From assembly GCA_045612205.1 (NCBI GenBank), contig JAZKYQ010000081.1, positions 206 to 64,205 of the forward strand: DNA of 64,000 bases. Reading direction: 5' to 3'. The DNA comes from Acutalibacteraceae bacterium. Its GTDB lineage: Bacteria > Bacillota > Clostridia > Oscillospirales > Acutalibacteraceae. Positions 1-64,000 of this stretch are shown here, piece after piece (position 1 is the first letter of the stretch; every line of letters starts with the position of its first letter). The notes below the pieces were generated by a model, which was not told where the DNA came from, searched no databases, and saw nothing but the letters and a program-made list of their open reading frames with translations. The position numbers and the translations under genes were made by a program.

Positions 1-1313
1 ATTTCAACTCTTACCTTGCCGATTCTTCTTTCTTCAACATTGAGAATGGTAAGCTTGAGGTTTTCGTGAATCACTTCGTTCATTTCGCCGTCCTTGGGAA
101 GGAAGCCGAGCTGGCTGATGATGAAGCCGCCGAGGGTATCATAATCGCCTTCGGGGATGATTTCGCCCACAAGCTCGTTGACTTCTTCGATATATGCCGT
201 GCCGTCAACGGTGAAAACGTTTTCGCTTTCTTCCACGATTTCTTCTTCCTCGTCGTCGTATTCGTCACGGATGTTACCCATAATTTCTTCAACAAGGTCC
301 TCCATTGTAACGATACCTGCCGTGCCGCCGTATTCGTCAACAACAACCGCCATCTGAACTCTTTCTTCGCTCATTTCGCTGAAGAGCTTGCCGCAGTTCT
401 TGCTGAAGGGAACATAGTAAGCAGGACGCATCACATCTGTGGGAGTTTTGTCCTTGGGAAGAGCTTCGGAAACATATTTAAGAAGATCCTTGATATAAAT
501 GACACCGATAATATTGTCCTGATCCTCGTGGAAAACGGGGATTCTTGAATAGCCGTGCTCCATTGAAAGATTGACAACCTCTTCAAGTGAGTCTGTGTCC
601 TCAACAGCAATCATATCAGTTCTGTGAGTCATAACGTCGGAAACATCTGTGTCGTCAAATTCAAATACATTGTTGATCATTTCAGCCTGAAGGTTTTCGA
701 TTACACCCTTTTCCTCACCTACGTCAACCATCATAAGAATTTCTTCTTCGGTGACAACCTCTTCATTGGCGTTGGGGTCAAAGCCTAAAAGACGCACAAC
801 AGCGTTGGTTGAAAAAGAAAGAATTTTTACAAAGGGTGAGCTTATCTTCTTTACAACAAGAAGAACACCTACAACTGAAAAAGCGATTTTTTCAGGCTTC
901 TGCATACCTATTCTCTTGGGAGCAAGCTCACCTAAAACAAGTGAGAAGTAGGACATCACAAGAGTGATGATGACAACTGAAGCTCCGCTGATGATGTCGG
1001 TGAATTTTGCCATTGAGGGACTGATTGAAAGAATAGCATCTGTGAGCATTGCGGCAAAGGTTGTTGAAGCACTCGCTGAGGTAAGGAAGCCTGCGAGGGT
1101 CACACCGATCTGAATTGTGGAAAGGAAGTTACTGGGATTTTCGGTAAGCTTTTTCACCTTCTGAGCCTTTTTGTTGCCTTCCTCTGCCTGCTTGTCAATT
1201 ATATTGTCGTTAAGTGAAATGATTGCAATTTCGCTCATTGCGAAAAAAGCATTGACTAAAATAAGTGCGAACAGTAAAACAATGTTAAAAATTAAACTGC
1301 CGGGGTCATCCAT
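1..1313 (-). CDS. CNNM/TlyC-type 'hemolysin family' membrane protein (DUF21 TM region + CBS pair + CorC_HlyC domain); C-terminus cut by window edge
   Basis: Absent from the ORF track because there is no stop inside the window. My reverse-strand translation from ATG 1313..1311 gives MDDPGSLIFNIVLLFALILVNAFFAMSEIAII... and stays open to base 1 (...ENLKLTILNVEERRIGKVRVE). Track ORFs 66..548(+), 157..357(+) and 80..346(-) are off-frame shadows. Family call is by recognition of domain order. Confidence 0.8.
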   Translation of the reverse strand, partial: MDDPGSLIFNIVLLFALILVNAFFAMSEIAIISLNDNIIDKQAEEGNKKAQKVKKLTENPSNFLSTIQIGVTLAGFLTSASASTTFAAMLTDAILSISPSMAKFTDIISGASVVIITLVMSYFSLVLGELAPKRIGMQKPEKIAFSVVGVLLVVKKISSPFVKILSFSTNAVVRLLGFDPNANEEVVTEEEILMMVDVGEEKGVIENLQAEMINNVFEFDDTDVSDVMTHRTDMIAVEDTDSLEEVVNLSMEHGYSRIPVFHEDQDNIIGVIYIKDLLKYVSEALPKDKTPTDVMRPAYYVPFSKNCGKLFSEMSEERVQMAVVVDEYGGTAGIVTMEDLVEEIMGNIRDEYDDEEEEIVEESENVFTVDGTAYIEEVNELVGEIIPEGDYDTLGGFIISQLGFLPKDGEMNEVIHENLKLTILNVEERRIGKVRVE

Positions 1314-1434
1314 TTTGGATTGATCTCCTTTCAAAATTAAAGAATATTATATATCTTTACGATATAACAATTTATAATTATAGCACATTGTGGGAGAAAA
1401 ATCAAGATGCAGGGGCGGCTGAGGGAGTAATTCC

Positions 1435-2220
1435 TTACTCACCTAACAAAAAATTATAATAGGTCGGGCCCTCGGGCTCGTCGTATTCCTCATATTCGTA
1501 TTCCGGCTCATATGAAATGGGGTGGCCGTACATCAGGGTTTCAATTTTGGACTTGTAGGGCAGAATGTCTGTAAAATAATTACTGTTTTCAAGCGGGTCA
1601 ATGCCGTTTTTGATAATATACTCACCGATAAGCTTTTTTTCAATCCCCTTTTCTTTTACCGTTTCATCAACCTTATCAATTATTATATTCCACAGTCTGT
1701 CATCGCTCGGACCGCCGAAGTCATATTTGTAGCCGTCGGCGAAATTGACAGAGTAAACAAAGTCGACATAAATTTTGGGCAATCTGTGCTTTGAATAGAA
1801 GGTTTCTGCATCAAGGCCTACCGTTACCGATTCTGCATCCTCAATTTGGTAAACCTTTGTAACCTGACCTATAAGGTTATGCTTTGTGATTGTTTCTGCG
1901 GTTATCTCCGTTCTTGAGGGATAAGCGGCATAGGGGAGAATAACAAGAAAGGCAAAGCCGAGGGTGAAATAAGCAATGCCTAGCTTTGTCATAACAAGGT
2001 ACTTGCTGTTTTTAAAAAATACAACAGCACTGATAAAAAAGGGCACGGCGAGGAATAAAACTACAAATGCCATAAAGTCACCCGTGTCAATAATGACATT
2101 TTCCTTGTCAGGAAAAATAATATCATTAACCGTAACGGGGGAGAAATACCACAGGGCAATATAGGCTGCAACAACGGCAAGGAATATGTTCCGGAAGGTG
2201 GTGACCTTCATACTTATCAA
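1435..2220 (-). CDS. hypothetical membrane protein (about 3 N-terminal TM helices, Tyr/Glu-rich C-terminal tail)
   Basis: 261-aa ORF with hydrophobic segments FLAVVAAYIALWYF, FMAFVVLFLAVPFFISAVVFF and IAYFTLGFAFLVILPYAAY. No family recognised. Confidence 0.6.
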   Translation of the reverse strand: MISMKVTTFRNIFLAVVAAYIALWYFSPVTVNDIIFPDKENVIIDTGDFMAFVVLFLAVPFFISAVVFFKNSKYLVMTKLGIAYFTLGFAFLVILPYAAYPSRTEITAETITKHNLIGQVTKVYQIEDAESVTVGLDAETFYSKHRLPKIYVDFVYSVNFADGYKYDFGGPSDDRLWNIIIDKVDETVKEKGIEKKLIGEYIIKNGIDPLENSNYFTDILPYKSKIETLMYGHPISYEPEYEYEEYDEPEGPTYYNFLLGE

Positions 2221-2373
2221 CCTTTCATTTTTGTTTAGTGATTATATTATAATATATATGTTTTTACAACGCAATGTGAAAAATGATACTTTTCAGGTGA
2301 AAAAGTATGAAAATGTATACTTTTTTGTGATGGATTGCGAAATATCCTCTCCGTTTTTCAGCTATGCAAAAAA

Positions 2374-2403
2374 CACTGCCTTGCTAAAAGCAGCAAAGCG
2401 GTG
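2374..2403 (-). terminator. probable intrinsic terminator of mutS2
   Basis: Interrupted 12-bp stem CACTGCcTTGCT / AGCAAaGCGGTG. On the minus strand it is followed by TTTTTTGC. A second perfect 11-bp hairpin (GTTACCTTTCT/AGAAAGGTAAC, 2440..2465) lies just after the mutS2 stop but has no T-run. Confidence 0.55.
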
Positions 2404-2485
2404 CAGGTTGGTTTTCTTTGTGCCCTCGGCGGGCGTGCCGTTACCTTTCTTGAAAGAAAGGTAACCCAAAGAACTTTAACATTTT

Positions 2486-4882
2486 TTACTTAAGAGTTAC
2501 TATAGTAACACCTGTCTCGCCCTCACCGTAAACACCGAGTCGGAAGGATTTGACATAACGGTTCTTACGAAGGTATTCGTGAATACCCTTACGAAGCACA
2601 CCCGTGCCCTTGCCGTGAATGACGGTGATTTCACCAAGACCGAGACGAAGAGCCTGGTCAATGTAGCGGTCAACCTCGATCACACCTTCTTCAACATTCA
2701 TGCCTCTTAAGTCGCAACGGGTCTGTGCCTCTGTGCCGGGGGAGAAGACACGCTCTGTTCTGTTCGGAACATTGCGCGGCTTATTGTTATTTTTGTGCTG
2801 CTTGCCCTTTTCAATGAGCCTTAAGTTGCTTTCGGGGGTGCGCATCTTCATGATGCCTGCCATAACCTCAACATTGCCCTTTCTGTCCTTAAGGGCGGTA
2901 ACTGTCGCGGTTTTACCCATGTCGGCAACAAGCACCTCGTCACCGATTTTAAGCTCACGAGGAAGAGTGTAATTTTCATCCTCGATAACTGCAGCAACAA
3001 CGGGATTTGTGATGTCGTCAAAGTCGGCAAAGCCCTTTTTCATCATCTGCTTTGCACGTCTTAGCATCTCTGCCTTGTCGGCATTTTTTGCACTTTCCTT
3101 CTTGAGCTGTTCAAACTCATTGGTAAGCGCCATAGCACTGCGCTTTGCCTGCTGAACAATTTTGAGTGCCTGACTCTGAGCCTTTTCAAGCTCCTTTTGT
3201 CTGAGCTCCTCAATGCCGTCCTTGAGCTTCTGAGCTTCTGCCTTTTCTCTTTCAGCCTCTGCTTTAAGAGTATCGGCAATTTCCTTCTGCTTTTCAAATT
3301 CCTGACGGCTTGTTTCAAGATTGTGAAGCACATTTTCAAACTGTGTGCTTTCCTTTGAAACAAGGGATTTTGCTCTTTCGATTATCTCATTTTCCATTCC
3401 CAGACGAAGAGAAATAGCAAAAGCGTTTGAGCGTCCCGGTGTACCGATGAGAAGTCTGTAGGTGGGCTTGAGGGACTCAACGTCAAATTCACAGCTGCCG
3501 TTTTCGATTCTCGGAGTTTCAAGAGCGTAAGCCTTGAGCTCTGCATAGTGAGTGGTTGCAGCAATTTTTGCACCTTGTTCGTGGAGCTTTTCAAGAATTG
3601 AAATTGCAAGAGCGGCACCCTCAATGGGGTCTGTACCTGCACCCAATTCGTCGATAAGTACAAGGCTTTTGTCGTCTGCCTTTTCAAGAATATCAATGAT
3701 GTTGACCATATGTGACGAGAAGGTTGAAAGGCTCTGCTCAATGCTCTGCTCGTCGCCGATGTCGGCAAGAATATTTTCAAAAACGGAGATTTCACTCTGA
3801 TCCTTAACGGGAAGCATAAGTCCGCACATAGCCATAAGACTGAGAAGACCTATTGTTTTGATAGAAACGGTTTTACCACCCGTGTTGGGGCCTGTGATAA
3901 CAAGAGTGTCAAAGCTTTTACCAAGAGAAATGTCTGTTGCCACAACCTTTTTCGGATCGATGAGAGGATGTCTCGCACTTTTAAGGTTGATGATTCCCTC
4001 GTCGTTGAGAATGGGCATTGTTGCCTTCATGTCGTAGGCAAGCTTTGCCTTTGCAAAAATAAGGTTAAGCTCAACGGCACATTCATAGGAGCTTTTGATG
4101 CCCTGATAGAAGGAGCCTGCTTCAACGGAAAGCTCGAAGAGGATTCTTTCAATCTCTTCCCTTTCCTTGCCCTGAAGAACCTTAATTTCATTGTTTGCCT
4201 CAACAACTGCGGCAGGCTCAATGAAAACCGTTGCACCACTTGAGGATGTATCGTGAACAAGACCGCTGACCTCTGCTCTGTGCTCGATTTTGACAGGCAC
4301 AACATATCTGCCGTTACGCATTGTTACAATTGAGTCACGAAGATATTTCTGAAAGTGAGCCGAACGGGTCATCTTGTCAAGATGGTCACGGACCTTTGAG
4401 GAGGCAACTCGGATTTTTCTTCTTATATCGTAAAGTGCGGGTGAAGCATTGTCACTCATCTCATCCTCGCTGATGATTGCCGAGGTGATTTTATCCTCAA
4501 GGTACTTGTTGGGCATAAGTGAGTAAAAATATGTATCGATGCTTGTTGTGACACCGCTGTTTCTGTTTTTCCATTCGCTTAATGAGCGGATTACACGAAG
4601 CACCTCTGCAACGTCAAGAAGCTCACGCATATTAAGAACGCTGCCTGCATTGGCACGGCTTAAGCAGTTGTTGATGTTCTTAAGTCCGCCGAAGGAGGGG
4701 GCGCCGAATTTTGCCATGAGCATATATGCGTCATCAGTCTGCTGAAGAAGAACCCTTGCGAGGCTGAGGTTTGTTTCGGGCTTGAGGTTTTCTGCCTCGT
4801 ATCTTGCATCCTCGCAGCTTGTAAGAGCTGAAAGCTTCATAAGAATTTTATCAAGCTCGAGAGCCTTGTAATGCTTGTTCAT
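2486..4882 (-). CDS. mutS2: endonuclease MutS2 (MutS domain V ATPase + coiled-coil + C-terminal Smr domain)
   Basis: 798 aa. Walker A GPNTGGKTV; STFSSHM and LIDELGAGTDP motifs; long Lys/Glu-rich coiled-coil; C-terminal Smr-like ITVIHGKGTGVLRKGIHEYL. Confidence 0.95.
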   Translation of the reverse strand: MNKHYKALELDKILMKLSALTSCEDARYEAENLKPETNLSLARVLLQQTDDAYMLMAKFGAPSFGGLKNINNCLSRANAGSVLNMRELLDVAEVLRVIRSLSEWKNRNSGVTTSIDTYFYSLMPNKYLEDKITSAIISEDEMSDNASPALYDIRRKIRVASSKVRDHLDKMTRSAHFQKYLRDSIVTMRNGRYVVPVKIEHRAEVSGLVHDTSSSGATVFIEPAAVVEANNEIKVLQGKEREEIERILFELSVEAGSFYQGIKSSYECAVELNLIFAKAKLAYDMKATMPILNDEGIINLKSARHPLIDPKKVVATDISLGKSFDTLVITGPNTGGKTVSIKTIGLLSLMAMCGLMLPVKDQSEISVFENILADIGDEQSIEQSLSTFSSHMVNIIDILEKADDKSLVLIDELGAGTDPIEGAALAISILEKLHEQGAKIAATTHYAELKAYALETPRIENGSCEFDVESLKPTYRLLIGTPGRSNAFAISLRLGMENEIIERAKSLVSKESTQFENVLHNLETSRQEFEKQKEIADTLKAEAEREKAEAQKLKDGIEELRQKELEKAQSQALKIVQQAKRSAMALTNEFEQLKKESAKNADKAEMLRRAKQMMKKGFADFDDITNPVVAAVIEDENYTLPRELKIGDEVLVADMGKTATVTALKDRKGNVEVMAGIMKMRTPESNLRLIEKGKQHKNNNKPRNVPNRTERVFSPGTEAQTRCDLRGMNVEEGVIEVDRYIDQALRLGLGEITVIHGKGTGVLRKGIHEYLRKNRYVKSFRLGVYGEGETGVTIVTLK

Positions 4883-4906
4883 TATGGTCGTCTCCTTTCC
4901 GACAGC

Positions 4907-5659
4907 TTAAAATTCTGCCATCTTTTTATAAAAAGCGAGAGTTTTGAATTTTCTGTTTGTTATGTTAAGAAGATATTTTTCTGATATTTCCGAAAGACAG
5001 GCAAGGCTTTCAGAAGGAAGAGTGAAGCTGAAAATTTTAGCGTTGTCGCTAAGACAGATATGTCTCATTGCTCTTACGACACCCGAATTCATTTCGTGAA
5101 CCTTTGAAGCAGGTCGGCAATCGTGACAGAAAAGCTCTCCCGTAAATGAATCAAGATACATTTTTTCAGTTTCAAACTGTCCGCATTTTTTGCAGGCAAC
5201 AAGCTGTGGCATATAGCCGGAGAGGGTGAGCATACGAAGCTCAGCAACGGTTTTGACAAGAACAACATCCTTGCTTTTGGTTGCAATCAGATGCAGACTG
5301 TTGAGCAGCAACGGCAAAAATTCCCCTGCCTCTTCCTCTCTCGGAGCAAGCTCATAGGCAAGCTCGGAAAGATACTGAGCAAGGGAAAGGTCAATAATGT
5401 CCTGCCTGAGAGAAAAGAATACCTTTTTAGGTGTTGCTTCCTTTATGAAATAAACGTCCTTTTTTGTTTTGTCAACGGAAAAGTCTGAATAGCAAAACAA
5501 GCCTGTGGAAGAAACGTTTTTGTTTTTAGGGTTTCTTCCACCGTTTACAAAGGCCTTTATAACGCCCTTTTCTTTTGTGAGAATGGTGACAAGTCTGTCC
5601 TGTTCACCTGTATTCTGTTCACGGATTACTATACCGTCCGTCCTCATCGTCATATTCAT
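4907..5659 (-). CDS. recO: DNA repair protein RecO
   Basis: N-terminal OB-fold-like GIVIREQNTGEQDRLVTILTKEKGVIKAF and a Cys4 zinc motif (CKKCG...CHDC). It sits in the Firmicutes era-yqzL-recO order. The track ORF starts at 5722, but the ATGs at 5659/5653/5647 follow a GGAGAGG Shine-Dalgarno, so the exact start is uncertain within about 12 nt. Confidence 0.9.
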   Translation of the reverse strand: MNMTMRTDGIVIREQNTGEQDRLVTILTKEKGVIKAFVNGGRNPKNKNVSSTGLFCYSDFSVDKTKKDVYFIKEATPKKVFFSLRQDIIDLSLAQYLSELAYELAPREEEAGEFLPLLLNSLHLIATKSKDVVLVKTVAELRMLTLSGYMPQLVACKKCGQFETEKMYLDSFTGELFCHDCRPASKVHEMNSGVVRAMRHICLSDNAKIFSFTLPSESLACLSEISEKYLLNITNRKFKTLAFYKKMAEF

Positions 5660-5816
5660 AATCCTCTCCGTTGGGGCATTCAACGAAAAATTCTTCACTT
5701 GCTTCAAAGTCGGGGGAGTCATCTTCTTCCTCTCTGTTTTCTGCCCTTTGGTAATCCAGATAATCGGAAATCTTCCCCGTCTGAATGAATTTATCCCACA
5801 AATCTCTTTTGTTCAT
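5619..5816 (-). CDS. YqzL-like small acidic protein
   Basis: 65 aa; MNKRDLWDKFIQTGKISDYLDY resembles the YqzL N-terminus. It lies between era and recO as in Bacillus. Its 3' end overlaps the recO start by about 40 nt. Confidence 0.6.
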   Translation of the reverse strand: MNKRDLWDKFIQTGKISDYLDYQRAENREEEDDSPDFEASEEFFVECPNGEDYEYDDEDGRYSNP

Positions 5817-5948
5817 TTCATCACCTCATCTGTTTTTGTATAAAGAATACATCTTCATATCCTTATACTTTGCAGAAAAAGGTCTTAATAAACGGCTTTA
5901 TTTTATTTTTATGATGTTTACAAAAGTGACAGGGGATTTTTGTGCAGT

Positions 5949-6836
5949 TTAATCAAGACCGAAATTGTGGATGAGACCCTCGCGGTTACGCCAGTCCTCC
6001 TTGACCTTGACCCAGCACTGGAGATTTATCTGACAGGAAAAGAACTTTTCCATATCCTGTCTTGCGTAGGTGGAAATTCTCTTGAGGGTTGCACCCTTCT
6101 TGCCGATAATGATACCCTTGTGGCTTTCCTTTTCGCAGTAAATGATCGCTTCAACATCCATAAGCTCACGGTCGCTTCTTTCTCTCATCTTTTCAATGGA
6201 GACGGCAACACCGTGAGGGATTTCCTTGTCAAGAAGACGAAGCATCTTTTCTCTTATAATTTCCCAAGCGAGAACTCTTTCAGGCTGATCTGTGAGAGTA
6301 TCGTCGGGGAAAAAGTGCTCTGAAGGGAAGGCGAGCTTTTCCATTTCGTCAATGAGAAGATCAATGCCGTCATTCTTCACGGCTGAAACGGGAACGATTG
6401 CGGAAAATTCGTGAAGAGCTGAAAGCTCTGCGATTCTTCCCATAAGCTCAGCCTTATCGGAAACAGTGTCAATTTTATTTATTGCAAGAATGGAAGGCAT
6501 TCTGCTTTTTTTGATTTTTTCAAGAAGCTCCTGCTCGCTTTCTGTAAGCTCACCGGAGGGCTCAACAACAAGCAGACAGGCGTCAACACCTGAAATGCTG
6601 TCTCCGACGGCCTTGATCATTTTTTCTCCGAGCTTTGTCTTGGGCTTGTGAAAGCCGGGTGTATCGGTGCAAACAAGCTGGGTTTCACCCTTTGTAAGCA
6701 CACCCATAATTCTTGTGCGGGTGGTCTGAGGCTTGTCCGAAACAATGGCAATCTTTTGTCCGAGAACCTTGTTGAGTATGGATGATTTGCCTACGTTGGG
6801 CTTGCCTACGATGGCAATGAAAGCTGTTTTTGTCAT
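5949..6836 (-). CDS. era: GTPase Era
   Basis: 295 aa with G1 GKPNVGKSS, G3 DTPG, G4 NKID and a C-terminal KH domain (IIGKKGATLKRI). Confidence 0.95.
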   Translation of the reverse strand: MTKTAFIAIVGKPNVGKSSILNKVLGQKIAIVSDKPQTTRTRIMGVLTKGETQLVCTDTPGFHKPKTKLGEKMIKAVGDSISGVDACLLVVEPSGELTESEQELLEKIKKSRMPSILAINKIDTVSDKAELMGRIAELSALHEFSAIVPVSAVKNDGIDLLIDEMEKLAFPSEHFFPDDTLTDQPERVLAWEIIREKMLRLLDKEIPHGVAVSIEKMRERSDRELMDVEAIIYCEKESHKGIIIGKKGATLKRISTYARQDMEKFFSCQINLQCWVKVKEDWRNREGLIHNFGLD

Positions 6837-6848
6837 TGGTTATTCTCC

Positions 6849-8057
6849 TTAATACTCACCTTTTGGGTCGATGATGATATAGCTTGTGTAGCCGTTTTTA
6901 CGGATTGTTCTCATATATTTGCCTGAATGCTCTTCAAGGTCGATGATGGGCATAAAGGTACGGTCAACGAAATTCTGACTGATTGAGCTGAAAAGTCCTA
7001 TCATATCGGCAAAATCCGTTTTCTTATCAAGCTCGCAGTCCTCGGGACGCTCACTTGTGTAAGCTGCAATGCCGTCAAATTCAGCGTTGCTGACTGAGCC
7101 GTAGTAAATTCTTTTATTGCCGTTCAGAGCATCGTTTGCACTCTGAGTGATGATAAGAAAGCTGTCGGAAGTAAGCTGATTTTTAATCTGCTTGATATAA
7201 GAGCGAAGCACGGCATTTTTACTTTTGAAATTCTTTTCACCGGGGAAGGAGGCTCCGCCTGTGTTTCTGCTGTCAGGGAACTGACAGTTTTCAAGGATAA
7301 AGCCCTTGATGTTAAAGGCCTGAAGCTCTGAAATAATATCAAGAAGATAGCCGAGGGTTTCCTTTGAGCAGGGATTGAGCCAGGTTTTTCCGTCTGTGGC
7401 TGTGTCAATCCAGTTGACATCGGTGTCCATGTACTTTACTGCAAGCTCGGGACTTGTCTGAGGAACGGTGTTGTCAAGAAAGCAGAATATTCTTGCTGCA
7501 ACAGTGATATTTTCTTTTCTGAAAAGGTTGAGCGCCTCTCTTACGGTGTTGTTGTCGTAGATTGCACATTTTCCCTTGATAGCATAGTTGTTCAGTGAGC
7601 TGTAACAAAGCTTGCCGGCTTCTGTTTTGAAGTCGATTATTACGCTGTTACAGTCGTATCTTCTTACTTTTTTGATAAGAGATCTGATATAAGAGGTGTC
7701 TCCGAGCTTTTCGTAAGGCATATAAAGTGCCCTGAAGCCCTCCGAAGCAAGAAGAGACTCGGTGTCCTCCTCGGGACTGATGGTGATGTTTTCCGACGCA
7801 TCTGTGTCAGGTGCTTTATGGGAAATGTCAAGAGAAAGCCTTACAAGAAAGAAGGATGTGCACAAAAGAACAATAATCAGTAATGCAGTCACGCTTCTTT
7901 TGGAAAAATCCGACTGAAATTTCAGGTTGATTCTTCTTCTGAAGGGGATGTTACCTGCAGGGTATTCCCTTGAAAAGGTATAGTAGCTCTTTCTTACACG
8001 GGTTTTGTTTGCGTTGTAAGGGCTTTTACTTTTTTTAAAAAAGCTGTTGAGTTTCAT
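6849..8057 (-). CDS. membrane-anchored putative glycoside-hydrolase-like TIM-barrel protein (DUF4015-like)
   Basis: 402 aa with an N-terminal TM helix (ALLIIVLLCTSFFLVRL). Segments NSVIIDFKTEAGKLCYSS, AARIFCFLDN, WLNPCSKETLGYLLDIISEL and KGFILENCQFPD match my memory of DUF4015. Confidence 0.55.
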   Translation of the reverse strand: MKLNSFFKKSKSPYNANKTRVRKSYYTFSREYPAGNIPFRRRINLKFQSDFSKRSVTALLIIVLLCTSFFLVRLSLDISHKAPDTDASENITISPEEDTESLLASEGFRALYMPYEKLGDTSYIRSLIKKVRRYDCNSVIIDFKTEAGKLCYSSLNNYAIKGKCAIYDNNTVREALNLFRKENITVAARIFCFLDNTVPQTSPELAVKYMDTDVNWIDTATDGKTWLNPCSKETLGYLLDIISELQAFNIKGFILENCQFPDSRNTGGASFPGEKNFKSKNAVLRSYIKQIKNQLTSDSFLIITQSANDALNGNKRIYYGSVSNAEFDGIAAYTSERPEDCELDKKTDFADMIGLFSSISQNFVDRTFMPIIDLEEHSGKYMRTIRKNGYTSYIIIDPKGEY

Positions 8058-8070
8058 TTATAGCTTACCT

Positions 8071-8736
8071 TCAGTTAAAATATTTTGCAGCTTTACTGCG
8101 AAGTGCGGAAATTGTTTCCTTGGGATCCTCACTGCCGAAAATTGCAGAGCCTGCAACGAGCACATTTGCGCCTGCCTTTGCTGCAGTTTCAATGGTTGCA
8201 AGGGAAATGCCTCCGTCAACCTGAATATCCATTTCGATGTTTCTTTCGGCACATTCCTTGCGAAGAGCAACAATCTTGTCCATCATATCCTCCTTAAAGG
8301 ACTGGCCGCCGAAGCCGGGCTCAACAGTCATAACAAGCACCATTGAGAGCTTGTCAAGATAGGGGTAAACTGTTTCAATGGGAGTGCCGGGCTTTACTGC
8401 AAGAGCAGCCATTTTACCGCTTTCACGGATAAGGTCGATTGTTTCTTCAACAGGTGAATCACTTTCAATATGGAAGCAGATGAGATCTGCACCTGCGGCA
8501 ATAAAATCGGGAATGTATTTTTTGGGGTCGCTGATCATAAGGTGACAGTCAAAAACAAGGTCGGAGCATTTTCTGAGGCACTTTACAAGGGGAGCGCCGA
8601 GAGTGATGTTGGGAACAAAGTGACCGTCCATTACATCGATGTGAAGCCAGTCTGCGCCGCAACGCTTCATATTTTCAAATTCCTCGCCCATTTTTGAGTA
8701 ATCGCAGGAAAGAATTGACGGTGATATTTTAATCAT
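8071..8736 (-). CDS. rpe: ribulose-phosphate 3-epimerase
   Basis: 221 aa with PSILSCD, HIDVMDGHFVPNIT, MTVEPGFGGQSF and VDGGI motifs. Confidence 0.95.
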   Translation of the reverse strand: MIKISPSILSCDYSKMGEEFENMKRCGADWLHIDVMDGHFVPNITLGAPLVKCLRKCSDLVFDCHLMISDPKKYIPDFIAAGADLICFHIESDSPVEETIDLIRESGKMAALAVKPGTPIETVYPYLDKLSMVLVMTVEPGFGGQSFKEDMMDKIVALRKECAERNIEMDIQVDGGISLATIETAAKAGANVLVAGSAIFGSEDPKETISALRSKAAKYFN

Positions 8737-8988
8737 AATAAATTACCTCACTTATGTATTTTTTACAAATATAATTTTTCATAATATTATACCAATCACC
8801 AATAAAAAAATCAATATAAACATCACCTTTTTAATTGATATAAGAAAAAATGTTAAAATATTTTATATATGTGTAAAAAAATATCGATTTATGTTTACTT
8901 TTGATAATAAAAGTAGTATTATAAGAATGGCTTTAGCTGTCAAGGACAGCATATATATGGATAAAAAGAGAAAAGGAAGTAGAGAATC

Positions 8989-9930
8989 ATGGATTTCAAG
9001 TATTACATGCAAAAAGCGCTTGATATGCCTGAGGACGGAGACAAAATTGAATATTTCAACCTCAAGGCAAGAATTTCGGGCAATGTGCTTGTTAATGCAC
9101 AGAGAAACATCCCCACCCCCACTTACATCTACGAAGCAGATGTGACAAAATTTTATGAGGAGTATAAGAAGCTCAAGGAAAGCTGCGGTTATCCTTTATC
9201 CTTCAACACTCTTATGATGCGCCTTCTTGTTGAAGGACTCAAGGTTGCTCCCAGACTCAATGCTCACATTCAGTATAATCACACTGCATCAGCAGGCAGA
9301 GTTATTGTCAAAAAGCACATCGACGTAGCAATGCCTATTTTTATGGATCAGGGCGTTACCTTCCCTGTTAAGGTGCGTGCTATCGAGGATAAGAGCCTCA
9401 GAGAAATTTCTGATCAGATCTGTGATATTATGAGAAGACTCGAAAAAACAGATGTTGACGGACTTATGTTTGACCTTATTCAGCAGAGAATGATCGGTTG
9501 GGTTCTCAAGGGTAAGCTTTATTCAACCTCTATGCAGATTCTGTCCGGCTTTGTGGGTAAATACAGCGTTACAAGCCTTAAGGATCTTTTCAAGAAGAAG
9601 GTACGTGATCCCGAAAGCCTTGATATGTATGCTTTCAATGAGGGCACAGTATGCTTCACAAACACAGGTACACTCTGCCGTGATCTTACAGGTCATATTT
9701 CATACGGTCCGCTTCTTTATCCTCAGGTGTTCCTTCTCGGTATCAGCAATATCAAGGATGTTGAATATGCCTACAAAAATGAGGACGGTGTGGTAGACAT
9801 CGGCGTGAAGAAGATGCTCCCCATCACACTTGCTTTTGACCACAGACTCGGCGGCTTCGGAGATGTTATTCCGCTTGTAAAGAAGTTCAAGGAAGTTTTT
9901 GAAAATCCTGAAGTTATTCATCAATGGTAA
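8989..9930 (+). CDS. 2-oxoacid dehydrogenase E2-type acyltransferase, catalytic domain only
   Basis: 313 aa. The C-terminal LAFDHRLGGFGD matches the DHRxxDG active-site motif of E2 catalytic domains. No lipoyl or E1/E3-binding domain is present. Confidence 0.6.
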   Translation: MDFKYYMQKALDMPEDGDKIEYFNLKARISGNVLVNAQRNIPTPTYIYEADVTKFYEEYKKLKESCGYPLSFNTLMMRLLVEGLKVAPRLNAHIQYNHTASAGRVIVKKHIDVAMPIFMDQGVTFPVKVRAIEDKSLREISDQICDIMRRLEKTDVDGLMFDLIQQRMIGWVLKGKLYSTSMQILSGFVGKYSVTSLKDLFKKKVRDPESLDMYAFNEGTVCFTNTGTLCRDLTGHISYGPLLYPQVFLLGISNIKDVEYAYKNEDGVVDIGVKKMLPITLAFDHRLGGFGDVIPLVKKFKEVFENPEVIHQW

Positions 9931-9941
9931 TTATAACCGGC

Positions 9942-9980
9942 GGGCGTTTCGGCAAAAGGCTGAAGCGCTCTTTTGTTTTG
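9942..9980 (+). terminator. intrinsic terminator after the E2-like gene
   Basis: Stem GCGTTTCGGC / GCTGAAGCGC (two G-U pairs), 5-nt loop, then TCTTTTGTTTTG. Confidence 0.6.
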
Positions 9981-10024
9981 CGCAGAACCCAGGAGAACAA
10001 TAATCAAGTTTTTTTCAAAAAAAG

Positions 10025-10053
10025 ATTGAAGAAAATGCAAATTTGTAGTATTA
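10025..10053 (+). promoter_or_regulatory. candidate sigma-A promoter
   Basis: TTGAAG (10025..10030), 17-nt spacer, TATTAT (10048..10053); 32 nt upstream of the 10085 start. Confidence 0.45.
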
Positions 10054-10084
10054 TTTTAAAAGACATTTTTTCAGGAGGATAAAA

Positions 10085-10948
10085 ATGAAACTTTTCAAGA
10101 AAAACGAAGACGATTTTTCCACTGAGTCATTCAATGCCTTTGAGGAGCTTCTTCTTGGTAAAAAAGAAAAAAGCAATTCCGTTGTCAAGGGCGGAAGTAT
10201 GGTGTTATATATTATTACAGCAGTTGCGGTTGTTGCCTGTGCACTTATGACAGCGCTTGATTTGTCAGGCAAAACTCCGACAGCTCCGTCTTATTCATCA
10301 GGTGAAAAAATTGAAGTAACCGATCCTGTTGATGTTTCCGCTTACCCTGAAAGCCTTCAGAAGCTTTACAAGGAAAACTTTGAAGCGGCAGATTTTGTTG
10401 TTTCCTACTTCGAGGAAAAGGATAAGCAAAAGGAGATTTCACTCAAGGGCTATAAGAAGGGTGATGCGATGCCTCTTTTCCTTCAGTGGGACAAGCAATG
10501 GGGATATAAAAAGTACGGTGATGATTTTGCAGGCGTAAACGCTGACGGCCCGATGTGTCTTGCAATGGTCGGTTATCATCTTACCGGAAATGAGAAATTT
10601 TTTCCTGACAAGGTAATGGAGTTTGCCGAAGGTAACGGTTATTATAATAAGGGTACCCGTCCTTCTCTTATGACTGATGGTGCAGCTGAGCTGGGACTTG
10701 TTTCCGCGCAGATTACTCCTTCAAGCGAAAATATCATTGCTTCACTTCAGAAGGGAAATCCTCTTATTTGCTATATGGGTCCCGGTAAATTTTCCGCTAC
10801 GGCTCATTATGTAGTTATCCATTCTTTTGAGGAGGGCTACCTTCTTATAAACGATCCCAACAGTAAAATCAATTCAGCAGAGCGCTGGCTCTTTACCGAT
10901 ATCGCTTCGCAGATCAAGGGCATCTGGGAAATAAGTGCGGCTTTATAA
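10085..10948 (+). CDS. membrane-anchored C39-like (papain-fold) peptidase domain protein
   Basis: 287 aa with a TM helix (MVLYIITAVAVVACALMTAL). LFLQWDKQWGYKKYGDDFAGVNADGPMCLAMVGYHL and HYVVIHSFEEGYLLINDPN resemble the Cys/His regions of Peptidase_C39_2/YvpB-like proteins. Confidence 0.55.
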   Translation: MKLFKKNEDDFSTESFNAFEELLLGKKEKSNSVVKGGSMVLYIITAVAVVACALMTALDLSGKTPTAPSYSSGEKIEVTDPVDVSAYPESLQKLYKENFEAADFVVSYFEEKDKQKEISLKGYKKGDAMPLFLQWDKQWGYKKYGDDFAGVNADGPMCLAMVGYHLTGNEKFFPDKVMEFAEGNGYYNKGTRPSLMTDGAAELGLVSAQITPSSENIIASLQKGNPLICYMGPGKFSATAHYVVIHSFEEGYLLINDPNSKINSAERWLFTDIASQIKGIWEISAAL

Positions 10949-10969
10949 TAAAGTTAACGGTTTCTGCTA

Positions 10970-10998
10970 TTGACTTTGAGTCAATATGCTGTTATAAT
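10970..10998 (+). promoter_or_regulatory. sigma-A promoter of the metK leader
   Basis: TTGACT (10970..10975), exactly 17 nt, then TATAAT (10993..10998). Confidence 0.7.
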
Positions 10999-11021
10999 AT
11001 TATGTGCAAAAATGAATATTT

Positions 11022-11116
11022 CCTTATTAAGAGTAGCGGAGGGAACAGGCCCTTAGAAGCTCGGCAACCTGCTTAAGCAAGGTGCTAAATCCTGCGGTAA
11101 GACCGGAAGATGAGGT
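11022..11116 (+). promoter_or_regulatory. SAM-I (S-box) riboswitch aptamer
   Basis: CTTATTAAGAGTAGCGGAGGGAACAGGCCCTTAGAAGCTCGGCAACC...GGTGCTAAATCCTGCGG...GAAGATGAGG matches the conserved S-box core (AGAG..GGAGGGA.UGGCCC, GGCAACC, GUGCUAAAUCC, closing P1 helix). It lies upstream of metK. Confidence 0.9.
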
Positions 11117-11124
11117 TTTCGTCA

Positions 11125-11156
11125 AAGCGGTCATACTGTGACCGCTTATCTTTTTG
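11125..11156 (+). terminator. riboswitch expression-platform terminator
   Basis: Stem AAGCGGTCA / TGACCGCTT, loop TACTG, followed by ATCTTTTTG. Confidence 0.8.
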
Positions 11157-11273
11157 CCATGAAGGGTAAAATGCAAAATGAAGAATGCAGACCTGCATTA
11201 TTGCAATTGTATTTTTTATTCAAAACCCTTATTCAGTTAATAATTCAATTTTAAAATAAAGGAGTTATAAAAA

Positions 11274-12458
11274 ATGAAAAAGTTTCTTTTTACTTCAGAA
11301 TCAGTAACAGAGGGCCATCCCGATAAAATTTGTGACCAGATTTCCGATGCAGTGCTCGATGCTATTTACGCTCAGGATCCCTCTTCAAGAGTTGCTTGCG
11401 AAACAACAGTAACAACCGGTCAGGTTCTTATTATGGGTGAAATCAGCACAGGTGCAAAGATTGACGTTGCAAAGATTGCAAGACAGGTTATCTGTGATAT
11501 CGGTTACGATGACGGCGCAAAGGGCTTTGACGGCAACAGCTGTGCAGTTCTTGTTGCTCTTGATGAGCAGTCAGCAGACATTGCTATGGGTGTTGATAAG
11601 TCCCTTGAGCTTAAGGGCGGCGAAGAGGACGCCTACAACCTTCACGGTGCAGGTGACCAGGGTATGATGTTCGGCTTTGCCTGTGATGAAACTCCCGAGC
11701 TTATGCCTCTTCCCATTTCTCTTGCTCACAAGCTTTCAAAGAAGCTCACAGATGTAAGAAAGGACGGCACCCTCGATTACCTTCGTGCGGACGGTAAGAG
11801 CCAGGTTACCGTTGAATATGTTGACGGTAAGCCCTCAAAGGTAAAGGCAATTGATGTTTCCTCACAGCACAGCGCAGACGTATCTCTTGAAAAAATCAGA
11901 GAAGACGTTGAAAAGTATGTTATCAGACCTGTAATTCCCGAGGAATTCATGGATGCGGACACAAAGATTTTCGTTAACCCCACAGGACGCTTTGTTGTAG
12001 GCGGTCCTCAGGGTGACAGCGGCCTTACAGGCAGAAAGATCATCGTTGACACCTACGGCGGTTACTCACGTCACGGTGGCGGTGCTTTCTCAGGTAAGGA
12101 CCCCACAAAGGTTGACAGAAGTGCTGCTTATGCTGCAAGATACGTTGCAAAGAACATCGTTGCTGCAGGTCTTGCTTCAAAGTGTGAGGTTCAGCTTGCT
12201 TATGCAATCGGTGTTGCAAAGCCTGTTTCAATTCTTGTTGACTGCTTCGGTACTGCTAAGATTGATGAAGATAAGATTTCAGAAATCGTAAATAAGGTGT
12301 TCGACCTTCGTCCTGCAGCTATCATTGATACTCTTAAGCTTCGTGCACCTATTTACCGCCAGCTTGCTGCTTACGGCCATGTGGGCAGAGAAGATCTTGA
12401 TGTTCAGTGGGAAAAGACTGACAAGGTTGACCAGATCAAGGCTCTTGCAGGTATGTAA
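11274..12458 (+). CDS. metK: S-adenosylmethionine synthase
   Basis: 394 aa with [61 protein letters not shown]. Confidence 0.97.
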
Positions 12459-12469
12459 TTAAAAACTGA

Positions 12470-12497
12470 GCTCCATGCGAAAGTATGGGGCTTTTCT
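12470..12497 (+). terminator. metK terminator
   Basis: Stem GCTCCATGC / GTATGGGGC (two G-U pairs) with a GAAA tetraloop, then TTTTCT. Confidence 0.6.
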
Positions 12498-12517
12498 GCT
12501 AATAAGGAGAGATAGCT

Positions 12518-13273
12518 ATGATTTTATATTTCACAGGCACAGGCAACAGTAAATACTGTGCTGACTTTCTTGCCGATAAGCTCGGTGATGAGGTGTACGA
12601 CCTTTCCCTGAGAATAAAGAAGAAGGACTTTTCTTCTCTTGAGAGTGAAAAGCCCTGGATAATCTGCGCTCCTACCTATGCGTGGAGAATTCCTGCCGTT
12701 GTGACGGAATTTCTCTCAAAAGCTGAGCTTAAGGGTAGCTGCAGGATGTATTTTGTTATGACCTGCGGCGGTCAGATAGGTAAGGCTGAAAAGTATAATC
12801 TTGAGCTTTGCAATAAAATTGACAAGTCCTATTGCGGTACCGCAAAGGTAAAAATGGCTGAAAATTACCTTGCAATGTTTGAGGTTACAGCTTTCGAGGA
12901 AGAGGAGCTTCTTATGAAGGATGCTGACAAAATCCTTGAAAAGACGGCTGCTTTAATTAAAAAGGGTGAAAGCCTTCCCACGGTTAAGGAGAGTGTTCTC
13001 GGGGTTGTTTTAAGCGGCAAGGTCAATGAGATGTTCAACACCTATTACCTCAAGGATGATAAGTTCATTGTCAAGGACAGCTGCACCTGCTGTGGTCTTT
13101 GTGAAAAGAAATGCCCCTTGGGCAATGTTGTGATGAAGGATGGAAAGCCTTCCTGGAACGGCAACTGCACACATTGCATGGCATGCATCTGCCATTGTCC
13201 CGTTGAGGCAATTGAATACGGTAAAAAAAGTGCAGGTAAGCGTCGCTACCGTTGCAGAAGCTATGAAGCGTAA
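12518..13273 (+). CDS. flavodoxin-like domain + 2x[4Fe-4S] ferredoxin domain protein (EFR1-family-like)
   Basis: 251 aa. N-terminal ILYFTGTGNSKYCADFLA resembles flavodoxin. The C-terminus carries CTCCGLCEKKCP and CTHCMACICHCP cysteine clusters. Confidence 0.65.
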   Translation: MILYFTGTGNSKYCADFLADKLGDEVYDLSLRIKKKDFSSLESEKPWIICAPTYAWRIPAVVTEFLSKAELKGSCRMYFVMTCGGQIGKAEKYNLELCNKIDKSYCGTAKVKMAENYLAMFEVTAFEEEELLMKDADKILEKTAALIKKGESLPTVKESVLGVVLSGKVNEMFNTYYLKDDKFIVKDSCTCCGLCEKKCPLGNVVMKDGKPSWNGNCTHCMACICHCPVEAIEYGKKSAGKRRYRCRSYEA

Positions 13274-13288
13274 AGGAGAAAAAATATT

Positions 13289-16200
13289 ATGACAAAGAAA
13301 ATTATATCATATTTGCTTATTGTGCTGATGCTTATGACATCAGTGCCTGTGGGAGCTTTTTCGGCTTCTGATGAGGTTATAACAGAAAGCTTTACATTTG
13401 AGATTGTTCCCGATGATACATTGGGCCTGTCATTTTCCGATGGTCCGTCGGTTTCATTGTTCAGCAATGACTCTTCTTATTCAGGCTGCTTCGGAAATCA
13501 GCTTGACGGTCTTGCAAAGGAATTTTACGATGCTGTGACAGAGTATTATGCTAAGGATAAAAACGTCACATATTATAAGCATACTCTGAAGGAAACTTTA
13601 ATTTTTGATTATGATGCTGAATACCAATCAATGCGTGATGAGCTGTATTCTATTGCGCAGGTTGTTTCGGACGCTTTCCTTTATGATCATCCTGAGATCT
13701 TCTGGGTCAGATATATAACTATTACATTTTCGACTCTTATTTCAAAAGACAAAGTAACAGGAAAACGAACAGCAAAAATAAAGGATGTTACTTTCGGAGC
13801 TATGGAAATTTACACTGATGCGAAATCAAAGCAGGAAGACTTTGACAAAGCTGTTGATGAAGCAGTTAAAGAAATCATCGCTTCAGTTTCCGACAAAACA
13901 AACCGCTATGAGCTTCTCAAGGCTGCACATGATTATGTCTGTAACAAGGCATGGTATAATTCTGTCTCAGACATAAGAGTGCATAATGCCGAACCGATTT
14001 TTACCGGTGATGGCGGAGTGGTTTGTGAAGGTTATGCCAAGGCCTTCAAGATTATCTGTGATGAGCTTGATATTCCCTGTGTGCTTGTAGGCGGTTATGC
14101 GGGAGAAAATAAAATATCTCATATGTGGAACTATGCACAGCTTGAGGACGGAAAGTGGTATCTTGTTGATGCTACCTGGGATGATCAGTCAAGCGGAATT
14201 TACGATACATATTTTCTTGCTAATGCAAATTCAGAAGTCTTTTTCGGAGCTATCCTTTCCGAGGAGAGAACGGAAAGAACGGATTTTTCCGGAAAAGGTT
14301 ATAAGAGCTTTATCTATCCAGAGCTTTCAAAGACTGCCCATAATGCTCACTCACATGTATGGGATACAGAATTCACCGTTGATCTTGAGCCTACCTGTAC
14401 AGAAAGCGGATCAAAATCCAATCATTGTTCAGTATCAGGCTGTAATGCAAAGATAAACATTACTTCTGTTCCTGCCACAAACCACAAAAACAGAACCGAA
14501 TACGAACAGCAGAATTCAACCTGTAATGAAACAGGCTATACAGAAGGTGTGTATTGTACTGACTGCGGAACATGGCTTTCAGGTCATGAGGAAATTCCTG
14601 CACTCGGACACGAATTTAAAGCATATGTATCCGATAATAATGCAACCTGTGCCAAGGATGGTACCAAAACAGCCAAGTGTGAGCGTTGTGATGCAACAGA
14701 CTCGGTTGCAGACAGTGGCACAAGGCTTGAGCATACCTGGGGCGGATGGACCGTTGAATCTGCGGCTACCTGTACAGCAGGCGGCTTTGAAAAAAGAAAC
14801 TGTGAAAACTGCAGTGCAAGCGAAGTCAGAAGCACAGAAGCTACAAATCATGCGAATTCTTACCTCACAGATGCAACAGAGCCTTCTTGTGCAGAGGTCG
14901 GCTACGAGGAAGGACTCTACTGTCCCGACTGTAAGATATGGATTTCAGGTCATGAGGAAATTCCTGCGCTCGGACACATTTTCTCAAGCTACACATCCGA
15001 TAACAATGCAAGCTGTACTGCTGACGGAACAAAGACAGCTGTCTGTGAGCGTTGCGGTGAAACCGATACAGTTGCGGATGAGGGCACAAAGCTTGATCAC
15101 GATTGGGGCGAGTGGATAAGCGTATCCGTTCCTTCCTGCACAACAGGCGGTGTTGATAAAAAGAGCTGTAAAAACTGTACTGCAAGCGAAACTAAGAATG
15201 TTGCCCCGACAAATCACGCAAATGCATATATTGTAGCTGCTCAGAGTGAAAACTGTACAGAGACAGGCTTCACCGAAGGCTTGTACTGTCCCGATTGCAC
15301 AATATGGATTTACGGTCGTGAGGAAATTCCGTCACTCGGACATAACTTTGAAAGCTACATTTCAGATAATAATGCAACCTGTACCGCTGACGGCACAAAG
15401 ACAGCAAAGTGTGAGCGCTGTGATGAAACTGATACGGTTACAGATGAGAATACTAAGGTTGCTCATGAGTGGGGAGAATGGGAGACCTACAGCAAGCCCA
15501 CCTGTACAACAGACGGTATTGATACGAGATTTTGCAAAAACTGCACCGAAGGCGAAATCAGAATGATTGATTCAACAAACCACGCAAATGCTTATTCTGT
15601 GGGTGCAGACAGTCCTACTTGTACAGAAAAGGGCTTCAGTGACGGTGTGTACTGTCCTGATTGTATGATCTGGCTTTCCATGCGAAGTGAAATTCCTGCT
15701 CTCGGTCACAGATTCGTTCTTTACACATCAGACAACAACGCAAGCTGTACTGCTGACGGAACAAAAACAGCGCTGTGTGAAAATTGCAACGAAACCGATA
15801 CTGTTACAGACAACGGCACAAGGCTTGAGCACACCTGGGGCGAGTGGTCGGTTGCAAAGGAACCGTCCTGCTTGAATGCCGGTACTGAAGCAAGATACTG
15901 CGGAGTATGTGAAGCTCCCGAAACAAAGACAATTCCTGCTACAAATCATCCCGATGCCTACGGTGTGGACGGAGAAGCGGCAAGCTGTACAGCTACCGGT
16001 TACACAGACGGCAGATATTGTCCTGATTGTGAGGCCTGGGTTTCAGGTCACAGTCTGATTCAGAAATTACCCCATAAGTTTACCGAAAAGATAATTGATG
16101 AAGCTCACCTCATTTCTGCGGCAACAGTAGTTGATTTTGCAGTTTACGGTTATGACTGTGAGGACTGTGATGCAATCAGCAAAACAGAGACCTTCACCTA

Positions 16201-17023
16201 CGGGGAAAGAGTTCCTGTCGGAAAAACAGAAAAGCTTACTGCCACTCAGGACACTTCATCAATAACCCTTAAATGGGACGCAGTTGATTATGCTGTTAAA
16301 TATAAGGTATATCAGAAAACATCGGCGGGCTGGAAGTCTCTCGGTAATGTTACCAAGGCTACTGCGAAAATTAAAAATCTTTCAGCCGGAACAAAGTATA
16401 CCTTTGCGGTTATGGCAGCAGCAGAGATTGACGGAAAAATTGTGTGGTCAAAGGCATATACAACAATCAATACTGCTACTCAGGCACCCTTGCCCACAAC
16501 AATCAAAACCAAGCAGACAAGCTCCGTAATTCAGCTTATCTGGAATGCCTGCCCGGGAGCAACGGGTTACAGAGTATATGTTCTTGAAGGCGCTGAATGG
16601 ATTTACCAGGGACAGTATAAGGGTACAAGGGCGTTTTTCACAAAGCTTGAAGCAGGTGCAAAATATACTTATGCTGTAAGACCCTATATTTCACTTGACG
16701 ACGGCAGTGTTGTCTGGAGCGCTTATAAGACCTATACTGCTGCAACAACTCCTGCAGCTCCTTCTGTAACTGCAAGCTCTGCCTCAAAGGGTAAAATTAC
16801 GCTTAAGTGGAATGCAGTAAGCGGAGCAGAAGCTTATCAGCTCTTTTATAAAACCGGAAACGGAGGCTACAAGCTTTATAAAAATTACACCGGTGCACAG
16901 ACCGTTAATTTCACAAACCTTAAGTCCGGCACAAAGTACACCTTTGCCGTAAGAGCTGCAATAAAAACAAGCGGCGGCTGGATTTTCGGAGCATACAGAC
17001 CTGTGAGAGTTACAGTCAAATAA
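13289..17023 (+). CDS. large secreted protein: transglutaminase-like Cys-protease core + five Cys-rich 122-aa repeats + three FN3-like domains
   Basis: 1244 aa with a signal peptide (LLIVLMLMTSVPVGAFSA). CEGYAKAFKIICDELDIPC...HMWN...VDATWD resembles a transglutaminase-core Cys/His/Asp triad. C-terminal segments (LTATQDTSSITLKWDAV..YKVYQK, IQLIWNACPGATGYRVYV, ITLKWNAVSGAEAYQLFY) look like FN3. Confidence 0.8.
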   Translation: MTKKIISYLLIVLMLMTSVPVGAFSASDEVITESFTFEIVPDDTLGLSFSDGPSVSLFSNDSSYSGCFGNQLDGLAKEFYDAVTEYYAKDKNVTYYKHTLKETLIFDYDAEYQSMRDELYSIAQVVSDAFLYDHPEIFWVRYITITFSTLISKDKVTGKRTAKIKDVTFGAMEIYTDAKSKQEDFDKAVDEAVKEIIASVSDKTNRYELLKAAHDYVCNKAWYNSVSDIRVHNAEPIFTGDGGVVCEGYAKAFKIICDELDIPCVLVGGYAGENKISHMWNYAQLEDGKWYLVDATWDDQSSGIYDTYFLANANSEVFFGAILSEERTERTDFSGKGYKSFIYPELSKTAHNAHSHVWDTEFTVDLEPTCTESGSKSNHCSVSGCNAKINITSVPATNHKNRTEYEQQNSTCNETGYTEGVYCTDCGTWLSGHEEIPALGHEFKAYVSDNNATCAKDGTKTAKCERCDATDSVADSGTRLEHTWGGWTVESAATCTAGGFEKRNCENCSASEVRSTEATNHANSYLTDATEPSCAEVGYEEGLYCPDCKIWISGHEEIPALGHIFSSYTSDNNASCTADGTKTAVCERCGETDTVADEGTKLDHDWGEWISVSVPSCTTGGVDKKSCKNCTASETKNVAPTNHANAYIVAAQSENCTETGFTEGLYCPDCTIWIYGREEIPSLGHNFESYISDNNATCTADGTKTAKCERCDETDTVTDENTKVAHEWGEWETYSKPTCTTDGIDTRFCKNCTEGEIRMIDSTNHANAYSVGADSPTCTEKGFSDGVYCPDCMIWLSMRSEIPALGHRFVLYTSDNNASCTADGTKTALCENCNETDTVTDNGTRLEHTWGEWSVAKEPSCLNAGTEARYCGVCEAPETKTIPATNHPDAYGVDGEAASCTATGYTDGRYCPDCEAWVSGHSLIQKLPHKFTEKIIDEAHLISAATVVDFAVYGYDCEDCDAISKTETFTYGERVPVGKTEKLTATQDTSSITLKWDAVDYAVKYKVYQKTSAGWKSLGNVTKATAKIKNLSAGTKYTFAVMAAAEIDGKIVWSKAYTTINTATQAPLPTTIKTKQTSSVIQLIWNACPGATGYRVYVLEGAEWIYQGQYKGTRAFFTKLEAGAKYTYAVRPYISLDDGSVVWSAYKTYTAATTPAAPSVTASSASKGKITLKWNAVSGAEAYQLFYKTGNGGYKLYKNYTGAQTVNFTNLKSGTKYTFAVRAAIKTSGGWIFGAYRPVRVTVK
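14477..16080 (+). repeat. in-frame tandem repeat, period exactly 366 bp (122 aa), about 4.4 copies
   Basis: T-N-H codon anchors at 14477, 14843, 15209, 15575 and 15941 (each 366 bp apart). Unit consensus: TNHANAY..(x)..C.E.G..EG.YCPDC..W.SGHEEIPALGH.F..Y.SDNNA.CT.DGTKTA.CERC.ETD.V.D.GT.L.H.WGEW..........C....G......C.NC. Confidence 0.9.
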
Positions 17024-17035
17024 GGGGAAACAGAT

Positions 17036-17920
17036 ATGAAATACTTATTCTGTTATTTTATCGGTAACCGTCCCGAAGAGGAGAGGGTCCATTTTGCAGT
17101 TTCCGAAGACGGTTACAACTTTGAAGCTCTTAACGGCAACAAAGAAGTAATATTGCAGACGCTCGGCAGAAGGTGTTGCCGTGATCCTTTCCTTTTCCGT
17201 GATGAGGAAGGAATGTTTCACATCATCGCAACAGATATGCGTTCCGATGACGGCTGGGCGAACAACAATTCAATGGTAGTATGGGACAGTGAAAATCTCA
17301 CCGAATGGAAAAATGAGAGGATTATTGACTTTACCGCCTTTGAAAGCACAAAAAATGCAAACAGGGTATGGGCTCCTCAGGTAATTTTTGATAAGGCAAA
17401 AGGGGAGTATATAATCTACTGGACGCACAACAATTCTGATGATGACTTTGACACAATTCCCTGGTTTACGTACACAAAGGATTTCACCACGCTCACAACT
17501 GAGCCTAAGGTGCTTTACAGACCGTCAAGCGGACTTTGCGCTATTGACGGTGATATGATTGAGAAGGACGGCATGTACTATCTTTTTGTGGCTGACGGAG
17601 AAAAAGACGGCATATGCTATGTTGTTTCAGACAGGCCCTGCGGACCCTTTAATGAGCCTGAAAACAACAAGATTTCTCTTGCAGACACTGCTCTTGAGGG
17701 TAACTGCATTTACCGCAATGCTGAAACGGGCAAGTACATTCTTATTGCTGATCAGTTCAAAAAGGGCGGTTATTTCATGCAGGAAAGTGACGACCTTGTT
17801 CACTTCGAAAGGGTGGAGAAGGATCGCCTTTCAATCGATCATATCAGACCTCGCCACGGATCAATGCTTCTGATTACTGATGAGGAGTACGAGAGAGTGG
17901 TTGAGTTTTACGGGAAATAA
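17036..17920 (+). CDS. glycoside hydrolase family 43-like protein (five-bladed propeller, no signal peptide)
   Basis: 294 aa. CRDPFLFRDEEGMFHIIATD, VWAPQVIFDKAKGEYIIYWT, DGDMIEKDGMYYLFVAD and ALEGNCIY resemble the GH43 Asp/Asp/Glu regions. Confidence 0.6.
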   Translation: MKYLFCYFIGNRPEEERVHFAVSEDGYNFEALNGNKEVILQTLGRRCCRDPFLFRDEEGMFHIIATDMRSDDGWANNNSMVVWDSENLTEWKNERIIDFTAFESTKNANRVWAPQVIFDKAKGEYIIYWTHNNSDDDFDTIPWFTYTKDFTTLTTEPKVLYRPSSGLCAIDGDMIEKDGMYYLFVADGEKDGICYVVSDRPCGPFNEPENNKISLADTALEGNCIYRNAETGKYILIADQFKKGGYFMQESDDLVHFERVEKDRLSIDHIRPRHGSMLLITDEEYERVVEFYGK

Positions 17921-17938
17921 CAAAACAGACGGTGCAGT
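17912..17938. repeat. left copy of a perfect 27-bp direct repeat (GGGAAATAACAAAACAGACGGTGCAGT)
   Basis: Read directly. It covers the last codons and stop of the GH43-like gene plus the 5' arm of a terminator stem. It is identical to 21217..21243. Confidence 0.95.
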
Positions 17939-18007
17939 AAAGAATGCTTACAAGTCTTAACACTAAGACAAAATAATATGAGGAGCGTTAACTGTATCCT
18001 TTAAATC

Positions 18008-18040
18008 AAAAAAAGATGCCTTGCTTAAGGCGTCTTTTTT
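18008..18040 (+). terminator. hairpin/terminator inside the inserted cassette
   Basis: AAAAGATGCC / GGCGTCTTTT stem (one G-U), 8-nt loop, T-run. The flanking A-run makes it potentially bidirectional. Confidence 0.55.
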
Positions 18041-18070
18041 AGTTTTGTTTAAGATGAAAAATTCAAAACA

Positions 18071-18099
18071 TTGACAATCAAATTTTTATAAGATATAAT
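18071..18099 (+). promoter_or_regulatory. consensus sigma-A promoter of the radical SAM cassette
   Basis: TTGACA (18071..18076), 17 nt, TATAAT (18094..18099); 33 nt upstream of ATG 18132. Confidence 0.7.
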
Positions 18100-18131
18100 T
18101 TTGTTGCAATGTTATGTGAGGAGGCAAGAAA

Positions 18132-19604
18132 ATGAAGGTGTTGTTTTTCGATCCGCGAAGGTATAAGTCATTTCGCTCCAGCACTGCCCCTTTGGGGTTG
18201 TTGTCTATAGCAACGTATCTTAATGCTAACGGTCACAAGGCTGCGATTTGCGACAGAAGTCACACTAAAGAGAGCTTGAATCATATTATAAACATTAATA
18301 AGCCTGATATAATCGGTGTTTCTGTTATCACTTATAGTGCTGTAAAAGATGCTTTGAACATAGCAAAATGCGCAAAGTCAAAGGGAATACCTGTGATTTT
18401 CGGCGGTACAATATCTTCAATAATACCTTTTGAATTTCTTAAAAGCAGAAAGGTTGACTACATAAGCATTGGAGAGGGAGAAGAAACCTGGCTTGAATTA
18501 GCTGATGCGTTTGATGCCGGAAGGCCATTTGACGAAATAAAAGGACTTGCTTTTTTGAAAAACGGTGAATATATTCAAACACCGGAAAGAGATTTTACCG
18601 ATTTGTCTGTCTTGCCGATGTTAGATTGGTCGCTGATAAATCCTGCAGATTTTTTACAAAAAGGTTTTGCCGGAAAAAGACAAGCTAATATATATTATTC
18701 AAAGGGTTGTTTTGCTAATTGTCATTTTTGTTATAATAAAAATTTTCATAGGTGTTCACGAAGGCAACGTTCGTTGAAAGTTGTTATTGAAGAAATGGAT
18801 TATCTTATTGAAAATTACGGAGTAGATGGATTTAATTTTACAGACGATCTTATTTTTTATGATGAAAATCAAGTAAATGAATTTGTAGCTGAATTAATGA
18901 AATATGGAGTTCACAAAAGGTGCGGTTGGATAGGTGAAATCCGCATCGATATATTTAAGAATAAGGATATTTTTGCATTGTTATATGAGGCAGGATGTCG
19001 TAATCTTATTTTTGGAGTGGAAACCGTTTCTGATGATATGCAAAAAGTGCTGAACAAAAAGATCGATCCCCAAAAAATAAAATGGATCGTGAATGAATGC
19101 GCAGAGGTGGGTATAACACCACTGCTTACGTTTATGATAGGGCTGCCCGGAGAAACGGAAGAAAATATAAGGGAAACAATAGAATTTGCTAAATCGTTGA
19201 ATAAAGCAATTTGTTGTTTTCAGCTTTACACACCTACTCCCGGGACAAAAATATACAATGACCTGGTTTCAGCAGGAAAACTTAACAAAATGGAAACAGC
19301 TGACGAATACGGCGAAATTGTTTTCAGTGAGAAACTTTTAAAAAATATTTCTGAAATAACAACTAAAGAAATCTATACTATTTACAGATATTTTAAATTA
19401 AAGGAGTTCACCTATAAAGATAAAAATTCGGATGATGAACAAATTTTAAAAGTTATTGTAAATATAGTAAAATCTATGACCGGAAAAGGTATAGTTTACT
19501 TTTTTCTAGCAGGCATTAACAATGCGAAAAACTTGATTGTATTGTTGTCTTTTTTTCTGCATCCGCGCATAAGAAAAAAATATGGTTTGTATTTCACTAA
19601 ATAA
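18132..19604 (+). CDS. B12-binding domain-containing radical SAM protein (paralog 1)
   Basis: 490 aa. N-terminal cobalamin-binding-like region (PLGLLSIATYLNANGHKAAICD, PDIIGVSVI). Radical SAM cluster CFANCHFC (CxxxCxxC). RBS GAGGAGG. C-terminal tail FFLHPRIRKKYGLYFTK. Confidence 0.85.
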   Translation: MKVLFFDPRRYKSFRSSTAPLGLLSIATYLNANGHKAAICDRSHTKESLNHIININKPDIIGVSVITYSAVKDALNIAKCAKSKGIPVIFGGTISSIIPFEFLKSRKVDYISIGEGEETWLELADAFDAGRPFDEIKGLAFLKNGEYIQTPERDFTDLSVLPMLDWSLINPADFLQKGFAGKRQANIYYSKGCFANCHFCYNKNFHRCSRRQRSLKVVIEEMDYLIENYGVDGFNFTDDLIFYDENQVNEFVAELMKYGVHKRCGWIGEIRIDIFKNKDIFALLYEAGCRNLIFGVETVSDDMQKVLNKKIDPQKIKWIVNECAEVGITPLLTFMIGLPGETEENIRETIEFAKSLNKAICCFQLYTPTPGTKIYNDLVSAGKLNKMETADEYGEIVFSEKLLKNISEITTKEIYTIYRYFKLKEFTYKDKNSDDEQILKVIVNIVKSMTGKGIVYFFLAGINNAKNLIVLLSFFLHPRIRKKYGLYFTK

Positions 19605-19688
19605 TCAACATCGAATACTTTTATAGTGTTAATAGTGAAATAAGTTAAAACAGATTTATACTCTACTTTTATTTTAATGGGAGGTTTT

Positions 19689-21155
19689 ATGAAGGTTATA
19701 TTGTTTTATCCCAGAATAGAGGATTCGTTCAGAGCTTCTTATATGCCTTTGGGTTTGCTGTCTATAGCAACAAATCTTAACAAAAACGGTCATAAAGCGA
19801 TTATTTGTGACAGGTTTTTTGAAAATGATGACGTTGAAGACATTTTGAAGGAACATAAGCCTGATATTATCGGTGTTTCAATTATAGCTCATTCATTCTT
19901 AAAGGATGCTATGTTAATATCTAAAATTGCCAAACAACAGAATGTTCCTGTTGTTTGGGGCGGTTCCTTACCTTCGGCTATCGCCTTTGAATGTCTTTCC
20001 AGTGGTGTAGTTGATTATATAAGCTTTAATGAGGGTGAAGTAACCTGGGTAGAAATTGGAAATGCCGTTGATGCATCCGAACCGATAGAACAGGTTAAAG
20101 GTATCGGATATCTAAAAGACGGAAAATTGGTGAATACGGGAGATAGAGACTTTATTGATCTGTCAACTTTGCCGGATCTGGATTGGTCGTTGGTTAATCC
20201 AAACCGTTATTTTCAAAAATCTTACGGTTATGAAAAAATGCTCAATATGTATCTGTCTAAAGGTTGTTACGGGAAATGTGCATATTGCTATAACCCTGAA
20301 TTCCACCGTTCGACAAGACGCTGCAGACCATTGGAGCAAGTAATCAGAGAAATGAAATATCTTTCTGAAAAATATGGCGCAGACGGGTTCGATTTTACAG
20401 ATGATGCGATGTTTGTATCAAGGAAAGAAGTCGTGGATTTTTGCGATGCTTTAAAAGAAAGCGGTATGAATATCTGTTGGAGCGGATATCTTAGTCTGGG
20501 CATTATAAATACTTATGAAGATTATAAAATGATGTATGATGCCGGATGCAGGTCTATGATTTTCGGTATAGAGTCAGGTTCCGACAGAGTACTGAGAAGT
20601 GTTAATAAACATGTAAGGTTAGACAAAGCATCTTCAAATATTGCACTTTGTCATAAGGCGGGAATTGTTCCTATAACAATGTTCATCATAGGGCTTCCGG
20701 GTGAGGATGAAGAGGATCTGAAGGCTTCTGTATCATTGGCTAAACAGCTGAAGGGAACAGCAGTTGCTTGCGGTTATTTTACTCCGCTGCCGGGTTCTAA
20801 ATCTTATCGTGATTTGGTATCTTCCGGAGAAATACCTGAAACGAGGACTTTAGAGGATTTTGCTAAGATAAAGGAAACTGAAAATCTTGTAATTAACGTT
20901 ACGAAAGTAAAAGACATAGATCTTATAACTATCAGAAAATATATTCGTTTAAGGGGAATGTTTACTGAGACAGGGTATTCAACTAAAGAACAGTTAGAAA
21001 AAGTAATTTTACCTACGGTTAAATCCTGGTTTTCGCGTGGCTTCAAGCATTTTTGTCTGAGTAGCTTTAATACTGTTTACAACGTAGTAAGAACTTTCAC
21101 GATATTCTTTCATCCAAAAATTCGCAAGAAATATGGTTTGTATTTTACCAAATAA
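19689..21155 (+). CDS. B12-binding domain-containing radical SAM protein (paralog 2)
   Basis: Track ORF starts at 19677, but ATG 19689 follows GGGAGG by 4 nt. PLGLLSIATNLNKNGHKAIICD; cluster CYGKCAYC; C-terminal tail IFFHPKIRKKYGLYFTK nearly identical to paralog 1. Confidence 0.85.
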   Translation: MKVILFYPRIEDSFRASYMPLGLLSIATNLNKNGHKAIICDRFFENDDVEDILKEHKPDIIGVSIIAHSFLKDAMLISKIAKQQNVPVVWGGSLPSAIAFECLSSGVVDYISFNEGEVTWVEIGNAVDASEPIEQVKGIGYLKDGKLVNTGDRDFIDLSTLPDLDWSLVNPNRYFQKSYGYEKMLNMYLSKGCYGKCAYCYNPEFHRSTRRCRPLEQVIREMKYLSEKYGADGFDFTDDAMFVSRKEVVDFCDALKESGMNICWSGYLSLGIINTYEDYKMMYDAGCRSMIFGIESGSDRVLRSVNKHVRLDKASSNIALCHKAGIVPITMFIIGLPGEDEEDLKASVSLAKQLKGTAVACGYFTPLPGSKSYRDLVSSGEIPETRTLEDFAKIKETENLVINVTKVKDIDLITIRKYIRLRGMFTETGYSTKEQLEKVILPTVKSWFSRGFKHFCLSSFNTVYNVVRTFTIFFHPKIRKKYGLYFTK

Positions 21156-21216
21156 ATCAGTAAGGTTTTTGTTGGCGAATCGTTGAAATCTATAACCTAA
21201 TATTATTTGCTTCATT

Positions 21217-21243
21217 GGGAAATAACAAAACAGACGGTGCAGT
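21217..21243. repeat. right copy of the perfect 27-bp direct repeat
   Basis: Identical to 17912..17938. Here it continues into the complete terminator hairpin. Confidence 0.95.
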
Positions 21244-21270
21244 TAAAAGCTCTGCACCGTCTTTTCGTTT
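21233..21270 (+). terminator. intact intrinsic terminator (the displaced terminator of the GH43-like gene)
   Basis: Perfect 10-bp stem GACGGTGCAG / CTGCACCGTC, 9-nt loop, then TTTTCGTTT. Confidence 0.85.
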
Positions 21271-21370
21271 CATAAAATCTTATTCCTCCTTAGTCCATCA
21301 CGCAAAGCTTATAAATAATCAAACTAATTTTGCTCGTTTCAAGAAGAAAAATACATAGCTTCGGAAAAAG

Positions 21371-21406
21371 TTTGTAATAACTTTGTAAGAGGTTTTGTGA
21401 TATAAT
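21371..21406 (+). promoter_or_regulatory. tandem 11-bp direct-repeat operator + -10 box (site a, upstream of the histidine kinase)
   Basis: TTTGTAATAAC (21371..21381) TTTGTAAGAGG (21382..21392), 8 nt, TATAAT (21401..21406); 30 nt upstream of the start at 21436. Confidence 0.7.
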
Positions 21407-21435
21407 AAAAAAAGAATTTTAAAAGGAGATAGATT

Positions 21436-23280
21436 GTGTTGAAGGAAATGAAGATAAAAAATGAGAAGCAAAAGTTAATAATCGCTTCTTTGGTACTGTT
21501 TCTTGTGCTTTCATGTGCACTGCTTATCGATGCGGTCACGAACAGCTCTCAGGCAGAGTGGGCAATTATTCCTGACATCAGGCTTGTTGGTGAATACAAA
21601 ATCGGAGACGGTGAATGGAAGGAAATTGTTGAGGGTGAGCATATCTCTGCCACAAAAGGCGATGTCAGATTGAAAGGTGTACTTGAAATCTTAGACCCCG
21701 AAACAAACGAAGCTTTCGGACCGGTTGAAAAAGGCTCGCTGATGTTATTTACTTTTAACCACATAAATCTTGCTTTAACCGATAATGATGAGATGATCTA
21801 TGTATGTGATACAGAAAATCCCGAGCTGGGTGAGGATTTCTGCGGTGATACCTGCTTTGTAGTGGAATCTGTCGGTGAAGACGGTTACTTTGAAGCAACA
21901 ATCCGTAACTATCACCGTTTCGGAAATGAAACCGCTGTTGATGAGCTTCTTTCTTCGATGAAGCTTTATGCAAGTGACTATTCTGAAAAAATAGCTCTGC
22001 GTTCAGGACAGAATGACAGAGTGCTTGCAATAATAATCATTATTTCTGCTTTTATTGTTCTGGGTATAACAATTTTCTCAGCTTTGCTTTACAAAGATAT
22101 ATTCAGAAGTGCTTTCTTCGGTGGATTATTGATTCTTTCAGCAGGAATTTTCTTCCTTTTCACCTCAAGAGCGTTTTTCTTCTGGTCTGATAAGGTTATA
22201 GTCAACACAATGACGACCGGACTTTCCGCAATAGCTTATACTTTATTTGCTCTTTTGCATATGAAGAGTTTTATTTCAAAAAACATGCATAAAGCGGCCG
22301 ATATTGTCACATTACTTTACGGCGTTTTTATAAGCGTTCTTGTTTCTGCTTCTCTTTTCAGTGATATATATTTTTATGATGTGCTCGGAATCTGGGCTAT
22401 CGGTGCGATTGCCGTATCGCTTATCTTTATAGTGTTATCTCTTCTTTCACTGAAAAAATCATCCGGCAAACAAAAAATCTTACTGCTTTTTGTGACTGTA
22501 GGTCTTGTGCTGTTTTTAGCCGATACAGCAGCAGTATATTTTGGCTTATGGGGAACAGGATTTTTGTCTAAAATCTTTTTCCTTGTCGGCTTTGTTGCTA
22601 CGGCGGTTGTTTTCCTGCGTATCGTACCTAAAAACATTAAGGCGGCCGAAAAGGCAGAAAAGCTTGAAAAAGAAAAAATCAAGCTTGATGCCGAGCTTGC
22701 CAAAAGTCGTATTTCCACTCTTATGAGTCAGATTCATCCTCATTTTATTTACAATACTCTCGGAAGCATTGAGCAGCTTTGCGAGCTCGACCCACCAAAG
22801 GCGGCAAAGCTTGTTAACGATTTTTCAAGGTATCTCAGGGGTAATTTTGGTGAGATTGATAATCCGAAGCTCATCCGTGTTTCAAAGGAGCTTGAGCATA
22901 CGGAATACTATATCGGCATCGAAAAGGTACGCTTCCCTGATATTGAATTTGTTGCAGAAATGAACTGCAGTGATTTCAGCATCCCTGCGCTTACAATTCA
23001 GCCCTTGGTTGAGAATGCTATCAAGCACGGTATTCTTAAGAGGGACGAAGGCGGAACGGTAAAGGTCAGAATTTATGAAACTGACAGCAGTTACTTTATA
23101 ACTGTAAAGGATAACGGTGTCGGCTTTGATGTAAGTGCAATTGAACAGAAAAATCATATAGGATTAAGAAATATCAAAAGCAGACTTGAAGCAATGTGCG
23201 GCGGTATCCTTCATATTGAAAGCATAATCGGTGTAGGTACCAAGATTACAGTTGAAATTCCGAAGGAGGCAGACTTATGA
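21436..23280 (+). CDS. sensor histidine kinase, LytS/YehU-type catalytic core, with extracytoplasmic domain and multi-TM block
   Basis: 614 aa. H-box HPHFIYNTLGSI; N box LVENAIKHG; DNGVGF and GLRNI boxes. N-terminal TM, about 190-aa outside domain, then 6-7 TM helices. GTG start 7 nt after GGAG. The stop overlaps the response-regulator start (ATGA). Confidence 0.85.
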   Translation: MLKEMKIKNEKQKLIIASLVLFLVLSCALLIDAVTNSSQAEWAIIPDIRLVGEYKIGDGEWKEIVEGEHISATKGDVRLKGVLEILDPETNEAFGPVEKGSLMLFTFNHINLALTDNDEMIYVCDTENPELGEDFCGDTCFVVESVGEDGYFEATIRNYHRFGNETAVDELLSSMKLYASDYSEKIALRSGQNDRVLAIIIIISAFIVLGITIFSALLYKDIFRSAFFGGLLILSAGIFFLFTSRAFFFWSDKVIVNTMTTGLSAIAYTLFALLHMKSFISKNMHKAADIVTLLYGVFISVLVSASLFSDIYFYDVLGIWAIGAIAVSLIFIVLSLLSLKKSSGKQKILLLFVTVGLVLFLADTAAVYFGLWGTGFLSKIFFLVGFVATAVVFLRIVPKNIKAAEKAEKLEKEKIKLDAELAKSRISTLMSQIHPHFIYNTLGSIEQLCELDPPKAAKLVNDFSRYLRGNFGEIDNPKLIRVSKELEHTEYYIGIEKVRFPDIEFVAEMNCSDFSIPALTIQPLVENAIKHGILKRDEGGTVKVRIYETDSSYFITVKDNGVGFDVSAIEQKNHIGLRNIKSRLEAMCGGILHIESIIGVGTKITVEIPKEADL

Positions 23281-24056
23281 TTGCTATAGCAATAGATGAT
23301 GAACAGCTGATGCTTTATGCACTTGAAAAAGCAATAAAGGCATCAGAGGATATAGAAGAAGTTGCAGGCTTTTCAAATTGCGACGAGGCATTGGACTGGC
23401 TTGAAATCAATACTCCTGATGTGGCATTTCTTGATATTAATATGCGTGGCATCAACGGTATCGCATTGGCGGAAAAAATTACATCGATTTATCCCGATTG
23501 CAAAATAGTTTTCTGCACAGGTTATGAGGAATATGCTGTTTCAGCCTTTAAAATTCACGCTTCGGGTTATCTTCTCAAGCCTGTTTCAGCCGAGGATGTG
23601 CAAAAGGAAATTGATGTTATCAAGGGCAGAAAAATAGAAAAAGGCATCCTTAAGGCAAAATGCTTCGGTAATTTTGACGTTTCCTGCGGCGGTGAAAAGC
23701 TTACCTTCAAAAGAACAAAAAGCAAGGAAATGCTTGCTTATCTCATTGACCGTAACGGAGCAGATGTTTCCTCAAAGGAGATAGCCGCTGTGCTCTGGGA
23801 GGACGGCACAAAGGAAAACAACAGAAACTACTTTCATCAGCTTCTTTTAGATGTGCGTCATACTCTTGAAAAAGCAGGTGCAGATGATGTGCTGAAAAAG
23901 AACGGATATCTTTATTCCGTTGATACAAGCAGAATTTCCTGTGACTATTATTCTTACCTTAAAACGGGTCAGCCTGAATTTCAGGGTGAATATATGACAC
24001 AATACAGCTGGGCTGATGAAACCTGTGGCTTGCTCTGGAGTAAAAACAATAAATAA
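23277..24056 (+). CDS. response regulator: REC domain + OmpR/SARP-type winged-helix DNA-binding domain
   Basis: 259 aa. REC with IAIDDE and phospho-acceptor context VAFLDINM. C-terminal CFGNFDVSCGGEKLTFKRTKSKEMLAYLIDRNG..VSSKEIAAVLWED...YFHQLLLDVRHTL resembles SARP/OmpR wHTH. Confidence 0.85.
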   Translation: MIAIAIDDEQLMLYALEKAIKASEDIEEVAGFSNCDEALDWLEINTPDVAFLDINMRGINGIALAEKITSIYPDCKIVFCTGYEEYAVSAFKIHASGYLLKPVSAEDVQKEIDVIKGRKIEKGILKAKCFGNFDVSCGGEKLTFKRTKSKEMLAYLIDRNGADVSSKEIAAVLWEDGTKENNRNYFHQLLLDVRHTLEKAGADDVLKKNGYLYSVDTSRISCDYYSYLKTGQPEFQGEYMTQYSWADETCGLLWSKNNK

Positions 24057-24064
24057 ACTTATAA

Positions 24065-24099
24065 AAAAGATCGAATTTTTTCGGTCTTTTTGTTTTTTT
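24065..24099 (+). terminator. terminator after the two-component operon
   Basis: AAAAGATCGAA / TTCGGTCTTTT stem (one G-U), TTTT loop, long T-run. Confidence 0.7.
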
Positions 24100-24107
24100 A
24101 GAATGAT

Positions 24108-24143
24108 TTTGTAATAAGTTTGTAATACAATCTGTGTTATAAT
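24108..24143 (+). promoter_or_regulatory. tandem 11-bp direct-repeat operator + -10 box (site b, upstream of the 1808-aa surface protein)
   Basis: TTTGTAATAAG (24108..24118) TTTGTAATACA (24119..24129), 8 nt, TATAAT (24138..24143); 31 nt upstream of ATG 24174. Confidence 0.7.
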
Positions 24144-24173
24144 AGGATGTATTTTATTTAGGAGGTAAAACCT

Positions 24174-27100
24174 ATGAAAAAAGTAATAAGTATTTTATTG
24201 ACAATCATTATGCTCTTTACAATGGTTCCTGTAAGCGTTTTTGCTGCAGAGGAAATCACAGTTAATCTTGTGAGCTTTATGCGCGGAGATGTTAATGATC
24301 TTCGTTCAAGTGAGCTTTTAGAGGTACAGGTAGAGGGCTACGACGGAAACCCGAGAGAGCTCACATATAAGTGGACAAGCTCACTCGGTACATACCTTTA
24401 CATTTATAACTCACATAATATGTATGGTATCAACAACACATATGGTGAAATGGAAATCTATAACACCGATAAAAAAATCAGCCGCAACAGCAATGTTGAA
24501 GCAGACAGAGCCGGCGATAAGACTTTATCAAAAGCAGGCTTTATGTGGGCTTCTGTTTATGGTGCTTATGAATATTCCAATGTCAGTGCTTCTACTGCAC
24601 TTAAGGGCACTGTAAAAGTCGAAGTTTATGATAGTAAGGGTACTAAGCTTGGTGAAGATAGTTTCTCAAGCTTCAAGGTACACAATCTTGACGGAGACCT
24701 CGACAATGTTGTTATCGGTCTTTTCGAGGGCGACAGAATGAACGCACTTGATCTTCTCGGTCAGAGTGGTATTGTTCATATCACATGTGAACAGAGTAAA
24801 GTTTCAAGTGCTGAGATTCTTGAAGGCGATGAACACATAAAAATTGAAACTGAGAAAAAGGATAGTAATACTTACAACTACTATATTAAAGGTATAAAAG
24901 CCGGAGATAACAGCACTAATGGTGATGCTCAGCTTGAGATTAATATAAAAAAGACATCCTGTAAGTTCCACTATAACACAAGCGGTACTGCTGAGCCAAT
25001 AGTATATGTTTTCAAAAAGCCCAAGACATCAACCACCACAACAACTCTTACTCTTGTTGATGATATTGACAGCCGCTGTGAATATTTTATCAACGGTAAC
25101 AAGGGTGAAAAGCAGGATGATGGCACAATCATCTTCACAGGTCTTGATCCCAACACCAAATATACAGTAGAAGTTCGTGCCGAATACGAAGATAAGGGCA
25201 CAACCAAGTATGTTTACGGTTATGTAGAAGACACAACAAAGCCTGTTTATAAGGCTACAGTCAAGACATATCTCGACGACACAATTACTGATATCTCATC
25301 AATTCACGGTGAAGAAGTAACTCTTTACATCCGTAAGGATCTCGAGGATGCAGAATATATTGTGCTTACAAAGAACGGCACAGGTACATATGAAGCAATC
25401 GTTGAAAACGGTACATATTATCCCTGGCACTACGAAAACGGCACATACCATCAGGCAAGAAAATATGAGCTCATTATCCAGAATGCTAACGCAGAGCTTT
25501 ACCTTCACCACTACAGTGTGAAATATGACACAAACGGCGGTGCATTCAAGTCAGGCGAAGATGTTGGCACAGAGATTTACTCAAGTATGACAGCAGTAAA
25601 TGCTACTTCAAATGTTCCCGTACGTGAAGGCTATGTATTTGCAGGCTGGGAATATAACGGTAAGGTTATCACTTCAGGCAAGCAGATCACTTCATCAATC
25701 TCCGCTCCCATTACACTCAAGGCAAAATGGGAAAAGGCTGTTAACGTAATAATCAACGTTACTATTGACCACAAAACTGTGGACGGCTTTGATCCTAATC
25801 CTTCAAGAACAGAGCTTGATGTTGATTTCCTTGAAATGACTGCAAACTCACCCGCATTTGTTGAAACAGGCGACAAGCTTTATTTCAGAGAAGATAAGGT
25901 TACCGATGAAAACGGTAGTGCAAAAGCTTATACTTACTCAATTGAAAACAATGTTTCAAAATATACTGCAACAGATTATACTTACACAGGTCTTCTTGAA
26001 TCCTCAACCTTCGGTGTTGCTTTAAGTAAGTCAGGCTATGATGTAGGTACAATTGAAAAGAAACAGGATAAACTCGGTAATTGGGTTATCAATATTCCTC
26101 TTACCTATAATCCCGACGACTTTGATCTTGAATTCAGCGTTGAAATGGATGATGATGTTCCCAAGGAGCTTTATCCTGATGCTGTAATCGTTAAGGTTGC
26201 ATACTGGAATACAGATACAAATGAATGGAAAATCATTTCTCAGCAGGAAAATGCAGGCGCTGTTGTAAAGCCCGGTGTACGTGTTGACATTGATCCTAAA
26301 ACAGGCGAAGGCTCGGGCTCATATCCCGTATGGAGATATGACGGTAAAAACAACCCCTACGGCTACCGTGCAGTTGTTACCGGTTTCATTTATGACGGTT
26401 CAACAATTGTTGTACCCACAGAAAAGGATCATACAAAGGATGACAACACTGTTATCGTTACATATACTGACGGTAACTACACCGCTACAATGAGCGATAT
26501 CGCTGACGGTAAAAAGTTCAGCACATCTCTTAACGGTGCATATTACAATGATAAAACAAATGCTCAGCAGGGTACACTTCACGGTGTAATTTCAGTTGAA
26601 AAGTATGATGTTACCTTTGATGCTCAGGGTGGAACAAACGCTGAGGGCAAGGATGCTGCAAAGCAGGTTTATCGTGTTCCTGAGCTTGACGGATATAAGC
26701 CCACAATGGAAAATCACAATTTCCTTGGCTGGTACAAGGATAAGGAATGCACAATTCCTGCAGTTGAAAATGAACTTCTCACCGAAGATATTACTCTTTA
26801 TGCAAAGTGGGATAAGATTCTCACAGGTAACGTAAGAGTTGCAGGTTCATATGTTCAGAACGGCGAGATAGTAGATGTATGGGCAGTTGACCGTGCTGAC
26901 AGTGCAGTTGTAGTTCTTCAGGAAATCACTGAAACCGGTGTTTATAGCATTGACAGACAGACTGTTAATATTGTATGGCCCATGGCTGAAATGGTTTACG
27001 GTATTTCAGAGGAATATAAGTTTACAGGTCTTGATCCTGCAAAGCAGTACAGAACTGAAGTTTATGTTCTTAACTACGGCACAACCTATCAGAACTCAAC

Positions 27101-29600
27101 AACAGTAGTTGATGACGATGATGAATACGCAGACGATTACAACTCAACAGACTATGAAGCAATCTATCCCGAAAACAGCAAGTTAGAAACATTTGTAAAT
27201 GCTTATCTTTCATTTGAGCCTGCTTCATATTTCCAGCCCGTTGAGGTTGATGCAACCCTCATCGGTGCAAACTTAAGACCCGAGGATACACTCGTTCAGG
27301 TATGGTACAAGGCAACAGGCACAAGCAACGCATACCAGGTAATCAGCCAGCACACAGTTGTTCCCTACGGTATTGAGGTAGGTATGGGTGCTGACGGTAT
27401 GGATGACGGCTACTACGGCTATGTGGTATGGAACAGCTTGTATAACGGTAATCTTTATGACTATCAGGCACATCTTGATAAGATTGAAGGTCAAGCAGTT
27501 TCAGAGTGGCCCGTATCAGTGGTTTACGGTGAACCCTCACGTTACAGTCCTCTTAATAACGCTGCAACAGGTGTGCTTCAGGTTAAGCTTGTTCCTAACC
27601 GTTACGGTATTATCTATAACGAAAATTATGCTCCCGAAGGTGTAGAAGTAGTTTCTTACGGAACTCACATCTGGAGCTATGACACAGTTATTGATTACGT
27701 TCCCGTTCGTGAAGGCTATATCTTCCAGGGTTGGTATGCTAACCCCGAATGCACAGGCGATAAGGTTACAGAGATTGATGAAACTGTTGCTCAGGATACA
27801 AACCTTTACGCTAAATGGGAAGCAGAAACCGGACATGAGCTTACAGTAAACTATGTTGAAAAGTTTACAGATGCAGTGCTTGAAACTGAAATCAAGGATT
27901 ATTCATTTGACGATGTTGTAACTGCAGAAAGCCTTAAGAAGGATTTCAAGGGCTTCACATACGACAGCGCAAGTGCTGAAAGTGTAAAGATCACTAAAGA
28001 CAAAAACGAAATCACTCTTTACTATGTAAGAAACAACTACGGCTATACTGTAAACTATCTTGAGGAAGGCACAAACAAGGTTCTTGCAACTTCAAAAACT
28101 GCAGAAGCACCATTTGCTTCATTTGTAACTGAAACAGCAATCGCAATTAAAGGCTATGTTCTTACAGGTTACACCAGTCAGACAGTTACAATTACTATCG
28201 ATACAGATGCAACAAAGAACGTTATCAACTTCTACTATGCAGTTGACAACCTCGGTGGCGGCGAAGGCGGTAACGAAGGCGACGGCACACCCGACAAGTA
28301 TCAGAAGAAGGTAATCTTCAAGGTTGTCAACGGTATCTGGTCAAACGGTACAACTGAAGACATCATTCAGTATGTAACTCTTGTTAAGGACGGTAAGCTT
28401 GATGCCGAAGGTTCAGCTGAACTTAAGGCTCCCAACGGCATGATTGCAAACACAGGCTACAAGAACGGCTCATGGGATAAGGAAATTCCCTCAACCGTAA
28501 GCGGCACAGAAACACTTACATTCACCTACAGCTTTGTAAGAAGCACAACTCCGGTTGAACCGCTTGATGATGTAAGATATATTGTTGAGCATTACAAAGA
28601 AAATGCTGACGGCACATACAGCCTCGTTGAAGAGGATACAGAAATCCTCGTCGGCAAAATCGGTGAAAAGGTTACTGCAACAGAAAAGGCCTATGATGGC
28701 TACTGCCTGAATGAAAGCAAGTCAGAAGCAACTTCAAGCGGTGTGCTTAAGGCTGTCGGCAACGAAAGTGATATCGTTACACTCAAGCTTTATTATGATA
28801 TTGATAAGCTTGGAGGTGGCGAAAACGGCGACGAAGGCGACGGCACTCCCGACAAGTATCAGAAGAAGGTAATCTTCAAGGTTGTAAACGGCACATGGGC
28901 TGACGGTACAACAGCTGATAAGGTTGTTTACCTTGATCTTATGAAGGACGGCAAGTATGCACTTGACGGTACAGCTGCTCTTACAGCTCCCACAGGTATG
29001 AAGGCAAATGAAGGCTTTGAAGGCGGAGCTTGGGATATCACTCCTCCCTCTGCTGTAAGCGGTACAAACGTAGAGACATACACCTATACCTTTACTGAAA
29101 CAGCTCCGGAAGAACCTGATACTCCCGACAACCCTGACAATCCCGATACTCCTGACGAACCCGATGTTCCTGATACTCCTGTTAATCCCGACAGTCCCGA
29201 GGGAGACGGTGAAGGCGATAACGGTTCAGGTAACCTCGGCTTCAAGAATTATATTCTCTTCGGTAAGACTGACGGTATCGGCTGGTATCAGGTTTCCAAG
29301 GATGGCGGACAGCCCTATGATGTCGTATTCGGTAATTCAACATATGAGGTTGAGCCCGGTACAGAGATTATCGTCAAGGTCGGAGATCTTATGGGCGATG
29401 CATTTACCTTCTATGTAAACGGTGATGCAATTGAGCCTGACGAAAACGGAAATCTCGTTATCACAGTTGACGGATATATGCTCATCGGTGCACTCGGCTA
29501 TAAGGTTAATGTGCCTGATGTTGAAGAATCACTCAACTGGTTCCAGAAGCTTATCAAGGCAATCAAGGATTTCTTTGCAAAGCTTTTCGGTAAAAAATAA
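24174..29600 (+). CDS. giant secreted adhesin-like protein (Listeria-Bacteroides/InlB-B-type repeats, MucBP-like units, Pro/Asp linker, C-terminal amphipathic helix)
   Basis: 1808 aa with a signal peptide (LLTIIMLFTMVPVSVFA). Flg_new-type units: YSVKYDTNGGAF...VREGYVFAGWEY, YDVTFDAQGG...NHNFLGWYKDKEC, YGIIYNENY...VREGYIFQGWYANPEC. MucBP-like units: LTVNYVEKF.., YTVNYLEEG.., VRYIVEHYKEN... No LPXTG motif. Confidence 0.8.
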   Translation: MKKVISILLTIIMLFTMVPVSVFAAEEITVNLVSFMRGDVNDLRSSELLEVQVEGYDGNPRELTYKWTSSLGTYLYIYNSHNMYGINNTYGEMEIYNTDKKISRNSNVEADRAGDKTLSKAGFMWASVYGAYEYSNVSASTALKGTVKVEVYDSKGTKLGEDSFSSFKVHNLDGDLDNVVIGLFEGDRMNALDLLGQSGIVHITCEQSKVSSAEILEGDEHIKIETEKKDSNTYNYYIKGIKAGDNSTNGDAQLEINIKKTSCKFHYNTSGTAEPIVYVFKKPKTSTTTTTLTLVDDIDSRCEYFINGNKGEKQDDGTIIFTGLDPNTKYTVEVRAEYEDKGTTKYVYGYVEDTTKPVYKATVKTYLDDTITDISSIHGEEVTLYIRKDLEDAEYIVLTKNGTGTYEAIVENGTYYPWHYENGTYHQARKYELIIQNANAELYLHHYSVKYDTNGGAFKSGEDVGTEIYSSMTAVNATSNVPVREGYVFAGWEYNGKVITSGKQITSSISAPITLKAKWEKAVNVIINVTIDHKTVDGFDPNPSRTELDVDFLEMTANSPAFVETGDKLYFREDKVTDENGSAKAYTYSIENNVSKYTATDYTYTGLLESSTFGVALSKSGYDVGTIEKKQDKLGNWVINIPLTYNPDDFDLEFSVEMDDDVPKELYPDAVIVKVAYWNTDTNEWKIISQQENAGAVVKPGVRVDIDPKTGEGSGSYPVWRYDGKNNPYGYRAVVTGFIYDGSTIVVPTEKDHTKDDNTVIVTYTDGNYTATMSDIADGKKFSTSLNGAYYNDKTNAQQGTLHGVISVEKYDVTFDAQGGTNAEGKDAAKQVYRVPELDGYKPTMENHNFLGWYKDKECTIPAVENELLTEDITLYAKWDKILTGNVRVAGSYVQNGEIVDVWAVDRADSAVVVLQEITETGVYSIDRQTVNIVWPMAEMVYGISEEYKFTGLDPAKQYRTEVYVLNYGTTYQNSTTVVDDDDEYADDYNSTDYEAIYPENSKLETFVNAYLSFEPASYFQPVEVDATLIGANLRPEDTLVQVWYKATGTSNAYQVISQHTVVPYGIEVGMGADGMDDGYYGYVVWNSLYNGNLYDYQAHLDKIEGQAVSEWPVSVVYGEPSRYSPLNNAATGVLQVKLVPNRYGIIYNENYAPEGVEVVSYGTHIWSYDTVIDYVPVREGYIFQGWYANPECTGDKVTEIDETVAQDTNLYAKWEAETGHELTVNYVEKFTDAVLETEIKDYSFDDVVTAESLKKDFKGFTYDSASAESVKITKDKNEITLYYVRNNYGYTVNYLEEGTNKVLATSKTAEAPFASFVTETAIAIKGYVLTGYTSQTVTITIDTDATKNVINFYYAVDNLGGGEGGNEGDGTPDKYQKKVIFKVVNGIWSNGTTEDIIQYVTLVKDGKLDAEGSAELKAPNGMIANTGYKNGSWDKEIPSTVSGTETLTFTYSFVRSTTPVEPLDDVRYIVEHYKENADGTYSLVEEDTEILVGKIGEKVTATEKAYDGYCLNESKSEATSSGVLKAVGNESDIVTLKLYYDIDKLGGGENGDEGDGTPDKYQKKVIFKVVNGTWADGTTADKVVYLDLMKDGKYALDGTAALTAPTGMKANEGFEGGAWDITPPSAVSGTNVETYTYTFTETAPEEPDTPDNPDNPDTPDEPDVPDTPVNPDSPEGDGEGDNGSGNLGFKNYILFGKTDGIGWYQVSKDGGQPYDVVFGNSTYEVEPGTEIIVKVGDLMGDAFTFYVNGDAIEPDENGNLVITVDGYMLIGALGYKVNVPDVEESLNWFQKLIKAIKDFFAKLFGKK
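28251..29100 (+). repeat. internal duplication (two ~290-bp homologous segments, 558 bp apart)
   Basis: GGCGACGGCAC(A/T)CCCGACAAGTATCAGAAGAAGGTAATCTTCAAGGTTGT occurs at about 28279 and about 28837. Protein level: GDGTPDKYQKKVIFKVVNG(I/T)W..GTT twice. Confidence 0.8.
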
Positions 29601-29608
29601 TTGATCAT

Positions 29609-29644
29609 AAACCATCGGTGTGAACCGGTGGTTTATTGTTTCTT
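29609..29644 (+). terminator. terminator after the adhesin-like gene
   Basis: AAACCATCGG / CCGGTGGTTT stem (one G-U), 6-nt loop, then ATTGTTTCTT. Confidence 0.65.
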
Positions 29645-29695
29645 ATGAGCAAATCAAATGAAAAATCTGAATTTTTATTATATCTGTCAGCTGAA

Positions 29696-29731
29696 TTTGT
29701 AAGAGGTTTGTAAGAGGTAATATGTTAGAAT
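29696..29731 (+). promoter_or_regulatory. tandem 11-bp direct-repeat operator + -10 box (site c, upstream of the partner-switching operon)
   Basis: TTTGTAAGAGG (29696..29706) TTTGTAAGAGG (29707..29717), 8 nt, TAGAAT (29726..29731); 70 nt upstream of ATG 29801. Confidence 0.7.
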
Positions 29732-29800
29732 AATCTTTTTAAAGGAGTATTTTAATTTTTAGCATATTCATAAAGAAATATTTGGAAAGAAGTACTGATA

Positions 29801-30763
29801 ATGAGTAAGAAAAATAAATTTTTTGCCGATGACGGATGGGCAATGTGGGTTGACGGTGACGATGTCAGCACAATCTATCTGAACAACTGGCTCAACCCTA
29901 AGGGAAAAAGCTACGTGGATGTAGCTATACATATAAGAGGAATCAATGAAACCAAGTCACTTAATATATATTTTCCTTTTAATGTTGACAAAAACGAAAT
30001 TGAGGATGTTTCACTCAAATTCAATGATGAGAATCTTTCAAGAGCAATTTTCAGCAGTATGTGTGTGATCGATTACAAGAAAAACAAGGCTACATCGGAA
30101 ATTGCATACAACGGAAAAACCGTGGATATAGTTCATATATCGGCTCTTGAATATACTGTGGAGCCTGTTTCGTCAGGTGCGTTGTTAAAGGTGCCTTTTG
30201 CGGAGCTGTTTGAATATCTCGACAATGACGAGGTTTATTTTATGTTCCGTGTTCCTCACAAATCCATAACAAAGGTTTTCAGACAGCGTAACAAGGTCGG
30301 CAGCTTTTTCAATAAGACCCGTGACCTTCTTATGTCACCGATTATTTCCGAAAGCTACGGATATTCAGTAAGAATCAATGAGGGCAGACTTCTTCCCAGG
30401 GAGGTCAACAGTATCGGCGCCTTCCACAGACAGAAGCTGAAAAAGGCCGTTGTAACAATTTCAGTTGCCGAGGATTATGAAATCAGTGATGTGTCCTGTT
30501 ACCGCATCAGAAGGCTTGAAGAAGAGCTGTATGAGAATTTCCTTCCTGCAGGCTTTGACGGTGAGGACGTGGTTACTTATCAATGGCAGCAAACCCGTGA
30601 AACCAATTTAAGGGGTCACTTTAATTTTTACCTCAGCATATCCCGTAACGCAATCAGCAAGGGAAGTCTTATTATATACCTGATTATCATTGTTTTTCTT
30701 GATGTTGCAGGCGGTATGACATGGGATCTTATACAGCTTCTGTATAAATTGATTTTTGGTTAA
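29801..30763 (+). CDS. hypothetical protein with C-terminal TM tail anchor
   Basis: 320-aa ORF, first gene after operator site c. Only one hydrophobic helix, at the extreme C-terminus (LIIYLIIIVFLDVAGGMTWDLI). No family recognised. Confidence 0.6.
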   Translation: MSKKNKFFADDGWAMWVDGDDVSTIYLNNWLNPKGKSYVDVAIHIRGINETKSLNIYFPFNVDKNEIEDVSLKFNDENLSRAIFSSMCVIDYKKNKATSEIAYNGKTVDIVHISALEYTVEPVSSGALLKVPFAELFEYLDNDEVYFMFRVPHKSITKVFRQRNKVGSFFNKTRDLLMSPIISESYGYSVRINEGRLLPREVNSIGAFHRQKLKKAVVTISVAEDYEISDVSCYRIRRLEEELYENFLPAGFDGEDVVTYQWQQTRETNLRGHFNFYLSISRNAISKGSLIIYLIIIVFLDVAGGMTWDLIQLLYKLIFG

Positions 30764-30775
30764 AGGAGGAAACAG

Positions 30776-33610
30776 ATGAAGCTTTTAGTTCCTGTTTTTT
30801 TAAACTGCATTTTTGTAGTAATGTTTTATCTTCTTGATAAAAAAACAAAGTTCAAGAATCTGAACTTGATATCAAAGCAAATAATGATAGGCCTTGTTTT
30901 CGGCGGCTTGTCCGCCTTTGCATCAGGTTATGGTGTTGAGATTCTCGGTACTGTGGCAAATGTCCGTGATGCCGCACCTCTTTGCGCAGGCCTTATTTTC
31001 GGCGGCCCTGCAGGTGTTATTTCAGGTGTTATAGGCGGCTTGTACCGTTTCTTTTCCGTTTACTGGGGCGGTGGAGAATACACAAGAATTGCCTGTACCC
31101 TTTCAACAATGCTTGCCGGCTTTATTTCAGCGGCACTGAGAAAATATATGTTTGACAATAAAAAGCCCACCTGGAGCTACGGTGTATTTATCACCGTTGT
31201 GTGTGAGGTTCTTCATATGCTGATGATTTTCTTTACAAATATGAGCGATTCATCATATGCATTTGAATTTGTAAAGGGTGCCACAATTCCCATGATTATC
31301 GGCAACTCAGCAGCTGTAGGGATTTCTCTTATTGTTGTTTCACTGCTTAATCACGAGGAAAGAAAGCTCGGCAAAACAAATGAACGCATTTCACAGACCT
31401 TTCAGCGAAAGCTTCTGGTGCTTATTGTTGTAGCCTGTGTAGCTACCAGTACCTATACATATATCCTTCAGAACGGAATGGCTGAAATTGAAACAAAAGA
31501 GATTTTCACATCAGCAATGAACGACGTGATTACTGACGTAAGAGGTAAATCCGATGAGAAGCTGCTGGAAATTACAGAAAAAATACGTGCTGAATATGAA
31601 AAGAATAAAGATGTTTCTTTTGACAGCCTCAAGGAAAAATACAATGTTACGGAAATCAACGTTGTTGCTTCTGACGGCACTATTGTTGCTTCTGCCGATA
31701 AAGAAATTATCGGTAAATTCAATATGAACAGCACCGAACAGTCAAAGGAATTTATGGTGCTGACCGGTGAAAAAAGCGAGTATGTGCAGATGTACAGTCC
31801 CCAGGGCATAGACGGTGTAACAATGAGAAAATATGCAGGGGTCAGCCTTTCTGAAGGCGGATTTATTCAGGTCGGCTACGATGCTGTTCAATTCCATGAT
31901 ATGCTTAACGATTTTGTTGTTGACGTGACAAAAAACCGCCATGTAGGAAGCAATGGCTTTGTTGCTGTCTGTGATGAAAAATTAAATCTTGTAACCCATA
32001 CCGGCAGAAACGGAAAGCATATTTCGACTATAGGTATAACTCCCGTTGAGGAAATGCTTCAGGGAAAATCTGCAAGTCAGCTTTATAAGACAAATATTAT
32101 CAATGATGAAACAGATTTCAGTGAAGAATATATTTATGTTTTCACCTTTGTTGAGGGCTACTGCATAATTGCCGCAATGTCTTCAGCTGAAGCTATGCTG
32201 ATGCGTGATGCATCACTTTATACAAGCATATTTATGCTTGTGCTGATTTTCGCAGCTTTGTTTATTTTTATTTATTTCCTTATCAAAAAGGTAATCATCA
32301 ACAATCTGCAGAAAATCAACGGTACTCTTTCAGAAATTACAGGCGGCAACCTCAATGTGAAGGTCGATGTCCGTTCAAATGCAGAGTTTTCGTCTCTTTC
32401 TGATGACATCAACTCAACCGTATCAACTCTTAAAAGATACATCGGTGAGGCTGCAGCAAGAATTGACAAGGAGCTCGAATATGCAAAGCAGATTCAGCTT
32501 TCGGCTCTTCCCTCGGATTTCCCCGATACAGAAAAGTATTCCATATATGCACAGATGATAGCCGCTAAAGAGGTAGGCGGAGATTTCTATGATTTCTACT
32601 CTCTTGACGATAACACAGTACTTTTCCTTGCCGCTGACGTATCGGGTAAGGGAATTCCTGCCGCTATGTTTATGATGACGGCAAAAACAATTATCCGCGG
32701 TCTTGCTGAAAGAGGACTTTCCGTTGATGAAATTTTCACTCTTGCCAACGAAAAGCTTTGTGAAAATAACGAGTCGGGTATGTTTGTAACCGCTTGGATG
32801 GGTAAGCTTGACCTTCCTACAGGCAAGCTCAGCTTCGCAAATGCAGGACATAATCCTCCGATTATTGTTCATGCAAACGGTGAATGCGAATATCTCAAGA
32901 GCCGTACAGGCTTTGTGCTTGCCGGTATGGAGGGTATGAGATACCGTTCAAATGAAATGACACTCAATAAGGGCGACAGAATTTTCCTTTATACCGACGG
33001 TGTAACAGAAGCCACGGATGAAAATGAGGCTCTTTACGGTGAAGACAGACTTATGTCTTACATCGATAAAAACAAAGAACTGAAGGCTGAAGCATTGCTT
33101 TCGGGTCTTAAAGAGGATATCGACCTTTTTGCAGGTGATGCTCCTCAGTTTGATGATATTACAATGCTTATTTTTGACTACAAAAAGAAAGAAGGTGCTG
33201 CTATGAAAGAAAAAGTCTTTCCTGCCGAAAAAGGCGCTTTGCCCGAGGTAATGGATTTTACAGAGGAATGTCTCCAAAGCTTCGACTGCCCGATGAAAAG
33301 CCTGATGGCAATCTCCATTGCTGTGGAAGAGATCTTCGTCAATATTGCAAGCTATGCCTACGGTGAGGGCACAGGTGAAGCGGCTCTTTCCTTCTGCTTT
33401 GACGAAAGCGAAAGAATGATGACTCTTGTTGTAAGTGATGAAGGCGTACCCTTCAATCCTCTTCAGAGAGAAGAGCCTGATATCACTCTTTCAGCAGCAG
33501 AGAGAGACATCGGCGGTCTTGGTATTTTTATCACAAAGAAAACCATGGACACGGTTTCTTACAGATACGAAAACGGCAGAAACATTCTCACTATGACTAA
33601 AAAAATATAA
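30776..33610 (+). CDS. multidomain sensor: 5TMR-LYT-like membrane domain + extracytoplasmic (Cache-like) domain + HAMP + PP2C/SpoIIE phosphatase + RsbW/SpoIIAB-like HATPase kinase
   Basis: 944 aa. N-terminus NVRDAAPLCAGLIFGGPAGVISGVIGGLYRF (LytS-type 5TM). HAMP-like INNLQKINGTLSEITGGNLNVKVDV. PP2C motifs GGDFYDF, AADVSGKGIPAAMFMM, NAGHNPP, LYTDGVTEA, DDITML. The C-terminal ~135 aa (from internal ATG 33203) is a paralog of the stand-alone kinase at 47446..47853. Confidence 0.85.
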   Translation: MKLLVPVFLNCIFVVMFYLLDKKTKFKNLNLISKQIMIGLVFGGLSAFASGYGVEILGTVANVRDAAPLCAGLIFGGPAGVISGVIGGLYRFFSVYWGGGEYTRIACTLSTMLAGFISAALRKYMFDNKKPTWSYGVFITVVCEVLHMLMIFFTNMSDSSYAFEFVKGATIPMIIGNSAAVGISLIVVSLLNHEERKLGKTNERISQTFQRKLLVLIVVACVATSTYTYILQNGMAEIETKEIFTSAMNDVITDVRGKSDEKLLEITEKIRAEYEKNKDVSFDSLKEKYNVTEINVVASDGTIVASADKEIIGKFNMNSTEQSKEFMVLTGEKSEYVQMYSPQGIDGVTMRKYAGVSLSEGGFIQVGYDAVQFHDMLNDFVVDVTKNRHVGSNGFVAVCDEKLNLVTHTGRNGKHISTIGITPVEEMLQGKSASQLYKTNIINDETDFSEEYIYVFTFVEGYCIIAAMSSAEAMLMRDASLYTSIFMLVLIFAALFIFIYFLIKKVIINNLQKINGTLSEITGGNLNVKVDVRSNAEFSSLSDDINSTVSTLKRYIGEAAARIDKELEYAKQIQLSALPSDFPDTEKYSIYAQMIAAKEVGGDFYDFYSLDDNTVLFLAADVSGKGIPAAMFMMTAKTIIRGLAERGLSVDEIFTLANEKLCENNESGMFVTAWMGKLDLPTGKLSFANAGHNPPIIVHANGECEYLKSRTGFVLAGMEGMRYRSNEMTLNKGDRIFLYTDGVTEATDENEALYGEDRLMSYIDKNKELKAEALLSGLKEDIDLFAGDAPQFDDITMLIFDYKKKEGAAMKEKVFPAEKGALPEVMDFTEECLQSFDCPMKSLMAISIAVEEIFVNIASYAYGEGTGEAALSFCFDESERMMTLVVSDEGVPFNPLQREEPDITLSAAERDIGGLGIFITKKTMDTVSYRYENGRNILTMTKKI

Positions 33611-33622
33611 AGGAGACTTCTT

Positions 33623-33919
33623 ATGAATATCAATATCGAAAAAACAAACGGTGTAACTCTTATGGCTCTTGAAGGCAGACTTGACACAACAACAGCACCC
33701 GAGCTTGAAAAGGCTATCAATGGTGAAGGCGCAGCTCTTAAGAGCTTAGTGCTTGATTTCAAGGGCGTTGACTACATTTCAAGTGCAGGTCTTCGAGTGC
33801 TTCTTACAGCACAGAAAAAGATGAACGCTCAGGGACATATGGAGCTTGTGGGTGTAAGCGAAGCAGTTATGGACATATTCGAAATGACAGGCTTTGCAGA
33901 CATTCTGGAGATTAAATGA
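33623..33919 (+). CDS. STAS-domain anti-sigma-factor antagonist (SpoIIAA/RsbV-like)
   Basis: 98 aa. LEGRLDTTTAPELEKAI and DYISSAGLRVLL (conserved phosphorylatable Ser context); FEMTGF. Confidence 0.85.
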   Translation: MNINIEKTNGVTLMALEGRLDTTTAPELEKAINGEGAALKSLVLDFKGVDYISSAGLRVLLTAQKKMNAQGHMELVGVSEAVMDIFEMTGFADILEIK

Positions 33920-34485
33920 TGGATAAGGTAACAAAAGCAATTGAATTTGCCGCAAAGGCTCACGACGGCATGGAAAGAAAAAAGGATAAAACACCTTATA
34001 TTCTTCATCCTCTTGAAGCAGCAGTAATTGTCGGCTCTATGACTGAGGATAAAGATGTCATCTGTGCAGCAGTGCTTCACGATGTAGTGGAGGATACTCC
34101 GATTACCATTGAAGAAATTGAAGAAAATTTCGGAGCCCGTGTAAGAGCACTTGTTGAATCGGAAACAGAGGACAAGCGTGCTGATTTGCCGCCGGAGGAC
34201 ACCTGGAGAATAAGAAAAGAGGAATCTCTTGAAGAGCTTGCAAACTGTGGCAATACCGATGTTCTTATGCTCTGGATTGGTGACAAGCTGTCCAATATGC
34301 GTTCTTTTTACAGAATATGGAGAGCCGAGGGTGACAGCATGTGGCAGTCCTTTAATCAGAAGGACCCTGCACAGCAGAAATGGTATTACAGCACTATATC
34401 CGAGCTTACTTCCTCACTCAAGGATTTTGCAGCGTGGCAGGAATATAACGAGCTTGTAAAAATTGTTTTCGGAAAGGTTAAATAA
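33916..34485 (+). CDS. HD-domain protein of the RelA/SpoT hydrolase type (small alarmone hydrolase-like)
   Basis: 189 aa. AIEFAAKAHDGMERKKDKTPYILHPLEAAVIV and AAVLHDVVEDTPITIEEIEENFGARVRALVESET match HD_4/(p)ppGpp-hydrolase motifs. The start overlaps the STAS stop (ATGA). Confidence 0.75.
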   Translation: MMDKVTKAIEFAAKAHDGMERKKDKTPYILHPLEAAVIVGSMTEDKDVICAAVLHDVVEDTPITIEEIEENFGARVRALVESETEDKRADLPPEDTWRIRKEESLEELANCGNTDVLMLWIGDKLSNMRSFYRIWRAEGDSMWQSFNQKDPAQQKWYYSTISELTSSLKDFAAWQEYNELVKIVFGKVK

Positions 34486-34486
34486 A

Positions 34487-35653
34487 ATGAATAAAATTGA
34501 ATTCAGAACAGATAAAGATATTTTATATATAAGCCTTGAGGGTAGGATTGATGCCTCAAATGCAGCTGATGTTGAAAGTGAAATCAAGGAAATAAGAAAA
34601 GCGCACCAGGGTATGCATACTGTTCTTGATGCGGACAGACTTGAGTATATTTCCAGTGCAGGTCTTCGTATAATGCTTCGCTTGAGAAAGGAAGAGGCGA
34701 AGCTTGCGATAATCAACGTTTCACCTGAGGTTTACAGCGTTTTTGAAATGACAGGCTTTACTGAAATGATTACCATTGAAAAAACATATCGCAGAATAGA
34801 TGTTTCTGACTGTGAGTTTATTGCAAAGGGTGCTAACGGTGCAGTTTACCTCTATGACGATGAAACTATAGTAAAGCAGTACTTTAACAGAGATGCTCTT
34901 CCTGAAATTATGCAGGAACGTGAAAACTCAAGAAAAGCCTTTGTTCTCGGTGTCAACACAGCAATTCCTTACGGCATTGTCCGTATCGGAGACGGCTACG
35001 GAAGCCTTACAGAGCTTCTCAATGCTACCTCGGTAACAAAGCTCATAAGAGCAAATACTGAGGATTTATCACAGAGCGTTGCTTACTTTATTGACACAAT
35101 CAAAGAGGTGCATGCAATTGAAACCGAGGAGGGGGAACTTCCTGATTTCAAAAAGTGGGTTCTTGAGTGGGTAGATTTTCTTGCAGATTACCTTGATGAA
35201 GCACACGCTCAGAAAATGCGTACACTTATTGAGGGTATTCCTGACAGTAACAACATTATTCACGGTGACTACCATACAAACAATGTAATGGTACAGAACG
35301 GTGAGCCTATCCTTATTGATATGGATACACTTGCGGTAGGTCATCCGATTCTTGAGTTCGGCTCAATGTATAATGCTTATGTAAGCTTTGGTGAGCTTGA
35401 TAAAGCCGGTATCGAGGACTTTTTCGGCTTTGATATTGCTACTGCTAAGCGTTTCTGGCGTCTTTCTCTTGCAAGATACCTCGGCACTGATGATGAAAAT
35501 GCAATTGATGATGCCGAAAACAAAGCAAAAATTATCGGTTATATGCGACTTCTCCGCCGTTGTCTGAGAAGAGATTCTGATCAAGTAACAGTAAATCACT
35601 ATAAATCAAGACTTACAGAAGCTCTTGACAAGGTTGAAACATTGGTGTTCTGA
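34487..35653 (+). CDS. STAS domain fused to an APH/choline-kinase-like phosphotransferase domain
   Basis: Track ORF starts at 34463, but ATG 34487 lies 1 nt after the upstream stop. The N-terminus (LEGRIDASNAADVESEI...EYISSAGLRIML...FEMTGF) is a STAS paralog. The C-terminus has Brenner/APH motifs IIHGDYHTNNVMV and ILIDMDT. Confidence 0.75.
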   Translation: MNKIEFRTDKDILYISLEGRIDASNAADVESEIKEIRKAHQGMHTVLDADRLEYISSAGLRIMLRLRKEEAKLAIINVSPEVYSVFEMTGFTEMITIEKTYRRIDVSDCEFIAKGANGAVYLYDDETIVKQYFNRDALPEIMQERENSRKAFVLGVNTAIPYGIVRIGDGYGSLTELLNATSVTKLIRANTEDLSQSVAYFIDTIKEVHAIETEEGELPDFKKWVLEWVDFLADYLDEAHAQKMRTLIEGIPDSNNIIHGDYHTNNVMVQNGEPILIDMDTLAVGHPILEFGSMYNAYVSFGELDKAGIEDFFGFDIATAKRFWRLSLARYLGTDDENAIDDAENKAKIIGYMRLLRRCLRRDSDQVTVNHYKSRLTEALDKVETLVF

Positions 35654-35654
35654 T

Positions 35655-36221
35655 ATGAAAAATATACTTTTTATAAATGCTTGCTGCAGAGACAGCTCTC
35701 GCACAAATGAATTGGCACAGTGCTTGCTTGACAACCTGAACGGTCAGGTCAAAGCAGTAAATCTCTATGAGGAAAATCTGAAACCCATTGATGCAGAATT
35801 GCTTTTTAAAAGAGACAGTTTACTCAAAGAAGATAAAACAGATGATGAAATGTTTACTTTGGCAAAGCAGTTCTCTTTAGCTGATGCAATAGTTATTGCT
35901 GCACCTTATTGGGATCTTATGTTTCCCTCAATACTCAAGGTTTATCTTGAAAACATAACCGTATGCGGTGTAACCTTCCGTTACTCAGAAAAAGGAATTC
36001 CTCAGTCTCTTTGTAAAGCGGAAAATCTTTATTATGTCACAACATCAGGAGGCTTTATCGGTGAAAACAATTTCGGATTTGATTATGTAAAGGCTCTTGC
36101 TACGGGCTTTTTCGGAATCGGTAATGTAAGCTGCTTTTCAGCCGAAGGACTTGATATTTACGGCGCTGATGTCGGCACAATTATGCAAAAAGCAAAAGAA
36201 AATATTAAAAGAGGGATATGA
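35655..36221 (+). CDS. flavodoxin-fold NAD(P)H-dependent oxidoreductase (FMN reductase/azoreductase-like)
   Basis: Track ORF starts at 35625, but ATG 35655 lies 1 nt after the upstream stop. MKNILFINACCRDSSRT and ADAIVIAAPYWDLMFPSILKVYLENI resemble the Flavodoxin_2/FMN_red families. Confidence 0.6.
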   Translation: MKNILFINACCRDSSRTNELAQCLLDNLNGQVKAVNLYEENLKPIDAELLFKRDSLLKEDKTDDEMFTLAKQFSLADAIVIAAPYWDLMFPSILKVYLENITVCGVTFRYSEKGIPQSLCKAENLYYVTTSGGFIGENNFGFDYVKALATGFFGIGNVSCFSAEGLDIYGADVGTIMQKAKENIKRGI

Positions 36222-36231
36222 ATCCGCTTTA

Positions 36232-36266
36232 TTTGTAAGCGGTATGTAATACCGGATGTGTAAAAT
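36232..36266 (+). promoter_or_regulatory. tandem 11-bp direct-repeat operator + -10 box (site d, degenerate second repeat)
   Basis: TTTGTAAGCGG (36232..36242) TATGTAATACC (36243..36253), 7 nt, TAAAAT (36261..36266); 39 nt upstream of ATG 36305. Confidence 0.55.
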
Positions 36267-36304
36267 ATACCATACAATAATTTATTAAAAAAGGAGAATT
36301 TTTT

Positions 36305-36820
36305 ATGAAAAAGAAATTAGGCTTTATAGGTATCGGCGTCATTGTCGTACTGGTTGCTGCTATTATTTCAGGAGCATTTACAGGTGGTTTTCAGTCTGTT
36401 CCCCAACCTGAAATCAAAGAGGGTGAGTTTGATTTCACACTTACTTATGGGGTAGACGGTGAAATCAAAAAAATTGAAGGTACTTATGTATGTGAATTTG
36501 ACGGCGTGTCAAGAGCAATTGACGGTGTAAGCCGTGACTGGACAGGCTACATAAAGGATCACGATGATTTTACTGATTATGAAATCAAAACAACTGATAA
36601 GGGCGTAATTATGGTAAGTCTTGATATCTGTCCTGAGTTCTTTATGTCTGATCCGAATTATGATAATATAGTGTCCGGCAAGGATAATACCAAGCCTGAG
36701 CCTTATCTTTATATCAAATCAGGAGAGCCTTCAGATGAAGCTTTCTTGGATTATACAGGCGATGATGTGAAAATCATCAGCTTTGAATATGACCAACCGA
36801 TTGAAAATACATACAGATAA
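36305..36820 (+). CDS. hypothetical N-terminally anchored exported protein
   Basis: 171 aa with one N-terminal TM/signal-anchor helix (FIGIGVIVVLVAAIISGAF). No family recognised. Confidence 0.6.
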   Translation: MKKKLGFIGIGVIVVLVAAIISGAFTGGFQSVPQPEIKEGEFDFTLTYGVDGEIKKIEGTYVCEFDGVSRAIDGVSRDWTGYIKDHDDFTDYEIKTTDKGVIMVSLDICPEFFMSDPNYDNIVSGKDNTKPEPYLYIKSGEPSDEAFLDYTGDDVKIISFEYDQPIENTYR

Positions 36821-36832
36821 AGGAAGTTTAAA

Positions 36833-37507
36833 ATGATAAAAAACAGAACGGCACAATTGATTTATCAGACAATTTATTGCACGCTCGGATTTGTGGGTAT
36901 TGTTTCCTGCACAGGAATATTTGATGATATAACCCAATTCCGTTGGGATTTCTATGTGCACTTTACAAATATAAGCAATTTCTTTTGTATCGGAATAATG
37001 CTTGCCGCGCTTATTCAGACAGCAAAGAAAAAAGAGGACAGCTTTGTTAAAACAGCTCCTCTTCTTAAGTTTATCGGTATGCTGGGTATATTGCTCACAT
37101 TCCTTGTGTTCAATATTATGCTTGCCGGCAACCGTGACCCTCAGCTTAACTGGAGAATCGGCAGCCTTACCTTCCATGTAGTTCTTCCTATTATGTATGT
37201 TGCAGATTGGTTCCTTTTTTATGAACGCAGAAAATGTAAGTGGTATTATCCTCTTGCCTCAATTGCTTTTCCGCTTGCATACCTTATCTTTATTTTCATT
37301 CAGGCGGCAATTATGAAGTTCGATACTTCAATACTTATTCCAGGCACCGAGACACCTCTCATTTATCCCTATTTCTTTGTTAACCTTGAAACCCAGGGAG
37401 TAGGCGGTGTAGCAAAGTGGGTTGTTATTCTTCTTGCGGCATTTGTTGTGGTAGGCTTTGTATTTTTCGGACTTGACAAGCTGGGTAAGAAAAAGTCCAT
37501 GAAATGA
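36833..37507 (+). CDS. polytopic integral membrane protein (possibly Pr6Pr-family-like)
   Basis: 224 aa with about 6 hydrophobic helices. FRWDFYVHFTNISNFF resembles my memory of the Pr6Pr family, but this is a weak call. Confidence 0.55.
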   Translation: MIKNRTAQLIYQTIYCTLGFVGIVSCTGIFDDITQFRWDFYVHFTNISNFFCIGIMLAALIQTAKKKEDSFVKTAPLLKFIGMLGILLTFLVFNIMLAGNRDPQLNWRIGSLTFHVVLPIMYVADWFLFYERRKCKWYYPLASIAFPLAYLIFIFIQAAIMKFDTSILIPGTETPLIYPYFFVNLETQGVGGVAKWVVILLAAFVVVGFVFFGLDKLGKKKSMK

Positions 37508-37544
37508 TAAGCTTAACTGTGTCAGCTTCAGGGAGGAAATTAAA

Positions 37545-38768
37545 ATGAATAAAATTGTTAAACGAGCTCTTATTGTAATTGCGGTGATATTTGTGATTAT
37601 TGCGGCTGTGCTTACACTTAAGCTTGCAGTAATTGATTACACGGCGGATAAGCACTCACAAGGTGCTGTTACTGACGCTTCTTCAGACAAGGTTGTATAT
37701 GAGGATGCTGTCACCACAGGCTTTAAGCGTGAGCATGTTATGGCTGACTGGAAAACCCTCAACCAATCATATATACCGAATTATCTTTCGGGTTCTGCGG
37801 TACCTATGGACGGCACAAACGGTAATCCAAATTATCTTGTGCCCGGTCAGACTGAGGATATGATACCTCAAGGCCTGACTTACCTGCCCCAAAAGGATTG
37901 GATTCTTATTTCATCCTACGATAAAAGTGAGAAAAATCCAAGTGTAGTTTTTGCTCTTGACAGAGAAACAGGTAATTTTGTGGCTCAGTTCAATCTTTAC
38001 ACTCCCGACGGTGAGCCCTGGATGTGTCACGCAGGAGGTATAGCAGTTTCGGATTATAACCTCTATGTTACAAGCGACAGCGGTGTTGCTTATTTCCCTC
38101 TTAGTGACCTTGATGTTGAAAAGGGTACAGTTAAGGATATTGCATACAAGGAAACTATTAATTTCGGTCAGTTGGGCATAACCTATTCAGCTTACATCAG
38201 CGCTGCTGACGGTATGCTCTGGGCTGGTAACTTCTATTCAAACTCACCTTTGAGTCCTCCGCTTGCAAAAATGGGCTTTATAGGTAAAGACTGGGTTTGG
38301 AAGCCCAACGATGAATATTTTAACGCCATTTTAGGCTACAAGCTTTCAGGTGACTCATCTGAAGCAGAATGGGAAGCTTTAAAGGCGATCAAGGACAACG
38401 CAAGCAATGTTGTAAACGTGGATAACACAATGGACTGCATTCAGGGCATTTCCTTCAGAAAGCTTGACGACAACACCTATAAAATGTATCTTTCAAGAAC
38501 CGTGGACGGAAGTATCGGTGCCGCAGTTGCAGCTGCAACAGTTGAATTTACTGAAAATATCGTTTATGTAAATGAAAGCAACTTCAAGCTTCACGATAAC
38601 CTTCCCGGCGCAGAGGGTATTGTGTTTATCGGCGATGAATTATATATTCTTTATGAATCAGGTGCATTGAGTAACTTCGATGAAATTGTCAATAAGCTTA
38701 CCTGGAATCAGTACATCAAGGATTGCACAGATGTTATCTGGAAGATAAGTGAAAGCGCTTTGGTGTAA
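37545..38768 (+). CDS. hypothetical N-terminally anchored extracytoplasmic protein
   Basis: 407 aa with an N-terminal TM helix (ALIVIAVIFVIIAAVLTL). The remainder is beta-rich with repeated hydrophobic/Gly patterns. No family recognised. Confidence 0.6.
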   Translation: MNKIVKRALIVIAVIFVIIAAVLTLKLAVIDYTADKHSQGAVTDASSDKVVYEDAVTTGFKREHVMADWKTLNQSYIPNYLSGSAVPMDGTNGNPNYLVPGQTEDMIPQGLTYLPQKDWILISSYDKSEKNPSVVFALDRETGNFVAQFNLYTPDGEPWMCHAGGIAVSDYNLYVTSDSGVAYFPLSDLDVEKGTVKDIAYKETINFGQLGITYSAYISAADGMLWAGNFYSNSPLSPPLAKMGFIGKDWVWKPNDEYFNAILGYKLSGDSSEAEWEALKAIKDNASNVVNVDNTMDCIQGISFRKLDDNTYKMYLSRTVDGSIGAAVAAATVEFTENIVYVNESNFKLHDNLPGAEGIVFIGDELYILYESGALSNFDEIVNKLTWNQYIKDCTDVIWKISESALV

Positions 38769-38894
38769 GCTTCGCAAGAGTTAAAATTACAATATGTAAC
38801 ACAGAGTGAAAAGTTATGTGTTCTGTTTTTTGTTTAAAGAATATTGAGTCGATTATCCTGAATTTTTTTTGAGAAAATTTTTATTTACGCCTTA

Positions 38895-38930
38895 TTTGTA
38901 AGAGGTTTGTAAGAGGTTGCAGAGTATAAT
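38895..38930 (+). promoter_or_regulatory. tandem 11-bp direct-repeat operator + -10 box (site e, upstream of the small membrane protein and the 1263-aa protein)
   Basis: TTTGTAAGAGG (38895..38905) TTTGTAAGAGG (38906..38916), 8 nt, TATAAT (38925..38930). It is identical to site c over 24 bp (ATTTGTAAGAGGTTTGTAAGAGGT). Confidence 0.7.
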
Positions 38931-38978
38931 GGTATTATTGAAACTGTGTTTTTCTTGAACCGTGAAAGGAGAAGTATA

Positions 38979-39227
38979 ATGAGCTGGAAAACTATGTCTG
39001 TATCTCAGAAAATCGCCACGGTCATCGCCGGCCTTGCCGTTGTTGTCTGGCTGATCCCTAAGGTCAAGCCTGACCTGTTACCTGTTGATCCCACCTATCC
39101 TGCTATTGCAGTGTTCACAGTTTGTGAAGCGGTGGTCTGCTGGAAGCAAAACAGAAAATGGGCCTATCTTCTGATTGCCGGTGCAGTCATTTCCCTGGCT
39201 TTCTCAATTCTGGAACTGACACTGTAA
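38979..39227 (+). CDS. small two/three-TM membrane protein
   Basis: Track ORF starts at 38946, but ATG 38979 follows AAAGGAG by 8 nt. 82 aa with hydrophobic segments IATVIAGLAVVVWLI, AIAVFTVCEAVV and YLLIAGAVISLAFSIL. Confidence 0.55.
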   Translation: MSWKTMSVSQKIATVIAGLAVVVWLIPKVKPDLLPVDPTYPAIAVFTVCEAVVCWKQNRKWAYLLIAGAVISLAFSILELTL

Positions 39228-39303
39228 ACTCTTTGCGGGAGACCGCAAACAAGCAGTGTAAGAATAAAATTTTCATAAGAGTAATTATGAAAGGAGCAAT
39301 TTT

Positions 39304-42300
39304 ATGAAAAAAATTTTATCAATCATTCTTGCAATCTTAATGATTGTAACAAGCGTACCCTTTGCCTTTGCGGCAGAAAGTGGCTTTGCAATCACACATC
39401 AGCCTACCGTTGATGAATTTTACGTTGAAACCAACGACGCAAATGCTACATATCAGTGGTACGAGGTAGAAAACAGTAGGGTAATTGACGATACTGTTGG
39501 AACTCCCTTTCCCGGTTCAACTACCTATTATGATGCTGATTCAGGAGCCTGGGTTCCGGCATATATTGAGCATGATTCTCTTTTTGTATGCATATTTTTT
39601 CAGATTCACCTGAAAAAAGGTGAAGCAGTAACCGTTAAACACTCGTCAGATATAATCACTTTTGGTGTTATTAATGAAGACTTAACAGATGAATATATGA
39701 AAGCTCCTGCTGTTGGTAGAACAGGAACATTTAGAGCTGAGGAGGATGCTGTTTATACTTTTACTTCAGTATCAGAAGAAATTGTGCAAGCAACGGCAAC
39801 TGTTTCAGTGCAAACAGCTGTTGAAGGCGAAACATCAGCACAGCTTAAAAATTATGAACCGGGCAAGAGATATGTTTGTCATGTAACCTTCGCTGACGGT
39901 GCTTCAGTATGCTCTGACGAGGTTTATACTCACGAGCATACAGGTACCGAGCTTACCTGTATGGGCTATAAATGTACCATTTGCGACGGATATTTCGGTG
40001 AAGAAACCGTTGACCACTCTTTTACCAGATACATAGTAACAACTGTACCTACCGACACAAAGGCAGGTGTTAAAAAAGCTGCATGTGACTACGGCTGTGG
40101 TACAGTAGACGAACAATCAATTCCTGCAGGGTCAACTGAAATTGATGCAGTTTATGATGAGGACGGAAACAGAACGGGCTTTAATACTATCTTAGCCGGG
40201 GGAAAAGTGTATTACGATATCTTTGACGGCGAGAGTACACTTGACGGTAAAAATCTCACCACCTTCTATAAGTCAGTTGTTGATAAAAAATACAACGGTA
40301 AGGATTCTATTCTGACAACATGGGCAAAGGTTGCCGAAAAAGTGTTCCGAATCGGCGGAAAGCAGTTCGGTTATAACTGGCAGTTCGACGACTTTGATAA
40401 ATGGTACAACACAGACTTGGAAAATACAGACGGTAACGATGAGGAAAATGGCGATATTGTTCTTCGGGATCAGTTCGCAAAGATGACACCATATTCATCA
40501 GGTGCTCCCGGTGAATACAATATGAGAGCTACAGGTCTTCAGTATTACGGCTCACTGAAGGATGTAGAAGAAAGTATGCTTGATGAGATTGCTTACGTTT
40601 GTGCTGAAAAAGAGGTTGTGGATGAATTCAAAGATGTAGTAATTGAGTTCTGCACACCTAACGGTGACGGACTTGAGCTTCTTCAGGACGATAAGGAACA
40701 GCATGTTCTTGCGCAGATCATTACCAATCAGTATGACGGTGAAATAAAACACAGATGGTTCTCATCCTTTGGTATCGCTTACTATGATTTCCAGCTTACA
40801 CCCATTATCGATGAAAACCTTCAGTATATTTCTGCAGCTGAAAATTATGAGTCTGTTAAGGATGCATTTGAAAATAATGCTCCCGGTGTTTACTATACAG
40901 ATAGCGGTGACGGTGAAACAACTATTACATACATTCAGAATCCGACTTCCGCTAACTCATCTGTCAGTGCATCCACCTCAAAATCTACAACCAACTCAGT
41001 ATCAAACAGCTTTACTGAATCTGATAGCCACTCATTTACCGAGTCAGCAGAAGTAAGTGGTGAGTGGACAGCGATTCCTAATGTATGGAAAATGAATTTT
41101 AAGATCGGATTTTCAGCTTCACAGGCTATATCAACCGCTTTTTCAGAAAGCACATCACTTTCTGAAACAATTTCAACATCCAGCTCCGTAAATGTAAATC
41201 TCCCTGCTTATACAGAGCTTGGTATTAAGCAGACTGTAGCCACCACTGAGCAGTCGGTTGAATATGATTGTCCTGTTGCTATCAGCTACAAGGTTGCTAT
41301 CTTCGGCATGAATGCTGAGTATTATCAGGACGGTATCACAGGTTCATGGTCCACTGCCGGATATGATCAGGGAAGCATCTGTGTAGGCTTTGGTACAGAT
41401 TCATCTGTAGGCGGTAAGAATGCAGGCGAAAACCTTTATAAGAGACTCGATGCATCAAACAAGGCTTTTGAGCTTTCCTACGGTAATGTTACCGGTATGT
41501 TCGAAGCACAGGAGGATGGCCGTGATCCTATCTCAATCAGTTATCTTGATTGGGAATCAGTAAATGGCAAGGAAGAGCTTCTTGATCTGGCAGAAGAAGC
41601 AATGAATTACATTCCTATGTCCTCCATGGGCGGTAAGATATCAACAAAAACTGAATCCATCAATACCGAAATCACTTCAATTTATCCCATGTATGACCTT
41701 AAGAGAGTCAAATTTGAAGGCAACGGTGCATATACCCTCGGTATAGGAGGCAAGCTTGACCTCAACACTGTAAATGTAATTGGTCTTAATGATTTTGATA
41801 TGCCATATTACGGCTTCCTTGGTCGTATGGGTGCTTGGCATCTTTGCGATAAAGACGGTAACGATATTCCTGACTTTGAAGCAGGAAAGGGTATTACTAT
41901 TGAGCCTACACCTACAACTCAGACGATTATTGCAAATGAACTCGGTGATTATTATCTGAGATTTGATATCGATGAGGAGTATTATACAAAGGTAGTTGAC
42001 AGAAAGACCTACATCACCAACGATGACCTTGAAATGACTGCTATCATGAAGGTTTCAGTTACAGATACAGGTAACAACCACACCTGCCGTCCCGGTGGCT
42101 GGATAACCTATATTCCTGCTAACTGCGTCGTTGAGGGTGAACGCTACAGAAACTGTCTGACCTGCTCCAAACGCTTGGCTACAGAGGTTATTCCTAAGGC
42201 AGACCACATTCCCGTTGATGTAGTTACTCCTGCAACATGCAATACAGACGGTAGCAAAACAACTACATGTCTTACTTGTAAGGCTATTATTTCAAACGAG

Positions 42301-43095
42301 GTAATCCCCGCAAAGGGTCACGGCAGTACATATTCAGTAACAACCGTAACTCCTACCTGTACACGAGACGGTGAAAAGGCACTTTATTGCTATGATTGTA
42401 ATAAGCTTGTCGGTTCAGAAACAATTGCAAGCACAGGACACGATAACGGTGTATGGAAGGTCGATTTCGAGTCAACACCTGAACACGACGGACAGATGAC
42501 AAAATACTGTTCAAGCTGTAACTATGCTCTTGAAAGCAAAACATTTGCATATCATACTCATTCCTTTAATTCATGGAGAATGAATAATGACGGCACTCAT
42601 TCAAGAAAGTGCTATTTGTGCGGTTATTCAGAGACAGACGATTGTGACTACAATGAAACAGTGGTTCCTGCAACTTGTACAGCCGACGGAACAACAACAT
42701 ATCAGTGTAAGGATTGCAAGCATAAGTATTCTGAAACATCTTCATATGCTCAGGGTCACGCATGGGGTGCCTGGACCGAAAGCGAAGGCGGAAATCATAC
42801 TGCAAGCTGTACTGCATGCGGTGTATCAGAAACTACTGTGCATATCTTTGTGGAATATATTCCCAACAACGATGCAACCAAGGACGCTGACGGTACAAAA
42901 ACAGCTACCTGTGTAGTTTGCTCTGCAACCGATACTGTTGTTGACGAAGGCTCAAAGCTCGTCGATTCTGCTGACGGTTGTGATCACATTTGTCATAATA
43001 CAGGCTTATCAGGCTTCTTCTGGAATATTATACGTATTTTCTGGAAGCTGTTCAGAATGAATCCCGTATGTGAATGCGGTGCAGCTCATTATTGA
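39304..43095 (+). CDS. giant secreted protein with a central aerolysin/ETX-MTX2-like Ser/Thr-rich hairpin segment and C-terminal Cys-rich modules
   Basis: 1263 aa with a signal peptide (ILAILMIVTSVPFAFA). The central segment is described in the findings. The C-terminal ~330 aa contain repeated C-x2-DG-x-K-x3-C-x2-C modules like those of 13289..17023. Hydrophobic Trp/Phe-rich tail GLSGFFWNIIRIFWKLFRM. Confidence 0.8.
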   Translation: MKKILSIILAILMIVTSVPFAFAAESGFAITHQPTVDEFYVETNDANATYQWYEVENSRVIDDTVGTPFPGSTTYYDADSGAWVPAYIEHDSLFVCIFFQIHLKKGEAVTVKHSSDIITFGVINEDLTDEYMKAPAVGRTGTFRAEEDAVYTFTSVSEEIVQATATVSVQTAVEGETSAQLKNYEPGKRYVCHVTFADGASVCSDEVYTHEHTGTELTCMGYKCTICDGYFGEETVDHSFTRYIVTTVPTDTKAGVKKAACDYGCGTVDEQSIPAGSTEIDAVYDEDGNRTGFNTILAGGKVYYDIFDGESTLDGKNLTTFYKSVVDKKYNGKDSILTTWAKVAEKVFRIGGKQFGYNWQFDDFDKWYNTDLENTDGNDEENGDIVLRDQFAKMTPYSSGAPGEYNMRATGLQYYGSLKDVEESMLDEIAYVCAEKEVVDEFKDVVIEFCTPNGDGLELLQDDKEQHVLAQIITNQYDGEIKHRWFSSFGIAYYDFQLTPIIDENLQYISAAENYESVKDAFENNAPGVYYTDSGDGETTITYIQNPTSANSSVSASTSKSTTNSVSNSFTESDSHSFTESAEVSGEWTAIPNVWKMNFKIGFSASQAISTAFSESTSLSETISTSSSVNVNLPAYTELGIKQTVATTEQSVEYDCPVAISYKVAIFGMNAEYYQDGITGSWSTAGYDQGSICVGFGTDSSVGGKNAGENLYKRLDASNKAFELSYGNVTGMFEAQEDGRDPISISYLDWESVNGKEELLDLAEEAMNYIPMSSMGGKISTKTESINTEITSIYPMYDLKRVKFEGNGAYTLGIGGKLDLNTVNVIGLNDFDMPYYGFLGRMGAWHLCDKDGNDIPDFEAGKGITIEPTPTTQTIIANELGDYYLRFDIDEEYYTKVVDRKTYITNDDLEMTAIMKVSVTDTGNNHTCRPGGWITYIPANCVVEGERYRNCLTCSKRLATEVIPKADHIPVDVVTPATCNTDGSKTTTCLTCKAIISNEVIPAKGHGSTYSVTTVTPTCTRDGEKALYCYDCNKLVGSETIASTGHDNGVWKVDFESTPEHDGQMTKYCSSCNYALESKTFAYHTHSFNSWRMNNDGTHSRKCYLCGYSETDDCDYNETVVPATCTADGTTTYQCKDCKHKYSETSSYAQGHAWGAWTESEGGNHTASCTACGVSETTVHIFVEYIPNNDATKDADGTKTATCVVCSATDTVVDEGSKLVDSADGCDHICHNTGLSGFFWNIIRIFWKLFRMNPVCECGAAHY

Positions 43096-43156
43096 TAAAG
43101 CTTAAACAGAACAAGGTACTGTAAAAAAGCGTAGACCGCATAAACTAAAATAAGCA

Positions 43157-43200
43157 AAGGGTTTCTTTGGATTTTAAAAGTCCGAAGAAACCCTTTTAAA
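43157..43200 (+). terminator. terminator after the 1263-aa gene
   Basis: AAGGGTTTCTTTGGA / TCCGAAGAAACCCTT stem (one G-U), 9-nt loop, then TTTAAAT. Confidence 0.7.
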
Positions 43201-43375
43201 TATAAAAAAGCAGAAAGGGTTATAAAAAAATACAGCTTACAGAAGGATTAGCACTTTGTAATAGGTGCTGTGATAATATATAGTTTGGATAAGAGTTGCT
43301 TGATTCTTAGTGCTTAACTATGGTTAATCAAAGCTGAAAATAAACTCGCCGGATCGTTTACAGGAGGTTGTATAA

Positions 43376-43798
43376 ATGACTGTATTGGATGAAATTTGTT
43401 TCTGGGCGGCGGATATTGTACCGCTTCTGGCGTGCCTCGGAACTTTTATATACGGTATTAATAATTTTACTAAAAAAGGAAAGGCATATTATCTGCAGAT
43501 AGTAACTATGGCATTTGGCTGTTATGCAATGGGAAGCTTTTATACAGTTGTAAAATCACTTTACAATGACGAAAAAGTATATATTAAGCCCGGCGATACA
43601 AACGGCTACAGCGGCAAAGAATGGAATGCGATTTACTTTACAAAGAGCTATGAAGCAGGCAAATGTATGACTTCAACAGGCTACTTTATCGATTCAGCTG
43701 ACAACTTCGGCAAGTATACACCTGTAGCTGCCTTCGGTGCAAAGAACTGCTTCGATCCCAACTCATTCAATGACAATGAAAATACCGAAAACGTTTAA
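43376..43798 (+). CDS. hypothetical membrane protein (2 TM + soluble C-terminal part)
   Basis: 140 aa with RBS AGGAGG and TM segments IVPLLACLGTFIYGI and IVTMAFGCYAMGSFYTVV. Confidence 0.55.
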   Translation: MTVLDEICFWAADIVPLLACLGTFIYGINNFTKKGKAYYLQIVTMAFGCYAMGSFYTVVKSLYNDEKVYIKPGDTNGYSGKEWNAIYFTKSYEAGKCMTSTGYFIDSADNFGKYTPVAAFGAKNCFDPNSFNDNENTENV

Positions 43799-43960
43799 AT
43801 GGCTTTCGGTAACTCAAATAACAAGAAATCAGCTGAAACATCAGTTCCAACAGTTGTAGGCAGTATGTTTGCATATGGTGGAATGGCTATCAGCGGTGTT
43901 GCAGGTATGGGCCTTGGTATGTGCATTATGTCACTTATCAAGCGTAAAAAGGAAAGCTGA
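43799..43960 (+). CDS. 53-aa small protein with C-terminal TM helix and basic tail (below the ORF-track cutoff)
   Basis: My own translation: MAFGNSNNKKSAETSVPTVVGSMFAYGGMAISGVAGMGLGMCIMSLIKRKKES. The ATG directly abuts the TAA of the upstream ORF (TAAATG) and is in the same frame. Confidence 0.4.
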   Translation: MAFGNSNNKKSAETSVPTVVGSMFAYGGMAISGVAGMGLGMCIMSLIKRKKES

Positions 43961-44004
43961 TAAATAGTTGAATTTTTCATAAATAAGACCTCATACAATA
44001 AATG

Positions 44005-44037
44005 CATCCGGGTGAAAACTCGGGTGTATTTATTTTT
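44005..44037 (+). terminator. possible plus-strand terminator
   Basis: 8-bp stem CATCCGGG / CTCGGGTG (two G-U), 6-nt loop, then TATTTATTTTT. Confidence 0.4.
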
Positions 44038-44053
44038 GCACCTTCAGGTGTGA

Positions 44054-44086
44054 AAACAAAAAAGAGACAGCTTTCACTGCCTCTTT
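44054..44086 (-). terminator. terminator of the NRPS-like gene (minus strand)
   Basis: On the minus strand: AGAGGCAG-TGAAAG-CTGTCTCT (one G-U) followed by TTTTTTG; about 25 nt after the stop at 44112. Confidence 0.7.
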
Positions 44087-44111
44087 AAGTGGTTCAGAAT
44101 TTGCTTCGAAA

Positions 44112-47105
44112 TTAATTCTTTTTAGCGAATATATTTTTTAACTTTTGTATAAGACCTTTTTTTTCGCAAATATCCTTCTTCAATTGTCCGAAAGAATAAT
44201 CATCAGCGTTGTCATTAACGATTGCAGCAACAACTCGCTTAAACAGATTTTGGAACTCGGACATAGTTTCCTTTTCATAGCGGCTGGCTGCGTAATCAAA
44301 CACATACTGCAAGCCGTTTTCACCGTCAAGTATCTGGATATCCAGAACCGTCTGGGAAGCAGCTTTGTTTTGACGGACTTCAATTTGCTCCACAGACAGT
44401 CCGCCAAAATCACCTACATCACGCAGATCTTTTTGATAAAGAACACCGGTGATGTCTCCATCTACAATCTGAGGATTGCTTTCAACGTAAGGATAGCAAC
44501 TGTGTTTGATTCCGTTCTGTACCTGCTGCTGAACCTCCGCAAAAATATCACGCAAGGTCATTTGGTCACGCAGACGAAGTGCAACAGGAAGATCTCGATA
44601 GAACAGGCCAACACTCGATGAAGTAACAAGATCATCTCGGCCGTTATAGATCCAAGATACCTGTACATCATCCGCATCAGTGCTGATTGCGATAGAGAGT
44701 AGTGTTGCTGCAATATAGAATTCATTGCGTGTCAGCATATATTTCTTTTCAGTCAAAGAAAGTTGAGTCGGAGCCATATCAGCCTCACATGAGATTTCAC
44801 CAAGCTCGTTTTTGCGTGTCACCTCATCAATTTTGGGGCATACAGTCCATTCAACATTTCCGTATTTTTCTTCGAAGTATTTGCAGCTTTCGTTATAGAA
44901 ATCTGTAAGCTTCATCTGTTCTCGATTATGCAGAACAAGATAGTAGTAATCAGTTTCTAACGGTGCGCCCATGTAAGCGTTAATTACGCTGTTGATAAAG
45001 ACTTTAAACGAAGTGCCGTCGAAGATAATATGATGCACATCGAAGAACAGATAAGCTGCATCATCGGTTTCGAACAAACGACATCTGTATAAAGGAGAAT
45101 TTATCATATTAAAAGGCTTTACAAGAGCATCTTTAACTTCCTCGAATTCATTGGTGCTGATTTTTTCAAGAGTTACCGTAACCGGCATCTGAGAATTATA
45201 CTGCTGTATCAGATCTCCGTCTTCGTTAAATTTAAGGACTGTGCATAAAGCGGGATGATTTTTGATTGCCATTTCGATTGACTTTGCCATTCTTTCAAGG
45301 TCAATCCCTTCCTTTTCAATGCGAAGCATTGTAAAAAGATTGTACATGGTAGAGTACGGTGTATAGAGCTGATAATCAAACATATATAACTGTTCAGTAG
45401 TCAGCTTATGTTTTTCAAGTTTAGCAGCTTCGTTCTGAGCATCATCCGAACCGGGATCACGATTTTGGATTTGCTCCACATAAAGCTGTGCAATTTTTGA
45501 AGGGGTACGTCCGCGGAAAATACAGTTTGCATCCAATCCAGCAAGACCGCTCTCAATTAACAGCTCCATGGATGAAAGTGAGTCGCCGCCCATTTCATAA
45601 AAGTCATCATTAATTCCGATTTGATCCATATTAAGAATTTTCTGCATTGCCTCGCAGAGAGCAGCCTCAATTTCATTAGTAGGTTCTGCGTAGGTTCTTT
45701 CGACATGCTTTACTTCCGGCTTTGGCAAAGCATTGCGATCCATTTTTCCGTTCGGCTTTACGGGAATGGTATCAATTTTTGTAAAGTAAGCCGGGATCAT
45801 ATAGTAGGGAAGGCGCTTTTGCAATTCCTCACGAAGACTGTCTGTGTCAACCTTGATATCATCAAGGTAGTATGCACAAATGAAACTGTGTTCGTCGCTG
45901 ACAAATCCTCTTACTGCACACCAATCGATTTTCAGGATAGAACGTATTGTAGCTTCGATTTCTGCAGGCTCGATACGGTTGCCGTTAATTTTGATCATAT
46001 CACTTTTTCTGCCACAGATTGCAATGTTTCCGTCCGGTAAAATTTTCACAAGGTCGGACGTATAATAAAATCCGTCTTTGAATACTTTTGCGGTTTCTTC
46101 TGGTAAATTAATATAGCCTCTGACATATGGGCTTTCAAAAACGAATTCGCCGATTTCGCCGTCAGGTACATCATTTCCGTCATCATCCACAACACGATAC
46201 TTCAAATCAAATTGAGGTTTACCGATAGGGCAGATATCGTATTCCTTGTCAATAACAAACATACTGGTAACAATTCCGCTTTCACTTTGGGCATACATAT
46301 TAAAGTTTGTTACGCCCTTCAAATAAAAGTTGTTAGCAGGCTCACTTCCTACAACCATCTTCTTGAGGAAGGGGCCGGTCTTTCCGGCAAACTTACGAGC
46401 ATAGGTTGGTGTAAGGAAGAATAAGGTAATACGCTTTAAGAGCAGATATTTAATGAGAGCGACAGGATTTTTTATCGTTGAGTAAGAAAGAATATGTGAG
46501 GTGCCGCAACCTCTGTACAAGCCATAAAACAAAACCATTATTGATGCTACAAAGTTAAGAGGAGCAGCAAGTGCAAATCGCTCTCCGGGAGCAAACATCT
46601 CTTCACCCTGATAGTTGGCTGACAGGATACAACGTTCCAAATTGCCGTATTCGTGCAGTACACCCTTAGGATTTCCTGTGGTTCCTGATGTGTACACAGC
46701 ATAGGCGGCATCGTGGGGATCGGTTTCTTCATAACCATCCAAAGGCTCGAAGCGGTTGATTTCTTCCCATACTTCGCTTGTTATGGATATTTTACAGTTG
46801 CAGTCCTTGTAAATATAATCAATTCGTTCGGGAGCAAGAGTATCTTCTACAATTACCAATGCTGCACCTGCGCGCCAAACACCGATCATAGCGATAATGG
46901 GTTGCACGCCACGTGGCAGCTTGACCATTACAAAATCCTCTTTACCTATATTTCGTGCTTTCAAATATGAATATACACGACCGCTTATCTCGCGGAGTTG
47001 TTCGTAGCTGATTCCTTTTGGAGTAGCTTCATCATATAACGGAACAAGATGCTTCGTTTCTGAATCGTTCATCAGTTCCCATAATCGTTCAATATATCGT
47101 TTCAT
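44112..47105 (-). CDS. single-module NRPS-like enzyme, domain order A-T-C
   Basis: 997 aa. A3 YTSGTTGNPKGV; A7/A8 YYTSDLV...GRKSDMIKINGNRIEPAEIE; A10 PNGKMDR; thiolation motif FYEMGGDSLSSMEL; condensation His motif HHIIFDGTS. Confidence 0.85.
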   Translation of the reverse strand: MKRYIERLWELMNDSETKHLVPLYDEATPKGISYEQLREISGRVYSYLKARNIGKEDFVMVKLPRGVQPIIAMIGVWRAGAALVIVEDTLAPERIDYIYKDCNCKISITSEVWEEINRFEPLDGYEETDPHDAAYAVYTSGTTGNPKGVLHEYGNLERCILSANYQGEEMFAPGERFALAAPLNFVASIMVLFYGLYRGCGTSHILSYSTIKNPVALIKYLLLKRITLFFLTPTYARKFAGKTGPFLKKMVVGSEPANNFYLKGVTNFNMYAQSESGIVTSMFVIDKEYDICPIGKPQFDLKYRVVDDDGNDVPDGEIGEFVFESPYVRGYINLPEETAKVFKDGFYYTSDLVKILPDGNIAICGRKSDMIKINGNRIEPAEIEATIRSILKIDWCAVRGFVSDEHSFICAYYLDDIKVDTDSLREELQKRLPYYMIPAYFTKIDTIPVKPNGKMDRNALPKPEVKHVERTYAEPTNEIEAALCEAMQKILNMDQIGINDDFYEMGGDSLSSMELLIESGLAGLDANCIFRGRTPSKIAQLYVEQIQNRDPGSDDAQNEAAKLEKHKLTTEQLYMFDYQLYTPYSTMYNLFTMLRIEKEGIDLERMAKSIEMAIKNHPALCTVLKFNEDGDLIQQYNSQMPVTVTLEKISTNEFEEVKDALVKPFNMINSPLYRCRLFETDDAAYLFFDVHHIIFDGTSFKVFINSVINAYMGAPLETDYYYLVLHNREQMKLTDFYNESCKYFEEKYGNVEWTVCPKIDEVTRKNELGEISCEADMAPTQLSLTEKKYMLTRNEFYIAATLLSIAISTDADDVQVSWIYNGRDDLVTSSSVGLFYRDLPVALRLRDQMTLRDIFAEVQQQVQNGIKHSCYPYVESNPQIVDGDITGVLYQKDLRDVGDFGGLSVEQIEVRQNKAASQTVLDIQILDGENGLQYVFDYAASRYEKETMSEFQNLFKRVVAAIVNDNADDYSFGQLKKDICEKKGLIQKLKNIFAKKN

Positions 47106-47134
47106 AGATTTAACTCCCGGTTGTTTAAATTCAA

Positions 47135-47431
47135 TTATTCTATTGTTAAAATTTCTGAAAAACCGGTCATTTCAAACACATCCATAACCTCTTCTCGAAC
47201 ATTTGTGAGTTTCATAGTGCCGACTTTCTGCATCTTTTTTTGTGCTCCGAGAAGGACACGTAGGCCTGCACTGGAAATATATTCAATTCCTTTGATGTTG
47301 AGAATAAGATTCTTCGTATCGGAGATATCTTCATTTAAGGTTTTGTCCAGCTCGGGTGATGTTGTTGTGTCGAGTCTTCCTGTAAGCTCGATTATGGTTT
47401 CTTCTGCGTTTCTTTTGATTTCAATAGTCAT
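47135..47431 (-). CDS. STAS-domain anti-sigma-factor antagonist (SpoIIAA/RsbV-like), paralog of 33623..33919
   Basis: 98 aa. LTGRLDTTTSPELDKTL, EYISSAGLRVLLGAQKKM, FEMTGFSEILTIE. By eye it is more than half identical to the 33623 protein. Confidence 0.85.
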   Translation of the reverse strand: MTIEIKRNAEETIIELTGRLDTTTSPELDKTLNEDISDTKNLILNIKGIEYISSAGLRVLLGAQKKMQKVGTMKLTNVREEVMDVFEMTGFSEILTIE

Positions 47432-47445
47432 ATCAGTTAACTCCT

Positions 47446-47853
47446 TTAAATTTTCTTGACCATAGTAAGTATATTTTCACCGTTTTCATAGGTATAATTT
47501 ATTTTGTCCATTGTTTTCTTGACAATGAAAATGCCAAGTCCGCCGATCCTTCGCTCCTGTGCTGACAGAGCAATGTCCGGATCAGGATTCTTTAAGGGAT
47601 CAAAGGGTATACCCTTATCAGTTATACGGATGATGATGCTGTGACTTTCTTCGTCGAAGCAAATTCCAAGTGTCACATTTCCCTCACTGTCGCCATAGGC
47701 ATAGCGAGCGATATTGACAAATATTTCTTCCGCAGCGACACAAATTGCTGTTTGAATTTTAGCAGGGCATCCGTAAAGTTCAAGCATATATTCCAGAAAG
47801 CCGAGAACATCTGATAGCACATCAATTTTTGCAGGAAAAGTTTGCTTCTTCAT
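47446..47853 (-). CDS. RsbW/SpoIIAB-like anti-sigma serine kinase (HATPase_c_2)
   Basis: 135 aa. AAEEIFVNIARYAYG (N box), ITDKGIPFDPL, GGLGIFIVKKTMD. Collinear with the C-terminal 135 aa of the 944-aa sensor. Confidence 0.85.
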   Translation of the reverse strand: MKKQTFPAKIDVLSDVLGFLEYMLELYGCPAKIQTAICVAAEEIFVNIARYAYGDSEGNVTLGICFDEESHSIIIRITDKGIPFDPLKNPDPDIALSAQERRIGGLGIFIVKKTMDKINYTYENGENILTMVKKI

Positions 47854-47931
47854 ATATGTGCCTCTCCTTCGTTTTCTGTATTGGTAACTTTAAGTATGAA
47901 CCCAAATAAAAATAGCTTGTCACAAGGATAT

Positions 47932-48819
47932 TTAACCTTCTTCCACGATGACATTGACTACGCAATTATCAAACTGATCGTTAAATTCGTCTTGTATTTG
48001 TTTTTTGAATATTAAGATTTCTTCAAAACTTGTGTTCTTTTCAAAGGAAAGATGCAAATCTATTCTTGTGACGTCTCCGCTTTTACGGGAATTTATTGAA
48101 TGAAACTGTGAATAGCTGCTATAATACTGAGTCAATATATTAAGTATCTTCATCTGCTGTTCTTCGGGAAGGGTTTTGTCAGTTAATTCATTTAACGACT
48201 GCCTTGCACGCTTGAAGCAACCAAATATTAAATATATCGCAATAAAAATGCTGATTACAGGAGAAATATATCCTCCGATTGGATTGTCTCGCAGCAACCA
48301 CATTGCAAGAAGTGAAACCAAGGTGACGCTATCAAACAATAGTGCTGCAAGTGCAGCAGCATAATTGGTTTCGGAAATTGCGCTACGGTGAATCTTTATG
48401 ATTTTACGCTGTTTTACGAAAAATGCGGTGTCGAAGCTGACGTTTATGACTTTCAATCCTACTACGGCAATCACCAAATCGCTTGGCTGTTCAGGATAGA
48501 TAATGGAATAGACTGAAAGAGCAAGTGTTATAATCAAGCCTAAAAATACAATGCCGTCACAAACAAGAGATGCAATCGCTTCGATTTTGCCGACACCGTA
48601 ATTATATTCAAATCGCAAATCCTTTGACAGCTTTTTAGAAAGAATCGTAACCATAGCAGTACGAAGCATGTTTCCGAATGAGTCTAGCAAATCGACGAAA
48701 ACAAGAATTGTTTTTGAGAGAATTGCAGATACCAAAACTGCTACGAAAGACGGCGTTTCCGCTAAAAATTGAGCAAAAGAGAGGTTTTGCTGTTTTTTGT
48801 AACCGAATTTATCACTCAT
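47932..48819 (-). CDS. cation diffusion facilitator (CDF)-like transporter
   Basis: Track ORF starts at 48840, but ATG 48819 follows GGAGAGG by 7 nt. Six TM helices, FEYNYGVGKIEAI (TM3 region) and a C-terminal cytoplasmic alpha/beta domain (FHSINSRKSGDVTRIDLHLSF). The usual TM2/TM5 His/Asp metal-site residues look partly substituted (VDLLDS, LLFDS). Confidence 0.65.
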   Translation of the reverse strand: MSDKFGYKKQQNLSFAQFLAETPSFVAVLVSAILSKTILVFVDLLDSFGNMLRTAMVTILSKKLSKDLRFEYNYGVGKIEAIASLVCDGIVFLGLIITLALSVYSIIYPEQPSDLVIAVVGLKVINVSFDTAFFVKQRKIIKIHRSAISETNYAAALAALLFDSVTLVSLLAMWLLRDNPIGGYISPVISIFIAIYLIFGCFKRARQSLNELTDKTLPEEQQMKILNILTQYYSSYSQFHSINSRKSGDVTRIDLHLSFEKNTSFEEILIFKKQIQDEFNDQFDNCVVNVIVEEG

Positions 48820-49016
48820 GTTTTTGCCTCTCCTATACATTGAAAAATTTCGGAAATTCTGAGTAAAATATACTCATTACTAAGAGTATCAAGCTCAGAC
48901 AATATCACTTATAAGAAATGTTGTTAATCGCAATCAGAGCTTAAATGAGATGAACGTCATAGCAAGTACCATATAATGCGAATCAAGCAATATGCAGAGC
49001 ATAATTTACTATAAAA

Positions 49017-49045
49017 ATTTTATCATAGAGCAATGGTAATGTCAA
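49017..49045 (-). promoter_or_regulatory. candidate sigma-A promoter of the CDF/kinase/STAS/NRPS operon
   Basis: On the minus strand: TTGACA (49045..49040), 17 nt, TAAAAT (49022..49017). This implies a leader of roughly 190 nt. Confidence 0.45.
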
Positions 49046-49124
49046 TTGTATAGGCAAAAAGATTTCTTTTGGTTTTTTAGGTATCTAAAAAGGTTTACGA
49101 TGGATTTAAGCTCAGAGCAATAAC

Positions 49125-49158
49125 AAAAAGCCCGCGGATAATTTTCCGTGGGCTTTTT
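49125..49158 (-). terminator. (bidirectional) terminator downstream of the rubredoxin gene
   Basis: AAGCCCGCGG / CCGTGGGCTT stem (one G-U), 8-nt loop, flanked by an A-run and a T-run. Confidence 0.7.
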
Positions 49159-49170
49159 GATTAACTTATC

Positions 49171-49326
49171 TTATTCTTCCTCAAAAGCATCCTTGCCGAG
49201 TCCGCACCAGGGGCAAACCCAATCCTCGGGAACGTCTTCCCATGCGGTGCCGGGTGCTACACCGTTATCGGGATCACCAAGCTCAGGATCGTAGACATAG
49301 CTACAAGGACAAACATATTTAGCCAT
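49171..49326 (-). CDS. rubredoxin (atypical first metal knuckle)
   Basis: Below the ORF-track cutoff. My own translation: [69 protein letters not shown] before the ATG. Confidence 0.8.
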
Positions 49327-49389
49327 TGTTATTTCCTCCTTAATTTGTTGCTGTCAGTGTTGGCTGACAGGGGTGATATTATGCATTTT

Positions 49390-49418
49390 TATAAAAGGGG
49401 AGAGTGGACCTCTCCCCC
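49390..49418 (-). terminator. terminator after the truncated rubrerythrin-like gene
   Basis: On the minus strand: GGGGAGAG-GTCCA-CTCTCCCC followed by TTTTAT. Confidence 0.6.
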
Positions 49419-49425
49419 AAAAGCC

Positions 49426-49509
49426 TTAACCAAAATATCTGTTAAGAAGACCTTCGAAAGCCTTGCCGTGTCTTGCTTCGTCACAGAAAACCTTTAATTT
49501 ATAAGGGCT
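49426..49509 (-). pseudogene. 3'-terminal remnant of a rubrerythrin/ferritin-like (ExxH di-iron) gene
   Basis: The minus-strand frame reads (stop)SPYKLKVFCDEARHGKAFEGLLNRYFG(stop). There is no start codon, and an in-frame TAA lies at 49510..49512. The DEARH...F.GLL.RYF C-terminus resembles rubrerythrin-family proteins from memory. It lies directly upstream of rubredoxin. Confidence 0.4.
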
Positions 49510-49547
49510 TTAAAGCAATATCCCAAGCAAAATCCCAAGTTGAATAT

Positions 49548-49567
49548 TTTTATATATAAAGAAAATT
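49548..49567. repeat. left copy of the 20-bp direct repeat TTTTATATATAAAGAAAATT
   Basis: Read directly; identical to 54009..54028. Confidence 0.9.
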
Positions 49568-49581
49568 GGAAATTTTGTGGT

Positions 49582-49794
49582 TTATGCAATTACAGCACCA
49601 CGGGATTTAAGGTAAATATCTATATCGTTGTTGATATAATTATGTCCCGTACTGTGTAAAACATCATAGAATTCATAAATATAATCGAATACACCATATT
49701 CCTTGAAAAGTTTGATTACTGCCTTGCCGCTTAAATTACGGTGTGCCTTATAACTTTCAATACAGAATATCAAAAAGTTCGTTTCTTTACTCAT
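49582..49794 (-). CDS. DUF3791-like small protein
   Basis: 70 aa. NFLIFCIESYKAHRNLSGKAVIKLFKEYGVFDYIYEFYDVLHSTG resembles my memory of DUF3791. Confidence 0.6.
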   Translation of the reverse strand: MSKETNFLIFCIESYKAHRNLSGKAVIKLFKEYGVFDYIYEFYDVLHSTGHNYINNDIDIYLKSRGAVIA

Positions 49795-49806
49795 AGTATC
49801 ATCTCC

Positions 49807-50043
49807 TTATATATCGGGGAAAACTATAGTGCCTGTTTCTTCCTCTTGCTTAAGTAAAGCATAAAGCATCTCAGAACTGTAGTGCCATACTTTGGTTTCC
49901 TCATCTTCAAGTAATTCATAAAGTTTAGAGGAATACAGTCTTAATATTGCATCATCATGAGATATATTTTCTTTATCTGCAATCAGTTTTATCAGATCAG
50001 CACTGATGTAGGGGATAAGTGCCTCAAACTGCTCTTTAGACAT
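49807..50043 (-). CDS. DUF3791-like small protein (second copy)
   Basis: Track ORF starts at 50130, but ATG 50043 follows AAGGAGGA by 8 nt. MSKEQFEALIPYISADLIKLIADKENISHDDAILRLYSSKLYELLEDEETKVWHYS. Confidence 0.55.
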   Translation of the reverse strand: MSKEQFEALIPYISADLIKLIADKENISHDDAILRLYSSKLYELLEDEETKVWHYSSEMLYALLKQEEETGTIVFPDI

Positions 50044-50056
50044 AACGTTATCCTCC

Positions 50057-50542
50057 TTATCTGATTTCTTTGGACTCAATAAACTTAAGGTAAGAAAGGG
50101 CTTTTTCACTGTGGAATGCCCATTGGTCATGCAGCACCTCTGTTTTTAATCTGGCTACAGTATATTCCGCATCAATTGCACCTGCTTCAAAAAGTCGGAT
50201 AGTCTGATAAATATTATCGTCTGCTACAGGACCGATATGCATATCAGAAGCAGAATCAATTGAATCTCCACGGCGATTAGCGACAACGAACTGAAGCCAC
50301 TTCTCATCAGCACCGTCAAAGGTTTCTATTGATATAGACTTTTCTGCTTCAGGTAAATTGAATTCATAGACAGAAACATAGCCAACGTCGGCGTTACTTC
50401 TACGCTTTTTAATTCTTGCCCATCTTTCTGCTTGTTCATATGAGGTGGTCGTATAAAAACCTATACCGAAATCCAGAAATACAGAACCTTTTCTGATTTC
50501 AGGATAATCTACTAAATCTGTACTTCCGTGATACAATATCAT
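50057..50542 (-). CDS. DUF3990-like protein (possible ADP-ribosyltransferase-fold)
   Basis: 161 aa. MILYHGSTDLVDYPEI...DFGIGFYTTTSYEQAERWA resembles my memory of the DUF3990 N-terminus. The order YHGS ... GFYTT ... E is reminiscent of an H-Y-E ART triad. Confidence 0.6.
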   Translation of the reverse strand: MILYHGSTDLVDYPEIRKGSVFLDFGIGFYTTTSYEQAERWARIKKRRSNADVGYVSVYEFNLPEAEKSISIETFDGADEKWLQFVVANRRGDSIDSASDMHIGPVADDNIYQTIRLFEAGAIDAEYTVARLKTEVLHDQWAFHSEKALSYLKFIESKEIR

Positions 50543-50785
50543 AATGACACCTCCATATCTGTCTCTGTTATTATATTATCATACTGTGCTTAAAAATTCA
50601 ACTGTATATGCAATAATGACTATTTTATATTGTTTAGAAACATCTCTCTGTTTAAGTGCCGTTGATTTTCAGTTTATTTACTTATCTCATCTTTCATATT
50701 TATATTGACAAGGCAAAGACGCTCCGGAGCAACTTATAAGTCCTTATTAATATAGATACAATAAAACGAAGTAAAGGAGATAAAA

Positions 50786-51343
50786 ATGAAAGATATAAAT
50801 CATGTGGTGATTACGGGGCGGATTGTGAATTTGTATGTAATCAATCACAATCCGGCACGAGTCATAGTAACAATTTATGATGATGGAAATAATCCTAAAA
50901 TTTTTGCGGCTAATAAGACTGCGGAATATATTATCAAAAACTTAAATGTTGGAGATTATGTCACTGCAGAATGTAACCTGCAAAGTTCAACCAAAAACAA
51001 AATCGGTAAAACGGTTACCGTTTTTGTTGATACAATAAAAAAGCATTGCTCACGTGTTGCCTCGGAAAATAATTTTTTCCTTGCAGGAGATATTGTGTCC
51101 GTGCGAACTAACACAAAGTTGAACATTTCTACAATGATAATAGCCACAACGGTAAATGGAAGGAGATCAACTGTAGAAGTAACCTTTTACGACCCTGATC
51201 ACAGGATGTTCGGAATAATCTCTGATAATCCTGATATTTCCATCGGAGGCAGAATACAAACTGTTTCTTATACTGTAAAAAATAAGAAGGTATATAGGCA
51301 GATTTATGTTGCTGATTTTCCAAGAAACAGCTGTAACGAATAA
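50786..51343 (+). CDS. hypothetical protein (weak OB-fold/ssDNA-binding-like N-terminus, internally duplicated)
   Basis: 185 aa with RBS AAAGGAG. NHVVITGRIVNLYV and FFLAGDIVSVRT begin two similar halves, reminiscent of SSB-type OB folds. The functional call is weak. Confidence 0.45.
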   Translation: MKDINHVVITGRIVNLYVINHNPARVIVTIYDDGNNPKIFAANKTAEYIIKNLNVGDYVTAECNLQSSTKNKIGKTVTVFVDTIKKHCSRVASENNFFLAGDIVSVRTNTKLNISTMIIATTVNGRRSTVEVTFYDPDHRMFGIISDNPDISIGGRIQTVSYTVKNKKVYRQIYVADFPRNSCNE

Positions 51344-51372
51344 GGCATAATAAAAAATCTTTCTATTTATGG

Positions 51373-51405
51373 AACACAGAGTTGGACAGCTCTGTGTTTC
51401 GTTTT
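51373..51405 (+). terminator. terminator after 50786..51343
   Basis: AACACAGAG / CTCTGTGTT perfect stem, loop TTGGACAG, then TCGTTTT. Confidence 0.7.
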
Positions 51406-51525
51406 ATAAATTTTTCGATTATCTTCATATTCTATCTTACATACTTATATTAAGTGGTCAAACTCACGATTGGAGAAACTGGTCATAATCTAACTCTCAT
51501 TTTTCTTTTGTTATTAGTTATTCAG

Positions 51526-51566
51526 AAAAAGGGCTCTCACTGCATTGTCAGTTGAGAGCTCTTTTT
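51526..51566. terminator. strong orphan hairpin/terminator (no annotated gene ends here)
   Basis: AAAAAGGGCTCTCACTG / CAGTTGAGAGCTCTTTTT with one bulge; A-run before and T-run after, so it could act in either direction. Confidence 0.55.
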
Positions 51567-51616
51567 CGTTTATCCTATAGGTAGAAATTACATATTTATT
51601 TATAGAGGGATGGATT

Positions 51617-51683
51617 GTTAAGGTGAAACCTTAACGCTCTCGGCAGAGCCCGTTCCAGAAGAGAAACTTCTGGTATAACGGGG
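51617..51683 (+). promoter_or_regulatory. candidate oriT (inverted repeats upstream of the MobV gene)
   Basis: Hairpin GTTAAGGT-GAA-ACCTTAAC (51617..51635), plus nested inverted repeat CCCGTT-CCAGAAG-AGAAA-CTTCTGG-TAT-AACGGG (51649..51682). About 120 nt upstream of mob. Confidence 0.35.
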
Positions 51684-51803
51684 TAGGCCAGATTTGCAGG
51701 CAAAATAAAATTGATTTTTTGTCTGAAGCCCTGTCTGAAATTACTTCTCAGTATCATGTGAATTACTACAAATTTGGCCGTCTGAAAAGGAAGGATGGTT
51801 TAT

Positions 51804-52565
51804 ATGGCTCATTTAAACAAATGGACAAAAACGCAGTGTCCGCAAGTGTTGTATCATGATTATCATTTTATCGGCAGGAACTCAAAGAATAAGAATATTG
51901 ATCCGTTAAGAAGAAAACTGAATTATAATTTAGCACCCCACGATATGTGGTCGTATGATTATTTAAAGCAAAGATTGTCAGAAGTATATTGTATGAACAG
52001 AAAAGATGTAAATGTTATGTGCTCTTGGATTTTTACGGTTCCTGCTGACGTTAAACAGGAAGATGTAGATTTATGTCTTAAGTCTGCTTACGACTTCTTA
52101 GAGGGCAAATATGGCAAAGAAAACGTGGTTTCCGCCTTTGTTCATAAAGATGAAAGCAAAAACGGAAGGCCTCATATTCATTTCAACTTTATACCTGTTG
52201 TATGGGACAAAAAGAAAAACAGATATAAAGTGTCTGCTAAAGAACTTATAACAAGACAGGAACTTTCTGTTTTTCACGGAGAACTGCAGAAAGCCCTTGA
52301 AACTTCGTTAGGTTATTCTTGTTCGGTTATCAGTGGAGAATTGTCAGACAGACCCAATATGTCAATTGAGCACTTCATGAAGTTCAAGGAAGCAGCCAAG
52401 GATAAAGATACGTTGGCTCGTCTGTCTGCTTATGAAAACACATTCGGTTTTCCTATAGATATGACAGCAGATAATCTGTCTATGTACTTAACATCATACA
52501 GAAATGCACTTAAATCACTAGAGAAATCATTTGAGAAAGTTATACATATGGAACTTGAAAAATAA
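51804..52565 (+). CDS. MobV-family (Mob_Pre) relaxase
   Basis: VHKDESKNGRPHIHFNFIPV matches the HxDE...PHxH motif III of MobV relaxases. Track ORF starts at 51795, but ATG 51804 has better spacing from GGAAGGA. Confidence 0.7.
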   Translation: MAHLNKWTKTQCPQVLYHDYHFIGRNSKNKNIDPLRRKLNYNLAPHDMWSYDYLKQRLSEVYCMNRKDVNVMCSWIFTVPADVKQEDVDLCLKSAYDFLEGKYGKENVVSAFVHKDESKNGRPHIHFNFIPVVWDKKKNRYKVSAKELITRQELSVFHGELQKALETSLGYSCSVISGELSDRPNMSIEHFMKFKEAAKDKDTLARLSAYENTFGFPIDMTADNLSMYLTSYRNALKSLEKSFEKVIHMELEK

Positions 52566-52664
52566 CTACATTTAACTTTAAACAAATAAGTGGCAGAATC
52601 TTGATATTGAGGTTCTGCTTTCTTATATCCAGCCTGGCGGCTGTAACGCACATCACACTATACT

Positions 52665-53945
52665 TTAGGAAGCACTTTTTTGCACATTCACATTGGCAGA
52701 ATATCCTCTTACCTTTCCGCTGTTTTTTAACACAGTCTGCACTGTTCTCAAGGATACACCGACTTCTTTGGCAATGTCTGAACGCTTAATATTTTCATCA
52801 GCCATTTTGATTATTCTTGCGTTACGCTCATTTTTGGCCTTGGCGTTGTTTTTCTTCTTTTGCTCTCTTGCATTGATAGTTTTTGATATGCCGATGAGTT
52901 CTGCTTCTTCGTCGGTGATGTTAAGCTTTTCGATTATCCATTCTTTTGTGATTATGTAGTAACCCTTAAAGTCTTTGGTTACATTTGTGTCTATGCCTTT
53001 TATGATGGCTCTTATTTGTGCCTCGCCGAATGATGAGTCACATCTGCCGAAATTATGGCAAAAGGCTTGTGTTTTCTCTACGGCTTCCTGTCGGTCGTAA
53101 ATCTGAACAGCAGAGTTATAGTAGATAAATGCCATATAGTTTCTGTAGCCTTCACAGTTGTCTTTTCGTATCTGCTGAAGCTTTTCGAGTTCATTTATTC
53201 TTGCTTCGTTTAATGCTGTCTTGTTGTTCAGTCTTTTGAATTCTCTTGGAACTTTTATTGTTGATTTATCTTTTGAGGACTTTTTCTTTTTAGTGTAGAA
53301 ATCAGTAAAGACATAATAGTCTTCGTTGATATGAAGGATGTGAGCCTTCTTACCTGTCTTCGTATTTACTGTGCCCGGAAGGCGGACAATTCTCGAAATG
53401 TCATGTACATTAGAATCATACTCCAAAGAGTTTTCTTCAGGCAGAACAGCCTTGATTTTTCCTTCAATGTTCTCTCTGATTTTTTCGTAGGCATACAAGG
53501 CTTTGGAGTTAAGCTCGCTGTTTTTACATCTGTAACTTATAGAATTCTCGAAAAGGTAAATCAGCTGAAGTCCTCTTGTTGTGTCAGTAATAATATTAGC
53601 TTCATAAAGATCGCCTGATGAAAATGCATCAAGGATATATTGAAGACTTCTCTTTTTCATCCATTCCATCTCTGCTTCGGTAACATTGTGATGATAGTCG
53701 AGGTCAAAAACTATACCGTTGATTTGTCTGCACTCTTCCTTTTTGCGATGATGGCCTGCGAAACCGTTGAGGCTTATGTAACAGTCATTTTCTTTTACCT
53801 GTGAAATATCAAATTCCGAAAGGCTTGTCCTAAAAGAATGCATTCTGTCATCCAGATTGCAGATAAAATAATTGCTGTCGTGGTCATCGTGATACAGCAT
53901 AGATATGAAGGTAGTGATTTCTTGTTTGTCTTGTTCAGTGAACAT
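52665..53945 (-). CDS. replication-initiator/primase-like protein with C-terminal resolvase-type HTH
   Basis: 426 aa. N-terminal CYISLNGFAGHHRKKEECRQINGIVFDLDYHH resembles prim-pol/Rep-type cores (weak). The C-terminal RSDIAKEVGVSLRTVQTVLKNSG is a clear HTH. Confidence 0.55.
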   Translation of the reverse strand: MFTEQDKQEITTFISMLYHDDHDSNYFICNLDDRMHSFRTSLSEFDISQVKENDCYISLNGFAGHHRKKEECRQINGIVFDLDYHHNVTEAEMEWMKKRSLQYILDAFSSGDLYEANIITDTTRGLQLIYLFENSISYRCKNSELNSKALYAYEKIRENIEGKIKAVLPEENSLEYDSNVHDISRIVRLPGTVNTKTGKKAHILHINEDYYVFTDFYTKKKKSSKDKSTIKVPREFKRLNNKTALNEARINELEKLQQIRKDNCEGYRNYMAFIYYNSAVQIYDRQEAVEKTQAFCHNFGRCDSSFGEAQIRAIIKGIDTNVTKDFKGYYIITKEWIIEKLNITDEEAELIGISKTINAREQKKKNNAKAKNERNARIIKMADENIKRSDIAKEVGVSLRTVQTVLKNSGKVRGYSANVNVQKSAS

Positions 53946-54008
53946 ATGAACACCTCATCTTTCAAATAGTTTCAGAATTAATATGAAAGATGAGGAAGTG
54001 AAAAACGG

Positions 54009-54028
54009 TTTTATATATAAAGAAAATT
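54009..54028. repeat. right copy of the 20-bp direct repeat TTTTATATATAAAGAAAATT
   Basis: Read directly; 64 nt upstream of the rep start codon (minus strand). Confidence 0.9.
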
Positions 54029-54146
54029 TTTTGTTTTCATTTTTCGATTATTCTGTTTGTAGAAAATACATATTATTTGTAGGTGAAAAATACCACGACA
54101 GGAGTTTTAATTTCTGTCAAAAAAACAAATAAAGGAGCATTAAAAC

Positions 54147-54422
54147 ATGAGGTACGTATCAAAAATTTCTACAGAACAGTTCGAGTTGAATTCAGAAGGT
54201 TTAACCGGAAATGTGAGGCAGCGGCATGAAAAAAACAAGTCAAGACTCGGTGTGTCACTTATGCAAATTAAATGTAACTGTCCGGAATTGCTAATTCATA
54301 GTCAGTTTGCAGATGATGCTATCACAGGAGAACATCTAGCAAAGGCTTATTCTCTTCTTATGGATGTAAAGGGGTGCGAAGAGAAGTGGCAAAACTGGAA
54401 AAATATCAAGGAGGTAAAATAA
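54147..54422 (+). CDS. hypothetical protein
   Basis: 91-aa ORF with RBS AAAGGAG 8 nt upstream. No family recognised. Confidence 0.5.
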   Translation: MRYVSKISTEQFELNSEGLTGNVRQRHEKNKSRLGVSLMQIKCNCPELLIHSQFADDAITGEHLAKAYSLLMDVKGCEEKWQNWKNIKEVK

Positions 54423-54423
54423 A

Positions 54424-54687
54424 ATGAACGTAATTTGTTTCCATCAGGCAACAGTATATGAACTTGATTATACTTTGGATTTTATAGCCATTATTGATAT
54501 ATATGATGACAAACACGGATTAAGAGGAGATGCGATTTTGGAATCAACTAAAAATGATTCACGTTTGATAATCGGAACTTGTATTTCACGTGATGCAGGT
54601 GTCGATGAAATTTCAAAATACTGCGAGAATCTCATCAATAATAGTGATTATTGTCTGAGTATATTTGAAAATGCAACAGAAATTTAA
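54424..54687 (+). CDS. hypothetical protein
   Basis: 87-aa ORF starting 1 nt after the upstream stop (translational coupling; GGAGG lies inside the upstream 3' end). No family recognised. Confidence 0.5.
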   Translation: MNVICFHQATVYELDYTLDFIAIIDIYDDKHGLRGDAILESTKNDSRLIIGTCISRDAGVDEISKYCENLINNSDYCLSIFENATEI

Positions 54688-54696
54688 AGAATGACA

Positions 54697-54750
54697 GAAA
54701 GGAACATCCTTTTGAACACTGCTTTGCTGTTCGAGAGGATGTTCCTTTTG
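54697..54750 (+). terminator. terminator after the two small ORFs
   Basis: AAAGGAACATCCT / AGGATGTTCCTTT 13-bp perfect outer stem with inner GAACA/TGTTC pairs, then TTG. Confidence 0.7.
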
Positions 54751-54888
54751 TTAACTGTTTTTAATTAATGAATTGGTTACTTTTTAAATGTTTTGAAACT
54801 ATATTAGTAGATTAGTTCTAATATAAGCAAATTGGAGGTAAGTATTAGAGCTTGAGAACTAATAATAAAAATAAAGGAGGAAAAACAA

Positions 54889-57800
54889 GTGAAGACAAGT
54901 AAAAAATTTTTATCGGTGTTTATGGCAATATTAATGCTGTTCACAACATTTTCAATGGTAATGCCGGTTTTTGCCGAGTATAAAGCAGAAATTGAATCCG
55001 ATACCAATGTAGAGATAAGTGAAGAGGAAAACAGAACATATATTGTATCAGAAAATATTGATAAACGAACAGAAACTACTAAACAGTTTTTGATGTCAGA
55101 CGGCTCGTTTCTTTTTGCTCAGTACAATTCTTCTGTTCATTATCTTGCGGAAGATAATGAATGGCTTGATGTTGACAATTCATTAAACGAAGCTGTTGCG
55201 ACAACAACTCAGTCTGAGCTTTTTGGCCAAAGTAACATTATTAGAACAAACAATCAGGAAACTAACTTTGTGTTTGCCGAAAAAGCAAATTCAAATACAC
55301 TTGTGCTCTTTGAAGATGAAAAATATCCGATTTCTCTTAATTATCAGAGCATGAAGAATAGTAAAGCAAAAATAAAAGAAAAAGAAGATTCTTTTGATGG
55401 TGATGATGCGTTTCTTAATTTATCAAACCTTACAGATGAAATTATATACGAGAATGTTTATGAAAATGTTGATTTGCAGTATATAGTATCATCTAACGGC
55501 ATCAAGGAAAATATAATTCTTAAAAACGTAGCTGCTCAAAACAGTTTTGTAGTTAATTACAATATTGGTGATCTTACTGCTAGAGTTGTTACTGAAAATG
55601 AAATTCAACTTCTTGACGTGGATGATGTTATTTATGTCATTTCTGCTCCTGTTATGTATGATGCAGAAGGAAATACAAGTTCAGAAATCGAACTTAACAT
55701 CACCAAAAACAAAAACGGAAAGCTTCGATTTGAAATTCTTCCTGATGAAGACTGGCTTTCAACTGCAGTTTATCCCGTGACAATCGATCCTTCAATAATA
55801 GAGGATAAAAACTACTCGATTAGCGGTATCTGTGTAAACGGTACTTCGACAAGCACAGAGAATTTTACACTTTCCTCTCAAGGTTCCTATACACTTCTTG
55901 ATATTCAAAAGATTGATGCCAATGATTTTTTTGACCATGTTGTTTCAGCTAAACTCAATTTACCTGTAGTTTCAGGTTCGGCAACTACCTCGGGCAGAGT
56001 TTATGTAAGAGAAATAACCGGCAATTGGAAAAGTGATGACGGAATCACGAATACGAATCCTTCTGTTGCTACAACAGTTGAAGATTATGTAAACATAACC
56101 TCAACAACAAAAACTCTCTCTTTTGACCTTACAGGCTTGTACAGTAAATGGGAAAACGGCGGAAGCAATAAAGGAATTAAGCTTGAAATGGTAACTTCGG
56201 GAAGCGTCAGCTTTGAAACCGTGTCTGACTCCCCGATATTAACTGTTCAGTATATGAACACATGCGGTCTTGATTCATCAATGCCCTATACGGAGTTTGA
56301 CATGGGTAGTGCAGGTTACGTATATGTTAACAACTACAGTGGAAACCTTGTGCTGACAAGAGACGACGAAATTTCAACAACAGGTGAAGAATATCCTTAT
56401 AATTTTTCAATGACCTATAACAGCTTAGCAACAATTGACGATAGTAATTCTCGTTGGCTTCCGAGCTATATGTCAGGATTTAGTTCATCGGTTGTCTATA
56501 CAGCTCCGGACGGAACACAGCAATTTTTTGTTAAAGGTATAAATGCTGAAAATGAAGATTTTTATGATTTAAAAGAAAACGATTATGGTTGGGAATGTCT
56601 AAAAGCAACTGAACATTGGTCAGTTACTCTTCCGATTGTTGGTATAACTCTTCGTGTGCCTGTTGGTTTTGATGCATGTAAAAACAATTGTACTGAAAAA
56701 TATTCGTTTAATACAAGCGGATTACAGAAAATTACAATCGGTAAAAACCTTTGTTCGGATGAGCCTGCAAATGAAAGGGTTATCTTGTCACGAGAAAAAA
56801 TCGAGGGCTCAAGTGACTTTTACATTGTTGACGGTAGCGGGCATAAACTTCTTGTAAGTGAAACCGATTCAACCTATATCGTAACCCAGTATATTAAAAA
56901 TACAGACGGCACATATACTGAAGGTGAAAGTGTTACCTATGCTTTTGACGAAAACGGCAATGTAACTCAGATTATGCGTGATAATTCTGTAGAAGCAACT
57001 TTTACTTATGAAAATGGCAACATTGCAACAATCACTGATAATGAAAACCACACACTTGAATTTGATTATAACGGTAAGAGAATTGTTAAAGTTGAAGAAG
57101 AAAGAGATGGGGAAAAAGGTTCAACAGTTTCCTTTACACGCACTGCAAATACTGTTACCACCCGTACAGCAGGTGCAAATGGTGAATACGGAGATGATGA
57201 TGACAGCCTTGTAACAAGTCGCTTTGATTCATCACTTAATCCTCTTGGTGAAAGCTACGCTACCGTTTTAGGTGAAAGTCTCGGTGCGGTTTCCTATGAG
57301 CGAGATGATGAAGCTGCAACCTCTTCAGTTTTTGATGGGATTTCACGAGTTGGAGTAATGGGGAAAAATCAGGAGAACCTGCTCAAGAATCACAGCATTG
57401 AAAGTTTATCAGGTTGGTCTGTGGACAGATATCTTGACACAGACTGTAACTATTCGTATTCACTGGACAGTAATGTTGTTCACAGTGGTGAATATTCAGC
57501 TAAAATTACAGTCAACGATGTGACAACAAATGGTGGTGCTTGTGTATTCCAAAGATTTGATTACGCTGACGGTGAGTTTGAGCGTAACAAAGACTATGTT
57601 CTGTCCGCATATGTAAAAACCGATGGTATTACCCGTGATCCTGATGTCGATGATAAGTATTCCTATGGTGCTACCATACTTGTACGTGAGGTAAAATCAA
57701 ACGGAAAAGTCGAGATACATTGCGGTGAAAATTTGATTAAAACTGATTCTTCTGTTGATAACGGTTGGAGCAGAATTTCTTATCGTTTTACTGTTCCTAA

Positions 57801-60800
57801 AGATTGTGATACAGTTTATATAGGCGGTTTTCTTCGCAACGGAACAGGTACAGCGTATTTTGATTCCTTCCAGCTTGAAGAGGGTGAGATCCCAAGTCAG
57901 TACAATCTTTTGGAAAACAACTCATTTGAAAGAGTTGACACGACAAACACTCCCGAAGGCTGGACTCGCTACAGACTTGAAAGCACTGATGTTGCAACTG
58001 ACGGTGAGTTCAAAATCACAGGCAACCCAACATTAAACAAGGGACTTTATCAGGAAGTCGAGCTCAAAAACGCAGCTCAGAGTGATACTTATGTTTTCAG
58101 CGGTTGGTCTCACGGTGAAGGTGTGCCCGTTAAAAGCGGCAGACGTTATTGTCTTTACGGCTTTGTCTTTTACGAGGATGCCGAGGGTAACAGAGTGGAC
58201 GAGAACGGAATTCCTCTTAGCAAAGCTCTGGCGATTACAAACTTTGACAGCAACAGCACTCAGGAGCAGTTCCTTTCAATGTCCTTTGACTTGGCTGTGA
58301 CTGACGAAACCTGGACACCGTATCGCATCCGTGTGGCGGTTTGCTATTATCAAGGCGTTAACGATGTTTACTTTGACGATGTTTCCCTTATCAGGACAAA
58401 TGATGTTATTGATCTGACCGAGACGGAGACTGAGGAAGAAGAAACTACTGACCCTTACACTTATGATGATGAAGGCAACATTCTGACATATACTGATGAA
58501 GAGGGAACAGTTTTTTACTATGATTCAAGTGAAAGAATTACAACTGAGACTTTGTCAGACGGTACGATTTACACCTACACCTACGATGTAAAGGGAAATC
58601 TTGTGTCAAGACTCAAAACTGTAACTGTTGACGGTGTTGAAACACAGGTGGGTGACCGTTACACCTATGTTCTGATTAACGGTGAATATTACATCAAGAC
58701 TGAAACCTACGAGGACGGCACTACCTACACCTATGATTATCGTAATGATGATGAAGATCCGGATAATGACTCAAAGCTTAAAACAGAAACAATAGTCTCA
58801 GACGGCGTCACAGAGGTTTACAACTACGATGAAAATGAGAACTTAGAAAGCTATGTCGTTGACAATGAGATTAAATCAAGTTATACTTATACTGTAGTAA
58901 ATGGTGAAAGCCTTGTTGCATCTGAAACTCATTCTGACGGAAGCTCAACAGCCTATACCTATTATGCTGACGGCTCAACAGAAACTATGACACAGAGTCA
59001 GGGTGAGACAACTCTTAAGTATTATTACGGTACTCACGGAGAAATTACTCAGGTTGACCATAACGGATTCTCATACGTTTATGAGTACGATAACTTTGGT
59101 AACACAATAAATGTCAGTGTTGATGGCAATCCTGATGACAATAACAACGGTCAAAGCCTTATTCAGTACAAGTATCAGACTGACAAATCAAAGCTTGCTT
59201 CAATGACCTACGGTAACGGTGATACCGTTTCGTATGAATATGACAATTACGGAGGTATCAGTAAAAAGAGATTAAGCGATAAAATCAGCGACGGTAGCAC
59301 AAATAACTATTACTACACCTATCTCATTGACGGTGAGGGAAGACCGGTCTACGAAAAAGATACGCTTTCACAGGAAAGAACAACTTATCAGTATGATTTC
59401 AATGGTAATCTCGTTGGTGAAAGGGTATATAACTACGACAGTTATACCTACGCTAATCAGCTTTATGAAATCAACAACAATTTTGACGAAGACGGAAACA
59501 TAATCAAAAATGCCCTTCAGACTCACGTTGGTACGCTGACAACAAACTATGCTTATGATGCTGAATCAGGCTTGCCGACCTTGGTAACTCTTTATGGTGG
59601 AAGGCAGATTGAGTATGATTATGATTCTGAAGGTGTTCTGACAAGAAGAATCCTTTCTACAAACAATAAAGTTAATGAACTGTTTTCGTATGATGAAAGC
59701 GGTCTGATTTCGACTCATAAAATAGGCTTTATCACGGAGTCGGAAAACGCTGAAACAGGCGAAATTGAAGAAAAATTTGTTGGTGACGAGTATACTTATA
59801 CTTACGATGAAAACTACAACATCACTGAAATCAAAAAAGGCGACAGTGTTCAGCAGAGTTATGAATACGATGCATTAAATCAGCTCATAAAAGAAAGTGA
59901 TAGTGAAACAGGAAAAATTGCAACTTACACTTACGACGGTTACGGAAACATCACCTCAAAGACTGAATATGCTTATACCGAAGACGGAACACTCGGTGAG
60001 CCTGTAGATGTAATTAACTACGCTTATGATAGTGTATGGAAGGATAAGCTGAAGTTTTATGATGGTGTTGAAATCCATTATGATGATATAGGTAACCCAA
60101 CAAATTATATGGGTGCAGATATGACCTGGCTTGGTCGTCAGATGATGTCATATAGCATAGAAAACGAAATTGATATTTCATACACTTATGATGCTGACGG
60201 ATTGAGAACATCAAAAACCGTTAACGGAGTAAAACATAACTATTACTATGTTGACGGGCAGCTTCGTTACGAAAGAAACGGTGACAATTACGAGATTTAT
60301 TACACTTACGATGCTGACGGCAGACCTGTACTTGCAACAAAGCGTGACCTTGTTGCAAAGAAAAACTATCAGTATTATCTCATAACAAACACCCGTGGTG
60401 ATGTTATTGAAACAAGAAACGGTAACGGTAATGTCAACGCTAAGTTTGTATATGATGCTTGGGGTAAGCTCGTTTCTGTAACTGATGCTAACGGAAATGC
60501 ACTTTCAACGGATAGTTTTGCTTATCAGATTAGCCTTAAATACCGTGGTTATGTGTATGACAATGAAACCGGTTTGTATTATCTGCAGTCAAGGTATTAC
60601 GACCCGGAGACGGGCAGGTTCCTGAATGCGGATGATGTGGATTTCTTGGGTGCAAGCGGAACTGTTCTTGGGTACAATGCCTTTGCGTATTGTGAGAATA
60701 ATGCGGTGAATGATAGTGATCCAAATGGTTGCGTAGCTTTGAATGCAGTGGTTGGCTTTATTGTTGGTGCGGTTTTTGGTGCCATTGGTTTTTTCCTTGA

Positions 60801-61368
60801 GATTATCATTGAAGATTTGTCTTTATTGAAAAATGCAAAAAGATTTATAAATAAAGTTAAAGATACATTGTCAGAGAAATATGCTTTACTTAAACTAATT
60901 ATTGATACTTTATCTGGAGGTTTAGATGGTGCGGTTTCTAGTGCTCATGTGAATAAAATTATTAAATCAGTTGATGTTATTCTAAAAGGCATAAAAGAAG
61001 CGATAAGTGTTAAAGAGAGTATCAAAAATAAAGACGGAACGTATGTTTTGGAAAAAATAATTGAAACTATAGTTTCGTATTTGCTTTCTAAGGTGTTACC
61101 AATAGATAAAAATTTTCGTGGTTTTAATTCTAAAAAAATGACAAGCAAGGCTACTGCTATTAGTAAAAATATTAAAAAATTATCGAAAGATAAAATAAAT
61201 GATTTGGCAAAAGTGATAAAAAATCAAATCATATATTATATTAAGAGCAATAAAACATTGTATAAACGTTTTTTATCTAGGTATTCATTGACCAAAGTTT
61301 CTGCTTGGCTATCTTTTTTGCCTAATGTTAAAAAAAATAAAAGCAGTAACACAAAGATAACGGTATAG
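54889..61368 (+). CDS. RHS/YD-repeat polymorphic toxin (WapA-like) with variable C-terminal domain
   Basis: 2159 aa. GTG start 8 nt after AAGGAGG; signal peptide FLSVFMAILMLFTTFSMVMPVFA. Many YD repeats (e.g. YTYDDEGNIL, YTYDVKGNLV, YEYDNFGNT, YTYDGYGNIT). RHS core end GLYYLQSRYYDPETGRFLNADD...DPNGC. After that comes a lysine-rich, AT-rich 211-aa C-terminal domain. Confidence 0.9.
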   Translation: MKTSKKFLSVFMAILMLFTTFSMVMPVFAEYKAEIESDTNVEISEEENRTYIVSENIDKRTETTKQFLMSDGSFLFAQYNSSVHYLAEDNEWLDVDNSLNEAVATTTQSELFGQSNIIRTNNQETNFVFAEKANSNTLVLFEDEKYPISLNYQSMKNSKAKIKEKEDSFDGDDAFLNLSNLTDEIIYENVYENVDLQYIVSSNGIKENIILKNVAAQNSFVVNYNIGDLTARVVTENEIQLLDVDDVIYVISAPVMYDAEGNTSSEIELNITKNKNGKLRFEILPDEDWLSTAVYPVTIDPSIIEDKNYSISGICVNGTSTSTENFTLSSQGSYTLLDIQKIDANDFFDHVVSAKLNLPVVSGSATTSGRVYVREITGNWKSDDGITNTNPSVATTVEDYVNITSTTKTLSFDLTGLYSKWENGGSNKGIKLEMVTSGSVSFETVSDSPILTVQYMNTCGLDSSMPYTEFDMGSAGYVYVNNYSGNLVLTRDDEISTTGEEYPYNFSMTYNSLATIDDSNSRWLPSYMSGFSSSVVYTAPDGTQQFFVKGINAENEDFYDLKENDYGWECLKATEHWSVTLPIVGITLRVPVGFDACKNNCTEKYSFNTSGLQKITIGKNLCSDEPANERVILSREKIEGSSDFYIVDGSGHKLLVSETDSTYIVTQYIKNTDGTYTEGESVTYAFDENGNVTQIMRDNSVEATFTYENGNIATITDNENHTLEFDYNGKRIVKVEEERDGEKGSTVSFTRTANTVTTRTAGANGEYGDDDDSLVTSRFDSSLNPLGESYATVLGESLGAVSYERDDEAATSSVFDGISRVGVMGKNQENLLKNHSIESLSGWSVDRYLDTDCNYSYSLDSNVVHSGEYSAKITVNDVTTNGGACVFQRFDYADGEFERNKDYVLSAYVKTDGITRDPDVDDKYSYGATILVREVKSNGKVEIHCGENLIKTDSSVDNGWSRISYRFTVPKDCDTVYIGGFLRNGTGTAYFDSFQLEEGEIPSQYNLLENNSFERVDTTNTPEGWTRYRLESTDVATDGEFKITGNPTLNKGLYQEVELKNAAQSDTYVFSGWSHGEGVPVKSGRRYCLYGFVFYEDAEGNRVDENGIPLSKALAITNFDSNSTQEQFLSMSFDLAVTDETWTPYRIRVAVCYYQGVNDVYFDDVSLIRTNDVIDLTETETEEEETTDPYTYDDEGNILTYTDEEGTVFYYDSSERITTETLSDGTIYTYTYDVKGNLVSRLKTVTVDGVETQVGDRYTYVLINGEYYIKTETYEDGTTYTYDYRNDDEDPDNDSKLKTETIVSDGVTEVYNYDENENLESYVVDNEIKSSYTYTVVNGESLVASETHSDGSSTAYTYYADGSTETMTQSQGETTLKYYYGTHGEITQVDHNGFSYVYEYDNFGNTINVSVDGNPDDNNNGQSLIQYKYQTDKSKLASMTYGNGDTVSYEYDNYGGISKKRLSDKISDGSTNNYYYTYLIDGEGRPVYEKDTLSQERTTYQYDFNGNLVGERVYNYDSYTYANQLYEINNNFDEDGNIIKNALQTHVGTLTTNYAYDAESGLPTLVTLYGGRQIEYDYDSEGVLTRRILSTNNKVNELFSYDESGLISTHKIGFITESENAETGEIEEKFVGDEYTYTYDENYNITEIKKGDSVQQSYEYDALNQLIKESDSETGKIATYTYDGYGNITSKTEYAYTEDGTLGEPVDVINYAYDSVWKDKLKFYDGVEIHYDDIGNPTNYMGADMTWLGRQMMSYSIENEIDISYTYDADGLRTSKTVNGVKHNYYYVDGQLRYERNGDNYEIYYTYDADGRPVLATKRDLVAKKNYQYYLITNTRGDVIETRNGNGNVNAKFVYDAWGKLVSVTDANGNALSTDSFAYQISLKYRGYVYDNETGLYYLQSRYYDPETGRFLNADDVDFLGASGTVLGYNAFAYCENNAVNDSDPNGCVALNAVVGFIVGAVFGAIGFFLEIIIEDLSLLKNAKRFINKVKDTLSEKYALLKLIIDTLSGGLDGAVSSAHVNKIIKSVDVILKGIKEAISVKESIKNKDGTYVLEKIIETIVSYLLSKVLPIDKNFRGFNSKKMTSKATAISKNIKKLSKDKINDLAKVIKNQIIYYIKSNKTLYKRFLSRYSLTKVSAWLSFLPNVKKNKSSNTKITV

Positions 61369-61380
61369 GAGATAGTGTTT

Positions 61381-62058
61381 ATGAGCAAACCTCAAAAAAG
61401 AATATATAAAAAAAAACAAAAATATTGTTGGACAAAAAAAGATAAGATTTTATATTCAATAGTATATTTGCTAGTAGCTTCACCATTAATTTTTCTGTTT
61501 TCATATAAAAATTTAGTAAAGTTTTTCCAATTGTTTCTTATTTCGCAAAAATATTATTTGTTTTATCCGAATTTGACAACTTCGTTAATTTTTATTTCGA
61601 TTGTTGCGATAATTCCTTTAAGATTCATGTTTTATTTGAGTGGTGATAAATGCAGAAAACCATTTAAGGAGTGGATGAGTGAACAAAGGAAATCCTCAAA
61701 AAGCTTTTTTACAGTTATTTTAGTTGTTGTGTGTGTGTTATTGTCTATTTTTTTATGTTTGAAAAATAGTTATTATTTAACAGATGAAGGTTATTATTAT
61801 AAGGATAACAAAATATTTAAACTTGAAGATATTGAAAAAGTGGAAATAAAATCTGACAGCATTATAACACATAGTATTTTTACAGGAGGTGTTATTGGGG
61901 AAAAGTTTCATATTATTGTTTGTGATGTGTATGTAAATGATGAAAAAATAGTTTTAGACTCTTATAGTTTTATTTCTAATGAGAAAATGTACGATTTTTT
62001 TAAAAAAATAAGAGCACAAGGGACGGTTATTAAGACAGTGGACGGTTCTATGTGTTAA
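61381..62058 (+). CDS. putative cognate immunity protein (polytopic membrane protein)
   Basis: Lies directly downstream of the toxin. Track ORF starts at GTG 61375, but ATG 61381 follows GGAG by 9 nt. TM segments ILYSIVYLLVASPLIFLF, LIFISIVAIIPLRFMFYL and FFTVILVVVCVLLSIFLCL. Very AT-rich. Confidence 0.6.
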   Translation: MSKPQKRIYKKKQKYCWTKKDKILYSIVYLLVASPLIFLFSYKNLVKFFQLFLISQKYYLFYPNLTTSLIFISIVAIIPLRFMFYLSGDKCRKPFKEWMSEQRKSSKSFFTVILVVVCVLLSIFLCLKNSYYLTDEGYYYKDNKIFKLEDIEKVEIKSDSIITHSIFTGGVIGEKFHIIVCDVYVNDEKIVLDSYSFISNEKMYDFFKKIRAQGTVIKTVDGSMC

Positions 62059-62089
62059 CAACAATCAGGGGACGGTACTATGTGTTAAC
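62040..62089. repeat. 20-bp imperfect direct repeat (19/20), period 30 bp
   Basis: GGACGGTTCTATGTGTTAAC (62040..62059, including the immunity-gene stop) and GGACGGTACTATGTGTTAAC (62070..62089). Confidence 0.85.
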
Positions 62090-62116
62090 TAAAAATAATT
62101 AACCACGGTGACTTGG

Positions 62117-62221
62117 CCCTCTCCGTCAATGCTTTGCATTGCCACCTCTCCCAATGGGAGAGGCAAGACTCGGCTCTCCCCACGGGAGAGCTGGCAAAAT
62201 CGAAGATTTTGACTGAGAGGG
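62117..62221. repeat. ~105-nt multi-hairpin palindromic element (REP/MITE-like or structured RNA)
   Basis: Outer stem CCCTCTCcGTCA / TGACtGAGAGGG encloses four consecutive perfect hairpins, each with a 3-nt loop: CAATGC-TTT-GCATTG, CCTCTCCC-AAT-GGGAGAGG, GCTCTCCC-CAC-GGGAGAGC, CAAAATC-GAA-GATTTTG. Confidence 0.75.
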
Positions 62222-62224
62222 TCT

Positions 62225-63340
62225 GACGGTTTAAAAACAAGCAAAACAGTCAATGGTGTCAAGCATAACTACTACTACGTTGACGGACAGCTTCGTTATG
62301 AAAGAAACGGCGACAGCTACGAAATCTATTACACCTACGATGCTGACGGCAGACCTGTGCTTGCAACAAAGCGTGATTTGGTTGCGAAGAAGAACTATCA
62401 GTATTATCTCATAACAAACACCCGTGGTGACATTATTGAAACACGCAACGGTGACGGTAATGTTAATGCAAAGTTTGTTTACGATGCATGGGGTAAGCTG
62501 ATTGCAGTTACTAATGCAAGCGGAACACCGCTTTCACAAAACAGTTTTGCTTATCAGATAAGTCTTAAATATCGTGGGTATGTGTATGACAACGAGACAG
62601 GTTTGTATTACCTGCAGAGTCGTTATTATGATCCGGAAACGGGTAGGTTCCTTAATGCGGATGATGTGGAGTATATCGGTGCAAGTGGAACTGTGCTTGG
62701 GCATAATGCGTTTGCTTATTGTGAGAATAATGCGGTGTGTTGTTTAGATACAGTAGGTTTTGTGTATAAGCATATTTTTGCGAAAATTTTTTATAGTGTT
62801 GCAGTTTGTAAAATAGTAATATCTTTTCTTACAAATTACTTAAATGTTAAAGAGGTTTTATCCGTAAAATCTATTAAGTATGACGACAGGACTGGTATGT
62901 ATTCTTGTAAAGCTAAATATTTACATATAGATGAAAATCATTGGATGAACATTCAACTTGGTGATAAAGATGCTTGGAATAAGAGTTGCGATTCAAGCAA
63001 TTTAACAAACACAATTGCAGTAAATACTTTTAATTCGTTAATAGAATTTTCTAGTGGAAATATGAGTGAATTTGGCTACAATCCTCAAGTTATGTATCTT
63101 GAGTTGTTATTATCATATTTTGGGATGATATTAACATATTATACTGCCGATTATAAAGCGGCTATGTCAAAAAAAGTATATAATCGAATTTGGGGACCGT
63201 ATGGATTAGATCCAAATGATACTAATAATTATGTAGGAATCAAAATAAGTGGTGCAGAAAGTGATACAGGTAGAGATACTGTAAATGGATATTATGCTTT
63301 TTGTTATGATAACAATTACGGGGAGGTAATTTCACGATGA
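62225..63340 (+). other. orphan (start-less) rhs core-end + alternative C-terminal toxin cassette
   Basis: The frame is open from just after an in-frame TGA (about 62210). It reads DGLKTSKTVNGVKHNYYYVDGQLRYERNGD...YYLQSRYYDPETGRFLNADD, collinear with 60196..60708 of the main gene. It diverges after TGTGAGAATAATGCGGTG (62720..62737). There is no RBS or ATG at the homology start; the first in-frame start is GTG 62357. Confidence 0.8.
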
Positions 63341-64000
63341 AAAAAACTAGAATAATAGTTGCAATTTCCTTTATTGTGACATTTTTTATTTCTTTGTTGG
63401 ATTTTGTAAAAGCTGTTTTATATGAATTGGATGCTTATGATTTTGGCATTTTTTTCAGATATATACATACGAGCATGGTTTTTTTTGCAACAACTGTAAT
63501 TCTTGTATTAATATTTTTTGTGTTGGCTAAAAATAAAAGTAATGAAGTTAATGTTGAAAAGATATTTACCGCTATTTTTATTGTTGTTGCTTTAGGTTTC
63601 AGTTTAGGATATGTGACAAGTAATTACGGTAATAATGCTTTGTATGGTAAAGTGGCAAATTACGAATCAGAAATAATAAATCCTGAGCAAACTTATGTTT
63701 ATCACGAAAAATACTTGCCTTTTTATGATGAGTACTCTGATGCGGATGAAAAAGGCGTTTACGAGATTTACAGAAGTCAATTGAGAAACACCGTAATTGT
63801 AAGCGTTAATTCTCGCATTATAAATCAGGAAGGCAATATGAATTATGAGCTTGAATACCTGAAAACAAAAAGCAAGCTTTTTTACAATAAATTCGTCTTG
63901 CAGAAAAAAATGTTCGAAGAGACTGTATCTTTGGAAGATGCAGTAAAATCCACATATGCAATCGGTGATAGTGTTTTAGATGTATATAAGGATGGTTACA
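63337..64000 (+). CDS. putative immunity protein of the orphan cassette (membrane protein), 3' end beyond the window
   Basis: Absent from the ORF track (no stop inside the window). ATG 63337 overlaps the orphan stop (ATGA). My own translation, MKKTRIIVAISFIVTFFISLLDFVKAVLYELDAYDFGIFFRYIHTSMVFFATTVILVLIFFVLAK..., stays open to base 64000. Confidence 0.6.
   Translation, partial: MKKTRIIVAISFIVTFFISLLDFVKAVLYELDAYDFGIFFRYIHTSMVFFATTVILVLIFFVLAKNKSNEVNVEKIFTAIFIVVALGFSLGYVTSNYGNNALYGKVANYESEIINPEQTYVYHEKYLPFYDEYSDADEKGVYEIYRSQLRNTVIVSVNSRIINQEGNMNYELEYLKTKSKLFYNKFVLQKKMFEETVSLEDAVKSTYAIGDSVLDVYKDGY

Follow-up and report, generated by a model that had tools for sequence, protein, structure and literature searches.

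A partner-switching kinase-STAS pair linked to a stand-alone adenylation-thiolation-condensation enzyme in a putative acylation and export operon

What does a partner-switching pair control when it is encoded between a membrane protein and an enzyme of the nonribosomal peptide synthetase (NRPS) type? This question is raised by a minus-strand operon in the 64-kb window (the whole stretch of DNA analyzed) from an Acutalibacteraceae bacterium, in which genes for a CDF-like protein, an RsbW-type kinase, a STAS protein and a 997-aa adenylation-thiolation-condensation (A-T-C) enzyme follow one another. In our reading, to which we assign a probability of roughly 55%, the operon is a unit for small-molecule acylation and export under a dedicated serine phospho-switch. 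All four ORFs lie where a preliminary description of this DNA had placed them, and, as it also noted, the operon lacks a sigma factor, thioesterase (TE) or reductase (R) gene and is closed by a terminator (hairpin at 44086-44061).

49017..49045, minus strand: promoter-like site, TTGACA-17-TAAAAT with a TG extension (11/12 extended -10, consensus match only)
47932..48819, minus strand: CDF-like membrane protein, 295 aa (Pfam Cation_efflux and ZT_dimer, 1e-15)
47446..47853, minus strand: RsbW/SpoIIAB-type serine kinase, 135 aa (Pfam HATPase_c_2, 1.5e-23; NCBIfam RsbW, 7.6e-9)
47135..47431, minus strand: single-domain STAS protein, 98 aa (Pfam STAS, 6.5e-18)
44112-47105, minus strand: A-T-C enzyme, 997 aa, with a GGAG ribosome-binding site, beginning 29 nt past the STAS stop
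45711..47018, minus strand: adenylation domain, residues ~30-465, pocket code VAMFVGMIVK (Pfam AMP-binding, 6.5e-49)
45456..45683, minus strand: thiolation (carrier) domain, GGDSL with Ser509 (Pfam PP-binding)
44205..45410, minus strand: terminal condensation domain, canonical HHIIFDG with His691/692, Asp696 and Gly697 (Pfam Condensation, 7.8e-41)
44115..44183, minus strand: conserved cationic amphipathic C-terminal tail of the NRPS, KKGLIQKLKNIFAKKN
44051..44086, minus strand: intrinsic terminator with an 11-bp stem, a loop of 4 and a T-run

The promoter-like site implies a 5' UTR of ~190 nt. The longest ORF for the CDF-like protein spans 47932-48840, and its start is almost certainly at 48819, where the Shine-Dalgarno sequence AGGAGAGG lies 8 nt upstream and the N-termini of orthologues agree.

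The A-T-C enzyme is an intact stand-alone module in which a downstream carrier, TE and R domain are all absent. The motifs quoted in the preliminary description are present and the catalytic ones are intact: A3 (TSGTTGNPKG), the carrier GGDSL with Ser509 and the condensation HHIIFDG show no variation in 80 of 80 homologues. An amino acid, one of the substrates proposed at first, is unlikely. Val186 occupies the Asp235 position, which is Val or Ile in all 80 homologues, and the pocket is hydrophobic (Lys454 stands at the K517 position); the substrate is thus probably a non-amino carboxylic acid. Since neither a carrier nor a TE or R domain follows, release by the terminal C domain onto a free nucleophile, as suggested earlier, is the natural reading. 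VibH-type and terminal C domains release onto soluble amines, and VibH itself is free-standing and takes an aryl-carrier donor in trans. VibH and the window enzyme are alike in having a C domain without an acceptor carrier domain; VibH was not among the sequence matches, and the window C domain has only distant similarity to solved C/E domains.

The fatty acid amide (FAA) NRPS-like pathway of gut Clostridia (OaaA/OaaACP/OaaC; PMC13310621, citing Chang et al.) shares with the window enzyme an adenylation-carrier-condensation logic, a donor that is a carboxylic acid without an amino group, a small free molecule as acceptor, the lack of a TE and hosts among gut Clostridia. The FAA enzymes are three free-standing proteins, whereas the window enzyme is one fused protein, and their C domains have (D/H)HxxxD(S/A), whereas the 80 fused homologues carry canonical HHxxxDG; STAS, kinase or PP2C genes, present in the window, have not been reported from FAA clusters. 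A PDB search gave no detectable similarity to OaaC.

The acyl group could instead end on a membrane lipid or envelope polymer by a Dlt-like logic, with no diffusible metabolite and with an envelope-sensing switch that tunes surface chemistry. DltA is found among the A-domain relatives, but Dlt-type systems have no C domain, and the anchor for an amino group that D-Ala-like substrates need is missing from the A-domain pocket. The C-terminal tail of the NRPS, which is possibly a membrane- or partner-docking helix, also speaks for the envelope: over its last 25 aa the family median net charge is +6 and the median hydrophobic moment 0.54 (95th percentile, 0.50), the window's own tail being weaker (0.39). 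A tail-anchored COesterase recurs near the NRPS at 60/80 loci, as do Acyl_transf_3, GDSL lipase, HAD and glycerophosphodiester phosphodiesterase genes, and the sensor described below has a 5TM-LYT membrane domain. The typical partners, however, are MATE, EamA and ABC exporters, suited to small molecules, and conserved MBOAT/DltB- or DltD-like genes are lacking. We consider envelope acylation unlikely.

Motif alignment shows the N, G1 and G2 boxes of the kinase to be intact, and alignment to solved structures places Ser54 of the STAS protein at the phospho-acceptors SpoIIAA Ser58 and RsbV Ser56; the surrounding motif Y[IV]SSAGLR, phospho-acceptor included, is invariant in 44 NRPS-adjacent STAS orthologues. 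The window resembles the Bacillus modules SpoIIAA/SpoIIAB/SpoIIE and RsbV/RsbW/RsbU in having a single-domain STAS protein with a phospho-acceptor Ser, a HATPase_c_2 serine kinase with these boxes and a PP2C/SpoIIE-type phosphatase. It differs from them in lacking a linked sigma factor, in the fusion of the phosphatase with one kinase domain in a single membrane sensor and in the placement of the switch genes within a biosynthesis and export operon; its relatives moreover fuse a kinase-like domain to a MATE exporter. The sensor is encoded in a second operon at 29.8-36.2 kb.

30776..33610, plus strand: membrane sensor, 944 aa, with 5TM-LYT, HAMP, PP2C (SpoIIE) and HATPase_c_2 kinase domains
33623..33919, plus strand: STAS1, a paralogue of the NRPS-operon STAS
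33916-34485, plus strand: HD_4 hydrolase
34463-35653, plus strand: STAS-APH kinase fusion
35625-36221, plus strand: Flavodoxin_2

The window contains two RsbW-like kinase domains, three STAS domains and one PP2C domain, which is the sensor's, as first reported. The preliminary description had proposed that the two operons are cross-wired, and gene order in relatives supports this. The stand-alone kinase is 55% identical to sensor residues 810-944, making it a paralogue of the sensor's C-terminal domain, and the operon STAS is 56% identical to STAS1. Parts of both operons are combined at three loci where the same sensor architecture adjoins the NRPS: L003 is a single operon (sensor-CDF-STAS-NRPS-Flavodoxin_2) whose Flavodoxin_2, directly after the NRPS, is 54% identical to the window's, L001 has the order sensor...CDF-NRPS and L089 the order NRPS...HD_4...STAS-sensor. 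STAS-APH adjoins the NRPS at two further loci (L039 and L049), and L082 carries HD_4 and STAS-APH. The HD_4, STAS-APH and Flavodoxin_2 proteins are likely more outputs of the same switch network.

The NRPS family occurs in ~429 species genomes, nearly all of them ruminant-gut Clostridia. From this species-level genome scan 80 loci were fetched, of which 75 were testable; a STAS gene lies immediately 5' of the NRPS at 44 of these (45/74 in the large clade alone), with a median gap of 10 nt and a 4-nt overlap in six pairs. The flanking DNA, 1.1 Mb in all, contains 9 further STAS ORFs; against this background the arrangement is far above chance. STAS is missing at ~35% of homologous loci, including 6/13 in the window's own clade, so the link is frequent but not obligatory. 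The STAS/kinase linkage pointed out in the preliminary description is conserved, but a stand-alone kinase adjoining the NRPS was seen in the window alone and at none of the other 90 loci. The conserved NRPS partners are STAS and an exporter, joined in the large clade by a carboxylesterase that is absent from the window. Some relatives encode the system as one operon, either as in L003 or in the order MATE::pseudokinase, STAS, NRPS, esterase, kinase, PP2C: L090, found independently starting from the exporter, encodes MatE::HATPase_c_2, STAS, NRPS, COesterase, kinase and PP2C with overlapping gene ends, and L025 is a complete single operon from a cultured Ruminococcus. Ruminococcus sp. JE7B6 is among the cultured carriers.

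Neighboring genes also bear on classical partner switching, in which the kinase would be an anti-sigma factor, STAS its antagonist and control transcriptional, with the sigma factor encoded elsewhere and the NRPS and CDF-like genes merely co-transcribed or regulon neighbors. By NCBIfam the two proteins do belong to the RsbW and anti-sigma-antagonist families, and the kinase retains every catalytic box. Yet among 137 ORFs neighboring 16 STAS-linked loci the commonest families were HATPase_c_2 (n = 10) and SpoIIE (n = 8), with no recurrent sigma family, and no sigma factor was seen at eleven loci with Pfam tables or among the ten other window ORFs scanned, a subset of those present. The visible genome is the 64-kb window, beyond which further PP2C or sigma genes may lie. 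Most systems carry the kinase domain as a fusion with a membrane PP2C sensor or with a MATE exporter, an architecture unlikely to serve for sequestering a sigma factor, and STAS-NRPS translational coupling is kept across ~50% protein divergence. Sigma-mediated control is improbable in our view.

The CDF-like protein, first described as a transporter, requires correction. Three of four transport-site metal ligands are gone (YiiP site-A D45/D49/H153/D157 reads D/S/A/L, in all orthologues alike), and metal pumping is therefore an improbable function. Its gene adjoins the NRPS in 12/13 clade-1 loci. In relatives, MATE::HATPase_c_2 fusions (a family of at least 120 clusters) have lost the G1 and G2 ATP boxes that stand-alone kinases retain, and such an exporter-fused pseudokinase would fit a role in docking STAS to the exporter. 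The analogy is indirect, because the window kinase is catalytically intact and a kinase-like domain is missing from the CDF-like protein. The switch had originally been thought to act on the NRPS itself; there is no STAS::NRPS fusion among the top 150 STAS relatives, and no NRPS surface was found that sets STAS-linked apart from STAS-free homologues, which leaves direct action on the NRPS unsupported. The only fusion evidence on the STAS partner, MATE::HATPase_c_2, favors the exporter at least as strongly as the NRPS.

STAS could, on the other hand, be a constitutive structural subunit that the CDF-like or MATE transporter needs to assemble or function, comparable to the STAS of SulP/SLC26 or the MlaB of Mla, with no NRPS switch involved. 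CDF and STAS genes are neighbors within the window's clade and adjoin at L003, L004, L084, L087 and L088, MATE::HATPase_c_2 adjoins STAS, an LPG_synthase_TM::STAS fusion occurs in the same STAS subfamily and STAS has weak NCBIfam matches to MlaB and DauA. A structural role is nonetheless doubtful, as neither the phospho-acceptor Ser nor its motif varies, the transporter is not adjacent at many STAS-NRPS pairs and the commonest neighbors are active kinases and PP2C phosphatases, which is sensible only if phosphorylation matters.

For the proposed phospho-switched acylation and export unit, the genes present, their intact motifs, the paralogy and the conservation of the linkage are observed, whereas phosphorylation, binding partner, direction of control, substrate and product are inferred. 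Judged by its sequence, the A domain would activate a hydrophobic carboxylic acid without an alpha-amino group, which would be loaded onto Ser509, and the C domain would hand the acyl moiety on to an amine or alcohol in solution, a step deduced from the lack of a TE, an R domain and a carrier for the acceptor. As export or membrane partner the CDF-like protein would serve, in place of the MATE or EamA transporters of relatives. STAS would be the switch element, phosphorylated on Ser54 by the adjacent kinase and by the kinase domain of the sensor, whose PP2C would strip the phosphate when 5TM-LYT/HAMP senses a signal from the membrane or envelope. One STAS phospho-state may then bind the exporter and/or the NRPS, gating export or synthesis post-translationally and without a sigma factor. 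The window's two operons would be a split form of the system that relatives hold as one. The recurrent linkage suggests protein-level on/off switching of making or exporting a small acylated molecule.

No precedent for partner-switching control of an NRPS was found in the literature, in line with the preliminary description. In Vibrio fischeri SypA/SypE, the STAS phospho-state is the output toward a non-sigma target (PMC8256260), and in Anabaena HenR/All4160, STAS has been proposed to act directly on a biosynthetic enzyme (preprint, bioRxiv 10.64898/2026.04.08.717354). Both govern polysaccharide or biofilm, whereas the machinery linked in the window is an NRPS-type enzyme and a putative exporter. 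Mycobacterium tuberculosis Rv1364c is a multidomain PP2C-kinase(-STAS) fusion protein. The window sensor is likewise a single polypeptide with sensor, PP2C and RsbW-like kinase parts; unlike Rv1364c, it is membrane-bound via 5TM-LYT and has separately encoded STAS partners. A kinase-HAMP-PP2C-STASx3 fusion (P0155) was also seen among the STAS relatives.

Four minus-strand genes lie where the preliminary description, made by a model from the sequence alone, had placed them, as confirmed by gene coordinates, Pfam and NCBIfam. They are listed here with the sensor gene of a plus-strand operon (30776-36221) in the same window.

47932-48840 as the longest ORF, functional start 48819, minus strand: CDF-like gene (Pfam Cation_efflux and ZT_dimer)
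47446-47853, minus strand: kinase gene, HATPase_c_2, RsbW-like (Pfam, NCBIfam)
47135-47431, minus strand: STAS gene (STAS2), STAS, anti-sigma antagonist superfamily (Pfam, NCBIfam)
44112-47105, minus strand: 997-aa NRPS enzyme (AMP-binding, PP-binding and Condensation)
30776-33610, plus strand: sensor of 944 aa (5TM-LYT, HAMP, SpoIIE/PP2C and a C-terminal HATPase_c_2 kinase domain)

The CDF-like protein almost certainly starts at 48819, since a AGGAGAGG Shine-Dalgarno sequence is located 8 nt upstream and orthologues start at the matching methionine. The NRPS gene follows the STAS stop codon after 29 nt and has GGAG as its ribosome-binding site. The four genes are flanked by an extended -10 promoter at 49045-49017 (11/12 match) and a terminator at 44086-44061. 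An Rfam scan of the window revealed no leader RNA in the 5' UTR of approximately 190 nt; its sole match was an unrelated SAM riboswitch (RF00162, 76.8 bits) on the plus strand at 11021-11116, upstream of an ORF at 11274-12458.

STAS2 matches Pfam STAS (6.5e-18), and its Ser54 aligns with Ser58 of SpoIIAA (1auz, 1th8) and with RsbV (6m36); this phosphorylatable serine is invariant in 44 orthologues. The kinase (HATPase_c_2, Pfam 1.5e-23) has intact ATP boxes by alignment (the E..N box, DKGIPF and GGLG). Solved SpoIIAB or RsbW structures were not retrieved when it was searched against the PDB with phmmer, and the assignment therefore rests on Pfam, NCBIfam and motif inspection. Family-built HMMs detected two RsbW-like kinase domains, three STAS domains and exactly one PP2C in the window, the last being that of the 944-aa sensor, which had indeed been described as the only one. 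This SpoIIE/PP2C domain, which spans approximately residues 560-806 of the sensor, belongs to the other operon, approximately 11 kb away, where the sensor is followed in order by STAS1, an HD_4 hydrolase, a STAS-APH kinase fusion and Flavodoxin_2. The kinase-STAS pair of the NRPS operon has no phosphatase of its own, and PP2C genes are adjacent to the NRPS-STAS genes in relatives, making the sensor PP2C a candidate cognate phosphatase. The STAS, kinase and PP2C components of partner switching are present; no defined partner, sigma factor or other, was identified, and a scan of ten further window ORFs, like the NRPS operon itself, yielded no sigma factor. Over its full length, the stand-alone kinase shares 55% identity with the C-terminal domain of the sensor, and STAS2 shares 56% with STAS1, so the pair is a duplicate of part of the sensor module.

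Relatives of the NRPS form more than 100 clusters of approximately 997 aa and were found in 429 species-level genomes, almost all of them MAGs of ruminant-gut Clostridia, with Ruminococcus sp. JE7B6 and Lachnospiraceae AC2029 as cultured carriers. Gene linkage was counted in 80 fetched loci. A STAS gene is positioned directly upstream of the NRPS gene, on the same strand, in 44 of the 75 testable genome-scan loci, a count that was identical by phmmer and by family HMMs; for the large clade, including one metagenome locus, the figure is 45/74. The two genes are separated by a median of 10 nt, with a 4-nt overlap in six pairs, and only nine other STAS ORFs occur in all of the flanking DNA (1.1 Mb). 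Among the 137 neighbour ORFs of 16 STAS-linked loci, HATPase_c_2 (n = 10) and SpoIIE (n = 8) were the commonest Pfam families, and no sigma-factor family recurred. A stand-alone kinase gene lying between CDF and STAS was observed in no locus other than the window. Of the kinase-STAS-NRPS linkage whose conservation the preliminary description proposed to check, the STAS-NRPS part is therefore conserved and the stand-alone kinase part is not, the kinase being a window-specific duplicate.

The NRPS family consists of two clades. Members of the large clade are approximately 53% identical to the window NRPS and have STAS upstream of the NRPS; a tail-anchored type-B carboxylesterase downstream of the NRPS, found in 60 of the 80 loci, is a pairing of this clade, and none of its COesterase, MATE and ABC partners is present in the window. 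In the clade of the window, the CDF-like gene accompanies the NRPS in 12 of 13 loci, STAS is part of the cluster in seven of the 13, often directly beside the CDF gene, and the 5TM-LYT/PP2C/kinase sensor is present in four of the 13. Two close relatives among the loci fetched for comparison (L084 and L087) carry a tyrosine-phosphatase-family Y_phosphatase3 gene after the NRPS (L084:13160-14293, L087:12262-13293) and Acyl_transf_3, HAD and EamA genes before it, an accessory set unlike that of the esterase-linked clade.

Several of the related loci carry parts of both window operons, which supports the view that the two operons are one system and lends comparative-genomic weight to the cross-wiring that had been suggested. 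In L003, the sensor, an APH-like fragment, CDF, STAS, NRPS and Flavodoxin_2 make up a single operon, and its Flavodoxin_2 is 54% identical to that of the window. The sensor is found upstream of CDF-NRPS in L001, the NRPS is followed by GGDEF, RelA_SpoT, HD_4, STAS and the sensor in L089, and STAS-APH lies beside the NRPS in L039 and L049. As a side observation, the outputs of the sensor operon (30776-36221) look enzymatic and not transcriptional, HD_4 being small alarmone hydrolase-like and STAS-APH joining a STAS domain to a small-molecule kinase of the APH type. The RelA_SpoT synthetase and GGDEF protein that accompany HD_4 in L089 hint at a link to alarmone or c-di-GMP signalling.

Conserved gene linkage gives good support to the core of the earlier proposal, namely an NRPS and exporter linked to a non-sigma phospho-switch of their own. 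The most far-reaching reading, to which we give a probability of about 0.4, is that these loci represent a rumen-wide operon class: a one-module NRPS and its exporter would have a complete partner-switching module to themselves (sensor PP2C, RsbW-type kinase and STAS), and the phosphorylation state of the STAS protein would directly control synthesis or export, with STAS binding to an exporter pseudokinase or to the NRPS. Within this reading we infer phosphorylation, binding, the direction of control and the product. The exporter pseudokinase domain and the NRPS are the candidate partners to which the kinase and STAS would switch.

A MATE exporter with a C-terminal HATPase_c_2 domain (MATE::HATPase_c_2) occurs in nine loci and is encoded directly upstream of STAS-NRPS in six of the nine, giving the order MATE::HATPase_c_2, STAS, NRPS, which is the same as the order transporter, kinase, STAS, NRPS in the window. 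The genes of this type are as follows.

MATE::HATPase_c_2 loci: L025:7853-9619; L011, L015, L016, L024, L047, L049, L068, L069; L090:7001-8770

The fused domain has kept the N box and lost the G1 and G2 ATP boxes (DxGxPF to DNCKRF and GGLG to KNIG), whereas all three boxes are kept in the stand-alone kinases, including that of the window. Because the loss is confined to the fused domain, this domain resembles a pseudokinase on which STAS could dock. The family comprises at least 120 clusters of approximately 589 aa, in Ruminococcus, with no annotation beyond hypothetical, "ATP-binding protein" or efflux pump, and exporters that carry an anti-sigma-like domain are, to our knowledge, undescribed. 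L090, which was reached from a distant family member independently of the NRPS, encodes MatE::HATPase_c_2, STAS, NRPS, COesterase, kinase and PP2C in one operon with overlapping gene ends; L091, the locus of a second member, has no NRPS.

The direct target of the switch may thus be the exporter and not the NRPS. No STAS::NRPS fusion was present among the top 150 STAS relatives in a search of 1.84 billion representatives, where the only fusions were kinase::STAS, PP2C-kinase-STAS and LPG_synthase_TM::STAS. Comparison of STAS-linked with STAS-free NRPS sequences revealed no distinguishing surface: the differences are conservative and dispersed along the protein, and members of the two groups intermix in the phylogeny. 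The fusion evidence favours the exporter as a STAS partner; given how tightly the STAS and NRPS genes are coupled, the NRPS stays a candidate as well. One close STAS relative (P0244) is fused to an LPG_synthase_TM (MprF-type) membrane domain and is thus a further membrane protein that bears the switch domain.

In the window, the CDF-like gene fills the operon position that MATE or EamA exporters occupy in relatives. Its product has the six-TM fold with a cytoplasmic dimerisation domain (Pfam Cation_efflux and ZT_dimer) and aligns with YiiP/FieF. Of the site-A ligands of E. coli and Shewanella YiiP (TM2 DxxxD/HxxxD, TM5 HxxxD), D45 is kept and the other three are replaced (D49 by Ser, H153 by Ala and D157 by Leu), so that the site A of CDF metal exporters is lacking. 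The loss is common to orthologues, in 6/6 for TM5 and in 5/5 with sequence coverage for TM2. A canonical divalent-cation pump, the role implied by calling it a CDF-like transporter, is therefore unlikely, and the protein may carry something other than a divalent cation.

The A-domain motifs and the T-domain serine, on whose integrity the proposal had been made to depend, are intact in the NRPS. Core residues are kept in 15 homologues (53-100% identity) and in all 80 aligned homologues, the A3 motif TSGTTGxPKG, A10 Lys454, carrier Ser509 and the C-domain HH691/692xxxDG697 being invariant in 80/80. The window enzyme has the pocket code VAMFVGMIVK and most family members have VAIFFGIFAK, hydrophobic throughout; positions 235, 236, 239, 322, 330, 331 and 517 were anchored on motifs visible in the LgrA alignment, and 278, 299 and 301 were placed by motif register in GrsA-PheA numbering. 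N-F-V-A-S aligns with FDxS of both LgrA A domains, which puts Val186 at the position of Asp235, where 78 of the 80 homologues have Val and two have Ile. The alpha-amino group is bound by Asp235, and having an aliphatic residue there is typical of A domains that activate keto acids (PMC10949194). The replacement of Asp235 and the hydrophobic pocket indicate that the substrate is likely a hydrophobic carboxylic acid; an alpha-amino acid, one of the substrates suggested before, is probably not used.

The protein ends after the C domain; it has no acceptor carrier, TE or R domain, and no TE or R is encoded in the operon. A sequence search of the C domain against the PDB (E up to 10) returned only distant canonical C/E domains (best match E 4e-18), with OaaC and VibH absent. 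The C-terminus (44115-44183) is a conserved cationic amphipathic tail rich in Lys/Arg (family consensus DKKNFFxxVxGIFRRKK), which resembles a membrane-targeting helix and may dock the enzyme to the membrane or a partner.

In its chemistry, the nearest functional analogue is the clostridial fatty acid amide (FAA) pathway, in which A, ACP and C are free-standing proteins and the acceptor is a free amine (PMC13310621). In contrast to these three proteins, the window family is one fused A-T-C polypeptide of 986-1035 aa, counting full-length members only. The C-domain motif of the FAA pathway is (D/H)HxxxD(S/A), with Gly in only 17% of FAA C domains (PMC13310621), whereas HHxxxDG is found in 80/80 of the window family. 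With its fused polypeptide and canonical HHxxxDG, the NRPS lacks the defining features of the FAA pathway. The hydrophobic pocket without Asp235 is compatible with a fatty acid donor, although it leaves the choice of substrate open to other acids.

Control of NRPS output is usually ascribed to transcription, and a phospho-switch that acts on proteins and is coupled to a membrane sensor would represent a different, faster control layer. If the most far-reaching reading is true, this would be the first partner switching to control a nonribosomal synthetase system and the first exporter with an anti-sigma-like receiver domain, and partner switching would gain a new kind of output, a machine of enzyme and exporter in place of a sigma factor. 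The exporter-pseudokinase fusions name a concrete candidate for the STAS binding partner. As had been surmised, no such control of an NRPS seems to have been described: full-text literature searches found no paper linking partner switching or STAS domains with NRPS enzymes, and a rumen BGC survey does not discuss the window NRPS family. Non-sigma STAS output is known from SypA (PMC8256260), and a 2026 preprint proposed that a partner-switching-like module directly controls an enzyme of EPS biosynthesis (bioRxiv 10.64898/2026.04.08.717354). Since the NRPS family is present in hundreds of ruminant-gut species, its putative acylated product could rank among the abundant metabolites or signals of the rumen. 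Cultured strains with complete operons, Ruminococcus sp. JE7B6 (NZ_CP162391, operon at approximately 910-919 kb) among them, open the idea to direct testing.

Just past the operon promoter, the region 49582-53945 contains DUF3990 with small companion ORFs, a Mob_Pre plasmid recombination enzyme (51795-52565) and an HTH-containing 426-aa protein (52665-53945). Its lower GC content (0.35-0.36) suggests that it is probably a mobile-element remnant bordering the operon. Elsewhere in the window (24174-29600, 39304-43095, 54889-61368 and 62357-63340), very large secreted or surface proteins with repeat modules (1808, 1263 and 2159 aa) and an RHS-repeat protein are encoded, as is typical for gut Clostridia.
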